A program made the translations under genes and the position numbers. The notes below the pieces were generated by a model that saw nothing but the letters and a program-made list of their open reading frames with translations, was not told the DNA's origin and searched no databases. Shown piece after piece: positions 1 to 64,000 of a stretch of 64,000 bases of DNA. Source of the stretch: an uncultured Alphaproteobacteria bacterium (lineage in GTDB: Bacteria > Pseudomonadota > Alphaproteobacteria > Rs-D84); the NCBI GenBank assembly GCA_944392775.1, contig CALXXV010000011.1:8315-72314 (forward strand). Direction: 5' to 3'. Each line of letters opens with the position of its first letter. Position 1 is the stretch's first letter.

Positions 1-1
1 T

Positions 2-775
2 TTTAAAACATCTGCGATGTTTGATAGTGTGTATTTAAATTCTCAGAAGGGCATGGTACCTTTGTCTGAATTGGGAAATATAGAAGTTGTACGTGCAACA
101 CCAGATATACGGCGTTTAAATAAAGAAAGAATAACAGAAATCGATATAAATATTGGAAAGTCCACAATGGGACCCGTTCAAAAGAAAATAGAAGCGGCAA
201 TAGCGAAAGTTAACTGGGAATTTGGTTACGGTGCTGAATTTGGAGGTATGTCAGAAATACAAGACGAAACAACCGGTGAAATTGGACGTGCATTTTTCTT
301 GGCTATTATTCTGACATATATGTTATTGGCAGCTATAATGAATTCTTTGGCACATCCATTTACAATTGCAACTTCTATTTTGACAAGTTTTGCGGGTGTA
401 TTTGCTTTGCTGTTCTTGTCTGGTGCGTCTATGAATGTTGGTGCAATGTTAGCGTTCGTTATGCTGGTAGGTCTTGTGGTAAATAATAATATTTTGCTTT
501 TGGAACCGACTATCAATCGTGTAAATAAAGGTGAAAATGTAAAAGATGCGTTGTGGGCAGAATTAAAAGATAAAAAGTCCATGATATTAATGACTTCTAT
601 TGCTGTTATGACAGGTATGGTACCGCAATTATGGAGTGCCGATGGTATGAAGGTCGCAATGGCAGCGGTTATGATAGGTGGTATGTTTGCAAGTTTGGTG
701 TGGACATTTGCCTTAACGCCGGCATTGTTCTTCCTTGTAGAAAGAGGGCGCACATTCTTTAAACGCAAGAAATAA
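2..775 (+). CDS. RND-family (AcrB-like) efflux permease, C-terminal fragment; ORF open to the 5' window edge
   Basis: The frame is open from nt 2. Hydrophobic segments (FLAIILTYMLLAAIMNSLAHPFTI, MLVGLVVNNNILLLE) are typical of the last TM bundle of RND permeases. A hairpin terminator follows. Confidence 0.75.
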   Translation, partial: FKTSAMFDSVYLNSQKGMVPLSELGNIEVVRATPDIRRLNKERITEIDINIGKSTMGPVQKKIEAAIAKVNWEFGYGAEFGGMSEIQDETTGEIGRAFFLAIILTYMLLAAIMNSLAHPFTIATSILTSFAGVFALLFLSGASMNVGAMLAFVMLVGLVVNNNILLLEPTINRVNKGENVKDALWAELKDKKSMILMTSIAVMTGMVPQLWSADGMKVAMAAVMIGGMFASLVWTFALTPALFFLVERGRTFFKRKK

Positions 776-800
776 AAACGGGGCTTAGCCCCGTTTTTTA
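776..800 (+). terminator. Rho-independent terminator
   Basis: Hairpin ACGGGGC-TTA-GCCCCGT followed by a T-run, immediately after the stop codon at 773-775. Confidence 0.7.
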
Positions 801-873
801 TAAACGTATATAAAATTTGCAGTCTTTGGAAAAGCTTGTTATAATTCGCGCAAGTTATAAAAGGATTTTTTAT

Positions 874-1476
874 ATGCTAAAAAAAGAAGATGTTGTTGTT
901 TTTGATTTCGATGGTACTTTATCTGCAAAAGATTCAAATTTTGAGTTCGGTAAGTATTGTTTCCGTCACTCGATAAGACCATGGTTATTTTTACCTATTA
1001 TAGGTTTTACTTCATTAGTTCGTTTGATTAATCCTGGTGGAATCTGGTGGCGAAAAAACATGCGCTTATTTATGACTGATGATATGGTAAAAAAATTTGC
1101 AAAAGCTTTTATAAAGCAACATAAACGTGAGCGCTTTGGTTGGGCAAAGGAACAAGTAGAAGCAGAACGTAAGGCGGGGCGTAAAGTGATTCTTGTTTCG
1201 GCCAGTCCTGATTATCTTGTGCCCGAGTTAGTAAAGGATATAAAATTTGATGCTGTACTATGTTCAAAAATGGTGCCTAATAAACCTTGGAAATATGAAT
1301 TTTTATGCTGGGGATCGAACAAGGTTTATGCAATGGACGAATGGGCAAAAGAAAACAAAATAATCCCACATGTTGTCAGGTCTTATTCTGATAGTAAATC
1401 TGATATGCCAATGATGGAAATTGCAGATGAAGAGGTTTGGGTTGACCGTGAAACAGGTTTAAGAAAACAAGCCTAA
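874..1476 (+). CDS. HAD-IB family hydrolase (phosphoserine-phosphatase-like)
   Basis: N-terminal DxDGT motif (VVVFDFDGTLS), VSASP motif II and an SDSKSD-type motif IV. The ATG at 874 is preferred over the upstream alternative start of the ORF track. Confidence 0.7.
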   Translation: MLKKEDVVVFDFDGTLSAKDSNFEFGKYCFRHSIRPWLFLPIIGFTSLVRLINPGGIWWRKNMRLFMTDDMVKKFAKAFIKQHKRERFGWAKEQVEAERKAGRKVILVSASPDYLVPELVKDIKFDAVLCSKMVPNKPWKYEFLCWGSNKVYAMDEWAKENKIIPHVVRSYSDSKSDMPMMEIADEEVWVDRETGLRKQA

Positions 1477-1509
1477 TGAAATCTTGCTATACCTTGATAT
1501 AATCAATGT

Positions 1510-1767
1510 ATGGTAATAACAGATGTTTTATATGATTTAACAGTTGGTATAACATGCGCAGTTTCTGGTGCGCTTATAATGTTATTGTTTAATCATAAGA
1601 AAACAAAAAGACTTTCAAATGAAATTGTTCTGCATCGTAAAGATATAGAGAATTTGCGCTTAGAAAATGATAAATTAATAGAAACAATACAGGAAAAAGA
1701 AAATAAAATACTAGCCTTAGAAGAAAAAGTATTGGCAAAGAAAACAAATAAAAAAACGAAGAAATAA
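1510..1767 (+). CDS. Small membrane-anchored coiled-coil protein, function unknown
   Basis: One N-terminal TM segment, then a heptad-like Lys/Glu-rich helix. A terminator hairpin follows. Confidence 0.4.
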   Translation: MVITDVLYDLTVGITCAVSGALIMLLFNHKKTKRLSNEIVLHRKDIENLRLENDKLIETIQEKENKILALEEKVLAKKTNKKTKK

Positions 1768-1782
1768 ATCTTCGTTTTTTTT
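1755..1782 (+). terminator. Rho-independent terminator overlapping the end of the 85-aa ORF
   Basis: AACGAAGA-AATAAA-TCTTCGTT hairpin followed by T8. Confidence 0.55.
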
Positions 1783-2659
1783 ATTCTTCACCGAAATCCA
1801 AATCTCTTAATTTTTCTGCGCGTGGCGTAATTTTATTGACGGAAGTTTGTAGCTGCTCAATATCTGTGGTTGCTTGCGCAAAATGCTGTTGAACTTTTCC
1901 AGCGCGTTCTGATAAGCGGGCTAAGTCTGTCAAAAGATAGTCCAATTCTTTTTTTATTTTATTTGCCACGCGTTTTATTTTTATATCAGATAATACTGCA
2001 CGAATTGTATTTAGAGTAGCCCACAAAGTTGACGGGGATACAATGAAGACTTTTTTTCGTGCGGCATATTCTATTGCACCTGGAAATTCGCGATGTAATG
2101 CTTCAAAAATTGACTCAGACGCAATAAACATCATTGCTGATTCTGCAGTACGTCCAGGAATTATATATTTATCTGCGATTGCATCTATATGTTTGCGAAC
2201 GTCTAATTCGAATTGCTTTTTTGCCATGCCGTCATTTTTATCTTCGCATAGGCGATTATAACTTTCCAAGGGAAATTTACTATCTATAATCATATCACCT
2301 GGTGGGTACGGAAGGCGAATTATACAATCAGGTCTGACCCCCGTTTCTAAAACGCATTGAAAGTCATAACTTTCAGGCGGCATAATGTCAGCTACAATAT
2401 CTTCCAATTGCTTTTCGCCGAAAGTCCCGCGCGCTTGCTTATTACCCATAAGAATATTTTTAAAATTAGCGATATCACTACTGATGTTTTTTAATTCAAT
2501 AGCATTTTGGCTAAGTGCCCCAAGTCTTTCTGCCAGACGTTCTCGAAGTCTTGCGTTGTCTTCCCTTAATGCAGAAATATCAACGTTTGGACGTCGTAAT
2601 AATAGAATTACAAGCAATATAATTATTGTAAATAGTAATATAAAAATATAAGTTGTCAT
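1781..2659 (-). CDS. rmuC: DNA recombination protein RmuC
   Basis: N-terminal TM plus coiled coil, then RmuC core motifs (ARGTFGEKQLEDIV, RPDCIIRLP, IIDSKFPLESY). The ATG at 2657-2659 is preceded by AGGAATCCC. Confidence 0.85.
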   Translation of the reverse strand: MTTYIFILLFTIIILLVILLLRRPNVDISALREDNARLRERLAERLGALSQNAIELKNISSDIANFKNILMGNKQARGTFGEKQLEDIVADIMPPESYDFQCVLETGVRPDCIIRLPYPPGDMIIDSKFPLESYNRLCEDKNDGMAKKQFELDVRKHIDAIADKYIIPGRTAESAMMFIASESIFEALHREFPGAIEYAARKKVFIVSPSTLWATLNTIRAVLSDIKIKRVANKIKKELDYLLTDLARLSERAGKVQQHFAQATTDIEQLQTSVNKITPRAEKLRDLDFGEE

Positions 2660-2701
2660 TTGGGATTCCTTTGATAAAATCAATTATAAAAGGATTTATG
2701 A

Positions 2702-3202
2702 ATGTTGCAAATGAAACTTTGTGGGGATCTGGTTTTGCGTGAAAAATGCGAACTTGTGACAGAAATAACCCCCGATGTTTTAGATATTATGGATGAAATG
2801 GTAGGAATGATGCACGAACAGAATGGTGTGGGATTGGCTGCTCCTCAGGTTGGTGTGTTAAAGCGCTTTTTGGTCATGATGGAACCGGACAGTGGTAAAG
2901 TATTTAAGATGATTAACCCAAAGATTTTGACGCGCAGCGAAAATACGTGTGTATTAGAAGAGGGGTGTTTGTCTGTATTAGGACACGATAATTTACCTGT
3001 TTATGCAAACGTCTTGCGACCAGAATCTGTTGAGGTAGAATGGAATAATGAAAATGGCGAATTAATACGTGCCCAGATGTCTGGCTTACCCGCTAGAATA
3101 GTACAGCATGAAACAGACCATTTAGACGGGGTTTTGTTTATAGATTATTTATCTCCCGTAAAGCGAGAGATGTTAATGCGAAAGGTGCGCAAACGCAAAT
3201 GA
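2702..3202 (+). CDS. def: Peptide deformylase
   Basis: All three Def motifs are present: GVGLAAPQVG, EGCLS and HETDHLDG. Confidence 0.95.
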   Translation: MLQMKLCGDLVLREKCELVTEITPDVLDIMDEMVGMMHEQNGVGLAAPQVGVLKRFLVMMEPDSGKVFKMINPKILTRSENTCVLEEGCLSVLGHDNLPVYANVLRPESVEVEWNNENGELIRAQMSGLPARIVQHETDHLDGVLFIDYLSPVKREMLMRKVRKRK

Positions 3203-4005
3203 AGTTAGTATTAATGGGAACCAACGACTTTGTCGTTCCAATTTTTGATGCGATTTTAAATGCAAGGCATGAAGTTCTGGCGGTGTTTACACGTGCGCCG
3301 AAACCTGTCGGTCGTAAACAAATTTTAACTCCTTCTCCTGTACATGTTTGGGCAGAGTCAAAAGGGCTTCCTGTTTATACAAGTATTCGGGATTATAATT
3401 TTTTACCAGATATGGTTGTGGTTATATCTTATGGTGTAATACTTCGTGATAATGTATTGAATTCTGCTCCTTGTATAAATATTCACCCAAGTGATCTACC
3501 GCGTTATCGTGGCCCGTCACCGATAAGAACTGCAATATATAATGGCGATACAAAAAGTGCAGTATGCCTTATGCAGATGACTGCAGAATTAGATGCGGGT
3601 GACATTTATATGCGTCAAGAATTTGATATCGGTCAAAATGATACCAATGAAACAATAGAGAAGAAAGTATCAGAAATAGGTTCGCGTTTAGTAGTTGATT
3701 ATTTGTCAGCACCTGAAAAATACAAACCTGTTCCACAGACTGGTAAAATCACATATACAAGAAAGTTCACTGGTGCGGATGAGATTATAGATTGGACAAG
3801 AACTCCAGAACAGATACATAATCAAATTCGTGCGCTGGGGGCAGGCAGAACGAAAATAAATGGAACAGAAGTAAAGATTTTAGAAACGCGTGTAAAAGAC
3901 GGAAACTTAGAAATTATAAAAATTCAGCCTAGTGGTAAGAAGCCTATGGATTGGAAAAGTTTTGTAAACGGTTTGCACGGTGCAAAAATAGAATTAGGAA
4001 AATAA
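3199..4005 (+). CDS. fmt: Methionyl-tRNA formyltransferase (compact, 268 aa)
   Basis: ATGA overlap with def. Formyltransferase motif INIHPSDLPRYRGPSPI. C-terminal KIQPSGKKPMDW segment. Confidence 0.9.
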   Translation: MKLVLMGTNDFVVPIFDAILNARHEVLAVFTRAPKPVGRKQILTPSPVHVWAESKGLPVYTSIRDYNFLPDMVVVISYGVILRDNVLNSAPCINIHPSDLPRYRGPSPIRTAIYNGDTKSAVCLMQMTAELDAGDIYMRQEFDIGQNDTNETIEKKVSEIGSRLVVDYLSAPEKYKPVPQTGKITYTRKFTGADEIIDWTRTPEQIHNQIRALGAGRTKINGTEVKILETRVKDGNLEIIKIQPSGKKPMDWKSFVNGLHGAKIELGK

Positions 4006-4024
4006 TTATATAAAAGGAAAAAAC

Positions 4025-4231
4025 ATGAAAAAAAATGATGATAAAAATAAAGACAATTTAAAAAAATTACCTAATTGGTGTGAAAACTGTAAATATTTCG
4101 GACACTATTTTGGATTGAATGTTTGTTATCATGGCAGCAGATTAAAAGTGGTTTTATTTGGACCGAAAGTGGTTGCTTATAACGAATCTTGCATGAATTT
4201 TGTGTTAAAAGACACCCAAAAAACAAGATAA
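4025..4231 (+). CDS. Small Cys/His-containing protein (68 aa), unknown function
   Basis: AAGGAAA Shine-Dalgarno 6 nt upstream. CxxC-x11-CxH arrangement (WCENCKYFGHYFGLNVCYH). Lies inside the def-fmt-truA operon. Confidence 0.45.
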   Translation: MKKNDDKNKDNLKKLPNWCENCKYFGHYFGLNVCYHGSRLKVVLFGPKVVAYNESCMNFVLKDTQKTR

Positions 4232-4248
4232 TTATAAGGGGTGTTTTT

Positions 4249-4461
4249 ATGGGATGTTATCTTGGAAAAAAAGAAAAAAACATGTGCGGTTTTTTCGGGG
4301 TTTATGTTTATAACTCGCAATATAATAATTATGGAGAATGTAATTGTTTGGGTTGCGCTGCTTTAAAATGTAACGAATGTGAAAAAATTATAGGTCAGCT
4401 AGATAAACTAGATTTAGAAAAATTGAAATGTGAAAAATGTATGAATTGTAAGACTAGATAA
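4249..4461 (+). CDS. Small Cys-rich protein (70 aa, 10 Cys), unknown function
   Basis: AAGGGGTG Shine-Dalgarno sequence. Clustered CxC/CxxC motifs (ECNCLGCAALKCNEC, CEKCMNC). The stop codon overlaps the truA ATG (TAATG). Confidence 0.45.
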   Translation: MGCYLGKKEKNMCGFFGVYVYNSQYNNYGECNCLGCAALKCNECEKIIGQLDKLDLEKLKCEKCMNCKTR

Positions 4462-5204
4462 TGAGCAGATATAAAATAACTCTTGAATACGATGGAACTA
4501 ATTTGATTGGTTGGCAGGAAAATCGCCAAGGGGATTCTGTTCAGTCTTTACTAAAAGACGCTATAGAAAAGTTTTGTGGTGCGCGTCCAGATGTTGTTGC
4601 CGCGGGCAGAACAGATGCTGGGGTACATGCGTTTGCAATGGTTGCGCATTTTGATTTAGATTCTGATGTGGCTCCTGAAACAGTTATGCGTGCAATTAAC
4701 TTTTATTTAACAGATAAGCCAGTAAGTGTGCTTAAATGTGAAATGGCGTCGGACGATTTTAATGCGCGTTTTTCATGTGTTCGTCGTAATTATAAATACT
4801 ATGTTTTAAACCGTTCTGCGCCTGCAGTGCTGGATAAAAATCGTGTGTGGTGGGTGCCAAGAAGATTAAATATGCGCGTTATGCGTGATGCTGCTGAAAA
4901 GTTAATTGGTAATCATGATTTTACAAGTTTTCGTGCAACAGAATGTCAGGCTAAAAGTCCGATAAAGACTTTGGATTTATGCAAAATAAAGAAGCACAGG
5001 GATATAATAGAATTTGAATTTTCTGCGCGATCTTTTTTACATCATCAGGTTAGAAATATGGTAGGAACTTTGGTAGAAATCGGACTTGGAAAACCATACG
5101 ACATAGATGAAATTTTTGCTGCAAAAAATCGTAGTGCAGCAGGACCTACTGCGCCTGCCGCAGGATTGTTTTTTGTTAGTGCAGATTATGCCACGGACGA
5201 TTAG
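4461..5204 (+). CDS. truA: tRNA pseudouridine(38-40) synthase
   Basis: Catalytic motif AAGRTDAGVHA and overall TruA layout. Confidence 0.95.
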   Translation: MSRYKITLEYDGTNLIGWQENRQGDSVQSLLKDAIEKFCGARPDVVAAGRTDAGVHAFAMVAHFDLDSDVAPETVMRAINFYLTDKPVSVLKCEMASDDFNARFSCVRRNYKYYVLNRSAPAVLDKNRVWWVPRRLNMRVMRDAAEKLIGNHDFTSFRATECQAKSPIKTLDLCKIKKHRDIIEFEFSARSFLHHQVRNMVGTLVEIGLGKPYDIDEIFAAKNRSAAGPTAPAAGLFFVSADYATDD

Positions 5205-7113
5205 TCGTTGTATAACTGACTTTCCCAGATTTATAAATAACAAAACCGTCGCGTAAAATTTTATGGTTGCACTTTGGTGCATCAATATAAAAGTAAGAAA
5301 CTATATAGTCTATCGTATCATCGTTACATAGTTTTGCGATATGCTTTTGTAGTGGTACAAATTTTTGCATGTAAGCAAGATTGAAATTTTCTGTTTTATA
5401 TAAATATAAGCCTTTGTCGTGCTTGCGACGTTTGTTAGGTGTACCTGTTGCTTCGCCATTTAACCGTTTCCATGTATCAAAAGTAAAATAATGATTAGAA
5501 GCGCGTGATTTATTAAATTCTAATTTTCCATTATTTACAAAAGCAACTAACTCGTGGTCTTTCGTTGCATAGAATATAGGTTTTGGTGTAAGTGCGACAA
5601 CAGAAATTCCTGCAAACGTCAGAATAGAAAATAATATATAATTAATTTTAATTTTTATAGGTCTAATGAACATCATGCACATAAAACCGATTATGAAAAA
5701 CATAAGTGCAAGATTTGAAATATGCGGTAGTGTCAGCGTTGCATATGGAAGTTCCGCAATTTTTATGCCAATGTCCAAAGTAAAATTATAAATGGATTCT
5801 GCAAGGTTTAAAGGCAGATTCCAACCAAAACCTGATGTTAAAGTACCAAGAATAACAAGTGGCATAATAGCGACAGAAAATATAGGGAGCAGGATTAAAT
5901 TACCAAGCAGACCATAAATAGGAAGACTGTAAAAGTGAGCAATTACAAAAGGGGCAGTAAATACAGTTACAACTATGGAGGTTAGGGTTGCAGTATAAAT
6001 AACTTTTAAAATTTTATTATTCGGCATTTTAGGTTTTACATCGTTCCATAACCAAACAAGACCGAATATCGCTGCAAAAGATAATTGAAAACCTGGTTGC
6101 ATAACATAATGAGGATTTATTAAAAATATAGCGCAAAAAGCAACACAAATATTCCGCATGGAAATAGCATTTCTTCCAAATATAAACGCAGCAAATATAA
6201 GCGTTGTCATCAAGAACGCACGAACTGTTGCAACGTCTACGCCGGATAAGAAAAGGTAAAATAACAATCCGATCCAAGCAAAAATAAGTGCGGGTATTCT
6301 TGCAGGTATGCGTTTTGTAATAGGCGTTATGGCACGAAATAAACAATAGAAGATTGCAAATAACCAACCAGAAACTAAAGTTATATGAAATCCGCTAATA
6401 GACCACACATGACCAACACCTGTTGCAGTCCAGATTTTATTTTCTGTCTCTGGAACTGCGCTTTTATAACCAAGGACAAGTGTATCTGCTAAGAAAGATT
6501 TAGAAGTTTTATGTAAATGGTCACGTAATTTGCTGATGCTGCTTTCTTTTGATGAAGATAAGGTTTCGTAATTATTGATATAACCTGTTGCTGATAAATG
6601 ATTAAAGTAAGCCCAACGGGCATAATCGAAAGTACCTGGTGCGTCTGGACCAGACGGCCTAAATAAACCAACATTTGCTTTTATCGTGTCTCCTATATTC
6701 GGTAGGGTTAGTTCTGGTTTCGCAGAAACTCTGATAATAGCAGTTTTATTGTCACCTGCTTTTATTTCTGAAGCAGTTGTCTTTATATAAATTCTGGATT
6801 TATCATCGGTATAGTCTATCTTATCAACTGTACCTGTAACATTAATGTCGTGCAGACTTCTGGGTAATTGCGGCGTATCTATAACATGAGTAAATATTGA
6901 TGCATAACATAGACCAAATATAAATAAAGATATAGCGCGTAAAAATATTCTTTTAGTTATAAACAAAGTTGCAATAGAAATAATTAAGCAGGGTACGGTA
7001 AAATATAAATTTGGTTCTGCAGGCAGATTGAAATAAAGACCTGCACCGAAAGCGATTAAGAACGGTACCCAAAAGAATAAATTTCTAGAATGGTTTTGCC
7101 ATACATCTTGCAT
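5176..7113 (-). CDS. comEC: ComEC/Rec2-family DNA internalisation channel protein (no obvious metallo-beta-lactamase domain)
   Basis: Polytopic membrane protein with the competence-domain motif GVGHVWSISGFHITLVSGW. The start is uncertain: the ORF is open to 7194, but the ATG at 7113 avoids overlap with the upstream gene. Confidence 0.8.
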   Translation of the reverse strand: MQDVWQNHSRNLFFWVPFLIAFGAGLYFNLPAEPNLYFTVPCLIISIATLFITKRIFLRAISLFIFGLCYASIFTHVIDTPQLPRSLHDINVTGTVDKIDYTDDKSRIYIKTTASEIKAGDNKTAIIRVSAKPELTLPNIGDTIKANVGLFRPSGPDAPGTFDYARWAYFNHLSATGYINNYETLSSSKESSISKLRDHLHKTSKSFLADTLVLGYKSAVPETENKIWTATGVGHVWSISGFHITLVSGWLFAIFYCLFRAITPITKRIPARIPALIFAWIGLLFYLFLSGVDVATVRAFLMTTLIFAAFIFGRNAISMRNICVAFCAIFLINPHYVMQPGFQLSFAAIFGLVWLWNDVKPKMPNNKILKVIYTATLTSIVVTVFTAPFVIAHFYSLPIYGLLGNLILLPIFSVAIMPLVILGTLTSGFGWNLPLNLAESIYNFTLDIGIKIAELPYATLTLPHISNLALMFFIIGFMCMMFIRPIKIKINYILFSILTFAGISVVALTPKPIFYATKDHELVAFVNNGKLEFNKSRASNHYFTFDTWKRLNGEATGTPNKRRKHDKGLYLYKTENFNLAYMQKFVPLQKHIAKLCNDDTIDYIVSYFYIDAPKCNHKILRDGFVIYKSGKVSYTTTNRPWHNLH

Positions 7114-7141
7114 AAGAAAATTATAGGAAGATCTTAGTTCG

Positions 7142-7468
7142 TTAAGCAACGAATTTTTTCCCAAATATAAAGTCAGGTTTTTTACTAAGTTCAATGATAG
7201 TATTTATATCATCTTTTTCGGATGCATGTTGGCGTTTTTCTTTGCCGCATATTTCACATTTATGAGTAATTATAAAACCTTCGCCGCTTTTTTCTATAGA
7301 AATGGGGCGCATCATTCCACCGCAATTTGATGCCCGATCTCCTGGGCTATTATCAACGTGTCGTGACCATAAACATTTAGGACAGTGGTTTGTATATCCG
7401 TTCCCATGAACAACTGCGCCACAATGGGCGCAGTTAAAATTCTCAACTGTTTTTGTGAATTTTTTCAT
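7142..7468 (-). CDS. RNHCP-domain zinc-ribbon protein
   Basis: Motifs CAHCG...YTNHCPKCLWSRHVD...CGGMMRP...HKCEICG match the RNHCP domain pattern. The start overlaps the gapR stop (TAATG). Confidence 0.7.
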   Translation of the reverse strand: MKKFTKTVENFNCAHCGAVVHGNGYTNHCPKCLWSRHVDNSPGDRASNCGGMMRPISIEKSGEGFIITHKCEICGKEKRQHASEKDDINTIIELSKKPDFIFGKKFVA

Positions 7469-7716
7469 TATAGACCTAATGCTGTTCTATACATTTGTGT
7501 TAATTCATCAGCTTCATCTAATTCATCTGGATCCATCTTGCGTAGACGTATCATCTGACGAATGTATTTTGGATCAAAACCAGCAGATTTTGCCTCGCTA
7601 TAAATTTCTTTAATATCTGCTGCAATAGCGGCAGTTTCTTCGTTTAATTTTTCAATACGTTCAATTATGCTAAGCAATTGTTGATTGTCAATTGCGCCGT
7701 GATTTGCTTCTTTCAT
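7468..7716 (-). CDS. gapR: GapR-like nucleoid-associated protein (DUF2312)
   Basis: QLLSIIERIEKLNEETAAIAADIKEIYSEAKSAGFDPKYIRQMIRLRKMD aligns closely, from memory, with Caulobacter GapR. Confidence 0.85.
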   Translation of the reverse strand: MKEANHGAIDNQQLLSIIERIEKLNEETAAIAADIKEIYSEAKSAGFDPKYIRQMIRLRKMDPDELDEADELTQMYRTALGL

Positions 7717-7806
7717 GCAGATTTCCCCTTGTCTTTTACTGAACCTTATGATATACCATAAATCATAAAAATCAAGAAAAACAAAGTTAAAAATAAGTAG
7801 GTAAAA

Positions 7807-9177
7807 ATGAATAAGTTTACTAAAATTACAGCATCCATAGGTCCAAAATGTGAGGATAAAGAGACTTTAACAAAAATGATTCAAGCTGGCGTAAATATGT
7901 GTCGTTTGAATTTTAGTCATGATACAGGTGACGTTCAGGGAAGAAAAATTGATTTAATAAGGGAAATTTCTTCCGAATTAAATATTCCTGTTGCAGTTAT
8001 GATTGATTTGCAGGGGCCAAAACACCGCATAGGTAATTTTGAAACGGAAGATAAATATCCTCTTTCTGTTGGGCAAAAATTTATATTTGATTCTGATCCG
8101 ACACCGGGTAATTCAGAACGTGTTCAATTACCAGATGCAGATGTTATGGCATCTTTAAATGTAGGTGATAGAATTTTATTAAATGATGGAAAAATTGAAA
8201 TGAAGGTAGACGCTGTTTCTCCGAATAAAATAGAAGCAGTTGTTTTGCGTGGAACTGAAATTTGGTCCAGACGCGGTTTCAATCTTCCAGACACAGAGAT
8301 ATCTACATCTGTTTTAACAAAAAAGGACAGGGAAGATTTAGATTATGCTTTGACCAAAAATCCAGATTGGGTTGCAATTTCTTTTGTTCAAAAGCCAGAA
8401 GATATTGCGGAAGTACGTGATTTTATAATGGCCCGTACAGATCATCCTGTAAAAATAATTGCAAAGATAGAACGTCCAAATGCTGTAGAGCGAATTACTG
8501 AAATTGCAGCCGTGGCTGATGGTATAATGATCGCACGCGGTGATTTGGCTGTTGAAGTCCCTTTTGAAAAATTACCGGCTATTTCACGTCATATAATTCG
8601 TGAATGCCGTAAAATGAATAAACCGGTTATAATGGCAACTCAAATGTTAGGAACGATGGTAAATAGCGAATTTCCAACACGTGCAGAAATTACAGACGTT
8701 GCAAATACCGCTTATTTGCGCGCGGATTCCACGATGACATCAGAAGAAACTACGATGGGAATAAACCCTGTAAATGTTATCGAAACAATGACGAAAATTC
8801 TTTCGTATTCAGATGCAGATGCTATTGCAAATCCGTATGATTGGTCTAGAGTTGAAAATGTTCCGGAAAACGATTGGTCTCGAAGCGTTGCTTCAATGGC
8901 TTATTTAAACAAAGCCTCGGCAATAGTTGTTTTTGCAAGAGATACTGTAATTGCAACAGAAATTTCTTGTCGTAAACCTGATATACCTATCGTCGCAGTT
9001 TGTAGGGAAGGACTTGTTGCAAATCAGTTGTGTTTGGCTCGTGGTATATTCCCTATTTATGATGAAGACTTATTCGCTAAACGTGACGCATTTAACGCCG
9101 CTAGGAAATTTGGGGTAAATGACGGTAAACTGGTAATAGTAGATGAAGATAAAATTAGTTTACGAACTTTGGAATAA
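7807..9177 (+). CDS. pyk: Pyruvate kinase
   Basis: Motifs MCRLNFSHD, IAKIERPNAV and MIARGDLAVEVP, plus an ATQML segment. Confidence 0.95.
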   Translation: MNKFTKITASIGPKCEDKETLTKMIQAGVNMCRLNFSHDTGDVQGRKIDLIREISSELNIPVAVMIDLQGPKHRIGNFETEDKYPLSVGQKFIFDSDPTPGNSERVQLPDADVMASLNVGDRILLNDGKIEMKVDAVSPNKIEAVVLRGTEIWSRRGFNLPDTEISTSVLTKKDREDLDYALTKNPDWVAISFVQKPEDIAEVRDFIMARTDHPVKIIAKIERPNAVERITEIAAVADGIMIARGDLAVEVPFEKLPAISRHIIRECRKMNKPVIMATQMLGTMVNSEFPTRAEITDVANTAYLRADSTMTSEETTMGINPVNVIETMTKILSYSDADAIANPYDWSRVENVPENDWSRSVASMAYLNKASAIVVFARDTVIATEISCRKPDIPIVAVCREGLVANQLCLARGIFPIYDEDLFAKRDAFNAARKFGVNDGKLVIVDEDKISLRTLE

Positions 9178-9198
9178 AATAAAAATTATATGTGTTAT

Positions 9199-9237
9199 AG
9201 CGGCGGGAAAATTATTGACCGCCGTTATGTTTTTTTA
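9199..9237 (+). terminator. Rho-independent terminator after pyk
   Basis: GCGGCGG...CCGCCG hairpin followed by a T-run. Confidence 0.6.
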
Positions 9238-9254
9238 TTAAACTTAAAATTGAA

Positions 9255-10412
9255 ATGAAAGGGATTTTAAGATTATTTTTTATAACATATATGTTCACAT
9301 TACCGGCCTTTGGGGCGCAGTATAAGGCGGTATTGGTTGCGGATATGGATACAGGTCGTGTTTTATATCAAGAAAATTCTAATGTACAAAATTATCCGGC
9401 TAGTTTAACAAAAATTATGACCTTGTATTTAACTTTTGATGCTTTGGAGCATGGACGTTTACATTTAGATGATTATTTAATCGTTTCTCAATCTGCAGCA
9501 GCTGCTTCTCCGGTAAAACTTGGTTTGGTGGCGGGTAGTAAGATAAAGGTTGAAGATGCAATCAAAGCGCTTACTGTTTTAAGCGCTAATGATGTTGCAC
9601 GAGTTTTGGCTGAAAATTTAAAAGGTGGTAAAGAGGGAAATTTCGCAGATTTGATGACACGTGTTGCAAGTGAAATAGGTTTGTCTGGTACGCATTTTGA
9701 AAATTCTTCTGGTCTTCCTAATGATGATCAATTGTCTACTGCGCGTGATATTGCGCTGTTGTCCATGGCTATATATAAGCATTTTCCACAATATTGGAAA
9801 TATTTTAGTATAAAAACATGGACTTATAATGGAAAAACTTATACGAATGGCAATCGTTTGTTGGGTACATATCCTGGGTGTGACGGCATGAAAACTGGGT
9901 ATACGAATAAATCTAAATATTCCTTGGTTGCAACGGCAGAACAGAATGGACATCATTTAATATCTGTCGTTTTAGGCGCAGAAAATAAAGATATTCGTGC
10001 AAACGTTTCTGTTCAAATGTTGAACAAAGGTTTTGAAATGGTAAACGGTCATGCTGAAACCGTTTATAGTAGTTATTATGTACCAGTTGAAAAAAATAAT
10101 TCAAATGTCGCCCCAACTTTTAGTGCGGCATATGTTGCTGCAACAAGTGGTACAAATAGAAACGGTAATAGTGTTTCTGTAACTAATTCTGCTTCTGGTA
10201 AGGCCGGCGTGCAATTTGGGGCTTTTTCTTCAAGATCATCAGCACAGGCACAGGTAAATAATGTAAAAAATACTTTGGGTATAAATACAGTGATAGAAAC
10301 GGCTCCTAATGGTATGTTCAGAGTAAGAGCAAACGGTTTGTCAGAAAGTTATGCCCAAAGTATAAAACAAAAAGCACAAAATTCTGGTATTGATAGTTAT
10401 GTGTTTCACTAG
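9255..10412 (+). CDS. D-alanyl-D-alanine carboxypeptidase (PBP5/6, S11) with C-terminal SPOR domain
   Basis: Signal peptide. Motifs SLTK (SxxK), SAN (SxN) and KTG. The C-terminal segment GVQFGAFSSRSSAQAQ...FRVRANGLSESYAQSIKQK is SPOR-like. Confidence 0.9.
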   Translation: MKGILRLFFITYMFTLPAFGAQYKAVLVADMDTGRVLYQENSNVQNYPASLTKIMTLYLTFDALEHGRLHLDDYLIVSQSAAAASPVKLGLVAGSKIKVEDAIKALTVLSANDVARVLAENLKGGKEGNFADLMTRVASEIGLSGTHFENSSGLPNDDQLSTARDIALLSMAIYKHFPQYWKYFSIKTWTYNGKTYTNGNRLLGTYPGCDGMKTGYTNKSKYSLVATAEQNGHHLISVVLGAENKDIRANVSVQMLNKGFEMVNGHAETVYSSYYVPVEKNNSNVAPTFSAAYVAATSGTNRNGNSVSVTNSASGKAGVQFGAFSSRSSAQAQVNNVKNTLGINTVIETAPNGMFRVRANGLSESYAQSIKQKAQNSGIDSYVFH

Positions 10413-10421
10413 GTAAAAAAA

Positions 10422-11021
10422 ATGAACGTAAAAATAGAAAAGCTTATAAAACAGTTCGCAAAGTTGCCACGTCTTGGTTCAAGGGCTGGTCAAAGAATTG
10501 TATTGGCATTACTGCAAGATAAAACTGGGCGTGCAATGAATTTAGCGAATGCTTTGATAGATGCGACTGCTTCTATTGAACCGTGTCCTATATGTGGTGT
10601 TTTAACCGATAAAGAAATGGGTGTGTGTGAATTTTGTAGAGATGGTGCTAGGGCAAATGGTCAGCTTTGCATTGTTCGTGATTTGTCTGATGTTTGGACT
10701 TTAGAAAAATCTGCCGTTTTTCACGGGAAATATCATATCTTAGGCGGACTTTTATCTGGGGTTGCAGGTATGACCCCAGAGGATTTAAATATCTCTAATT
10801 TGTCTGAACGGGTAAAGAACGAAAACATTTCCGAGATAATTTTTGCTTTGCCAAATACTGTCGAAGGCAAAACTACTCAACATTATGTAATGTCCATTAT
10901 TGGTAATAATAGTAATGTCTGTTTTTCAGAACTTGCGTCTGGTGTTCCATTAGGCGGAGATTTAGATTATCTGGATGATGGTACTTTAACGTTGGCTTTT
11001 GGGGGACGAAAAAAATTATGA
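10422..11021 (+). CDS. recR: Recombination protein RecR
   Basis: C4 zinc finger (CPICG...CEFC) and a Toprim segment (LCIVRDLSDVWTLE). Confidence 0.95.
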   Translation: MNVKIEKLIKQFAKLPRLGSRAGQRIVLALLQDKTGRAMNLANALIDATASIEPCPICGVLTDKEMGVCEFCRDGARANGQLCIVRDLSDVWTLEKSAVFHGKYHILGGLLSGVAGMTPEDLNISNLSERVKNENISEIIFALPNTVEGKTTQHYVMSIIGNNSNVCFSELASGVPLGGDLDYLDDGTLTLAFGGRKKL

Positions 11022-11845
11022 TCATTGATGATTTAAATACTTTACCGCCTGTTTCTACAATGATGCGTGATGCAGGGCTAGAGCCTAAAAAGCAATTCGG
11101 ACAGAATTTTTTATTTGATTTAAATTTAACGGGTCGTATTGCAAAAAGTGTGCCTGATATAGAAAATATAACTGTTGTTGAAGTAGGCCCAGGACCGGGT
11201 GGCTTAACGCGTGCCTTATTATTGGCAGGCGCAAAACAAGTAATAGCTATAGAAAAAGATAAAACGACTGAACCCATTTTGGCTCAGATATCAGATAAGG
11301 CTTCTGGACGTTTAAAAGTTATTTATGATGATGCATTAAAAGTAGATTTTTCTAAGTTAGGTATAAAAGAATATGCTATTTGTTCAAATTTGCCTTATAA
11401 TGTAGGAACAGAATTATATGTAAATTGGTTATTACGTGTAGCAAGGGGAGAACCAATAAAATCTATGACTCTTATGTTTCAACGTGAAGTAGCATTGCGT
11501 ATAATTGCTAGGGCACGAGACAAACAATATGGTCGCCTTTCTGTTTTAACGTCTTTACTTTCAGACGCAAAAATATTATTTGATGTTTCTAATACCGCTT
11601 TCGTTCCGCGACCGAAAGTTCAAAGTTCTGTTGTTCAAATTATGCCTAATTTGAAAAAGATTGATCGAATTGATGATGTTGATGCAATTGGAACGCTGAC
11701 TGCTAGGTTGTTCAGTCAAAGACGAAAGATGATTCGTGGTATAATTCCGGGGGTTGATTGGCAGCAGTTTGGATTGACCGGGACAGAAAGGGCGGAAGAA
11801 ATCAGTCCTGAAACTTTTGCAAATATGGCTAAATTTTTGGTATAA
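11018..11845 (+). CDS. rsmA: 16S rRNA (adenine1518/1519-N6)-dimethyltransferase
   Basis: Motifs QNFLFD, VVEVGPGPGGLT and SNLPYNVGT. ATGA overlap with recR. Confidence 0.95.
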   Translation: MIIDDLNTLPPVSTMMRDAGLEPKKQFGQNFLFDLNLTGRIAKSVPDIENITVVEVGPGPGGLTRALLLAGAKQVIAIEKDKTTEPILAQISDKASGRLKVIYDDALKVDFSKLGIKEYAICSNLPYNVGTELYVNWLLRVARGEPIKSMTLMFQREVALRIIARARDKQYGRLSVLTSLLSDAKILFDVSNTAFVPRPKVQSSVVQIMPNLKKIDRIDDVDAIGTLTARLFSQRRKMIRGIIPGVDWQQFGLTGTERAEEISPETFANMAKFLV

Positions 11846-11870
11846 TATTCTATAAAGAGAGAAAATAACT

Positions 11871-13574
11871 ATGTCTTTATCGATTTTAATATTTTTTGCC
11901 ATAGTTTTTATTTTTGTTTGTGTGTTACGTTTGGCAAAAATAGGTGCTTTATGTGCTTTTTTATTGGCAGGGGTTATTTCAGGACCATACGTATTAAATT
12001 TATTCGAGTTAACAGATACATGGACATTTTTGGGTGAACTGGGAATTTTGTTTTTGTGGTTTAATCTTGGTTTAGAAATAAACATGAAACGACTTTGGGA
12101 AATGCGGCGTACAATATTTGGTTTTGGGGCGGCACAAGTATTGATGGTTGCAATAATGCTTTTCCCTATTTTGTTTGGGGTTACAAGTTGGTCTATATTA
12201 GGCTGTATAATGGTTTCCTTGTTGCTTGCTATGTCAAGTACCTCAGAAGATGTACAAATTTTAACTGATAAAAATTTATTAAATACAAATATGGGGCAGC
12301 AAACCTTTTCTATTTTATTATTTCAAGATTTATTATCTATTCCGCTTCTTGCGATGTTACCTGTTTTTGCGGGGAAAAGTTTTAATCTTGGTGCAACGGC
12401 TATAGATATATTTGTCTTGTCTGCTGCATTAATTGTTGGGGTGGTAATTGTCGGACGATTCATTATAAATCCGTTGATGAAAGCTGTTTCTAAATTAAAA
12501 TCAAAAGAAGCGTTTTTATTAGCAATAATGATAAACATAATTGCATGGGCGCTGGTTATGGATTTTATAGGATTACCCGTCGGGTTGGGGGCTTTTTTGG
12601 CCGGTATGTTATTATCAGAAACAATATATCGGCATCAAATTAGTGCAGAAATAACCCCTTATGCAATGTTATTTTTAGCGTTCTTCTTCATATCATTGGG
12701 TATGGAATTGAATTTACCGTTTTTATCGGATAATTGGTATATAGTATTAGGTGGCGTTGTAGCTTTAATAGCAATAAAATTTGCGGCTATATTCATGGTC
12801 GCAAGAGTTCGCCATGTTCCTTCGTCAGAGGCCGCTTCAATTGCATTGATTTTAGCGCAAGGGGGTGAATTTGGTTTGTTAATGTTGCAGACAATGAAAA
12901 CATCGGGTATAGATGCATTGCCACAATCACATCAAGAAATTTTAACTGCGATAATAATATTATCTATAATGGTAACGCCGATTTTATTTGCTGTGTATGA
13001 TAAATTACGTAGATCAGGTAAATTGTTTTCTAAAACACCTTTAAATCAGCCAATTGAACAAAAAAATAAAGAAAAACCTGCTGTTGTAATATGTGGTTTT
13101 GGACGCGTGGGGCGGATCGTTGCAAAAATGTTAGAAGCGCAAAATATATCATATATTGCAATAGATTTAGACGTAGATGTCGTTATGTTAGGAAGAGAAT
13201 ATGGTTTTAATGTTGTTTATGGGGATACACGTAATGAAGGGGTGTTGCGAGATTTAGGTTTGCGACCTCGTTATACAAAGGCAGTTGTTGTTGCATTGGA
13301 TGGTGCGACGAATGCACGTGAAACGGTTTTGACGATTAAAAATATTGCACCACGTGTAAAGATTTTTGCAAGGGCGCGAAATTTAGCAGATTCAAAAATC
13401 TTGTTAAAAGAAGGGGTTTTTGAAGCGCAACCAGAAACCATAGAGTCTTCCTTATTCTTAGCATATGGGGTATTAACTCATTTAGGTTTTTCTGATAAGA
13501 AAATAGACGACTTATTTGATCAAATGCGTGCAGATAATTATGCTATGATTGACAGTAATTTATCTGCAGAATAA
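11871..13574 (+). CDS. Kef-type (CPA2) K+/H+ antiporter with C-terminal TrkA-N/RCK domain
   Basis: Polytopic N-terminal region, AQGGEFGLL motif and Rossmann motif VVICGFGRVGR. Confidence 0.85.
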   Translation: MSLSILIFFAIVFIFVCVLRLAKIGALCAFLLAGVISGPYVLNLFELTDTWTFLGELGILFLWFNLGLEINMKRLWEMRRTIFGFGAAQVLMVAIMLFPILFGVTSWSILGCIMVSLLLAMSSTSEDVQILTDKNLLNTNMGQQTFSILLFQDLLSIPLLAMLPVFAGKSFNLGATAIDIFVLSAALIVGVVIVGRFIINPLMKAVSKLKSKEAFLLAIMINIIAWALVMDFIGLPVGLGAFLAGMLLSETIYRHQISAEITPYAMLFLAFFFISLGMELNLPFLSDNWYIVLGGVVALIAIKFAAIFMVARVRHVPSSEAASIALILAQGGEFGLLMLQTMKTSGIDALPQSHQEILTAIIILSIMVTPILFAVYDKLRRSGKLFSKTPLNQPIEQKNKEKPAVVICGFGRVGRIVAKMLEAQNISYIAIDLDVDVVMLGREYGFNVVYGDTRNEGVLRDLGLRPRYTKAVVVALDGATNARETVLTIKNIAPRVKIFARARNLADSKILLKEGVFEAQPETIESSLFLAYGVLTHLGFSDKKIDDLFDQMRADNYAMIDSNLSAE

Positions 13575-13600
13575 TCTGTTATAAAATATTTTGATAAAAA

Positions 13601-13626
13601 GTCCCCAAAAGAACGGGGACTTTTAT
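13601..13626 (+). terminator. Rho-independent terminator
   Basis: GTCCCC-AAAAGAAC-GGGGAC hairpin followed by TTTT. Confidence 0.7.
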
Positions 13627-13679
13627 ATTTGATTTTATATGATTGTATTGTTATATTTCGAGAAATGAGAGGATAATAT

Positions 13680-14210
13680 ATGAAAAATAAAATACTAAAA
13701 TATTTGTTCATAATAATAGGAATTGTATTATTAGATCAAATTTCAAAGGGGGTATTGTTATATCTTATAACTGGTGGTTTGCCAGTAGTAGGATCTGCGT
13801 GGGAAATTGTCCCTTTCCCTTATTTGATGACCCAAGTCTGCAATTTCTTTAATATAGTTTTTACGTGGAATCCAGGTGCTTCATTTTCAATGCTACGCGC
13901 TGTCGGAGAAGCTGCGCCTATTATAATAATTGTAGTAACAGGATTTATAATAGGTTTTATAGGATATTATTTATTTAAAAAGGCTCGTTATTATGAACGA
14001 TTACCTTTGGCTTTGATCGTTGGTGGGGCTTTAGGAAATTTAATTGATAGGATTCGTTTTGGTGCTGTTATAGATTTCTTGGATTTTCATATTGGTGGCT
14101 GGCATTGGCCTGCGTTTAATGTTGCGGATATTTGTATCGTTGTGGGTGTCGGATTATTTGTCTTGAATTGGTATATTGCAAGACGTCGTTGTTTAGAAAA
14201 TGTCAAATAA
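13680..14210 (+). CDS. lspA: Lipoprotein signal peptidase II
   Basis: Motifs WNPGASFS, GGALGNLIDR and FNVADICI. Confidence 0.9.
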   Translation: MKNKILKYLFIIIGIVLLDQISKGVLLYLITGGLPVVGSAWEIVPFPYLMTQVCNFFNIVFTWNPGASFSMLRAVGEAAPIIIIVVTGFIIGFIGYYLFKKARYYERLPLALIVGGALGNLIDRIRFGAVIDFLDFHIGGWHWPAFNVADICIVVGVGLFVLNWYIARRRCLENVK

Positions 14211-14237
14211 AAGATAAATAAAAGGTGGTAAATAATC

Positions 14238-15827
14238 ATGGTAAAATATTTAGAAAATAATTACGGCTTTAAACAATGGAACGCCAATAAAGATGCTGCA
14301 AAAAGCTCGAAAAAATCTAAATTAGGTGGCTTTTTATGGTGGTTTATTTTATTCTTGGCGTCTTGGTGGTTAATCGGTTTATGGATGACGCCAAAAAATA
14401 TTGAAACGAAAGTTACAGAAGAAAAAATCGTCTTAGAAGATTTATCTAATGTACCCGTTTCTGAAATTTTTTCAGAAGATATTATCGCTAATGTTCAAGG
14501 ATTGCGTATTTATGATGTTAAATTATTAAAGTTTTCAAAAAATGGTGCAGATACCGACAATACTATTCATGTTTCTTTACTAAATAGTGATGGGGCGTTT
14601 GCAGAGGTTGGTTTTTTATCACCTACTACGACAGTCCCCGTTGCAACAACTGTATGGAAAAAAGATGGTGATTCTTTTACATGGAAAAATTCAAATGGAA
14701 TAGAATTCCGTAGAAATATAACTGTAGATGGTTATGTAATATCTGTTGCGGATACAATAAAAAATTCATCTGATACTGATATATTTATTGCACCATATGC
14801 AAGATTGATAAGGGCAAATGATATGCCTTCTTCTGCCGGTGTTTATACAGGTGCAATAGCTTTTGTAAATTCAGATATAGAACGTGAGAGTTGGCAAAAT
14901 TTGGAAAGAAAATCTTTTGCTTATTCCACAGCAAGCGGTTTTATAGGGTTTGCTGATCAATATTGGGAAACGATAATATCTGTTGATAACCCCGATCAAA
15001 CATTAAAAGTAAAAAAGGTAGGCGGTTTATATGAAGCAGATATTGCAAGTAATTCAGTATCAATAAAAGCCGGGGAAACAAAAACTATAAATACGAATTT
15101 ATTTGTTGGTCCACGTGAACAAAATGTTTTAAATGCAGCAGAACAGAAAATTGCGGGCATAGATGAAACTATTGACTACGGTTGGTTTTGGTTTTTAGCG
15201 CGTCCTATGTTATGGGCATTGAATGGGCTTAATTCAATAGTTATGAACTATGGCGTTGCTATAATAATTTTAACTATATTGTTGCGTCTTGTTATATGGC
15301 CACTTACAAGAAAGTCATATACATCAATGATTGCGATGCAAAAAATGCAACCAGAAATGGCACGTATACAAAAATTATATGCAAATGATAAGGCGCGTAT
15401 GCAAATGGAGCTGATGCGTTTATATCAGACACATAAAACATCTCCTATGTCAGGTTGTTTACCGATGCTTATACAAATACCCATATTTTTTGCATTGTAT
15501 AAAGCCTTGTTAATATCTGTTCAAATGCGTAGTGCACATTTCTTATGGATATCTGATTTGGCTGCGATGGATCCGTACTTTATATTGCCTATATTGATGG
15601 GGTTAACAATGTGGTTGCAACAATATTTACAGACAGCATCAACTGCAAAGAAAGAAGAGAATAAAAACGATCCTGTTGCGCAGACTCAGAAAGTAATGAA
15701 GTGGATGCCATTGATATTTACTGTAATGTTTGCATGGATGCCCGCAGGTTTAGTTTTATATTGGACAGTATCAAATATATTTGGTATTGGTCAGATGTTT
15801 TACATAAAGAAATTTGTAAATAAATAA
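14238..15827 (+). CDS. yidC: Membrane protein insertase YidC
   Basis: Large periplasmic domain, then the conserved 60-kDa insertase core (ILTILLRLVIWPLT, MQKMQPEM, GCLPMLIQIPIFFALY). Confidence 0.95.
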   Translation: MVKYLENNYGFKQWNANKDAAKSSKKSKLGGFLWWFILFLASWWLIGLWMTPKNIETKVTEEKIVLEDLSNVPVSEIFSEDIIANVQGLRIYDVKLLKFSKNGADTDNTIHVSLLNSDGAFAEVGFLSPTTTVPVATTVWKKDGDSFTWKNSNGIEFRRNITVDGYVISVADTIKNSSDTDIFIAPYARLIRANDMPSSAGVYTGAIAFVNSDIERESWQNLERKSFAYSTASGFIGFADQYWETIISVDNPDQTLKVKKVGGLYEADIASNSVSIKAGETKTINTNLFVGPREQNVLNAAEQKIAGIDETIDYGWFWFLARPMLWALNGLNSIVMNYGVAIIILTILLRLVIWPLTRKSYTSMIAMQKMQPEMARIQKLYANDKARMQMELMRLYQTHKTSPMSGCLPMLIQIPIFFALYKALLISVQMRSAHFLWISDLAAMDPYFILPILMGLTMWLQQYLQTASTAKKEENKNDPVAQTQKVMKWMPLIFTVMFAWMPAGLVLYWTVSNIFGIGQMFYIKKFVNK

Positions 15828-15831
15828 AAAT

Positions 15832-15860
15832 AAACGCCCATTTAAGGGCGTTTTAATTTT
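15832..15860. terminator. Bidirectional terminator shared by yidC and the convergent 111-aa gene
   Basis: AAACGCCC-ATTTA-AGGGCGTTT hairpin flanked by A- and T-runs. Confidence 0.65.
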
Positions 15861-16177
15861 TTATATAGGCTATATGGGGTTTGAATAAATGGGGCTTTCA
15901 TACCGATAAATTTTTTTGTAAAATTAACGCATGTTTTAGCTTTTTTCATTTTATTTGGTCTATCAGCTTTTAACGTGATAAAATCCCAGCCGGCATTAAG
16001 AAGTAATTTTAAACCTAATTTATTTAGTTCTATTTTGACTATTTTATTAGAGTTTACGAATTGTAAAAGTATATATTTTTTATGTGTATATATTATAGGT
16101 GCACAGTGTTTGTATTTTCTGCAAAATATTTTAGGTAAAATTTTAGATGTTTTTTTTGAGAACGCTATTATTAGCAT
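15842..16177 (-). CDS. Hypothetical 111-aa basic protein; possible minimal permuted papain-fold (YiiX/C92-like) enzyme
   Basis: AGAGGA Shine-Dalgarno sequence. N-terminal IIAFSKKTSK...KYKHCAPIIY resembles the His box of E. coli YiiX (as recalled from memory), and C-terminal KTCVNFTKKFIG resembles its Cys box. This is inference only. Confidence 0.4.
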   Translation of the reverse strand: MLIIAFSKKTSKILPKIFCRKYKHCAPIIYTHKKYILLQFVNSNKIVKIELNKLGLKLLLNAGWDFITLKADRPNKMKKAKTCVNFTKKFIGMKAPFIQTPYSLYKKLKRP

Positions 16178-16197
16178 CAGATTCCTCTTTTATTTTT

Positions 16198-16219
16198 CCG
16201 CACGCGTTTCGGCGTGCGG
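16198..16219. other. GC-rich intercistronic hairpin between the two small minus-strand genes
   Basis: CCGCACGC-GTTTCG-GCGTGCGG, an 8-bp perfect GC-rich stem in an AT-rich context. No U-tract follows on the transcribed (minus) strand. Confidence 0.45.
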
Positions 16220-16225
16220 TTAAAA

Positions 16226-16576
16226 TCATTTTTCTATCCAACCACGATGTAAAGCTGCTGTTTCTAAAATTTGCATTGCATGTTTCCATAAATCAGCGTC
16301 GTGATTTTCTGCCCAGATATATTGATGAGGGGCCCGACGACGATCTCCAAATTTTTTCATAACGTAAAGTTGTTCTTCTGTTAATTTACCAGATAAATAT
16401 AGTTTAGTAATTAATGTTTCTACATCCAGTAACTCACATGGGCGTTTTGTACAGCTGTTATGTTTTTGTATAAAACCGTTCTGTACAGACTTTGAATATA
16501 AGAACCAGAACCACAATTGTTCTGCATTTTGAAATCTCTCGGTTGTATATACTGGTTGTGTATTTTGGCGTTTCAT
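16226..16576 (-). CDS. Hypothetical 116-aa Trp-rich protein, unknown function
   Basis: Strong AAGGAGGAAG Shine-Dalgarno sequence ahead of the ATG. I recognise no family. The segment KLYLSGKLTEEQLYVMKKFG is vaguely helix-turn-helix-like. Confidence 0.5.
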   Translation of the reverse strand: MKRQNTQPVYTTERFQNAEQLWFWFLYSKSVQNGFIQKHNSCTKRPCELLDVETLITKLYLSGKLTEEQLYVMKKFGDRRRAPHQYIWAENHDADLWKHAMQILETAALHRGWIEK

Positions 16577-16745
16577 TTATCTTCCTCCTTTTTGTTTTGT
16601 TACATGAAACGATATATAGAACATGAATAGAAAACTGTAAAAGGTTACAACTAAGGGTTGAACGTCGAATCGGATTTCTGATTCGTTAAAGCGTTTTTGT
16701 TGTTTTAATTCGAATCGTACGTTTTTGTGTTTTTATAGAAAAAGA

Positions 16746-16772
16746 AAAACGCGCAAAACTTGCGCGTATTTA
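16746..16772. terminator. Second terminator-like hairpin in the virB10-distal intergenic region
   Basis: ACGCGCAA-AACT-TGCGCGT with T-rich sequence on the minus-strand side (TTTTTCTTTTTC) and AT-rich sequence on the plus side. Confidence 0.45.
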
Positions 16773-16830
16773 ATTATTTCTTATTTTATTTATATTATAT
16801 CAAAAACTCCTATTGTTTTCAATTATATAT

Positions 16831-16860
16831 TAAAAAAAACCTGCTTTTAATAGCAGGTTT
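16831..16860 (-). terminator. Rho-independent terminator of the virB8-10 operon
   Basis: On the minus strand, AACCTGC-TATTAAAA-GCAGGTT followed by T8. It overlaps the virB10 stop codon. Confidence 0.7.
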
Positions 16861-19381
16861 AATATAATATTGGCGGGAAACAATCACCACCAGTTTCGGG
16901 GCAGCAATTAAATCCTTGTTCTCCCATATCTGTATATATTTCACCAGGGCAACATCCATATTCATCAGGTAATGTACCGTTTTCATCACAAGTAATGACA
17001 TTAACAACAGTTTCTTGTGTGCTTGTTCCTGATTCCGAAGATTGAAACGGATTTTGGATGGTCCCGTCTTCGTTATAGGTTAATCCAAGTATATCTTCAT
17101 TATAAGATTGACCGCCTTGGATGCCTGTTAATCCAGTCAAGTTTTGTTGATTATTATAGTTATCAAATGTTGAATCTGTACCATAAGTATTTTGGAAGTT
17201 TGTTTTTTGACTTTGATACAATGCATCTTGTTTTGCATTGTTTATTGCTTGATAACTGGCTGAACGACAATAGAATTCAACTGTGCTAAAACTATAACCC
17301 GCCGCATTTATTTCTGATAATGTCTGGCTATCTGTCTTTGCTTTATATGCACCGCTATCTTCATCCAATTCGCACCATTGTGCCATATTGAAGGAACGTA
17401 CCTGTCCAACCCAAGAACCGTCCGTGTAATCAACAAATACATTATTTGCCCAATTGTCATTACGTTGATTACGTGGGTCTTGTAAACCGGTTGCTTCTTG
17501 CATATTTTTTACAGAGCACTTTTTAGAATTGTCTTTACCACATGTTATAACAAGGTCTGTTGGTGAAAATACTGTAATACGAGTTCCTGCTGCAATAGAG
17601 AATGGAGGTACGGTATTTTCCATCATATCAACCAATAATTTCTGTGCGACTTGATTCCATGCAGTTATAATTTCATTTTTTGCAAGTTCAGAAGAACGAA
17701 CAGTACCAGATTGAACGACCGTATTATTGTCTAAATCGATTTGATTAATGAATGTATCTGATATTGGCGCGATCATATTTACAGCAGCAGGAACGATTGC
17801 CGTCAGCATCGGCATAACAAATTGTTCTACGTAATCTGTACTTCCATGTCCTGGTACACCAACGCGTCCTTGTGAATCACCAGAAAATGGAGTGTTTGTA
17901 CCCTGAAAGTTAAATTCCACGCCATTTGGTAATATAAATTGATACCAGTTTATATTCATGCGTCCAATTGATTTATAAGGTCCAGGTAGCTCACCATTAA
18001 GATAGCCCAACAAAAGTGTTCCTGCAGGAATAACAACTGTTCTGCCATTATCTGAATATACGTTTCTATCAACTGTTGCACGAACAGGTAACGATTGACT
18101 TGTACATACACCATTTTGGTTCATTGATGTACAATAAACAGAAGGGTCTGCACGAACTTCAGAAACAATAGTTGCGGGGATTGGTTTATATTGACGTAAA
18201 ACAAATGTTCTATCAAATGGGTCTGAAGAATAGGTCGCAATTTTGCTGCTTGTTCCAACAATAACATCATTATTTTGTTCTTGTTTTACAATATGAGAAA
18301 TAATTGATGTAGAAGGACTTGGAATCGGCAAAGACGATATTTCTTCGGTTGTTAACTGACGTGCTTTATTTATTACTTTTTTTGTTGTCGGGTTTGACAA
18401 CTGAGGTATTGTACCATTAGTTATGATAGAATATCCGATATGTTCGGCATCTGTTCCTATTTTTGTTGCCCGATCTTTTATATCTGTAATTATACCTGTG
18501 TTAGGATTGTATACACCTGTAGGAGTGTCACAATTTTTATCTGAAAAAGGATGAAAATAATAAGCGCCTGCTTCTGGTTTTATCCAACCGCTTTGAACAC
18601 CTGATAAGTTATATCCAGGAAAGGCGAAATCAGAACATGATTCAGCAGGTGTTTTTTCTTCTTCTATGATATTTTGTGACTTAGGTTCCGTTTTTTCTTC
18701 TATAAACACTTTTGCAGGAGCAATCGTTTCTAGTTCTTCTTTTATTTCTTGTTTGATGGGAGCTGTTTCTTTTTCTAATACAGGCTCCTCTTTAATAATT
18801 TCTTCTGTTACTGTTTGGGTAACGCTTTCTTTTATTTGCGTATCTGGTAATGAGGCATTAAGCTTTTCTGGTTCAAGCTTCATTTCTGCACCCACAACAA
18901 AAATAACTTTCGAAGTGGTTTTTATTGCGTCTGGTTCATTTATGCCACGCCAATCTATATAAAGCTCAACCGTTTCAGTTTTTATTTCTTCTGTAGGTTG
19001 ATAGTCTACAATTATTGTACAAGAGTTATTTAAGTCGACTTGACCTTTACGTGTACATGTTTCTTGTGGCACGTTAGATAAGCCATTTATATTTTTTTGC
19101 CAGTGTATATCCAATATTTTTGCTGGGGCACTGGAAGAAACTTTTATTGTTTGTTCTTCTTTTTCGCCTATTTTTGTGTCTGCCCAGTTTATAGAATCCG
19201 GCGATATATTTAAAGTTATTTTTAGTTCTTCTGAATTTTTAATTTCTTCCTTTTCTTTCTGGGTAAATAATAGCGTTAATAATATCAGTACAACAACAAA
19301 AGCGGCCGCTAATAATAGCCATTGAATATGTTTTGGAGTGCTTTTTCGTAAATCTGAAAATTGCTTTTTTATATTTTCCAT
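16859..19381 (-). CDS. virB10: VirB10/TrbI-family T4SS core protein, atypically large (840 aa)
   Basis: N-terminal TM. TrbI-type domain at about aa 395-612 (VRATVDRNVYSDNGRTVVIPAGTLLLGY...RMNINWYQFILPNGVEF...DSQGRVGVPGH, then antenna-like helices). Extra N- and C-terminal domains. Confidence 0.85.
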   Translation of the reverse strand: MENIKKQFSDLRKSTPKHIQWLLLAAAFVVVLILLTLLFTQKEKEEIKNSEELKITLNISPDSINWADTKIGEKEEQTIKVSSSAPAKILDIHWQKNINGLSNVPQETCTRKGQVDLNNSCTIIVDYQPTEEIKTETVELYIDWRGINEPDAIKTTSKVIFVVGAEMKLEPEKLNASLPDTQIKESVTQTVTEEIIKEEPVLEKETAPIKQEIKEELETIAPAKVFIEEKTEPKSQNIIEEEKTPAESCSDFAFPGYNLSGVQSGWIKPEAGAYYFHPFSDKNCDTPTGVYNPNTGIITDIKDRATKIGTDAEHIGYSIITNGTIPQLSNPTTKKVINKARQLTTEEISSLPIPSPSTSIISHIVKQEQNNDVIVGTSSKIATYSSDPFDRTFVLRQYKPIPATIVSEVRADPSVYCTSMNQNGVCTSQSLPVRATVDRNVYSDNGRTVVIPAGTLLLGYLNGELPGPYKSIGRMNINWYQFILPNGVEFNFQGTNTPFSGDSQGRVGVPGHGSTDYVEQFVMPMLTAIVPAAVNMIAPISDTFINQIDLDNNTVVQSGTVRSSELAKNEIITAWNQVAQKLLVDMMENTVPPFSIAAGTRITVFSPTDLVITCGKDNSKKCSVKNMQEATGLQDPRNQRNDNWANNVFVDYTDGSWVGQVRSFNMAQWCELDEDSGAYKAKTDSQTLSEINAAGYSFSTVEFYCRSASYQAINNAKQDALYQSQKTNFQNTYGTDSTFDNYNNQQNLTGLTGIQGGQSYNEDILGLTYNEDGTIQNPFQSSESGTSTQETVVNVITCDENGTLPDEYGCCPGEIYTDMGEQGFNCCPETGGDCFPPILY

Positions 19382-19403
19382 ATTTTATCCGCATTTACTG
19401 ATT

Positions 19404-20948
19404 TTATTGAACTCTAACTATGCTACAGCTTACACCTTGTGATTGAGTTAATTGGTTGCATAATTTTTGTGCAACCTCTATATCAGACAGTGGACCTATG
19501 CGCAACCTATATAATCTTGCTGCGGAAGAGTCTGCGCCTAATTCACCAACGCCTTGTTCGTCTACGGCAAAAAATACCATGTCTTTATAAGGTGCTAGAA
19601 TACCTTGACCATCTTCCCCGCTAAATTTAGCTAATAAAGTGGCCCAATAATCATTTAATGCTTTTACAGATGTATCTGATTTTAGTTCTATTGCAACGCC
19701 AGTCTGGTTTGATGTTATCAATGGTATGTTAGATTGCGGCAAGAAAGAACCAGCTGTTATACGTTCTGTCGGTATCATTGATAATCCACTTGAACTGCTT
19801 GAGCCATACGTCACATTTGGAATTCCATAACCTGCAGGCATGTAATAACCTGCTGTACTTGTTCCCATTGGATTATTTCCGACAAACATAGGGGTTGTTG
19901 TATAGTTACCAACAGATGCATTTATTGCTGAAAGATCTGCGTTATATGCAATATTGTTTAAAGATTGACCAGATAACATACTTTGTGCTACGTTCGCTTC
20001 GGCTAATGCCATAACAGATGCAGTATCAGCGATTAAGAAAGGCTTTTCACGTTTTTTTATACATACTATTCTTTGACCGCTACGAAGTACCATATCACCT
20101 ACGGCTTCTACTATTAAAAGTCTTCCGTCTTCACCATCTGTACGGAACCCTACCGGAGATTCACCCCCTTCAACTAATAATGATACAACAGGACGTTGCG
20201 TCATAGCAATAACTTTGTCCCCAAAATCAATGTAAGTAAATATTTGATCGCGCCATACACGTTCAGGGGCAATTACATAATCATCAGGATTAGGTACAAA
20301 TATATCTAAATCAAACCTAAATTCTGATGGGTCTATTTTCATTGATTTTATCCAACCATAATCTTCCCCATCAACACCAACTGTATTGTTAGATGATGAT
20401 GCTTTTTTGAATATTGATGCAGAACCATTAGAATTTGAAGTTGTATTAGATGCTGTTGGTAAAGACGTGTTCCCGTCCAAAATGACGTCTACTTGTGAAT
20501 ATGTAATTTCACTTGAGTTGGATGGTTCACTACGAAGATAAAATATATATTGATTTCCAGATTTTCCGGTAACAATGAAATTTGTATCGGAGCCTTGGTT
20601 GCTGGACTCTGGGCTAATTAGAATAGTGCTTCCGCCTGGTTGTGCGTCAAATTTGAATAAGCCTTCATTGCCGACGACTGCATCTGCAATTTGTTCGCCG
20701 TTTGGCAAAGTTATCATTGTGACCATACCGTTACGAAGTTTCACTGGTAACACACTACCTTTTGTCCAACTTAATTGCGCGTATCCGGGTTTTGTACTGC
20801 CTGCTGCCATATTGGCGGTCGGATTATCCCAAGCGCTTTGTACCCCATAATTATAACCGGTTACGTCTGCTGATAATGCCTGATTATTGCATAACATAAT
20901 CAAACAAATAATAGATACGTTTATTTTTAGTGCTTTTGAGAAAGTCAT
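19404..20948 (-). CDS. virB9: VirB9/CagX-family T4SS core protein fused to a C-terminal SPOR domain
   Basis: Signal peptide. VirB9 N-domain-like (VTMITLPNGEQIADAVVGN...TNFIVTGKSGNQYIFYL) and C-domain-like (IFTYIDFGDK...PVVSLLVEGGESPVGFRTDG...LIVEAVGDMVLRSGQRIVCI) segments. C-terminal ARLYRLRIGPLSDIEVAQKLCNQL...CSIV is SPOR-like. Confidence 0.8.
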   Translation of the reverse strand: MTFSKALKINVSIICLIMLCNNQALSADVTGYNYGVQSAWDNPTANMAAGSTKPGYAQLSWTKGSVLPVKLRNGMVTMITLPNGEQIADAVVGNEGLFKFDAQPGGSTILISPESSNQGSDTNFIVTGKSGNQYIFYLRSEPSNSSEITYSQVDVILDGNTSLPTASNTTSNSNGSASIFKKASSSNNTVGVDGEDYGWIKSMKIDPSEFRFDLDIFVPNPDDYVIAPERVWRDQIFTYIDFGDKVIAMTQRPVVSLLVEGGESPVGFRTDGEDGRLLIVEAVGDMVLRSGQRIVCIKKREKPFLIADTASVMALAEANVAQSMLSGQSLNNIAYNADLSAINASVGNYTTTPMFVGNNPMGTSTAGYYMPAGYGIPNVTYGSSSSSGLSMIPTERITAGSFLPQSNIPLITSNQTGVAIELKSDTSVKALNDYWATLLAKFSGEDGQGILAPYKDMVFFAVDEQGVGELGADSSAARLYRLRIGPLSDIEVAQKLCNQLTQSQGVSCSIVRVQ

Positions 20949-20971
20949 GCCTTTTCCTTCCGTTTCTTTTT

Positions 20972-21709
20972 TTATTCCGTAGTATTTTCCAAATAACCTG
21001 TATTCAATGGATCCCCGTTTCCTGATTCTATTTCATATTCAGAGACCCGAATGCCTAATGGATTATTTATACGATCGGACCATTTTATCGTTGCGCTGTC
21101 GTCAACATCTAATTTTATTCTTATTTTATACTCTTTTTTATCCATCTGTCTATCACTATCTGAACAAAAATAGTAAAAATTTACTAAGTATACGTTTTCT
21201 GAGTATGGTTCAAATGCATTATTGCCAAATTCTACAGAGCAAGAAAACTCAAAATCTGGTAGACCAGACATCCATGCATTCCACATATTGGTTTTAGTAA
21301 ATTCGTTATATACATCTTGTGAAGACCACTCGTATACAACACCGTCAATACCGTTGTTCCATTTTGTTCGCATTACATTTGCGTTTGGCACGATTTCGTT
21401 TCGTGCTTTAAGATATTCTCTTATAAATGCCCTTTTGTATCGGTTTAAATTTTCATCATTTGGAACCATTTCGTATAATAAAATTTGTAAGTCACTTTTG
21501 GGACTAGTTGTTAGAAAGAAGACTTGGGGTCTGTTTAGTGGGTACATGTTATATAACGTTACAACAAGTGCGCATAACACAACAAGCATTGCTACAAAAG
21601 TGAAAGTAAGTAGTCTTGATAGTAAAATTGGCGGTTCTACACGGTCTTGCAATGTATTCCTCTCTCTGTTATCAAGAAGATTGTAGAAAAAAATGTGATG
21701 ATAGTGCAA
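20972..21709 (-). CDS. virB8: VirB8-family T4SS inner-membrane protein
   Basis: Short cytoplasmic N-terminus, one TM and a periplasmic domain ending in the characteristic NPLGIRVSEY motif (compare NPLGF.V..Y). The TTG start is uncertain. Confidence 0.8.
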   Translation of the reverse strand: MHYHHIFFYNLLDNRERNTLQDRVEPPILLSRLLTFTFVAMLVVLCALVVTLYNMYPLNRPQVFFLTTSPKSDLQILLYEMVPNDENLNRYKRAFIREYLKARNEIVPNANVMRTKWNNGIDGVVYEWSSQDVYNEFTKTNMWNAWMSGLPDFEFSCSVEFGNNAFEPYSENVYLVNFYYFCSDSDRQMDKKEYKIRIKLDVDDSATIKWSDRINNPLGIRVSEYEIESGNGDPLNTGYLENTTE

Positions 21710-21882
21710 GTAAAAAGTACTCTAAAATCAGATTTAAATTAAAAAATCTTTCAGTTTTTACTTGCACATTAAATGTGAAACTTTTATAATACTTTCCACT
21801 TGATTTTTTGTATAAGTGTGCTATTGTAACGCAGACTATTGGGGTTTGGCGGTACAGCAGACGGTAAAAGTTATGTATAAAT

Positions 21883-21956
21883 AGGGGCATAGTTCAACGG
21901 TAGAATATCGGTCTCCAAAACCGCGGATGAGGGTTCGATTCCTTCTGCCCCTGCCA
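21883..21956 (+). tRNA. trnW: tRNA-Trp (anticodon CCA), CCA end encoded
   Basis: Manual cloverleaf: acceptor AGGGGCA/TGCCCCT, anticodon loop CTCCAAA, T-loop TTCGATT, 74 nt. It sits in the classical position ahead of secE-nusG. Confidence 0.95.
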
Positions 21957-21996
21957 GAATTCTGGGGTTTATATAGTCAAAATATAGGCAAGTTTT

Positions 21997-22176
21997 ATGA
22001 AAAAATTACTAGAATATATTAAGTCGGTTCGAAGTGAATGGTTTAAGATAGTTTGGCCATCTCGTGATGCTGTTATTAGGGCAACTGTAATGATTTTAAT
22101 ATTTTCTGGGTTGGCAGCGTTGTTCTTTTTTGTTATAGATAGCTGTTTAAATACAGTTGTTGGTTGGATTTTCTAA
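21997..22176 (+). CDS. secE: Preprotein translocase subunit SecE (59 aa, below the ORF-track cutoff)
   Basis: MKKLLEYIKSVRSEWFKIVWPSRDAVIRATVMILIFSGLAALFFFVID: the conserved E..KV.WP motif followed by a single TM. Conserved position between tRNA-Trp and nusG. Confidence 0.85.
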   Translation: MKKLLEYIKSVRSEWFKIVWPSRDAVIRATVMILIFSGLAALFFFVIDSCLNTVVGWIF

Positions 22177-22195
22177 GCTGGAAAAGGAAGTACTG

Positions 22196-22729
22196 ATGGA
22201 AGAAAAAATGCAATGGTTTGTCGTGAATGTTCATACGGGTTGCGAAGATAAGGTTGCGCGTGGTTTGCGTGAACAGATTGATAAACGTCGTTTAAATGCT
22301 TATTTTGGTGAAATACTTGTCCCCACGCGTGAGGTTACTGAGATAAAAGCTGGTAAGCGGGTAAAATCAGAAAAGAAGTTCTTCCCAGGCTATATAGTTG
22401 TTCAAATGGTTATGAATAATGAAACTTTTTCTTTAGTAAAATTAATGCCTCAGGTTGTTATGTTTTTGGGTGCAAAGAATAAGCCTATTGCTGTTACTGA
22501 AGAAGAAGCTCGTCGTTTATTAAAACAGGTTGAAGAAGGTTCGGTTGTTACAGAAGATGTTGAATATGAAGTAGGACAAGAAGTACATGTAATTGATGGG
22601 CCTTTTGCAGGTTTTAATGGTGTTGTATCAGAAGTAGATAATTTAAAGCAAAAAATGACTGTGACTATTTTGGTCTTTGGTCGTGAAACAAGTGTAGAGC
22701 TGGACTTTACACAAGTAGAAAGAGTTTAA
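22196..22729 (+). CDS. nusG: Transcription termination/antitermination factor NusG
   Basis: NGN domain (QWFVVNVHTGCEDKV) and KOW motif (GQEVHVIDGPFAGFNGVV). The ATG at 22196 follows GGAAAAGGAAG. Confidence 0.95.
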   Translation: MEEKMQWFVVNVHTGCEDKVARGLREQIDKRRLNAYFGEILVPTREVTEIKAGKRVKSEKKFFPGYIVVQMVMNNETFSLVKLMPQVVMFLGAKNKPIAVTEEEARRLLKQVEEGSVVTEDVEYEVGQEVHVIDGPFAGFNGVVSEVDNLKQKMTVTILVFGRETSVELDFTQVERV

Positions 22730-22815
22730 TCGGGAAACCGACGGGCGTGTGAAATGCGCGCGTGTGGTAGATAGCCATATCGGACCACAGACACAACGAA
22801 AAATGGAGTGAACAA

Positions 22816-23247
22816 ATGGCAAAAAAAGAAGTAAAAGGGATTGTTAAATTAGTAGTCCCTGCAAAACAGGCAAATCCTGCGCCTCCTATTGGGCCAGCGT
22901 TGGGTGCAGCCGGTGTAAATATTGCAGAATTTTGCAAACAGTTTAATGACAAAACAGCTGATAAAGAACCGGGAATGCCAATTCCTTGCATAATCACTGT
23001 TTATACAGACCGCAGCTTTGAATTTATTATGAAGTTGCCGCCTGTGTCATACTATATTAAAAAGGCATTGAAGCTGAAAATTGGTTCTCATAAACCTGGT
23101 CGTGATTTTGTTGGTACAATAACAAAAGCGCAGATTAAAGAAATTGCAGAAAATAAGATGCCAGACTTAAATTGCTCTACCATTGAATCTGCTATGAATA
23201 TTGTTGCGGGTCAATGCCGTTCTATGGGCGTAAAGGTGGAGGAATAA
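22816..23247 (+). CDS. rplK: 50S ribosomal protein L11
   Basis: [20 protein letters not shown] and full-length L11 similarity. Confidence 0.97.
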
Positions 23248-23250
23248 GAT

Positions 23251-23925
23251 ATGAAACTGACAAAAAGACAAAAAACTTGGGCTCAGTTGGATACAGACAA
23301 AGTATATACTTTGGCTGATGCTATTGAGGCATTGCGTCCATATTGCTCTAAGAAATTTGACGAAAGCTTAGAAATTGCAATTCGTTTGGGGGTTGATGTT
23401 ACAAAAGCGGATCAAAATATCCGTGGAATGTTGTCATTGCCAAATGGTACAGGTAAGACGGTTCGTGTTGCGGTATTTACTGTAAATAGCGCAGATGAAG
23501 CCAGAAAAGCTGGTGCAGATGTAGTCGGTGGTGAAGATCTGATTGAAAAGGTTGCTGCGGGTGAAATTAATTTTGACCGTGTTATTGCAACACCAGATAT
23601 GATGCCAAAGATGTCAAAAGTTGCACGTGTTTTGGGACCAAAAGGTTTGATGCCTAATCCGAAACTAGGTACTGTGACAAATAATGTTGCAGAAGCGGTT
23701 GCAACAGCTAAAGCGGGTCAAATAGAATACCGTGCAGAAAAGAATGGTATTATTCATGCAGGTATTGGTAAGATGTCATTTGCGACAGATAAATTGGTAG
23801 AAAATGCAAATGCATTAATAGATCAATTGAAAAAGGTAAAGCCTTCTTCTGTAAAAGGTCAGTATATTTTGGGCGCCGCGGTTGCTACGACTCAAGGTCC
23901 TGGCTTAAAGGTAGAAGTAAAATAA
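23251..23925 (+). CDS. rplA: 50S ribosomal protein L1
   Basis: L1-like sequence throughout, in the conserved position after rplK. Confidence 0.97.
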   Translation: MKLTKRQKTWAQLDTDKVYTLADAIEALRPYCSKKFDESLEIAIRLGVDVTKADQNIRGMLSLPNGTGKTVRVAVFTVNSADEARKAGADVVGGEDLIEKVAAGEINFDRVIATPDMMPKMSKVARVLGPKGLMPNPKLGTVTNNVAEAVATAKAGQIEYRAEKNGIIHAGIGKMSFATDKLVENANALIDQLKKVKPSSVKGQYILGAAVATTQGPGLKVEVK

Positions 23926-24139
23926 TAAAACGTGGTTGGGTAAAAATTACTCAACCGCAAACGAGATTTCTGTCCGAGACTGATGGTGCTTGAAAAGGCT
24001 TAATTGCCATCATAGACAAAGAAAAAAATTCTTTGGGGCAGAATGAAGGCCCCACTCGATGGGAACATCGAATGGAAAGTTTAACAAAACAGGGGGTTTC
24101 GGAAATTGTTTCTGAAATCTTGTAAGTAAGGGTAAAGAT
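23926..24139 (+). promoter_or_regulatory. Structured rplJ leader (candidate L10(L12)4 autoregulatory leader)
   Basis: A 214-nt untranslated gap with several consecutive stem-loops (GATGG..CCATC, GGGGC..GCCCC, TCGATG..CATCGA, TTTCGGAAA..TTTCTGAAA). Position matches known L10 leaders. Not covariance-tested. Confidence 0.4.
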
Positions 24140-24616
24140 ATGAGACGCGAAGAAAAATCAGATTTGATTTCAGCGTTGCAGTCATCCTTGAAAGAAGCAA
24201 ACGGTGTTTTCGTTATTGAAAATCATGGTTTGACAGTTAAAGAGATGGAAACTTTGCGTAACGAATTACGTCCATTGGTTTCTATTTTTAAGGTTGTTAA
24301 AAATCGTTTGATGAAGTTAGCGTTGAAAGACACTGACTTTGCACCTGTATCCGATATGATGAAACGTCCAACGGCGGTTGCTGTTGCAACAGATGGTTTG
24401 GCGGTAACCAAAGTATTGGTAAAATTTGCGGAAGAACATCCAAATTTTTCAATCATTGGCGGTAAAATGGATGCAGATGTTTTAAGCAAAGATGACATTG
24501 TGCAATTATCCAAACTACCATCCCTGTTGGAAATTCGTGGTACAATCGCACGTATATTGGTCGAACCAGCGTCACGTTTGGCACGTGTTTCTGCAGAGTA
24601 TGGAAAAAAGAATTAA
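24140..24616 (+). CDS. rplJ: 50S ribosomal protein L10
   Basis: L10-like sequence in the conserved position. Confidence 0.95.
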   Translation: MRREEKSDLISALQSSLKEANGVFVIENHGLTVKEMETLRNELRPLVSIFKVVKNRLMKLALKDTDFAPVSDMMKRPTAVAVATDGLAVTKVLVKFAEEHPNFSIIGGKMDADVLSKDDIVQLSKLPSLLEIRGTIARILVEPASRLARVSAEYGKKN

Positions 24617-24662
24617 AATATACCAGAATGTTAATATTCTGAATATTGTATAGGAGCAAAAA

Positions 24663-25028
24663 ATGGCAGATATTCAAAAATTAGTTGAAGAATTGTCAAA
24701 ATTGAGCGTTACGGAAGCTGTTGAATTGTCCAAAGCGCTAGAAGAAGCATGGGGCGTAAGTGCCGCTGCTGCAGTTGCTGTTGCAGCTGGTCCAGCTGCC
24801 GCTGCTGCTGAAGAAAAAACAGAATTTGATGTTGTATTGGCAGAAGCTGGTGCAAACAAATTGGCTGTTATCAAAGCAGTTAAAGATATAACTGGTTTAG
24901 GTTTAGGTGAAGCAAAAGCTTTGGTTGAATCTGCACCTAAAGCAGTAAAAGAAGCTGTTGCAAAAGATGAAGCTGAAAAAATGAAAGCTACATTAGAAGC
25001 AGCAGGTGCAAAGGTTGAATTAAAATAA
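24663..25028 (+). CDS. rplL: 50S ribosomal protein L7/L12
   Basis: Ala-rich hinge and a C-terminal domain ([28 protein letters not shown]). Confidence 0.97.
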
Positions 25029-25071
25029 TTCGCCTTTATTGAACTGATAAGTCGCGATAAATTGCGATAAA

Positions 25072-25152
25072 ACGCCGCCCATCTGGGGATGATTTTCTCA
25101 GGTGGGCACAAAGGCGTAAAATGATATAACGATTTTTTATCGTTTTCGTTTG
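25072..25152 (+). promoter_or_regulatory. rplL-rpoB intercistronic attenuator-like structures
   Basis: Long hairpin ACGCC-GCCCATCTG...CAGGTGGGC-ACAAA-GGCGT, then AACGAT-TTTTTT-ATCGTT followed by T-rich sequence. A partial terminator at this position is well known in E. coli. Confidence 0.4.
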
Positions 25153-25183
25153 CAAAACGCACAACAAAAAAGGATTGATACCC

Positions 25184-28100
25184 ATGGCAGTTATCCAGAA
25201 ACTTAGAAAATCTTTTGGTAAAAGTTTTTTGCAAACTCCGCTTCCTGATTTAGTTGAAATTCAATATAATTCTTACAAAGATTTCTTACAGGATGACGTT
25301 GACCCACAAAATAGAAAAAATATAGGGTTGCAGAACGTATTTTCTTCAATGTTTCCGATAAAAGATTATGCAGGTATTGCAGATCTTGAATTCGTAGAAT
25401 ATACATTAGATAAGCCTGTATATAATGTTAAAGAATGTATGCTGCGGAATTTGACTTATTCCAGCAAGTTAAAGTTGAAGCTGAGATTGATTTTATGGGA
25501 TGTCGCAGAAGATGGAAAAAAGACTTTGCGCGATATCAAAGAACAAGAAATATTCATGGGCGAAGTGCCGTTAATGACAGAACGCGGTAGTTTTATTGCT
25601 GCCGGTGTTGAACGTGTCATAGTTTCTCAGATGCACCGCGCACAAGGTGTTGTTTTTGCAACTACTAAAGAAGCTAAGATCGCCGGTAACCCGATTACAT
25701 ACACAGCACGTATCATACCAGAACATGGTAGCTGGATTGATTTTGAAGAATATAAAGGTATAATTTACGTAAGAATTGATCGTCGTCGTAAAATTCCTGC
25801 AACGGTTTTATTACGTTGTTTACCGGCTGCTGAAGATGAAAAAAAATGGTTGGCTGATCCAAGAAAATCAAATATACGTGGTATGGATGATACCGAAATT
25901 TTGGGGGCTTTTTATAAACGTATGCCATTGGTTTTTGATGGAAAAATGTGGATTGGCGAAACGTCTGTTTTTGAGGGTTTAGATAAATATCGTTTAAATT
26001 ATGATTTAATAAACCCTAAGAATAAAAAAGCATTGGCAAATAAAGGTGACCGTATGAACGCCAAGCGTCTGTCAAAAATTGTGGCGGAATCAAAAGAATA
26101 CGGTATTATGCCAGAAGCGTTAGTCGGGGAATATTTATTTGATCCGATTATGAATGGGGAGGATGTTTTGTTCCCTGCAGGTACAGAAATCACAGAAGAA
26201 GTATTGGCAGATATTGAAAAATTGGGTATCAAAAATATTTCTTTGATTTCTATTGATAATACAACAAGCAGTGCACATATGCGCAATACTTTGATGGCCG
26301 ATAAGACCACAAATCGTGAAGAAGCATTGATTGAAATTTATAATATTATCAGACCTGGTGAACGTCCGACATTAGAAGCTGCAATTAATTTGTTTATGCG
26401 TCAAGGATTTGATCCTGCATATTATGATTTATCTGCAGTCGGCCGTTTCAAGATGAATAAGCGTTTGAAGATAGATTCTGGTAAAAAGCCAGAAGACGAA
26501 CGTTTGTTAACAAAGGCGGATTTCTTGGCTGTATTGAAAACTTTGGCTAATATAATAGACCATAAAGATACAGTTGATGATATCGATAATTTGTCTAATC
26601 GTCGCGTACGTACAGTTGGAGAATTATTAGAACAGAATTTCCGTACAGGTATGGTTCGTATTGAACGCTTGGTTCGTGAAAGTTTATCTTCACCTAATAT
26701 TGCGAATATGCAACCACAAGACGTTATTAATGTAAAGCCATTGATGTCTTTGGTTTCAGAGTTCTTAGGTACATCACAGTTATCTCAGTTTATGGATGCG
26801 TATAATCCATTATCAGAAGTAGAACATAAACGTTTGATTTCTGCATTAGGTCCTGGTGGTTTGAACCGTGAACGCGCAGGTATTGATGTCCGAGACGTTC
26901 ATCCAACGCATTACGGTAGATTGTGTCCAATTCACACACCAGAAGGTGCAAACATTGGATTAATAAATCACTTAGCTTCTTACGCTAGGGTAAATCCATA
27001 CGGATTTATTGAAACGCCATATTATGTCGTAGAAAACAGTAAAATTACCGATAAAATGGTTTATTTAACAGCAGACGAAGAATTGGGACATAAGATTGCG
27101 CAGGGAAATACACCTACAACATCTAATGGTGTTTTGGCGGAAGATATGGTTACGGCACGTGTTGACGGTGAATTTACGATGGTGCCAAAAGAAGAAGTTG
27201 ACTTAATCGACGTTGAACCGCGTCAGGTAGTATCTATTGCGACAGGCTTGATACCGTTCGTAGAAAACGACGACGCAAACCGTGCTTTGATGGGGTCAAA
27301 CATGCAGCGTCAGGCGGTTCCTTTGTTGCGTGTTCAAGCACCACTTGTTGGAACGGGGATTGAGCGTGAAGTTGCACGTGATTCCAGAACAGGTAAGGTT
27401 GCAAAACATAGTGGTATCGTTGAATCTGTTGATGCAAATCGTATTGTTGTAAAGTGCATGAACAGTCGCAACGTTGTAACAGGTGTTGATATTTACAATT
27501 TAGAAAAGTTTGAACGTAGTAATAGCGAAACTTTGATTCATCAGAAGCCTTTGGTTAAGGTTGGTGACCGTGTATCTGCAGGTGATATTATTGCAGACGG
27601 TTCTTCTATGAATTATGGTGAATTGGCGTTGGGACGCAATGTATTGGTAGCTTTCGTTCCATGGCGTGGTTATAACTATGAAGACTCTATTGTTATATCA
27701 GAACGCATTTCACGTGATGATGCATTTACATCTGTAAAGATTGTTGAAAAAGAATTTAAAGTTCGTGATACTCAATTGGGGCCGGAAAGTTTTACGCGTG
27801 ATATTCCAAATGTTAGTGAGGAAGCGCTTAAGAATTTGGATGAATCCGGTATTATTTATGTTGGGGCGCGTGTAAAGCAGGGTGATATTTTGGTAGGACG
27901 TGTTTCTCCGAAATCAGAAACTTTATTAACGCCAGAAGAAGCTTTATTGCGAAATATTTTTGGTGAAAAGGCTTTGAATGTAAAAGATACGTCTTTACGT
28001 GTTGGACCAAACGAAGAGGGTACTGTCATCGGAGTAAACGTTCTTACGCGTCATGGTGTAAAGAAAGACGAACGTACACAGATGATCGAACTTCAAAAAA

Positions 28101-29320
28101 TTGAAAAGATAAACAAAGATCGTGAAGAAGAAACTTCTATCATAGAAAAGGGCTTTGCAGATCAAGTATATCAGATTGCAGAAGGGCAGATTATAGATTC
28201 TGGTACAGGTAGCTTGAAACCTTTTGTCGGTAAAAAGCTTACTGAAGAAGTATTTGAAGGGATCAAGCCTGCAGATGTAAAGAAACTGGTTGTACGTAAT
28301 AAAGAGGCCCAAGCAAAAATTGATGAATTACGTGAACAGCATGTTGCTAAATTGAAAGCATTAAATGAAAAAGCTGATGCAGAAGTAGCAAAAGTAACTG
28401 AAAGTAATTCTTTAGCAGCGGGCGTATTAAAAGAAGTAAAAGTTTATATCGCTCATAAAATGAAGTTACAACCTGGTGATAAGATGGCTGGACGTCACGG
28501 TAACAAAGGTATTGTATCTAAGGTTGTACCAATTGAAGATATGCCATATATGGAAGATGGTACACCAGTTGATATAGTATTAAATCCTTTGGGCGTACCA
28601 AGTCGTATGAATATCGGTCAGATATTGGAAACACACCTTGGTATGGCTGCGCGTACATTAGGTCAGCAGATCGGTGAAGTTTTAGAAGAAGTAAAACAGA
28701 AACGCGCTGTAACAGATGATTTGCGTACAATTATGGGTAAGGTTTACGGCAAAGACGCTGCTGAAAAGCTTGACAAGATGACAGATACGGATATTCGTGC
28801 AGAAGCGGCATTGTTAAAGGATGGGGTTCCTATGGCAACACCAACTTTTGATGGTGCAACACCAGACGATATTCGTTCAATGTTGAAGTTAGCCAAACTG
28901 CCAGAATCAGGACAGTTCACGTTGTATGATGGTATGACGGGAGAAAAGTTTGCACGTCCTGTGACTGTCGGTGTGATGTACATGCTGAAACTGCATCACT
29001 TCGTTGATGAAAAGATTCATGCACGTTCAATTGGTAATTATTCTTTGGTAACACAGCAACCGTTGTCTGGTAAGGCCCACATGGGTGGTCAGCGTTTAGG
29101 TGAAATGGAAGTATGGGCATTAGAAGCACATGGTGCAGCCCACTTACTGCGCGAAATGTTGACTGTAAAGTCTGATGATATTGTTGGTCGTACAAAAATG
29201 TATGAATCAATAATATCTGGTAGTAACGATATTCAGACAGGTACTCCGGAAGCCTTTAACGTATTCGTTCGCGAATTGCGTGGATTAGGTTTGGCTATGA
29301 CACCGAAGAAATTAGATTAA
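25184..29320 (+). CDS. rpoB: DNA-directed RNA polymerase subunit beta
   Basis: Full-length RpoB with motifs GPGGLNRERAG, NMQRQAVPL and GRHGNKGIVS. The ATG at 25184 is preferred. Confidence 0.98.
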   Translation: MAVIQKLRKSFGKSFLQTPLPDLVEIQYNSYKDFLQDDVDPQNRKNIGLQNVFSSMFPIKDYAGIADLEFVEYTLDKPVYNVKECMLRNLTYSSKLKLKLRLILWDVAEDGKKTLRDIKEQEIFMGEVPLMTERGSFIAAGVERVIVSQMHRAQGVVFATTKEAKIAGNPITYTARIIPEHGSWIDFEEYKGIIYVRIDRRRKIPATVLLRCLPAAEDEKKWLADPRKSNIRGMDDTEILGAFYKRMPLVFDGKMWIGETSVFEGLDKYRLNYDLINPKNKKALANKGDRMNAKRLSKIVAESKEYGIMPEALVGEYLFDPIMNGEDVLFPAGTEITEEVLADIEKLGIKNISLISIDNTTSSAHMRNTLMADKTTNREEALIEIYNIIRPGERPTLEAAINLFMRQGFDPAYYDLSAVGRFKMNKRLKIDSGKKPEDERLLTKADFLAVLKTLANIIDHKDTVDDIDNLSNRRVRTVGELLEQNFRTGMVRIERLVRESLSSPNIANMQPQDVINVKPLMSLVSEFLGTSQLSQFMDAYNPLSEVEHKRLISALGPGGLNRERAGIDVRDVHPTHYGRLCPIHTPEGANIGLINHLASYARVNPYGFIETPYYVVENSKITDKMVYLTADEELGHKIAQGNTPTTSNGVLAEDMVTARVDGEFTMVPKEEVDLIDVEPRQVVSIATGLIPFVENDDANRALMGSNMQRQAVPLLRVQAPLVGTGIEREVARDSRTGKVAKHSGIVESVDANRIVVKCMNSRNVVTGVDIYNLEKFERSNSETLIHQKPLVKVGDRVSAGDIIADGSSMNYGELALGRNVLVAFVPWRGYNYEDSIVISERISRDDAFTSVKIVEKEFKVRDTQLGPESFTRDIPNVSEEALKNLDESGIIYVGARVKQGDILVGRVSPKSETLLTPEEALLRNIFGEKALNVKDTSLRVGPNEEGTVIGVNVLTRHGVKKDERTQMIELQKIEKINKDREEETSIIEKGFADQVYQIAEGQIIDSGTGSLKPFVGKKLTEEVFEGIKPADVKKLVVRNKEAQAKIDELREQHVAKLKALNEKADAEVAKVTESNSLAAGVLKEVKVYIAHKMKLQPGDKMAGRHGNKGIVSKVVPIEDMPYMEDGTPVDIVLNPLGVPSRMNIGQILETHLGMAARTLGQQIGEVLEEVKQKRAVTDDLRTIMGKVYGKDAAEKLDKMTDTDIRAEAALLKDGVPMATPTFDGATPDDIRSMLKLAKLPESGQFTLYDGMTGEKFARPVTVGVMYMLKLHHFVDEKIHARSIGNYSLVTQQPLSGKAHMGGQRLGEMEVWALEAHGAAHLLREMLTVKSDDIVGRTKMYESIISGSNDIQTGTPEAFNVFVRELRGLGLAMTPKKLD

Positions 29321-29403
29321 GTGGCGGCGGCTGGGCATCATTACCTTTTTGGGTAATGCCGCCAGCCACGTGGTACTTTTAGCGACTGAAAGGAGCAAAA
29401 TAC

Positions 29404-32400
29404 ATGACCAATATGTTGCAGAAGATATTTGGACAAATTGAAACCAAGGAACAGTTTGATGCATTGCGTATCACTATTGCGTCACCAGAAGAAATTCTTT
29501 CTTGGTCACATGGCGAAGTTAAAAAGCCAGAAACTATAAATTATCATTCTCTTAAGCCAGAGCCAGAGGGTTTGTTTTGTCAGCAAATCTTTGGACCAGT
29601 TAAAGATTATGAATGTGCTTGTGGTAAGTATAAAAGAATTAAATTCCGCGGCGTTGTTTGTGAACGTTGCGGTGTAGAAGTTGGGTCTTCTACCGTTCGT
29701 CGTGAACGTATGGGGCATATTAAGTTGGCTATGCCTGTTGCGCATACATGGTTCTTGCGTGAAGGTAAAATTGCGACATTGTTAAATAATTTGCCTCAGA
29801 AGAAATTGGAACAAGTTATTTCTTATGATGCATATATTGTTATTGAACCTGGTTTAACAAACTTAAAACAATATGATGTTATCAGTGAAGATGAATATCA
29901 AAATGCAGTTGAAGAATTCGGTGCAGATGCATTTCATGTAGGCATTGGTGCAGAAGGAATCAGAAGCATAATTGCTAATCTGGATATGGGAGATGAACGT
30001 ACTCGCTTGCGCGCTGAATTAGCAGAAACAAAGTCAGAAGCAAAACGCAAGGCGTTAATCAAACAGTTGAAATTGGTTGAGGCATTTTTAGATTCTAAGA
30101 CAGATCCTGCATGGATGTTGCCTGATGTTATTCCTGTAATACCACCTGATATGCGTCCGTTGGTTACATTAGATGCGGGGCATGTTGCTGCATCTGATTT
30201 GAATGATTTATATCGTCGTGTAATCATCCGTAACAACCGTTTGAAAAGATTTATGGAAATGCATGCGCCTGAAATCATTGTTCGTAATGAAAAGCGTATG
30301 TTGCAAGAAGCGGTAGACTCTTTGTTCGATAATGGGCATAAAGCACGTCCAATGGTTTCACAAAATCGTCGTCCATTAAAGTCTTTGTCTGATTCTTTGC
30401 GCGGTAAATCGGGTCGTTTCCGTATGAACATGTTGGGTAAACGTGTTGATTACTCTGGACGTTCTGTAATTGTGTCTGGGCCATCTTTGAAATTACATCA
30501 GGTTGGTTTGCCAAAGACAATGGCATTGGAATTGTTCAAACCATTCGTTTATGCAAGATTGTTGGCTGGCGATTATGCTAATACATTAAAGACCGCACGC
30601 AAGATGGTCGAAAACGGTGAAGATATTGTTTGGGAAATCTTGGAAAAAGTTATTTACCAACACCCAGTATTGTTAAACCGTGCGCCTACGTTGCATAGAT
30701 TGTCTTTGTTAGCATTCGAACCTGTATTGATTGAAGGTAAGGCAATTCGTTTGCACCCATTGGTATGTAAGGGCTTTAATGCTGACTTTGACGGTGATCA
30801 GATGTCCGTTCACGTTCCTATTTCATTGGAAGCGCAGTTGGAAGCACGTACATTGATGTTATCTTCTAATAACGTGTTATCTCCTGCAAACGGTGAGCCA
30901 ATGATTGTTCCATCTCAAGACATGGTTTTAGGAGTTTACTATATTTCCTTGATAAATGGTGAACACACAGAAAAATCACCACGTTTTGCGAATATGGATG
31001 AAGTACAGTTGGCTTTGGAAAACAAGACAATAACTTTGCATACGCCTATTATTGCACGTATTAATGGTAAAACATACAAGACAACGGCAGGTCGTATGAT
31101 TTTGGGTGAATTGTTGCCAAAGTCTGAAAATATGCCGTTTGATTTGGTAAACAAGGTTATGCCGGTAAAAGAAATCAAAGCATTACTAGCAACAACATAC
31201 GAACGTTGCGGTGATAAAGAAACGATTTTATTAGCGGATGCTTTGAAGAATACTGGGTTTGAACAGGCAGCACGAAGTGGTATTTCTATCGGTTTCGATG
31301 ACATCGTCATTCCAGAAGAAAAGAAAGAAATGATTGCAGAAGCCGAAAAAGCCGCAGAAGAAATCGAAGAACAGTATCAGAACGGTTTGTTATCTGGTGG
31401 TGAAAGACATAATAAGTTGATCGACTTGTGGCAGAAAACAACTGATAAGTTAGGTGATTTGGCTTATGCAGCATTGGGTAAAACAACCGGTGATAATTGG
31501 AATTCTGTGTTGATGATGGCTTTGTCTGGTGCACGTGGTTCTAAACGTCAGATTCAGCAGTTAGCTGGTATGCGTGGTATGATGCAGAAGCCAGACGGTT
31601 CTATTATTGAAGTTCCTATTATTTCGAACTTTAAGGAAGGTTTGACTATGTCTGAATACTTTACGTCTACTCACGGTGCACGTAAAGGTATGTCGGATAC
31701 GGCTTTGAAGACGGCTGACGCTGGTTATTTGACACGTCGTTTGGTCGAATTGGCTCAGAATACTGTTATTACAGAACATGATTGTGGTACAAAAGAATAC
31801 ATAACGGCAAAACCTGTATATCAGGGAAGTACCTTATCCGTTCCTCTTGGTGATGTTGTTTTAGGGCGTACCGCAGCACATGATATTGTTCATCCTATAA
31901 CAAAAGAGGTCATTGTACCTGAAGGTGAGTTAATTACAAAGACTGCGGCAAAGAAGATAAATGAATCTGGACTACCAAGCGTTGATGTTCGCAGTGTTCT
32001 GACATGCTGCAGTGACGGTTTATGTGCAAAATGTTATGGTATGGATTTGTCACGTAATGCGCTGGTTCATGTCGGTGAAGCAGTCGGTGTTATCGCAGGT
32101 CAATCCATTGGTGAACCTGGTACTCAGTTGACATTGCGTACCTTCCATATTGGTGGTGTTGCAGCAGGTGGGGCAGAAAGTCACTTTATCGAAGTTCCTG
32201 TTTCTGGTACTATCAAATTGACGGGTGTGAATACTATTAAAAATTCCGCAGGTCGAATAGTTGTACTTTCAAGAAATGGTGAATTAGCTGTTGTTGATGA
32301 TAAGGGTGAAAAACTGTTTACAAGTGGTTTGCCTTATGCGTCTATGTTGATCGTTAATGATGGTGATAAGGTTGAAAAGGGGGCAAAGGTTGCAGAATGG

Positions 32401-33513
32401 GATCCTTATTCAAATACTATCATCGCGGAAAAAGATGGAATTGTTCAATTTAATGACCTAATAGAAAATGTATCATATCAAGAAGAAGTAGATTCTATGA
32501 CTGGTATCGTTTCGCGTAAGGTTATAAATTGGAAATCTAATACAAAGAAAGCATTGAATCCTTCTATTACTTTAGTAGACGATAAGGGACAAATCATTTC
32601 TTTGGGTGGTAAGAAGATTGCTGAATACTTATTGCCTATGTATTCTATCTTAAACGTAGCAAACGGTGCAACAGTCGCTGCGGGTGACGTTTTAGCAAGA
32701 ATTCCTGTTCAATCAAAACGTACAAGCGATATTACCGGTGGTTTGCCACGTGTTAACGAATTGTTAGAAGTTCGTCGTCCTGCAAATCCGGCCTTACTTG
32801 CTGAAATTGATGGTACAATTGAATTAGAAGATGCTAAATCCAAGATAATTGTCCGTATCGTTCCTGATGATGGTACCGCGCCAGTTGAATATGCTGTACC
32901 AAAGGGTACAAACTTATTAGTTCGCAGCGGTGACGTTGTCAGAAAAGCAGATAAGCTGGTTGATGGTGATCCTGTACCACAAGATATCTTGCGTATTTTG
33001 GGACAGAAAGCATTGGCAACATTTATGGTTGAACAGATACAGCAAGTTTATCGTCTGCAGGGTGTGGTAATTAACGATAAGCATATTGAAATATTGATAC
33101 GTGAAATGACGCGTCGTGTAGAAATTACAAACCCAGGTGATACAGGGTTCTTGATGGGGCAAGTTGTTGATCGTGTAGATTTCGAAGAAGAAAATGATCG
33201 GGTTGTTCGTGATGGTGGAAAGCCGGCAGAAGCTTCACAGGTATTGGTTGGTTTGACACGTGCATCATTGACAAGTCGTTCATTTATATCTAATGCTTCG
33301 TTCCAACAGACAACGAAAGTATTGGTTGATGCAGCGATTAGCGGTGCGACAGATAAATTGGTTGGTATTAATGAAAACTTAATCGTTGGTCGTTTGATAC
33401 CAATTGGAACAGGTGCATATGTTCGTCGTGTTCGTGAAATTGCGAAAGAAGAAGAAAGGGCCGAAAAATTAGCTCGTGAAGGTGGAAACCAACAGCAGTT
33501 GTTGGATATCTAA
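29404..33513 (+). CDS. rpoC: DNA-directed RNA polymerase subunit beta prime
   Basis: Zn-binding motif CACGKYKRIKFRGVVCERCGVEV and catalytic NADFDGDQM. Confidence 0.98.
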   Translation: MTNMLQKIFGQIETKEQFDALRITIASPEEILSWSHGEVKKPETINYHSLKPEPEGLFCQQIFGPVKDYECACGKYKRIKFRGVVCERCGVEVGSSTVRRERMGHIKLAMPVAHTWFLREGKIATLLNNLPQKKLEQVISYDAYIVIEPGLTNLKQYDVISEDEYQNAVEEFGADAFHVGIGAEGIRSIIANLDMGDERTRLRAELAETKSEAKRKALIKQLKLVEAFLDSKTDPAWMLPDVIPVIPPDMRPLVTLDAGHVAASDLNDLYRRVIIRNNRLKRFMEMHAPEIIVRNEKRMLQEAVDSLFDNGHKARPMVSQNRRPLKSLSDSLRGKSGRFRMNMLGKRVDYSGRSVIVSGPSLKLHQVGLPKTMALELFKPFVYARLLAGDYANTLKTARKMVENGEDIVWEILEKVIYQHPVLLNRAPTLHRLSLLAFEPVLIEGKAIRLHPLVCKGFNADFDGDQMSVHVPISLEAQLEARTLMLSSNNVLSPANGEPMIVPSQDMVLGVYYISLINGEHTEKSPRFANMDEVQLALENKTITLHTPIIARINGKTYKTTAGRMILGELLPKSENMPFDLVNKVMPVKEIKALLATTYERCGDKETILLADALKNTGFEQAARSGISIGFDDIVIPEEKKEMIAEAEKAAEEIEEQYQNGLLSGGERHNKLIDLWQKTTDKLGDLAYAALGKTTGDNWNSVLMMALSGARGSKRQIQQLAGMRGMMQKPDGSIIEVPIISNFKEGLTMSEYFTSTHGARKGMSDTALKTADAGYLTRRLVELAQNTVITEHDCGTKEYITAKPVYQGSTLSVPLGDVVLGRTAAHDIVHPITKEVIVPEGELITKTAAKKINESGLPSVDVRSVLTCCSDGLCAKCYGMDLSRNALVHVGEAVGVIAGQSIGEPGTQLTLRTFHIGGVAAGGAESHFIEVPVSGTIKLTGVNTIKNSAGRIVVLSRNGELAVVDDKGEKLFTSGLPYASMLIVNDGDKVEKGAKVAEWDPYSNTIIAEKDGIVQFNDLIENVSYQEEVDSMTGIVSRKVINWKSNTKKALNPSITLVDDKGQIISLGGKKIAEYLLPMYSILNVANGATVAAGDVLARIPVQSKRTSDITGGLPRVNELLEVRRPANPALLAEIDGTIELEDAKSKIIVRIVPDDGTAPVEYAVPKGTNLLVRSGDVVRKADKLVDGDPVPQDILRILGQKALATFMVEQIQQVYRLQGVVINDKHIEILIREMTRRVEITNPGDTGFLMGQVVDRVDFEEENDRVVRDGGKPAEASQVLVGLTRASLTSRSFISNASFQQTTKVLVDAAISGATDKLVGINENLIVGRLIPIGTGAYVRRVREIAKEEERAEKLAREGGNQQQLLDI

Positions 33514-33589
33514 ATATAGTGAGCTGCTAAAACTTAAACGCTCGATGTACTTTTAGTTGTAAAGTATGTCGGGCGTTATAGGTTAAAAG

Positions 33590-33988
33590 ATGAAAGAAAT
33601 TCCTGCGATATTTTGTGATATAGATGGCGTTGTAAATAAAAAGTTTGCAATCGCTAACTATGACCGTTTTGGGGAACCTAATGAAAATATGATAAAGGTT
33701 CTGGAAACATTAGGACAGGACTTTACGATTGTCTTTATAACAGGTCGTTGGGCAATGGGACAAAAAAACGTTGAAAATCATATAAATTCTTTATTACCCA
33801 ACATAAAGAAACGTATTTTTTGTAAACCTCATGATTATCCTGGCACAACAGCTGAATACAAATTGGCAACAATAATAGCTTTGGAAAAACAGGGGTACAA
33901 GTTTTATATGGGGCTTGATGATCATAGTGCGGTTATAGGATTGATGCATAATCATGGTATGTTCGTTGCCCAAGTAATATCAGATTAA
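33590..33988 (+). CDS. Small HAD-superfamily phosphatase-like protein (132 aa)
   Basis: N-terminal DxDGV (IFCDIDGVVNKK), FITGR motif and a late GLDD motif. Confidence 0.55.
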   Translation: MKEIPAIFCDIDGVVNKKFAIANYDRFGEPNENMIKVLETLGQDFTIVFITGRWAMGQKNVENHINSLLPNIKKRIFCKPHDYPGTTAEYKLATIIALEKQGYKFYMGLDDHSAVIGLMHNHGMFVAQVISD

Positions 33989-34052
33989 AGTTTTTCTTGC
34001 AAAAGCGTAAGATTTTAATAAAATATCAAACTGTAAATAAAAGGATAGAAAA

Positions 34053-34202
34053 ATGGCAACGCCAAAAAGTAAAACAAGTAAAGCACGTTCTGCACAGCGT
34101 CGCTCTCATGACGCTTTGTCAATAATGCCTTGCGGTGTATGTAAGGTGTGCGGTGAAAAAAAACGTCCGCATCATGTATGTCCTGCATGTGGCGCAAAAT
34201 AA
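34053..34202 (+). CDS. rpmF: 50S ribosomal protein L32 (49 aa, below the ORF-track cutoff)
   Basis: MATPKSKTSKARSAQRRSHDAL...CGVCKVCGEKKRPHHVCPACG. Preceded by AAGGATAG. Classical position ahead of plsX. Confidence 0.9.
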   Translation: MATPKSKTSKARSAQRRSHDALSIMPCGVCKVCGEKKRPHHVCPACGAK

Positions 34203-34272
34203 TTTATATAAAGAAAGATGTCAAAGCAGAATGTTATAGCACATAAGTGCCTTTCTGCTTTTTTCATAAACT

Positions 34273-35340
34273 ATGTCGACAGAAAAAAAAATTATAGCTA
34301 TTGATGCAATGGGTGGGGACAAAGGTCCTAATGCCGTTCTTGGCGGTATGAATCAGTTTTTGTATCAAAACGGCGAAGACAAGGTATTTTTTCGTTTGTT
34401 CGGTGACGAAAAAATATTACGCAAATTATTGACTAAGTATCCACGAGTGGCTCGTAATTGCGAAGTAATTCATGCGCCAAACGCTATAAAAGGAACAGAT
34501 AAAGTTCGTGACGTTATTCGTCATTCTCAAGATACTTCTATGTATATGGCAATAAAGGATGTTCGCGAAGGGAATGCCGCTGCTGTGGTTAGTGCGGGTA
34601 ATACTGGCATTTTGATGTCTTTATCAAAGTTAGCGCTAAAAACAATTGACGGTATTTCAAGACCGGCAATTACAACTATGTTACCGTCTGGTGGCGGTGA
34701 TTCACGTGTGGTGGTTCTGGATCTTGGCGCTAACGTTCAATGCGATGAAGGTAATTTGTTTGATTTTGCTGTGCTTGGCAGCGTTTATGCAGAAGTTATC
34801 GGTAAAATGCCAAGACCAAAAGTAGGTGTTTTAAATATTGGCGAAGAAGACACAAAGGGTAATGAAACACTGCAGAAATTGAATAAGTTATTAAGTGCGC
34901 ATAAAGACGAATTACCATATGAATATATCGGTTTCGTAGAGGGAAATGATATAGGCGGAGGAAATGTGCAAGTTGTTGTTACTGACGGTTTTACAGGTAA
35001 TATAGTGTTAAAAACTGTTGAGGGTACGGCAAAGCTTATAAAGAGAGTTTTGGTTGATAACTTGAAAAAATCTGTTTTAGCTATAATCGGGGCGTTTTTT
35101 TTGGTTCATGTTTTTAAACGTTTGAAAAATAAAATTGATCCACGTTCTTATGCCGGTGCAACTTTCTTGGGGTTAAAAGGATTTGCGGTTAAAACGCATG
35201 GTAATAGTGATGCGCTTGCTTTTGCAAATTCTATAAAATATGCGGCAGATTTAACAGGGGCTAATTTAGATGGGTTGATAGAAGAAAGGGCTAAATCTGT
35301 ATCAAAAATTAGGGAAGAAATAATAAATCAAGACAAATAA
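34273..35340 (+). CDS. plsX: Phosphate acyltransferase PlsX
   Basis: Motifs IAIDAMGGDKGP, SAGNTG and TDGFTGNI. Confidence 0.95.
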   Translation: MSTEKKIIAIDAMGGDKGPNAVLGGMNQFLYQNGEDKVFFRLFGDEKILRKLLTKYPRVARNCEVIHAPNAIKGTDKVRDVIRHSQDTSMYMAIKDVREGNAAAVVSAGNTGILMSLSKLALKTIDGISRPAITTMLPSGGGDSRVVVLDLGANVQCDEGNLFDFAVLGSVYAEVIGKMPRPKVGVLNIGEEDTKGNETLQKLNKLLSAHKDELPYEYIGFVEGNDIGGGNVQVVVTDGFTGNIVLKTVEGTAKLIKRVLVDNLKKSVLAIIGAFFLVHVFKRLKNKIDPRSYAGATFLGLKGFAVKTHGNSDALAFANSIKYAADLTGANLDGLIEERAKSVSKIREEIINQDK

Positions 35341-35427
35341 AGCATCATTGTTATAATACTCTTTGTTTTGGGAATATATGAATATTGATATTGATCGCGT
35401 TTTGCGCGATTTTTTTATTGTATTTAA

Positions 35428-43762: not shown

Positions 43763-44848
43763 TTAATCCCCAAACACTGTATTTAATTGAGTGTTGACTC
43801 TATAAAAAGTTGTGCATTTGGAGACATCTTTTAATCTGCGTGCCCCGATGTATGTCATATAAGAACGAAGCCCACCAAGAATATCTTGATTCATTTTGTC
43901 TATCGAACCTTTTAACGGAACTTCAACAACGCGTCCTTCGCTGGCACGATATTTAGGCATGCCGTGATAATGTTTGTTTTGCGCGTATTCGGACGACATT
44001 CCATAGAATATCTTAAATTTTTTCGTTTCTAATATAAGTTTTCCGGTTTCTGGGTCTATTTGATTTGTCTGAAAAGTTTTTTCAATTATATCGCCCGCGG
44101 CTTCTTCGCATCCTGCGTAAAATCCTCCCATCATAACAAAATCAGCACCGGCACCGAATGCTTTGCATATATCACCAATATATACTACACCGCCATCACT
44201 GCAAATTGCGCCACCAATTCCGTGCGCGGTATCTGCGCATTCAAAGATGGTTGATAATTGTGGACGACCGACACCAGTAATTCTGCGAGTAATGCAAGCA
44301 CTGCCACTGCCAATTCCGCATTTTACTATATCTGCACCAGAAAGAATCAGGTCTTCTACAAGTTCCGCAGTAACCGCGTTACCGACCATTAATAAAATAT
44401 CTGGGAATTTATTGCGCATTTTAACGACTAACTCTTTTACGCGTGGAACATAGGCATTTGGAACATCAATACAAATATTTCTGCATTTGTCAGGATATTC
44501 TGTAAGTATTTTTTCTATTTTTTCATAGTCTTCATCACGTAGTCCCATAGAAAGAAATACATAATCATGACAGTCGTTTTCTGTTATAAATTTAATTAGT
44601 TCTTCAACAGGGTAGTGTTTATGTAGACAGCAGAACATTTTATTTTGCATCATGTGTTTTGCGATTTCGAATGTTCCGACTGTCGCCATGTTAGATGCGA
44701 TAAGTCCGGTCCCCGAAATTTTACGTGGGCACCATTTAAATTTGTATTCACGAATAATATCGACTTCTGAACGAGAGTTAATAAAAGAACGCTTTGGTTT
44801 AACCAAGACATCTTTAAAGTCTAATTCTGTTTGTTCGTATATCTTCAT
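43763..44848 (-). CDS. guaC: GMP reductase (IMPDH/GMPR family)
   Basis: N-terminal LDFKDVLVKPKRS, catalytic-loop CGIGSGSACITR and a TIM-barrel GGI-like segment. Confidence 0.85.
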   Translation of the reverse strand: MKIYEQTELDFKDVLVKPKRSFINSRSEVDIIREYKFKWCPRKISGTGLIASNMATVGTFEIAKHMMQNKMFCCLHKHYPVEELIKFITENDCHDYVFLSMGLRDEDYEKIEKILTEYPDKCRNICIDVPNAYVPRVKELVVKMRNKFPDILLMVGNAVTAELVEDLILSGADIVKCGIGSGSACITRRITGVGRPQLSTIFECADTAHGIGGAICSDGGVVYIGDICKAFGAGADFVMMGGFYAGCEEAAGDIIEKTFQTNQIDPETGKLILETKKFKIFYGMSSEYAQNKHYHGMPKYRASEGRVVEVPLKGSIDKMNQDILGGLRSYMTYIGARRLKDVSKCTTFYRVNTQLNTVFGD

Positions 44849-44933
44849 TTTTTATCCTTAACCCTTTACAACAAATTTTAGAACTAAAAAGACGGTCGTT
44901 CAACAAATAAAAAAAAACGGCATTTGCCGGTTT

Positions 44934-45263
44934 TTAATGGTGTGCGATTATATGCAAAACTATGCTTATAATAAATATTACAGTTATTATTCCCAGAATA
45001 ATTTTTTGCGTTTTATGTCCGCCATTTTCATGGCAGTGTTCGCATTCACATTTACAATCTTTTAGAACTAGATACCAAGAGAAGATTAACATACACGCAG
45101 AAAATATGAATAACCAAGGTTCAAACCAGTGGGGAATAAATTCTGCGTGTGCAAATTCCGGTGCGAAAAGTGATAATATGGATAATACTATTGGCAATAC
45201 GCAGCAGAAAAGGTGCGGCAGTATGCTTGCGATGATTCCTATTTTTATTGCTTTGTTTTTCAT
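44934..45263 (-). CDS. Small Cys/His-rich integral membrane protein (MerC-like CC motif; possible metal binding/transport)
   Basis: Three to four TMs. HLFCCVLP in TM1. Loop CKCECEHCHENGGH. C-terminal AHH. Confidence 0.45.
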   Translation of the reverse strand: MKNKAIKIGIIASILPHLFCCVLPIVLSILSLFAPEFAHAEFIPHWFEPWLFIFSACMLIFSWYLVLKDCKCECEHCHENGGHKTQKIILGIITVIFIISIVLHIIAHH

Positions 45264-45282
45264 GAAGAAATCTTTTATTTTT

Positions 45283-45358
45283 TGGTATCCCCAACAGGAA
45301 TCGAACCTGTATCAAAGGTTTAGGAAACCTCTATTCTATCCAGTTGAACTATGGGGAC
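45283..45358 (-). tRNA. trnR: tRNA-Arg (anticodon CCT), CCA end encoded
   Basis: Manual cloverleaf on the minus strand: acceptor GTCCCCA/TGGGGAT, anticodon loop TTCCTAA, T-arm ACAGG-TTCGATT-CCTGT, 76 nt. Confidence 0.93.
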
Positions 45359-45443
45359 AGTGATTTATATTTTATCCATAGATTTTAATATTGCAAGTTG
45401 TAATCTCGACTTGTATAATAGCCCAGATAAAAAAGGAAGGTTT

Positions 45444-46382
45444 ATGGGAAGCAGACTTATCGGGTACGGGTCTTATTTACCTGAAAGGGTTATGACCAAT
45501 CAAGATTTTGAAAAAATAATGGACACTTCTGACGAGTGGATTGTTCAGCGTACAGGTATGCGCGAACGTCATTTTGCGCGTGATGATGAAACGGTTGCGG
45601 ATATGGCGACAATTGCAGCGCAAAGGGCGTTAGATAATGCGGGGCTTACAATAAATGATATTGATTTGATAATAGTCGCGACCACTACACCAGAATTGGA
45701 TTTTCCTTCTGTTGGTGTACAGGTTTGTGGGTGTTTGGGTGCGACTAATAATGCGCCAGCATTTGATGTTCGTGGGGCGTGTACGGGATATATTTATGCT
45801 TTGCATTGTGCGCGTGCCTTTTTTGCTGCGGGCATTCATCATCGTATAATGGTTATCGGGGCAGAAAAGATGACTCGTTTTATAGATTGGGAGGACAGAA
45901 GCACAGCAGTGTTATTTGGCGATGGTGCGGGGGCATTAATATTTGAGCATTCTACGTCAAGTTATTCTGGTATAATAGATACTGTTGTTATGTCAGATGG
46001 TAAAGAATTTGATATGTTGCATGGTTCACCGGACCATCATATTATAATGAATGGGCCAGAAACTTATAAGAAAGCCGTTACATTAATGCCAGAAGCGGCA
46101 AATTATATAATGGAACATGCGGGTATTACCGCAGATAATGTTGATTGGATCGTTCCGCATCAGGCTAATTTGCGCATCATTCAAAGCGGTGCGGAAAGAT
46201 TGGGGTTCCCGTTAGAAAAGATTTTAGTGACAGTTGATAAACATGCAAATACAAGCGGGGCTTCTGGTGTATTAGCTTTATCGTATGCCTTTGATAACGG
46301 GTTAATAAAGAAAGGACAATTGATTTTGTATCCTGCATTCGGCAGTGGTTTAACTTGGGGTGCGGCTTTAATAAGGGTGTAA
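45444..46382 (+). CDS. fabH: 3-oxoacyl-ACP synthase III
   Basis: AAGGAAGG Shine-Dalgarno plus ATG at 45444. Motifs GACTGYIYAL (active-site Cys), VPHQANLRI and AFGSGLTWGAA. Confidence 0.93.
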   Translation: MGSRLIGYGSYLPERVMTNQDFEKIMDTSDEWIVQRTGMRERHFARDDETVADMATIAAQRALDNAGLTINDIDLIIVATTTPELDFPSVGVQVCGCLGATNNAPAFDVRGACTGYIYALHCARAFFAAGIHHRIMVIGAEKMTRFIDWEDRSTAVLFGDGAGALIFEHSTSSYSGIIDTVVMSDGKEFDMLHGSPDHHIIMNGPETYKKAVTLMPEAANYIMEHAGITADNVDWIVPHQANLRIIQSGAERLGFPLEKILVTVDKHANTSGASGVLALSYAFDNGLIKKGQLILYPAFGSGLTWGAALIRV

Positions 46383-46385
46383 AAA

Positions 46386-46673
46386 ATGGCGACAATAACA
46401 AGAAGTGATTTTGCAAATAGATTGCGTGAACGTTTTGGTTTAACGACCGCAGATGCTTATAAATTGGTTGATATCGTTTTTGACGAGATTCGTGAATCTT
46501 TAATTAATGGAGAAGAAGTCAAATTTGCTGGTTTTGGAAGTTTTAAGATTTTAACAAAACCGCAACGTATGGGACGAAATCCGAAAACTGGAGAACCAGC
46601 AATTATAACAGCACGAAAGGTTGCGTCTTTTAGACCAAGTAGCGAGTTTAGAAAGCGGGTTGCAGAACAATAA
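46386..46673 (+). CDS. ihfA: Integration host factor alpha subunit (HU/IHF family)
   Basis: GFGSFKILTKPQRMGRNPKTGE arm motif. Conserved alphaproteobacterial position after fabH. Confidence 0.85.
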   Translation: MATITRSDFANRLRERFGLTTADAYKLVDIVFDEIRESLINGEEVKFAGFGSFKILTKPQRMGRNPKTGEPAIITARKVASFRPSSEFRKRVAEQ

Positions 46674-46678
46674 AAAAA

Positions 46679-46702
46679 CGCCGGTAAATACCGGTGTTTT
46701 AT
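46679..46702 (+). terminator. Rho-independent terminator after ihfA
   Basis: ACGCCGGT-AAAT-ACCGGTGT followed by TTTTA. Confidence 0.7.
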
Positions 46703-46741
46703 TGTTTGTATAATTTGTTATGGTATTTTTTTTGTGAAAAT

Positions 46742-46768
46742 AAAAAGCCGGCATTTGCCGGCTTTTTT
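46742..46768. terminator. Bidirectional terminator (M13 peptidase gene)
   Basis: A5-GCCGGC-ATTT-GCCGGC-T6. Confidence 0.7.
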
Positions 46769-48761
46769 ACCATAAAGTTATACGATTTTCTGGTGCTACA
46801 TATAATTTATCGTCTGGTTGTATATCAAATGCTTCATACCAAGCATTTATATGTGGTAATATTCCATTAACGCGCCATTTACCCAAGGAATGTTCGTCCA
46901 TTTTTGTCAGGCGCAGTGCTTCTTCGTCGCGCATATTTTGTGCCCAAGCACCAGCATATGCAATAAAGAATCTTTGGTCTGCGCTAAGCCCTTTTACTTC
47001 ATTTGTTTGTAAACCAAAGTTTTTATATGCAGTAAAAGATATTGTAACACCACCATAGTCCGCCAAATTTTCGCCCAGTGTGAATTCGCCATTTGCATGT
47101 ACGTCTGGGGCAATTTCTATCTTGTTGAAAAATTCTTTCAATACATTTGCACGAACTTCAAAGCCGCGTGCGTCATCTGCGGTCCACCAGTCTTTTAAAT
47201 TTCCTTCTTTATCAAATTGACGACCAGAATCATCGAAACCATGTGTCATTTCGTGTCCGATTACGCTTCCGATTGCGCCATAGTTAAATGCATCGTCTGC
47301 GGACATATCAAAGAAAGGTGGTTGCAGAATTCCGGCAGGAAAGCAAATCTCATTTGTAGATGGGTCATAATAAGCATTTATTTCGTGTGCATTCATATAC
47401 CAGATTGTTGGATCTTTCTTTTTACCGATTTTCTCCAACCAAAAGGCATCTTCGAACTTAGAAACATTTACCATATTGTCCCACAGTGATTTATCTGCGC
47501 TTATTTCTAGTTTAGAATAATCGCGCCATTTATCTGGGTAACCGATTTTTGCTTTAAAAGTACTAAGTTTTTCTAATGCTTTTTCTTTTGTTTCTTTTGA
47601 CATCCAGTCAAGGTTTTCAATTCTGATTGCGTATGCACGTTGCAAATTTTTAACTAATTGTTGCATGCGTTCTTTTGCATCCGCAGAAAAATATTTATCA
47701 ACATAAAGGTGACCTATTTCTTCGCCCAATGAAGAATCAAGCAGCCCAACTGCACGTTTCCAACGTGGTTTAGGTTCTTTTTGACCTGCCATTGTACGAT
47801 TATAAAAATCAAAAGATATATCATAAGAAGTGTTGTCCAACAAAGTATCAGCACTGCTTATAATACGATATTTTAAATAAGTTTTGATTAGTTCTAAATC
47901 TGTATCATTTATTATTGCAATTGATTCAGCAATCGCTTCTGGTTGATTTATATTTATATATTCTGCTGCGCTGGCACCACGTGCTTGTAGGTATTTGTCC
48001 CAGTCAAAATTTTTAAAGTTTTCTTTTACTTCTGCAACAGACATTTTGTGATAGTTTGCATGTGGGTCGCGCAGTTTTTCTTTTGGATAGAAAGATTTCG
48101 CCATGCGTTCTTCCAGTGCATATAGTTTTTCTACATCGACAGGGATACCAAAATTCAGCATTTGTTTTGCAATAAATTCTTTATACTTTTTTCTAATTTC
48201 TACTGTTTTGTCATCTGTGTCGAAATAATAGTCACGAGAAAGACCAAGGCCACCTTGTCCTATATTGTATAAATAGTATTCGCTGTCTTTTTCGTCTAGT
48301 GCAACACCGTCTCCCCAGAATGCGGAAGAAAAAGTATGCATTTTACCTAAATATTCGGGTATTTGTTCGATAGATTTTATTTTATCTATCTCTGCAAGAT
48401 AAGGTTGAACGGGTGTTGTTTTATCTGCATTAAGTTTTTCTTCGTTCATAACTATTTTATATAACGTTCCTATTTTACCGTTATCCGTTTCTGCAATTTC
48501 ACGAACGCGTTTCAGGTTTGTTTCGTTTAGAATTTCAAATGCGCCATACCTTGTGTAATCGTCTGGAATAGGGTTCGCTTTGCGCCAACCAAGTGTCGCA
48601 TAATCAAAAAAGTTATCACCAGGTTTTACTGATAAGTCCATGTTTTCTAGTTTTATTCCGGCATTCATAGTTTTCTCCTTTTGCGTGATAACGAAATAAG
48701 CGATTGTTACAGCGATTGCTACTGCAATTATCCCGATTATGTTTAATAGTTTGTTTTGCAT
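46767..48761 (-). CDS. pepO: M13-family zinc metalloendopeptidase (PepO/neprilysin-like), membrane-anchored
   Basis: N-terminal TM, VIGHEMTHGFD (HExxH) and ENLADYGG motifs. Confidence 0.9.
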   Translation of the reverse strand: MQNKLLNIIGIIAVAIAVTIAYFVITQKEKTMNAGIKLENMDLSVKPGDNFFDYATLGWRKANPIPDDYTRYGAFEILNETNLKRVREIAETDNGKIGTLYKIVMNEEKLNADKTTPVQPYLAEIDKIKSIEQIPEYLGKMHTFSSAFWGDGVALDEKDSEYYLYNIGQGGLGLSRDYYFDTDDKTVEIRKKYKEFIAKQMLNFGIPVDVEKLYALEERMAKSFYPKEKLRDPHANYHKMSVAEVKENFKNFDWDKYLQARGASAAEYININQPEAIAESIAIINDTDLELIKTYLKYRIISSADTLLDNTSYDISFDFYNRTMAGQKEPKPRWKRAVGLLDSSLGEEIGHLYVDKYFSADAKERMQQLVKNLQRAYAIRIENLDWMSKETKEKALEKLSTFKAKIGYPDKWRDYSKLEISADKSLWDNMVNVSKFEDAFWLEKIGKKKDPTIWYMNAHEINAYYDPSTNEICFPAGILQPPFFDMSADDAFNYGAIGSVIGHEMTHGFDDSGRQFDKEGNLKDWWTADDARGFEVRANVLKEFFNKIEIAPDVHANGEFTLGENLADYGGVTISFTAYKNFGLQTNEVKGLSADQRFFIAYAGAWAQNMRDEEALRLTKMDEHSLGKWRVNGILPHINAWYEAFDIQPDDKLYVAPENRITLW

Positions 48762-48765
48762 TTTT

Positions 48766-49824
48766 TTACCTCGTCAAGTTTATCAACAAATCGTCCAAAA
48801 TCAACATGCCTTTTTCTGTAGCAGTAAGTCTATTTTCAGAAGTTAGTTTTAATAATTTTTGGTTATCGTTCACGAAATCAAAGTTTATAATTTTTTCTAT
48901 GTCAGAATCAAGTTTTATACCACGAACTTGACGAAGCCCAGTGATTAATTTTTCTATTGCGCGTGTTCGACCAGAAATTTTTTCGAATTTTTGTTGGTTG
49001 CCCATCTGTTCGTACCAAACATCATCTATTAAAATTCTGCCTGCTGCACCTTGGCCTATACCTATATAAGGTTCGCCGTCCCAAACATTTTGATTATGGC
49101 GACATTCTTGACCTGGGGCGGCATAATTAGAAACCTCATAACGCGGCAGATTAAGATTTTCAGAAATTGCCATATACATTTCTGCCATTTCTTCGTTGCT
49201 GGGCATTTGTAAATTCATTTTGCTAAACGGTGTGTCAGGTTCGATAGTTAATTCGTACATAGAACAATGTGATAAGCCCAAACTGTTAATATCTTTGCAG
49301 ATGTTTATAATGTCTTGATTGCTTTCATGCGGCAGTCCATAAATGAAATCTGCGGAAACGCGTAGACTTAAATTTTGGGCGTTATTTAATAAGTTTATTG
49401 CTTGCTTTGCATTATGAATTCTGCCTAAAAATTTTAGTTTGTCATCACTTAGAGATTGTATGCCTATTGATAATCTATTAGCGCCTGCTTTTACAAAGTC
49501 GGATAATTTATTTTTATCTAGTGTTCCTGGATTAGATTCCAATGTAATTTCGCATTTTGCATCCAAAAAGAAACAAGATTTGATCGTATTGATTATATTT
49601 TCAAAGGTTTTTATTGGCATCAATGAGGGCGTACCGCCACCAAAGAATATAGTAGGAATAGAAATTTTGCCAAGTTTTTGTGCCCAGTAGGCGATTTCAT
49701 TTATAATTTTTTCTTCATATTTATTCCAGTCCGGTGTAGTACAAGCATGCGAAAAAAAGGCGCAATAATTGCACTTAGACAAACAAAAGGGCACATGAAT
49801 ATATATATTGTGAGGCTTTATCAT
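48766..49824 (-). CDS. hemW: Radical SAM HemN-like protein (heme chaperone HemW type)
   Basis: Motifs HVPFCLSKCNYCAF (CxxxCxxC) and FFGGGTPS. 352 aa. Confidence 0.85.
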   Translation of the reverse strand: MIKPHNIYIHVPFCLSKCNYCAFFSHACTTPDWNKYEEKIINEIAYWAQKLGKISIPTIFFGGGTPSLMPIKTFENIINTIKSCFFLDAKCEITLESNPGTLDKNKLSDFVKAGANRLSIGIQSLSDDKLKFLGRIHNAKQAINLLNNAQNLSLRVSADFIYGLPHESNQDIINICKDINSLGLSHCSMYELTIEPDTPFSKMNLQMPSNEEMAEMYMAISENLNLPRYEVSNYAAPGQECRHNQNVWDGEPYIGIGQGAAGRILIDDVWYEQMGNQQKFEKISGRTRAIEKLITGLRQVRGIKLDSDIEKIINFDFVNDNQKLLKLTSENRLTATEKGMLILDDLLINLTR

Positions 49825-49915
49825 TGATTATATTTTATATAAAAAATAGCTAAAATCCAGCATATGATTATATAAAAAAGAAAAATACTTTTTATGCTTT
49901 TTTTTTTATGATATA

Positions 49916-51418
49916 ATGCATATAATAATTGCAGGAATGAGAGTTCGTTTAGTTTCGTTTATTAGTGTTTCTTTATTATCGTTCGCGGCGTACGCGTCAA
50001 ACGAAGGTGTGCCTTCATACTATCAAAATAATACTACTACCACAGTAAATCAGGCTGCTTATGGTCAGTATCAGGAGCAAGGTTATACGAGGTATGTCGG
50101 GCAGTCCGGAAGTAAACAAGTTGTTGGTAGTCGTTCGTATTCGTATCAAGTTCCTAGGCAAACGCTTCCGCAGATAACAGGAAGCATGACAACAAATGGT
50201 ATTGCAGTACCAGTTGCGGAAGAAGCAGCTACGACAGTATATGCAAAATATGCAAGAAAATTTGCGGATTTTGAGTTTGAAACCGGTGTAAACTCCATTT
50301 TGGAATGGGATGACATGGTTTATAATGAAATTGGTGTTGGGGTACAGCACAATTTTTCTTTGCGTAATTTTGATATGTTTGCTTATGGTGAATATAGTAT
50401 GGGCTTTATGTCGCATGGCGGTTTATCTATGGATTATGATTTAAAGCCATATTACGAATCAGATCCTAGTTACGGGATATTTACGATATCTGTAGGCGAT
50501 CAGACAGGAAAGACAAATCATTTTAAATTAGGTATCGGTGCACACCATGTTTGGGATATAGGAGGTTGGAAATTATCGCCTTCTTTCGGTTATGAAATTT
50601 TTAATCATAATTTGGAAATGTCAGATCATTTGTATCCGAACCCGGGGATATTTTTGCCTTTGATGACAAATAAAGGTGATTATGTTTATGGTGACGTGTA
50701 CGGTAATTATTTTTCGTTGCCTATAAATGTTGAAGCACCGGAAGATTGGTATCAAGTTTGTATGTCGCCAGAAGATATAAAATTAGTTCAGGCTCCTGCA
50801 GGTGGTGCGTTGGTAAATTTGGGCACAGAATTAACTATGGGTGACTATAATTCTGATATGGGAACTGTTCCTTGGGGGGTGGATTCTGGTGAATGTGTCA
50901 TAATTGGTGGAGATGGTCCGATATTAGTTGATGGAACAACACATATTTATAATACTACGTGGAGTGGTTTTTATGTCGGTTTAGAAATAGAAAAGCAGAT
51001 GACTTTGGTAGATAAGTTACGCTTTTATGTTCAGTTTGGGCTGCCTAAATATTCTTCAGAAGGTATATGGCCGAATAGAACTGATTGGCAGCAGAACCCA
51101 AGTTTTATAGATGAAGGCAGTAATGATGCGTATTCTTATTCTGCGGAAATGGAATATAATTATAAATTATCAGATCGTATGCAGTTATCTATAATGGTTG
51201 ATACAGATTATTTTTATGTCGGTAAAATAGGTGGCGAATTATATTTATCAGAATATACACAATATGTGCTTGATGAAAATGGAATGTATGTTTTAGATGA
51301 TAATGGTTTGCCGATTTTGGAAACGGTTCCGGCAAGTACTCAGTATATAAGCGATCAATTAAAACATGCTGCTTGGCAATCGTTTGGTTTGCATGTGGGT
51401 ATAAAATACGCATTTTAA
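49916..51418 (+). CDS. Putative outer-membrane beta-barrel protein, family unknown
   Basis: Signal peptide (SFAAYA), alternating-pattern beta strands and a C-terminal aromatic (IKYAF). The start is ambiguous (49916 or 49937). Confidence 0.5.
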   Translation: MHIIIAGMRVRLVSFISVSLLSFAAYASNEGVPSYYQNNTTTTVNQAAYGQYQEQGYTRYVGQSGSKQVVGSRSYSYQVPRQTLPQITGSMTTNGIAVPVAEEAATTVYAKYARKFADFEFETGVNSILEWDDMVYNEIGVGVQHNFSLRNFDMFAYGEYSMGFMSHGGLSMDYDLKPYYESDPSYGIFTISVGDQTGKTNHFKLGIGAHHVWDIGGWKLSPSFGYEIFNHNLEMSDHLYPNPGIFLPLMTNKGDYVYGDVYGNYFSLPINVEAPEDWYQVCMSPEDIKLVQAPAGGALVNLGTELTMGDYNSDMGTVPWGVDSGECVIIGGDGPILVDGTTHIYNTTWSGFYVGLEIEKQMTLVDKLRFYVQFGLPKYSSEGIWPNRTDWQQNPSFIDEGSNDAYSYSAEMEYNYKLSDRMQLSIMVDTDYFYVGKIGGELYLSEYTQYVLDENGMYVLDDNGLPILETVPASTQYISDQLKHAAWQSFGLHVGIKYAF

Positions 51419-51422
51419 AGGT

Positions 51423-52511
51423 ATGCTTATGAATAATAGAAATATTATTTCACGCCTTTTCGGTGTTGTGCTTTTATCTTTGCTTCCTTTAAATGTCTAT
51501 GCAGAAAGGGGCTTATTCGATATTGATCGCTGGGAAGCAACAATTGACAGCGTTCGGGTTAACGCAAAAAAGCAGGGAATATCGAATGAAACTATAAAGT
51601 CCACTTTACAGTCTCCTGCTTTTATACCGTCAATTGTTAAAAGCGATAGAAATCAATCAGAATTTAAACTAACTTTAGATAATTATTTAAAACGAACTGT
51701 TAATTCTAAGCGTATTTCTGAAGGTAAGCAAAAATATAAAGAATATCCGACTTTATTATCTAGGGTAGAACAAAAATATGGTATACAACCACATGTGATT
51801 TTAGCTTTTTGGGGATTGGAATCGAATTACGGTTCTTATAAAGCAGCGCACAAATTGACTGACGCTTTTTTAACGCTTATGTATGAAGGACGCAGAGAGG
51901 CTTTCTTTGAAAAGCAGTTATTAGCTCTTATGAAAATGGCTGATGATAATAATTTAGACATAAATGAAATATATGGTAGTTGGGCGGGGGCGATGGGGCA
52001 TTTTCAATTTATTCCCACAACACTTGTTCAATATGGTTCTGATGGAAATGGTGATGGTAGGATAGATATAATTCATAGTGTTAGTGATGCTATGTTTAGT
52101 GCGGGTAATTATTTAAATAAATTGGGTTGGAATCCGAACGAAAGAATTGTACGTAAAGTAGTTTTACCTGCGGATTTTGATATTTCTTTATTAGACGGGA
52201 AAACAAAAAAGTCTTTATATGAATGGGCAATGATGGGTGTTATAAATCCAGATGGTACATCTATTCCAATTGCAGATATGACCGCTGGGTTGGTAGCGGA
52301 CATAAATGTTGTGATTGAAAGAAGGGCAGAGGCTGCTGCAGCTGCATCTGTAAATGCAGTAAATCCAAATGCAATAGATACAGATATTGCACCCCAACCT
52401 GTAATAGAGGCGTATTTGACTTATCCTAATTTTTATCGTATTAAACGTTGGAATAGCTCTAATTGGTATGCAATAGCAATAGCCACATTGGCAGAACAAC
52501 TAAAACAATGA
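51423..52511 (+). CDS. Lytic murein transglycosylase (MltB-type)
   Basis: Signal peptide. Motifs WGLESNYG (catalytic Glu) and GAMGHFQFIPTT. Confidence 0.85.
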   Translation: MLMNNRNIISRLFGVVLLSLLPLNVYAERGLFDIDRWEATIDSVRVNAKKQGISNETIKSTLQSPAFIPSIVKSDRNQSEFKLTLDNYLKRTVNSKRISEGKQKYKEYPTLLSRVEQKYGIQPHVILAFWGLESNYGSYKAAHKLTDAFLTLMYEGRREAFFEKQLLALMKMADDNNLDINEIYGSWAGAMGHFQFIPTTLVQYGSDGNGDGRIDIIHSVSDAMFSAGNYLNKLGWNPNERIVRKVVLPADFDISLLDGKTKKSLYEWAMMGVINPDGTSIPIADMTAGLVADINVVIERRAEAAAAASVNAVNPNAIDTDIAPQPVIEAYLTYPNFYRIKRWNSSNWYAIAIATLAEQLKQ

Positions 52512-52526
52512 TATAAGATTTTTTTA

Positions 52527-53690
52527 TTACATCGTTTTGGTTGTTTGTTTTATTAAATTAAATATGTCCTTAGATATTTTTTCGCAGGAAAATCTTTTTA
52601 AGCCGGATGTTGCATTTTGTATTAATTTTTCTCGTGGAATTTTTTCGTGCCAAACAAGACGCATCATGTTACTAAGTTCTTTTGTATCGCCCGGTTTAAA
52701 TAATAAACCCGCTTTCCCGTTCATTAATATTTCTGCTGGGCCGTTTTTACAATTAGATGCTAAATTTAATGTTCCACAAGCACAACTTTCCAGTATTACC
52801 ATTCCCATTCCTTCGTCATAACTTGATAATATATGAGCCAAAGATCCTTTCATATAACCAAAAGGAATATTTAATGCGCCTGTAAAAATAATTTGGTTTT
52901 TAGCTTCCATAGAAGTTGAAACTTGTTTTAGTTCTTTATATTGTTTTCCATCTCCAATTAAAACTAGTTTTACGTCAGGTTTGTTTTCTGTTATCCAGAA
53001 ATCATTAAATGCTTTTATAATCGTTATGATATCTTTATCATAATCTAATCTTGATACTGCACAGAAATATTTGTCTTTAATATTTTGGTTTTGTTCAGAA
53101 AGTTTTTTTATATTATCAGAATTTAGAGGATTATAAATTTGTACAATTTTTTGTGAAAATTCTGGATTTTGTTTTTTGAAATCTTTCATAAAGCTTTTTG
53201 TTAGACAGACAACTTTGTCATAATAAGGTAATCTTTTTTTGAAGTTATTTTCGTTAAAAAAATTTATTGAACCATGCACCCAAGTAATTTTCGGTTTTTG
53301 TATAAGTTTTAAAATTTTATAAAAAGAAAAATTTTTGTAATCTATTATCAGATCGCAGTCAGAAAATAGACCTTTGTTTATAGCAGATCGATTTTTGATT
53401 TTTTTGTATAAGCTGTATATTATTTTTCTGATATTAGATAAAGGGAAAAACGGCATAAATCGTTTTAAGTTTTCAAAAGCGTTACCCAATGGATATAAGA
53501 TAACTACTTCTATATTTTCATTCCTTTTAAACCATTCTTGATATAAAGGTTCTGATAATTTTGTTTGCATTATTACTTTTATTTTGACATTTTCTTGTGA
53601 AGAAATGTCTGTTAGCGTTTGAACGAAAACATTCTCTACGCCACCTAAAATCATATTAGGAATACAGAACGCTATTTTTATTTGTGGCAT
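52527..53690 (-). CDS. Glycosyltransferase family 4 (GT-B)
   Basis: EGMGMVILESCACGT (Ex7E). AGGAG Shine-Dalgarno ahead of the ATG at 53690. Confidence 0.8.
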   Translation of the reverse strand: MPQIKIAFCIPNMILGGVENVFVQTLTDISSQENVKIKVIMQTKLSEPLYQEWFKRNENIEVVILYPLGNAFENLKRFMPFFPLSNIRKIIYSLYKKIKNRSAINKGLFSDCDLIIDYKNFSFYKILKLIQKPKITWVHGSINFFNENNFKKRLPYYDKVVCLTKSFMKDFKKQNPEFSQKIVQIYNPLNSDNIKKLSEQNQNIKDKYFCAVSRLDYDKDIITIIKAFNDFWITENKPDVKLVLIGDGKQYKELKQVSTSMEAKNQIIFTGALNIPFGYMKGSLAHILSSYDEGMGMVILESCACGTLNLASNCKNGPAEILMNGKAGLLFKPGDTKELSNMMRLVWHEKIPREKLIQNATSGLKRFSCEKISKDIFNLIKQTTKTM

Positions 53691-53897
53691 GTGCAGACTC
53701 CTACACAAAACCACCGCATCTTATAAGATGCTTTGTTAAAAAGATTATTCATGAAAGCCCTTTGCGTTTGAAGACAAAGTTAAATATTTATATTCATTTT
53801 AATATTATCGCGGCATAATCGCAAGAAAAATAAAAACAATTGAAAACAGTAGGTTTCTTTGATAATCTAAATTTAATAATATATAAAGGATATATTT

Positions 53898-54857
53898 ATG
53901 GCTATAAAGGTTCGTGACTATGAAGTTCGTTTAACTCGTAATAAGGAAGAACGTCGACAGGTACGTCAATTACGTTATTCTGTTTTCGTTGAAGAAGAGG
54001 GGGCAGGGGTTACAGAAGAACAGAAAAATTTAAAAGAAGAGTATGATTCTTTTGATAGATTTGCTGAATATATGGCGGTATTTCATAATGGAAAAATTGT
54101 AGGTACTTACAGAATAATTGATAGAGATGCTGCTGAAAAAATGGGTGGTTTTTATACTGAATCTGAATTTAATATTTCTAAAATAAAACGTTTTTCTGGA
54201 AATATTGCTGAAATGTCGCGTGCATGCGTTGCTAAAGAATATCGTGAAAACGCTTTGGTTATGCGAATGTTATGGGCAGGACTAGGAGAATATGTGGTAC
54301 GTAGAAAAATAATGATATTATTTGGCGTAGCTTCTTGGGTTGGTATAAAGCCCGTAGAATCTGCGCAAGCTATATCTTATTTATATTATAATCATTTATC
54401 TCCTTTAAGCTTACGGGCAACTGTTTTATCGGAAAATTTTGCAGAAGGTGTAAACCCTAAATTGTCTAGGATGAACATATTACCAAAAGAATTTATTGAT
54501 GAAACAGATGCGCGTCATCAGATGACACCTTTGATAAAAGGGTATTTACGTTTGGGTGCAACTTTTGGTAAGGGTGTGTTTGTTGATAAAGCTTTTAATT
54601 CATATGATGTTTTTGTTATGTTACAAACAAAAAAGATAGATGCAGCTTATCAAAAACATTTCTTAGGTAAAGAAAATGCTTTAGAAGATTTTGATGTGAA
54701 AGACGGTACAATTAAAACATTGGGTAAAATAATGTTATTCCCTGTAACGGGATCTTTCAAAATTGTTCGTGCGTTTTTAGAGTTCTTATTACGAGAAGAT
54801 GCTGCTGATGCGGAATATATTGAAGACGCTAAAGATTCAGAAGATGGTGAAGAATAA
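53898..54857 (+). CDS. olsB: Ornithine-lipid N-acyltransferase OlsB-like (GNAT/hemolysin-like)
   Basis: N-terminal RLTRNKEERRQVRQLRYSVFVEEEGA and a later EMSRACVAKEYR segment match the OlsB pattern. Coupled (TAATG) to an acyltransferase gene. Confidence 0.75.
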   Translation: MAIKVRDYEVRLTRNKEERRQVRQLRYSVFVEEEGAGVTEEQKNLKEEYDSFDRFAEYMAVFHNGKIVGTYRIIDRDAAEKMGGFYTESEFNISKIKRFSGNIAEMSRACVAKEYRENALVMRMLWAGLGEYVVRRKIMILFGVASWVGIKPVESAQAISYLYYNHLSPLSLRATVLSENFAEGVNPKLSRMNILPKEFIDETDARHQMTPLIKGYLRLGATFGKGVFVDKAFNSYDVFVMLQTKKIDAAYQKHFLGKENALEDFDVKDGTIKTLGKIMLFPVTGSFKIVRAFLEFLLREDAADAEYIEDAKDSEDGEE

Positions 54858-55675
54858 TGTCTGGGGTTCGTAAGCAAAATTTTTTTAATACCACAGGTGC
54901 CGCAATAAAATTTGCAGCTTTTTGGATATTGGTTTTTTTGCAATTGCCTATTATATTTATATTACCACGTGGTCGTGCTTCTGTATGGTACATGAAAGTT
55001 TTTATGCGTTTCCTGTTAGTACTTGCCGGGATAAAAATAACGATACATGGTACATTGTCAAAACATAGACCGTTATTGGTAATTGCAAATCATATTTCTA
55101 TTTTTGAAATTGCAACATTCCCTGTTGCTTTCGGAGGTAGTTTTATTGCGAAAAAAGAAATGGAGTCTTGGCCGTTAGTTGGTTGGGTTGCGCGAAAGTT
55201 CGGTGTTGTTTTTGTAGATCGTCGTCCGTCGCATGCAAAAGATGCATTAAAACTGGTACAAGAAACAGTTTCGAAAGTCTGTTATCCGATGTTTTTGTTT
55301 CCAGAAGGTACAACAACAAATGGTTCTTATGTAAAGCCATTTAAAAGTACTTTATTTAATTTTGTTGAAAATTCGGATGTTGTTGTTCAGCCGATGGCTA
55401 TGCATTATCGGTTTCGTAACGGCACGCCCATCAGCGATGAAGATTTAGCAGAACATTTTGCATACTTTAATAATTCTAATCAAGATATGGGACCAAAGTG
55501 TTCACGTGAACGCAGTGCATTTGGTCAGGTCTTTCATATTATGGTTTTAGGTGGTTTTAGGGTAGAGATAACAGTTTTGCCCCCACCGCCGTTGGCGGGA
55601 ATGGATAGAAAGCAGATTGCGGAAACTCTGCACAAAATAGTTTCTGATAAATATATGGAATTAAAAGATAAATAA
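54857..55675 (+). CDS. olsA: Lyso-ornithine-lipid O-acyltransferase OlsA-like (PlsC family)
   Basis: NHISIFE (an HX4D-like variant), FPEGTTTNG and an N-terminal TM. Confidence 0.7.
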   Translation: MSGVRKQNFFNTTGAAIKFAAFWILVFLQLPIIFILPRGRASVWYMKVFMRFLLVLAGIKITIHGTLSKHRPLLVIANHISIFEIATFPVAFGGSFIAKKEMESWPLVGWVARKFGVVFVDRRPSHAKDALKLVQETVSKVCYPMFLFPEGTTTNGSYVKPFKSTLFNFVENSDVVVQPMAMHYRFRNGTPISDEDLAEHFAYFNNSNQDMGPKCSRERSAFGQVFHIMVLGGFRVEITVLPPPPLAGMDRKQIAETLHKIVSDKYMELKDK

Positions 55676-55699
55676 TTAAAAATAAAGAGAATTAAAATT

Positions 55700-57136
55700 A
55701 TGAAAACAGCAATAACACCGACGCGTGCGGAAAATTTTAGTGAGTGGTATCAAAATTTAATTGTTGCAGCAGATTTGGCTGAAAATTCACCTGTACGTGG
55801 TTGTATGACAATTAAACCTTATGGTTGGGCAATATGGGAACTTATGCGTGATGAAATGGATAAACGTATAAAGGCTTGCGGCGTTCAGAACGCTAACTTT
55901 CCTTTATTGATACCTATTGATTTCTTTAATAAAGAAGCAGAACATGTTGCAGGATTTGCAAAAGAATGTGCAGTTGTGACGCATCATCGTTTAAAAATGA
56001 TAGACGGCAAATTGCAGCCAGACCCAGATTCTAAATTGACAGAACCATATATTATTCGCCCGACTTCTGAAACTATAATAGGGGATGCGATGTCTCGTTG
56101 GGTACAAAGTCATCGCGATTTGCCATTGAAATTAAATCAGTGGGTGAATGTAATGCGCTGGGAAATGCGTCCAAGATTGTTCTTGCGTACATCTGAATTT
56201 AACTGGCAAGAAGGTCATAACGTTTTTGCAACACACGAAGAAGCAAATGCGGATGCGCGTAAAATGCACAAAATGTATGGGGATTATATGCGCGAAGTTT
56301 TGGCGATACCTTCTATTATGGGTGAAAAGACCCCAGAAGAACGTTTTGCAGGTGCAGACCATACATATACCTTGGAGCATATTATGCAAGACGGCAAGGC
56401 CTTGCAGGCTGGTACATCGCACGATTTAGGACAACATTTTTCTAAATCTTTTGGAATACAATTTTTGGGTACAGATGGTAAACTGCAACATGCATGGACG
56501 ACATCTTGGGGGACTACGACCAGGATGATGGGCAGTTTGTTCATGATACACTCTGATGATGACGGTTTGGTTTTACCGCCAGCAGTTGCACCTTATCAGA
56601 TTGTAATAATACCAATTGTTCGTGAAGAAAACGCAGACGTATTGAATTCTTTTGCTGAAAAAGTAGGTCAGCAATTGCAAGATAATGGAATCAGAGTGCT
56701 GGTTGATTCTTCTGATATGCGTGCACCAGATAAGATGTGGAAATGGATTAAACGCGGCGTGCCATTACGTGTTGAAATCGGGGCGCGTGAAATGGAATCT
56801 GATTCCGTAACGATAACTCGTCGTGATTTAGGTAAGGATTCTAAACGTACAATTTCTGTTGCTGATTTGATAAAAGAAGCGAAAGATATTCTAAATCAGA
56901 TACAGGTTGATATGTATAATGCGGCAGAAGCGCGCAATAAGAAAATGATAAAAGATGTTGCGGATTTAGCAGCATTAGAATCTGCCCTAGAAAACGGTGA
57001 AATAGGTTTCTTCCGTATAAAGTATGACCAGACTACAAATGAAGAGTTTGAGGCTTTGATAGAGAAATATAAAATATCTCGTCGATGCTTAGACGACAAA
57101 GATCCGACTTATGTATTTGTAGCAAAGTCATATTAA
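55700..57136 (+). CDS. proS: Prolyl-tRNA synthetase (archaeal/eukaryote-like short type)
   Basis: 478 aa. Class II motifs (RWEMRPRLFLRTSEFNWQEGH, GTSHDLG). No INS editing domain. C-terminal Zn-binding-domain-like tail. Confidence 0.93.
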   Translation: MKTAITPTRAENFSEWYQNLIVAADLAENSPVRGCMTIKPYGWAIWELMRDEMDKRIKACGVQNANFPLLIPIDFFNKEAEHVAGFAKECAVVTHHRLKMIDGKLQPDPDSKLTEPYIIRPTSETIIGDAMSRWVQSHRDLPLKLNQWVNVMRWEMRPRLFLRTSEFNWQEGHNVFATHEEANADARKMHKMYGDYMREVLAIPSIMGEKTPEERFAGADHTYTLEHIMQDGKALQAGTSHDLGQHFSKSFGIQFLGTDGKLQHAWTTSWGTTTRMMGSLFMIHSDDDGLVLPPAVAPYQIVIIPIVREENADVLNSFAEKVGQQLQDNGIRVLVDSSDMRAPDKMWKWIKRGVPLRVEIGAREMESDSVTITRRDLGKDSKRTISVADLIKEAKDILNQIQVDMYNAAEARNKKMIKDVADLAALESALENGEIGFFRIKYDQTTNEEFEALIEKYKISRRCLDDKDPTYVFVAKSY

Positions 57137-57137
57137 G

Positions 57138-57163
57138 AACTGGGGCGTGTCCCCAGTTTTTTT
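57138..57163 (+). terminator. Rho-independent terminator after proS
   Basis: AACTGGGG-CGTGT-CCCCAGTT followed by T7. Confidence 0.7.
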
Positions 57164-57260
57164 ATTTAAACAGCTATGAAATAAATCCTATAGATTTTGT
57201 TTTTCTGTTTTTTATAATACTATATATATTTTTAGGAAATAATTCTATGAGTGATAAAAA

Positions 57261-57515
57261 ATGAAAAAAGAAAATATACCAGAAGAAATGATTGTAAAAC
57301 CAGGTGAAGAAGATTTTTATGTTCGTCTTGGTTATAAATTACGTTCTGCGCGCAGTAAACTAGGCTTAAGTGCGGAAGAAATCGCAAAACATATAGGGAT
57401 AACAACGGATTTATTAGATAAATATGAAAAGGGTATTTTGGCAATACCTGTTTATCACTTTATACCAATATTACAATTTATGGGTTTCCCTGAAGAATTA
57501 GAAAATTTAAAATAA
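57261..57515 (+). CDS. XRE-family helix-turn-helix protein (84 aa)
   Basis: LGYKLRSARSKLGLSAEEIAKHIGITTDLLDKYEKG is a classical HTH_3 pattern. Confidence 0.6.
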   Translation: MKKENIPEEMIVKPGEEDFYVRLGYKLRSARSKLGLSAEEIAKHIGITTDLLDKYEKGILAIPVYHFIPILQFMGFPEELENLK

Positions 57516-57578
57516 TTCAAAAAATTTTTGTTGAATTATGATATACTGATAACCGATTAATGTAGGGGGAATATTTTA

Positions 57579-58514
57579 ATGAAAATAGCAATAATTGGTA
57601 TAGGCACAGTAGGTTCGGCTGTTGCAACGGCAGTAAAAAATACGGGCTTTGTTCATGAAATAGTTTTGTTTGATAAAGATGCGGTTCGTGCACGCGCTGC
57701 CGCAGAGGATTTAGGACACGCTGCAAGTTTTGCTTTTGATGTAAAAATAAATGCGGTTAGTAATTATCGTGGAATTAGGGGTAGTGATATAGTTATTATT
57801 TCAGCTGGGGCAAATCAAAAACTTGGTGAAACACGTACGGATTTATTAAATAAAAATGTTGAGGTTATAAAAGATGTCGTGCCACGAGTTATGGCAAATG
57901 TTGACGCCAAAAAAGTAAAAATAATAGTTGTAACTAATCCTTTAGACGTTTTGGTAATGTTAACACAAAAAATATCTAAATTACCTGTCGGAAGAGTAAT
58001 TGGTACAGGTACAATGTTAGATTCTGCAAGGCTTCGCACAATCTTATCAAGACATTTATCTGTTTCTACGCAATCTATATGTGCAAATGTGCTTGGAGAG
58101 CATGGTGATAGCAGCGTTATTGATTGGAATTCAATTTTTATAGGTGGAATAAAACTAGACGATTTTTGTCGTCAAACAAAGATTTCTTTACCTATCACTA
58201 CACGTAATACGATAAGCCATCGCGTTCATAATGCTGCGTATGAAATTATTAAAGGGCGTGGAGCTACTTGGGACGGGATAGGTGCTGCCGTTTCAGATTT
58301 ATTGCGTTGTATAATAAACGATGAAAAAAGGGTCCTTACGGTAAGTTGCGCTTCTGGAACAGGAAATAAGTTTATTGCTTTATCTTTACCCAGAATTATC
58401 GGTGCAGATGGAGTTTTGAATACTTTGACACCTAAATTAAATTCGATGGATTCTACATTGTTGCGAAAAAGTGTAAAAATTATAAGAAAGAATTTTGATT
58501 CAATAGGGAAATAA
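57579..58514 (+). CDS. ldh: L-lactate dehydrogenase (LDH/MDH family)
   Basis: Motifs KIAIIGIGTVGSAVA, GANQKLGETR (Gln at the LDH specificity position) and LGEHGDS. Confidence 0.85.
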   Translation: MKIAIIGIGTVGSAVATAVKNTGFVHEIVLFDKDAVRARAAAEDLGHAASFAFDVKINAVSNYRGIRGSDIVIISAGANQKLGETRTDLLNKNVEVIKDVVPRVMANVDAKKVKIIVVTNPLDVLVMLTQKISKLPVGRVIGTGTMLDSARLRTILSRHLSVSTQSICANVLGEHGDSSVIDWNSIFIGGIKLDDFCRQTKISLPITTRNTISHRVHNAAYEIIKGRGATWDGIGAAVSDLLRCIINDEKRVLTVSCASGTGNKFIALSLPRIIGADGVLNTLTPKLNSMDSTLLRKSVKIIRKNFDSIGK

Positions 58515-58540
58515 AAATGGGCAGAAATGCCCATTTTTTT
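58514..58540 (+). terminator. Rho-independent terminator after ldh
   Basis: AAAATGGGC-AGAAA-TGCCCATTTTTTT. Confidence 0.7.
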
Positions 58541-58604
58541 GACAACAATCATATTTATATCTGATATTTGTATGTGTTATAATTTATTTAAGGGGGCTTT
58601 AGCC

Positions 58605-58904
58605 ATGTCAAATAATATAACATACGATATATTCCCGGATGGGTTGGGGTTCTATGCAAATTGTGATGGACAACATGTCGGAGAAATTACGTTTGTTCGT
58701 GTCGGTATAGATAAATTAATAATAGATCATACAGGAGTTACAGAAAAATATAGAAATGAACATGTGGGGTTGAATTTAGTGCGTCATGTTGTAGATTTGG
58801 CAAGAAATCAGAACAGAAAAATAATTACTATGTGTCCTTTTGCTAAAGCAATGTTCAGTCGTTATTCTGAATTTGATGACGTTCGTTTTTTGCATGTAAG
58901 ATAA
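58605..58904 (+). CDS. Small GNAT-like acetyltransferase (YjdJ type)
   Basis: AAGGGGG Shine-Dalgarno plus ATG at 58605. LIIDHTGVTEKYRNEHVGLNLV and MCPFAKAMF match the YjdJ-type pattern. Confidence 0.65.
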   Translation: MSNNITYDIFPDGLGFYANCDGQHVGEITFVRVGIDKLIIDHTGVTEKYRNEHVGLNLVRHVVDLARNQNRKIITMCPFAKAMFSRYSEFDDVRFLHVR

Positions 58905-58969
58905 ATTTTTTCTTTTGTTGAAGCATTTTTGTTTTTTTATTAGCATTACGATCAATAGGGGGATTTCTG

Positions 58970-60358
58970 ATGAATCGTAAAATGCGAAATTGGTTAATTT
59001 TTCTGATCTTTTTAAACGGATATGTTAGTTTATCTTTGGAACTTGTAGTTTTAAGACAGCTTGCTTTTTATGTGGGATCAAGTGCAGTAATTACTAGCAT
59101 AATAATGGGATGTTTTTTAGGCTTTATGTCATTAGGATATTTCCTTGGGGCAAGTGAAAAAATAAAAAACGCAAAAATAAAAAATATATTGTGTATAAGT
59201 TTTTTAATAATTGCCTTTTTAGCGTTTGCCGCGTCTAGTTTTCCTTTAATTACAGAATATTTTTCATGGCTTTATAGTAATGGTATAAAATCAAGCGTTC
59301 TACAAACTTTTGTTTATTCGTTAGTATTTTTATCGGTTGGTCCGTTTTTATTCGGGTTTAATACGACTTTATTATCTAGATGGTTGCATAAGTATAATAC
59401 GAATTATACGGGGTGTATAATGGCGTGGGATACAATAGGTTCTGTTATGGGTTCTTTGCTGACAACATTGATATTAATGCCGTTCATTGGAGTAAATTAT
59501 ACGGTTATATTAATCGTTTTTTTATCTATATTTGCAGCACTCGTTATAAAAAGGGGGTATTGGGTAGTTTGTGCTGGTTTAGTAATATTTATTTTAACTG
59601 TGCTGATAAACAATAATATGGTTCAACGTGAAAAATATGGGATTTTAGTAAATAATGCTAATTCTACGATTTCTGTTGATAAATTTGGTGATACAAAAAT
59701 TTTAAATATGAATGGTTTGCCGATGTCTGTATATAATGAACGTACAGGTTCTGGTGCAGAATATATAAATTATATAAATAATAATTTTATATATAAAATG
59801 CCTAAAGATAAAAAATATAAAATTTTAGTTTTAGGAGCAGGTGGTTTTACGGTAGGGTTGAAAGATTCTTTTAACGATTATACTTTTGTTGATATAGAAA
59901 GTTCTTTAAAAGATATATCCGAAAAATATTTTTTAAAACAAAATTTAACGACTAATAAAAAGTTTTTAATTCAGGATGCAAGTCAATTTTTAAAAAATAC
60001 GACAGAATTATATGACTTGATATTATTGGATGTTTATTCTAATTCTTATCAAATTCCAGAAGGTTTGATAACTATTGAGTTTATGGAAAGATTAAAGTCA
60101 AGAATTGCATCAGATGGTATAATTATAATGAATATGATAGTAAGTCAAAGTTTTAAAGATAATTATTCCAAGGTTTTTGATAACACTTTTCATAAGGCGT
60201 TTCCATATAATACGCAACGTCAAGTAATCGGTTTTAATAATCCTTGGTTTGGAGATGATTTAGCAAATGTTCTATATGTTTTTTATAACAGGAAAAATGA
60301 CGGCAGAATTTATACTATAAATAAAACACCTGTTATATATGATATGTATGAAAAATAA
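58970..60358 (+). CDS. Membrane-fused spermidine-synthase-like protein (polytopic N-terminus plus SAM-MTase-fold C-terminus)
   Basis: About 7 TMs, then ILVLGAGGFTVG and DLILLDVYS motifs. Confidence 0.65.
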   Translation: MNRKMRNWLIFLIFLNGYVSLSLELVVLRQLAFYVGSSAVITSIIMGCFLGFMSLGYFLGASEKIKNAKIKNILCISFLIIAFLAFAASSFPLITEYFSWLYSNGIKSSVLQTFVYSLVFLSVGPFLFGFNTTLLSRWLHKYNTNYTGCIMAWDTIGSVMGSLLTTLILMPFIGVNYTVILIVFLSIFAALVIKRGYWVVCAGLVIFILTVLINNNMVQREKYGILVNNANSTISVDKFGDTKILNMNGLPMSVYNERTGSGAEYINYINNNFIYKMPKDKKYKILVLGAGGFTVGLKDSFNDYTFVDIESSLKDISEKYFLKQNLTTNKKFLIQDASQFLKNTTELYDLILLDVYSNSYQIPEGLITIEFMERLKSRIASDGIIIMNMIVSQSFKDNYSKVFDNTFHKAFPYNTQRQVIGFNNPWFGDDLANVLYVFYNRKNDGRIYTINKTPVIYDMYEK

Positions 60359-60382
60359 AAAATGGGGAAAACCCCATTTTTT
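60357..60382. terminator. Bidirectional terminator
   Basis: AAAATGGGG-AAAA-CCCCATTTT. Confidence 0.7.
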
Positions 60383-60968
60383 ATTTTTCTAAATTTTCTT
60401 TTATAAAATTCCAGTTTATAATATTTTTTAAAACGGAATCGATAAAATCTGTGCGCCGATTTTGGTAATCTAAATAATAAGCGTGTTCCCAGACATCAAT
60501 CGTCATAACGGGTTTTAAATTGTGTGCTATTGGAGTGTCTGCGTTTGCAGTACTTATAATTTTTAGTTCATTATTTGAATCACGTATAAGCCATGCCCAA
60601 CCACTGCCAAAAACTGATGCTGCAACAGATTTAAATTGTTCAAAAAAATTATCTGCATTTCCAAATGAATTTATTATTTCTTCTGGCATAGTTGTTTTTT
60701 CTTTTGATAAACAGTTAAAAAAGAAACTGTGATTGTATACTTGTGCCGCATTATTAAATATCTTTTTTGCAGATTCATCGTTTGCAGATTTAATGATGAT
60801 TTCATTTAAGGATAAATCTGCATATTTTGTACCTTCTGATAAGTCGTTTAAATTTTTTATATATGTGGCTAAATGCTTTCCATGATGAAAATTAATGGTT
60901 CGTTCAGACATATATGGTTCTAAGTCTTTTGTAGAAAAAGGTAATGGGAATTGGTTTAATGAATACAT
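60381..60968 (-). CDS. sodB: Fe/Mn superoxide dismutase
   Basis: Motifs FHHGKH and DVWEHAYYLDYQNRR. Confidence 0.93.
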   Translation of the reverse strand: MYSLNQFPLPFSTKDLEPYMSERTINFHHGKHLATYIKNLNDLSEGTKYADLSLNEIIIKSANDESAKKIFNNAAQVYNHSFFFNCLSKEKTTMPEEIINSFGNADNFFEQFKSVAASVFGSGWAWLIRDSNNELKIISTANADTPIAHNLKPVMTIDVWEHAYYLDYQNRRTDFIDSVLKNIINWNFIKENLEK

Positions 60969-61102
60969 AATAAAATCTCCTTTTTATCATTTTGTATGCG
61001 TTTATAAAAAAAAACAACAGGATTTTTTGCAAATAATTTTATAAAAATGGCTTGCATGGATGGGCTCAGGTTTTTATAATCCGAACAAGAAAAGGAGTTT
61101 TT

Positions 61103-61681
61103 ATGAAAAAGAAGTTTTTTTTAGCTATGCTTTTAGGAGTGTTTTTTATGGGAACCGCTTCCGCGGCTGATATAACTATATATTATTCACCATATTGTCC
61201 GCATTGTCATCATGCACAGGAATTTTTTTCAAATAAAATGATATATGAATATCCGAAATTACGTGTTGTTCAAGTAAATGTTATGGAAGAACAGAATTTG
61301 CCGGTTTTTCAAGAAGCTTTGTCAAAATGTAAGTATGATAATGGCGGAGTTCCTGTGATAGTTGTTGGAGATAAATGTTTCCAAGGATATGCTGATTTTA
61401 TGGAACAAGAATTGCGCGATGCAGTAGAAGTTGATTTATCTAATAGCGATAAAGAAACTGCTGCAGAAAACAAAAAGGCTCTTGAAGCGGATCCTGATGT
61501 ATTTAAATCCAAACATGCGGATCGTAAAAATGCTATAAAAGAATACGTTCCGAATGCTCAGGAAGAAAAAATCGAAAAAAAAAATAGTGGCGATACATCA
61601 TCTATCTATTTTTATGTATTGTTGATTGCATTAGTTGCAATATTAGGTTTCGTTTTGATAAGAAAAGATAAAAAGAAATAA
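61103..61681 (+). CDS. Exported thioredoxin/glutaredoxin-fold protein (CPHC) with C-terminal TM anchor
   Basis: AAGGAG Shine-Dalgarno sequence, signal peptide (GTASA), YYSPYCPHCHH, VPVIVVG, and a C-terminal hydrophobic helix followed by RKDKKK. Confidence 0.6.
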   Translation: MKKKFFLAMLLGVFFMGTASAADITIYYSPYCPHCHHAQEFFSNKMIYEYPKLRVVQVNVMEEQNLPVFQEALSKCKYDNGGVPVIVVGDKCFQGYADFMEQELRDAVEVDLSNSDKETAAENKKALEADPDVFKSKHADRKNAIKEYVPNAQEEKIEKKNSGDTSSIYFYVLLIALVAILGFVLIRKDKKK

Positions 61682-61703
61682 TTATCAATTATTGGATTAA
61701 GTA

Positions 61704-62501
61704 ATGTTTGATTTAACAACACTTGATTATATCTTTATAGGCGTTTTATTTGCGTCTACTATTTGGGCTAGTATAAGAGGTGGGGTATATGAAACAGTTG
61801 CTACTTTATCATGGGTAGTAGCTGCAATTGCAGCTAGGTTTGCCTCTCCTCTTTTAGATAAGTTGCTTCAAAATTTTTTTGACTTATCAGATTCGACTGT
61901 TGGTACGTTAGTTGCATCTTATTTTATTGTATTTTTCGTAATTTTAATGTTAGTCGGTTTCTTTAATCAGAAATTACGTGACAAGATTCAGAATAGTATG
62001 ATGAAAGTAACTGATAGAACATTGGGGATTTTATTCGGTATTGTTCGTGGTGTTGTTGTAATGGGAATCGCGTATTGGATTGCTCTATGGTATTATTCTG
62101 ATTCTACTGTTTTGCCAAAATGGGTTGCAGATGCCAAACTGCGTCCGATAATGAGGGTTACTGCGTTGAAATTGGATGAATGGTTTATTCCTGGTGATGT
62201 GAATAAACTGTTGCAGCGTGATGTGGCCGCTGCTAACGAATCGATAGAATTATATAAAAATTTGATAAACCCAAGCGTTGTTGATAAAGGTAAAGTAAAT
62301 TCTGCGCCTGCTAAGGTTACAAATGCCGGACAACCAAGTGAAGAAAAAGTTGATGAGGTAACCGATGAAACAGGTTATAAATCTTCCGAAAGAACGGCTT
62401 TAGAGAACCAGTTGTTACAAATAGAAAATGCCGCAAGGGCCGAAGAAGAAAGAAATTTAGAACAACAAGAACAGAATTTAGAGACAGATATTTTAATGTA
62501 A
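61704..62501 (+). CDS. cvpA: CvpA-family membrane protein with extended acidic C-terminal tail
   Basis: N-terminal LDYIFIGVLFASTIWASIRGG and a 4-TM layout typical of CvpA. Confidence 0.75.
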   Translation: MFDLTTLDYIFIGVLFASTIWASIRGGVYETVATLSWVVAAIAARFASPLLDKLLQNFFDLSDSTVGTLVASYFIVFFVILMLVGFFNQKLRDKIQNSMMKVTDRTLGILFGIVRGVVVMGIAYWIALWYYSDSTVLPKWVADAKLRPIMRVTALKLDEWFIPGDVNKLLQRDVAAANESIELYKNLINPSVVDKGKVNSAPAKVTNAGQPSEEKVDEVTDETGYKSSERTALENQLLQIENAARAEEERNLEQQEQNLETDILM

Positions 62502-62504
62502 AAG

Positions 62505-62526
62505 TTGCCCCGAAAGGGGCTTTTTA
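62505..62526 (+). terminator. Rho-independent terminator
   Basis: GCCCC-GAAA-GGGGC followed by T5. Confidence 0.7.
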
Positions 62527-62598
62527 TAGGTTTTCGTTCTTAGTGAAATTTACTTAGATTTCTTTGAAAATATATTCTGTAGGATTACAGGATATAAA

Positions 62599-63354
62599 AT
62601 GAAAAAAAGTTTTTTTATATTTGGATTTGCTTTGGCCATGTCTTTCCCTGCGTATGCAGATAGCGCAGTAAAGGGGGTAAACCCAGCAGATAATGTTACT
62701 AAGATGGAATTACTTCCAAGTTTAAATGTTATGGATATAGAAGGGAAACCTTCTGTTACGACCTTAGGATTAAAATATGATAAAGAATTATATAAGGTTT
62801 TCGGTATAAATTTTGAGTTACCTCTTAGCCATTTTTCTGGTTTTGGTATTTCTGATGCTGGTATCGGGGATTTAAGAGTGCGCGGTCGTGGTCAGTATAG
62901 ATTTGGACGTAATGTGATAATAGGCGCGACTGAATTTGTATTTCCTACGGCTACATCTGATACATTGGGAACGCGTCAATATACTTTTGATCCAACTTTG
63001 GCATATGTTTACGCTTTTAGTGCAAATTTCTTTACTGCCTTGGTTGGTAAGCAGTTTATATCTTTGTATAATTTGGATAAAGATAAATATCAAGATACTA
63101 ATCAGACCCAGGTTCGTATGTTGATCGGATATTTGTCTAATAATGGTTGGTGGGCTGCGTTGGATCCGCAGGTTTGGATAAATAACGAAGACGGTCGAAC
63201 AGAATATTTAGTGGAAGGTGAAATTGGGACAATGTTAAATAGAACAACGGGTATTTGGACGAGAATAGGAAAAAGACTTGGCGGTGATTGGCATAGAAAC
63301 GATTGGTCTGTTCTTTTAGGAATAAGATTTATTCCAGGAAATAAAGATTTATAA
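62599..63354 (+). CDS. Small outer-membrane beta-barrel protein (MetA-pathway/transporter-like family)
   Basis: Signal peptide (SFPAYA), AGIGDL motif and alternating strands. Confidence 0.5.
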   Translation: MKKSFFIFGFALAMSFPAYADSAVKGVNPADNVTKMELLPSLNVMDIEGKPSVTTLGLKYDKELYKVFGINFELPLSHFSGFGISDAGIGDLRVRGRGQYRFGRNVIIGATEFVFPTATSDTLGTRQYTFDPTLAYVYAFSANFFTALVGKQFISLYNLDKDKYQDTNQTQVRMLIGYLSNNGWWAALDPQVWINNEDGRTEYLVEGEIGTMLNRTTGIWTRIGKRLGGDWHRNDWSVLLGIRFIPGNKDL

Positions 63355-63370
63355 AAAAAGGGGGAAAAAG

Positions 63371-63844
63371 ATGTTTTTAAAAATGAAACTTTGTGCCACT
63401 ATATTTTCTATATATGAAATATTTGCAGTATTGTTTCTACATTCAAAAAGCTCTTGTAATAGTATTTTTACAGCAAATTTTTGTTCAGATGGAGTAGAAA
63501 AATATTTTATTTTTTGTGTCGCCTTGCCGATTTTGGTTGGTTTGATAATAATGTGGATAGGAGAAATAAGAAAATACATACGACATCGTCATTCATTTTT
63601 TTACCGCGCAAAAAGTACTGTAAAAGATTTTGCATCAGAGATTAAAGATAAAATCTTTGAAAGAGTTTCTCCACAGTATCTAGAAAGATTGATAGCGGCA
63701 TTTTTAATAATAGGTGTAAAGCGTTATGCAGATAAAAACCCAAAAGCCAGAGAAGTTTTAAAAGATATAATTGGTATGGATATATTTGAAGAAGAGCAAG
63801 AAACGGAAGCCGGGAAAATTTCAAAAAAGAAAGGGAAAAAATGA
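63371..63844 (+). CDS. Hypothetical membrane protein with Lys/Glu-rich tail
   Basis: GGGGAAAAAG Shine-Dalgarno sequence, two or three hydrophobic segments, no recognisable family. Confidence 0.4.
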   Translation: MFLKMKLCATIFSIYEIFAVLFLHSKSSCNSIFTANFCSDGVEKYFIFCVALPILVGLIIMWIGEIRKYIRHRHSFFYRAKSTVKDFASEIKDKIFERVSPQYLERLIAAFLIIGVKRYADKNPKAREVLKDIIGMDIFEEEQETEAGKISKKKGKK

Positions 63845-63847
63845 AAT

Positions 63848-63877
63848 AAAATGGGCATAAAGCCCATTTTATTTTTT
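63848..63877 (+). terminator. Rho-independent terminator
   Basis: AAATGGGC-ATAAA-GCCCATTT followed by a T-run. Confidence 0.7.
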
Positions 63878-63915
63878 ACAAAAAAAACGCAAGTTACTAA
63901 AACTTGCGAAAATTC

Positions 63916-64000: not shown

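Follow-up and report, generated by a model that had tools for sequence, protein, structure and literature searches.

A Candidatus Enterousia-like alphaproteobacterium of the order Rs-D84, represented by gut MAGs of less than 1 Mb, carries a conserved chromosomal operon encoding homologues of VirB8, VirB9 and VirB10, in which VirB9 ends in a SPOR-like module and VirB10 has acquired several further domains. On balance, we lean towards the view that this trio is the envelope-spanning scaffold of a split VirB/MPF-T type IV secretion system (T4SS) that is lineage-specific, chromosomally fixed and vertically inherited. Only one genome analysis of the order has been published, and it does not speak of any secretion system (PMC12306168); our literature search returned no paper joining RF32 and type IV secretion.

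The three ORFs fill positions 16859-21709 on the minus strand of the window, by which we mean the whole 64,000-nt stretch of DNA analysed and the 64 kb covered by our statements about absent ORFs. The virB8-like gene (20972..21709) is separated by 23 nt from the virB9-like gene (19404..20948), which in turn lies 22 nt from the virB10-like gene (16859..19381), so that the tight spacing described in the first-pass annotation is borne out. Because the gaps are this short and an intrinsic-terminator-like hairpin with a T-run lies at the virB10 stop (16837-16860, minus strand), virB8-virB9-virB10 form an operon of their own. A second hairpin (16767-16749) lies beyond this terminator. Upstream, a 173-nt intergenic region (21710..21882, minus strand), the presumed promoter, with weak sigma-70-like matches only, separates virB8 from tRNA-Trp (21883-21956, plus strand), secE (21997-22176) and nusG (ending at 22729), and the boundaries first proposed for the operon thus hold on both sides. 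An Rfam scan of the window returned three tRNAs and nothing else. Past the terminator come two genes for conserved proteins with no assigned function, followed by yidC. The first of these, o116 (16226..16576, minus strand), is preceded by a promoter-like site of its own (16822-16794) and by a strong RBS, and encodes a cytoplasmic protein of 116 aa that is syntenic in all Enterousia-type loci at 62-77% identity with a dN/dS of 0.05; it has no predicted TM segment and no Pfam or NCBIfam match. The second, o111 (15842..16177, minus strand), encodes a basic protein of 111 aa that is likewise syntenic, at 42-62% identity, and has no match in the same two family collections. It is uncertain whether o116 and o111 belong to the secretion system.

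VirB8, of 245 aa when read from a TTG at 21709 (226 aa in the public gene call), is a bitopic inner-membrane protein with a single predicted TM segment (residues 33-51) followed by a periplasmic VirB8 domain. It scores 39 bits on Pfam VirB8 (PF04335; cut-off 23.2) over model positions 5-211 of 213, and it ends in the NPLGIRVSEY motif by which it had originally been recognised. A profile built from the clade matches the solved VirB8 structures 4lso, 4jf8, 2bhm, 5i97 and 7o41 with E-values of 1e-9 to 3e-7. Single-sequence searches of the PDB with VirB8 or VirB9 gave nothing significant, the structure matches for both coming from profile searches, and an NCBIfam search with VirB8 gave no match.

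VirB9 (514 aa) is a secreted protein with a SPOR-like peptidoglycan-binding module at its C-terminus. Its N-terminus is a hydrophobic leader ending in ALSA, a predicted signal peptide, and its CagX/VirB9 domains (CagX region, residues 58-299; 20052..20777, minus strand) score 76.8 bits on Pfam CagX (PF03524; cut-off 34.2), which upholds the original assignment of the protein as a VirB9 homologue. A linker of ~130 aa rich in S, G, N and A then leads to the SPOR-like module (residues ~431-514; 19407..19658, minus strand), where Pfam SPOR is matched at residues 474-512 with 29.1 bits against a cut-off of 21. The motif RLRIGP...C..L...C.VVR.Q within this module is conserved in 14 of 14 aligned lineages, and VirB9 as a whole is 69-87% identical across the clade, with a dN/dS of 0.043. 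Its profile matches the N-terminal domains of Xanthomonas VirB9 and TrwF with E-values of ~1e-4. On the NCBIfam equivalog TIGR02781 ('P-type conjugative transfer protein VirB9') the protein reaches 51.3 bits where 217.7 are required, and its scores thus class it as a homologue rather than as the canonical equivalog. No paper joining VirB9 and SPOR was found in our literature search.

VirB10 (840 aa) was modelled with AF2 from a diverse alignment (pLDDT 72.9); a shallow all-Enterousia alignment gave a pLDDT of 46 and an unusable barrel, and the diverse-alignment model was used instead. The protein begins with a cytoplasmic tail (residues 1-21) and a TM helix (residues 22-40; together 19262..19381, minus strand), which are near-invariant in alignment A1, the helix being found by TM prediction and in the model alike. 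The near-invariance of the tail suggests a cytoplasmic or inner-membrane partner. There follows an Ig-like β-sandwich of ASH/PapD-like type (residues 55-166; 18884..19219, minus strand; pLDDT >94), for which Foldseek returned the ASH domains of CEP192, HYDIN and OCRL, and the NCBIfam search a weak 'choice-of-anchor D' match. A disordered, variable linker rich in Glu, Lys and Pro (residues 167-246; 18644..18883, minus strand) takes the place of the canonical proline-rich region, and a novel β-rich middle domain without a Pfam match (CSDFAFPGYNLSGVQSGWI, residues 247-316; 18434..18643, minus strand; pLDDT ~88) is again near-invariant in A1. The TrbI β-barrel (residues ~380-615; 17537..18244, minus strand) was delimited by Pfam, the alignment, AF2 and Foldseek, and its Pfam score (TrbI, PF03743; 63.5 bits, cut-off 35) and fold matches agree with the first identification of a TrbI domain. 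Two predicted antenna-like helices (residues 516-537 and 563-589) project from it in the monomer model, where pLDDT falls to 45-75; they include a hydrophobic stretch at residues 522-540, and a hypervariable loop bounded by cysteines lies at residues ~416-431. The C-terminal extension (residues 616-840; 16862..17536, minus strand), which has no Pfam match, consists of a helical domain and then a Cys-rich knot (CCPGEIYTDMGEQGFNCCPETGGDCFPPI, residues ~798-840; 16862-16990, minus strand) with conserved cysteines and a pLDDT of ~87. Alignment and model together thus show an inner-membrane anchor, formed by the conserved tail and TM helix, and a VirB10-type β-barrel, and the modelled two-helix projection resembles the outer-membrane pore-former of solved core complexes. 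The architectures of VirB9 and VirB10 are, in short, as unusual as had been suspected from the first reading.

The Cys-rich module of VirB10 recurs in other secreted proteins, small ones among them. The genes for two of these were placed in context: one lies in a MacB/FtsX ABC operon and the other is isolated, neither of them near T4SS genes. A 746-aa ORF upstream of virB8 in lineage L016, considered as the Cys-module protein P0263, was rejected because it encodes an unrelated LRR-type protein.

Judged by sequence, all three proteins have diverged very far from their canonical VirB counterparts. VirB10 reaches 61.8 bits on T4SS_VirB10 (NF038091), for which the cut-off is 220, and 27 bits on the NCBIfam TrbI model, both far under cut-off; because all three proteins fall far under the NCBIfam equivalog cut-offs, the function of the trio may have shifted. 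The barrel with its two-helix projection, the N-terminal domain of VirB9 and the periplasmic domain of VirB8 nevertheless remain recognisably homologous to the VirB7-VirB9-VirB10 core of the canonical VirB, Trw and pKM101 systems (PDB 3JQO, 7O3J and 6GYB). What differs is the identity, ~15-29%, the lack of a VirB7 among the proteins found here and the lack of a virB1-11 operon, as well as the size of VirB9 (about twice the canonical length) and VirB10 (more than twice), which is explained by the added domains. A precedent for such enlargement exists in CagX and CagY, the VirB9 and VirB10 homologues of the Helicobacter Cag system, and CagY is the top structural match of the barrel (6odi, 6x6k). 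The domains added to the Cag proteins are, however, unrelated to those described here, and Cag is encoded by a pathogenicity island that also supplies Cagα (VirB11), CagE (VirB4) and Cagβ (VirD4).

In nine species-level relatives the operon is found at the identical place in the chromosome, flanked by core genes, and its GC content (0.34-0.37) matches that of its flanks. Values of dN/dS for the trio, calculated against one relative, are 0.04-0.14, similar to those of yidC and lspA, and the operon is therefore under purifying selection akin to that on yidC. These values, together with full-length orthologues in hundreds of clusters, also indicate that the genes are real. Such observations are hard to reconcile with the decay of a T4SS that once belonged to a plasmid or to an integrated conjugative element. 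That only three of ~12 T4SS genes are present and that relaxase and coupling-protein genes were not found nearby would fit a remnant, but the reading frames are intact and constrained, the position is fixed, the composition equals that of the surroundings, the flanks are free of integrase genes, repeats and mobile genes, and the closest plasmid VirB10 is just 29% identical. On the grounds of synteny, selection and composition, and with relaxase and T4CP not found in the window, we reject this origin as extremely improbable.

When the Agrobacterium VirB1-11, VirD4 and TraA proteins were compared by phmmer with a six-frame translation of the window, VirB9 and VirB10 were the sole matches; VirB1-B7, VirB11, VirD4 and a relaxase were not found in the 64 kb. 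The remaining ORFs of the window were checked by Pfam or by reading, and the initial statement that the window is free of ATPase, pilin, coupling-protein and relaxase genes stands. VirB4, VirB11, VirD4, VirB6, VirB3, VirB2 and VirB7 were found neither in the window nor in any Enterousia-type locus, a result that for VirB6, VirB3, VirB2 and VirB7 has to be read with the escape of small divergent proteins in mind, and that for VirB4 applies at the level of the window and the loci examined rather than of the genome. VirB4 was not found in any other locus retrieved either. No ORF with a lipobox lies within 15800-22200. Outgroups L019, L020 and L025 encode a VirB7-like lipoprotein for which the Enterousia loci have no equivalent. 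A profile search with an accessory protein of ~120 aa, encoded after VirB10 in outgroups, gave 59 matches, none of them from Enterousia. The isolation also extends beyond this clade: in several further lineages the trio, or in L023 the VirB9-VirB10 pair, sits alone amid unrelated housekeeping genes, with no ATPase gene in flanks of up to 10 kb. An exception is provided by the sister lineage L020, in which the order is VirB8-VirB8-VirB9(SPOR)-VirB10-VirB11, with a VirB10 of 2266 aa and a VirB11 that scores 93 bits against Agrobacterium VirB11. VirB11 adjoins VirB10 in this lineage only, and its presence there leads us to infer that the family descends from an ATPase-driven T4SS. As a query, this VirB11 was uninformative for Enterousia, since all 120 matches listed came from its own lineage at identities of at least 70%.

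One reading of these absences is that the motor has been lost and that the trio works independently of VirB4 as a self-sufficient, peptidoglycan-anchored channel or tether spanning both membranes. It might then let macromolecules or nutrients through, passively or gated by the PMF, or serve in adhesion or junction to a partner cell. Assembly of the pKM101 core complex does not require the inner-membrane ATPases, which counts in favour of this reading, whereas to our knowledge no functional T4SS-derived system without VirB4 has been described. The trio has been kept together without a linked ATPase in Enterousia and in several lineages with unrelated housekeeping neighbourhoods, it has undergone heavy domain accretion (SPOR, Ig/ASH, novel β-domain and Cys knot), and the VirB7 and ~120-aa accessory protein of outgroups are missing from Enterousia loci; the genome analysis, moreover, gives neither a T4SS nor standard transporters (PMC12306168). 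The retention of VirB8 and of the conserved VirB10 tail points instead to an inner-membrane partner, however, the sister lineage keeps VirB11, and the scattering of genes is well documented in reduced Alphaproteobacteria (PMC1366493). We therefore regard the loss of the motor as unlikely.

The comEC gene noted at the outset in the same window is present and intact (5176-7194, minus strand; Pfam Competence, 173 bits), and it raises the possibility of DNA uptake of the kind carried out by the Helicobacter pylori ComB system, in which the core would bring dsDNA into the periplasm and ComEC would move single strands into the cytoplasm, feeding an organism unable to make nucleotides. ComB consists of VirB2-4 and VirB6-10 only, partners with ComEC, and works without VirB11 and VirD4 but with VirB4 (PMC12857230). 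As here, its B8-B9-B10 genes are unlinked to VirB11/VirD4 in a genome with comEC, and ComB10 is the best single-sequence PDB match of VirB10 (E 8e-5). Nucleotide biosynthesis is reported absent, and type IV pili are reported for another lineage only (PMC12306168). The closer comparison gives no specific support to the affinity with ComB that the gene arrangement originally suggested. VirB10 scores 48 bits on the ComB10 equivalog (NF038092; cut-off 300), less than the 62 bits it reaches on the generic VirB10 model, both values being far under cut-off. Foldseek ranks CagY, TrwE, Xanthomonas VirB10, ComB10 and TraF about equally (target-normalised TM-scores 0.55-0.61; E-values of 4e-9 to 2e-6 for all but ComB10), and the fold search thus has no preference for ComB10. 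The sister lineage has a VirB11, which ComB lacks, placed directly after VirB10 in the VirB/rvh and not the ComB order. In addition, comEC lies 14 kb from the trio, is unlinked to it and is widespread in bacteria, and equivalents of ComB2-4 were not found in the 64-kb window. The ComB operon includes the ComB7 lipoprotein and ComB6, with ComB2-4 encoded elsewhere, and no ComB6 or ComB7 equivalents were found in the operon here; nor do ComB9 and ComB10 have the extra domains. ComB-like uptake consequently strikes us as doubtful, to about the same degree as a channel without a motor.

The split T4SS that we favour finds a close parallel, in gene content and order, in the rvh system of the Rickettsiales, which is also chromosomal and vertically inherited in Alphaproteobacteria with reduced genomes and has the same B8-B9-B10 order. 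Rvh lacks VirB1, VirB5 and a recognisable VirB7, and the T4SS genes of Rickettsiales are split between loci (PMC1366493). The duplicated VirB8 and the B10-B11 adjacency of the sister lineage provide further parallels, and the inner-membrane assembly factor VirB8 has been retained here. In rvh, however, virB8-virB9-virB10-virB11-virD4 form one conserved block (PMC1366493), whereas a terminator follows virB10 in the operon described here, and the rvh VirB9 and VirB10 are without SPOR, Ig/ASH or Cys-rich additions. In a split T4SS, VirB9 and VirB10 would assemble the outer-membrane core complex, with VirB10 tying it to the inner membrane and the SPOR domain pinning it to the cell wall. The domains added to VirB10, together with the SPOR tail, may take the place of the VirB7 lipoprotein that is missing or provide further binding functions, and a second locus would supply the VirB4-type ATPase that drives the channel, along with inner-membrane parts, as in Rickettsiales and Helicobacter ComB. 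Since most biosynthesis and the standard transporters are missing from these bacteria, contact-dependent exchange with a partner cell would be the most likely role of the machine; alternatively, its cargo could plausibly be imported DNA that is passed on to ComEC.

Bacteria of the Rs-D84/Enterousia group are common in animal guts and are presumed to depend on partner cells, their genomes of less than 1 Mb being without most biosynthetic pathways and standard transporters, the traits from which this dependence is deduced; machinery for the interaction has not been described so far (PMC12306168). The operon is the first place to look for it, because it occurs throughout the clade, is constrained to about the same degree as the essential genes beside it and encodes a predicted channel across the envelope. 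It defines a T4SS family in which the fusion of VirB9 to a SPOR cell-wall anchor is ancestral, VirB10 has acquired three domains not described before, one of them with a Cys-rich module common to small secreted proteins, and the core is genomically uncoupled from its ATPases in most lineages sampled. Should closed genomes prove to be without VirB4, this would be the first T4SS-derived machine to run without the family's universal motor, and, if this VirB4-independent reading is true, it would give ultra-small gut Alphaproteobacteria with few transporters, and the other carriers of the trio, a means of taking up macromolecules or of docking onto partner cells.

The three genes lie on the minus strand as virB8 (20972-21709; 245 aa from a TTG start, 226 aa in the public gene call), virB9 (19404-20948; 514 aa) and virB10 (16859-19381; 840 aa), and the tight spacing noticed in the first-pass annotation was borne out, the gaps being 23 and 22 nt. 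Their proposed identity as VirB8, VirB9 and VirB10 homologues was confirmed by Pfam matches above curated thresholds for all three products (VirB8, 39 bits; CagX/VirB9, 76.8 bits; TrbI/VirB10, 63.5 bits). The boundaries are also as described: a G+C-rich, intrinsic-terminator-like hairpin with a T-run overlaps the virB10 stop (16860-16837, minus strand) and is followed by a second hairpin (16767-16749), and upstream of virB8 lie tRNA-Trp (21883-21956), secE (21997-22176) and, beyond it, nusG. All nine related genomes share the order rplK-nusG-secE-tRNA, virB8-virB9-virB10-o116-o111, yidC-lspA, with a surface-protein gene inserted before yidC in two. Identity across these relatives is higher for VirB9 (69-87%) than for YidC (57-81%), and stands at 47-80% for VirB10 and 43-72% for VirB8. 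Compared with the closest relative, VirB9 has a dN/dS of 0.04, VirB10 of 0.14 and yidC of 0.09, with dS near saturation, and the GC content of the operon is that of its flanks. The trio is a core, vertically inherited operon. A mobile-element remnant was rejected on the fixed synteny, low dN/dS and flank-like GC, and features characteristic of ICEs are missing.

The trio is homologous to the VirB8 and VirB9/VirB10 core of MPF-T systems and, we infer, works like it. At the level of sequence, all three proteins are nevertheless far from the canonical ones. They fall well short of the NCBIfam equivalog cut-offs for canonical VirB9, VirB10 and ComB10: VirB9 scores 51 against 218 and VirB10 62 against 220, with 48 against 300 on the ComB10 model and 27 against 386 on that for TrbI; VirB8 matches none of the NCBIfam models. 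Single-sequence PDB searches returned ComB10 as the sole match (24 bits), and the closest plasmid VirB10 is 29% identical. Clade-wide profiles recover solved VirB8 structures (E 1e-9) and, for VirB9, the N-terminal domains of the Xanthomonas protein and of R388 TrwF (E 1e-4).

Component architectures had been called unusual, and they are. VirB8 is predicted to be bitopic, and VirB9 has a predicted signal peptide, CagX domains, a ~130-aa low-complexity linker and a C-terminal SPOR-like module (Pfam SPOR, 29 bits), whose signature is kept in every VirB9 lineage aligned, so the fusion is ancestral to the family. In an AF2 model of VirB10 built from a diverse alignment (mean pLDDT 73), the cytoplasmic tail and TM helix, both nearly invariant, come first. 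They are followed by an Ig-like β-sandwich, confidently modelled and matching ASH/PapD-like domains; a disordered, variable linker rich in Glu, Lys and Pro; a β-domain that is strongly conserved and belongs to no Pfam family; the TrbI barrel, in which two long helices take the antenna position; and a 225-residue extension that closes with a Cys-rich knot. Similar scores are obtained when the barrel is superposed on CagY, TrwE, Xanthomonas VirB10, ComB10 and TraF. Within the barrel region, a Cys-bounded loop (residues ~416-431; ~18089-18136, minus strand) is hypervariable. Orthologues that are otherwise 60-80% identical have it at different lengths or lack it, in mosaic fashion, which points to an exposed surface that is diversifying or recombining.

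The knot (16862-16990, minus strand; CCPGE.YTDMG..GFNCCP..GGDCFPPI, six Cys in ~40 aa) is a modular domain, for which Pfam has no entry. Other proteins carry it as C-x6-CC-x13-CC-x6-C, the VirB10 copy having a longer first spacer. Small proteins with a signal peptide carry it two or three times in tandem, and one of them is encoded in the same operon as an ABC exporter of the MacB/FtsX type; a bitopic protein of 746 aa also ends in it. Sites outside the window are database proteins P0180, P0200, P0213, P0228, P0257, P0262, P0269 and P0263 and positions 5584-6336 of locus L021; the 64 kb hold no copy beyond that in VirB10.

Past the virB10 terminator, with their own promoter-like site and strong RBS, lie o116 (16226-16576, minus strand) and o111 (15842-16177, minus strand), which are conserved, syntenic, apparently cytoplasmic and without a family match. 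Both are confined to Enterousia-type loci, where they occupy the place taken in other lineages by a ~120-aa secreted protein, a family with no Enterousia members in the database searched. The gap between o111 and yidC is a variable surface-protein site: relative L005 has there (13525-15780, minus strand) a paralogue of a 754-aa secreted protein encoded in our window (39480-41744, minus strand; Thr/Ser/Arg-rich N-terminal half, Cys-rich C-terminal half, no Pfam family), and L011 a BspA-like LRR surface protein (13497-16001, minus strand).

When the complete Agrobacterium VirB1-VirB11/VirD4/TraA set was compared by phmmer with six-frame translations of the window and related Enterousia-type loci, only VirB9 and VirB10 were matched, in agreement with the earlier statement that no VirB1-B7, VirB11, VirD4 or relaxase gene lies within the 64 kb. 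No VirB7-like small lipobox ORF was found around the operon, which also lacks the block structure of Rickettsiales rvh. Other window genes are housekeeping (def, fmt, truA, pyk, recR, ksgA, lspA, yidC, the rplK-rpoC block, plsX, fabH, proS and others), and envelope proteins are encoded as well. Among these are a 907-aa Chlamydia-PMP-repeat autotransporter (35428-38151, plus strand) and a Pom-like porin of the Protochlamydia outer membrane protein family (49916-51418, plus strand), types characteristic of host-associated bacteria. A second SPOR envelope protein, less than 10 kb from VirB9-SPOR, is a D-Ala-D-Ala carboxypeptidase of the DacC type whose SPOR domain is C-terminal (9255-10412, plus strand).

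When 1.8 billion representatives were searched with a profile, more distant VirB10 proteins emerged that have the Ig, middle and barrel regions in common with the Enterousia protein. The trio stands alone amid unrelated housekeeping genes at L014 (mutS/thrS), L016 (clpB/PBP1a), L024 (rbfA/bipA/gyrB) and L025, and VirB9-VirB10 occupies similar settings at L018 (beside sodB, on a short contig) and L023 (rplM/grpE). Some outgroups add VirB8 paralogues, the ~120-aa secreted protein after VirB10, and a VirB7-like lipoprotein of 48-59 aa with a lipobox and then PVG.G...ELK.SPCAC (L019, 4026-4190; L020, 6687-6866; L025, 3692-3838); none of the three was detectable at Enterousia loci. The sister lineage L020, of abundant gut alphaproteobacteria, has a larger form of this T4SS family, in the order VirB8-lipoprotein-VirB8-VirB9(SPOR)-VirB10-VirB11 (ENA scaffold_106, 5972-17938), with six unannotated ORFs upstream and the cluster running up to the contig end. 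Its VirB9-SPOR has 575 aa, its giant VirB10 2266 aa with β-flower repeats, and its VirB11, annotated as TadA by NCBI, scores 93 bits against Agrobacterium VirB11; in a search baited with this VirB11, sister-lineage proteins fill the matches listed. The family therefore has its origin in an ATPase-driven T4SS whose genes followed the VirB/rvh order, and in most of the lineages sampled its core has become separated in the genome from any ATPase.

As the first-pass annotation observed, comEC is in the same window (5176-7194, minus strand); the 672-aa product has DUF4131 and Competence domains, and Pfam matched no C-terminal metallo-β-lactamase nuclease domain. ComB-like DNA uptake through the core, feeding ComEC, would be consistent with the missing nucleotide synthesis of the lineage, but no sequence evidence points to it specifically. 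The resemblance to ComB drawn earlier found no specific support, given the 48 bits against 300 on the ComB10 equivalog, similar barrel superposition scores for ComB10, CagY and TrwE, and the VirB11 of L020. A VirB4-independent portal or tether built from the trio strikes us as unlikely. We lean instead toward a T4SS split between loci, its VirB4 gene lying elsewhere, because every known T4SS requires VirB4 and because VirB8 would otherwise have no obvious role. This split-locus reading is also favored because such splits are stable in Rickettsiales (PMC1366493) and ComB (PMC12857230).

For the trio, homology, topology, operon structure, conservation and fold are established. VirB9 and VirB10 would form an outer-membrane core complex that VirB10 ties to the inner membrane, and the long VirB9 linker would give the SPOR module the reach to bind peptidoglycan. 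SPOR domains bind denuded glycan at poles or septa, and the module may target such sites. The extra VirB10 domains and SPOR tail may compensate for the absent VirB7 or supply binding surfaces, and VirB8 and the invariant VirB10 tail would engage inner-membrane partners.

VirB10 has hundreds of full-length metagenome relatives of ~820 aa, some on contigs of 0.7-1.0 Mb; species-representative carriers are 'Candidatus Enterousia sp.' and alphaproteobacterial gut MAGs, including one circular chromosome of 958,618 bp. The uncultured order Rs-D84, which includes Enterousia, has genomes below 1 Mb with no amino-acid, nucleotide or lipid biosynthesis, no respiration and no standard transporters, and dependence on partner cells has been proposed in a study that leaves secretion systems unmentioned (PMC12306168). 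In full-text literature searches, neither VirB9-SPOR fusions nor T4SSs of Rs-D84 or RF32 bacteria turned up. Exchange with a partner cell that depends on contact would suit the predicted lifestyle, and the real interest of the trio lies in its being the leading candidate for the machinery by which a widespread, uncharacterised gut lineage interacts with its partners.
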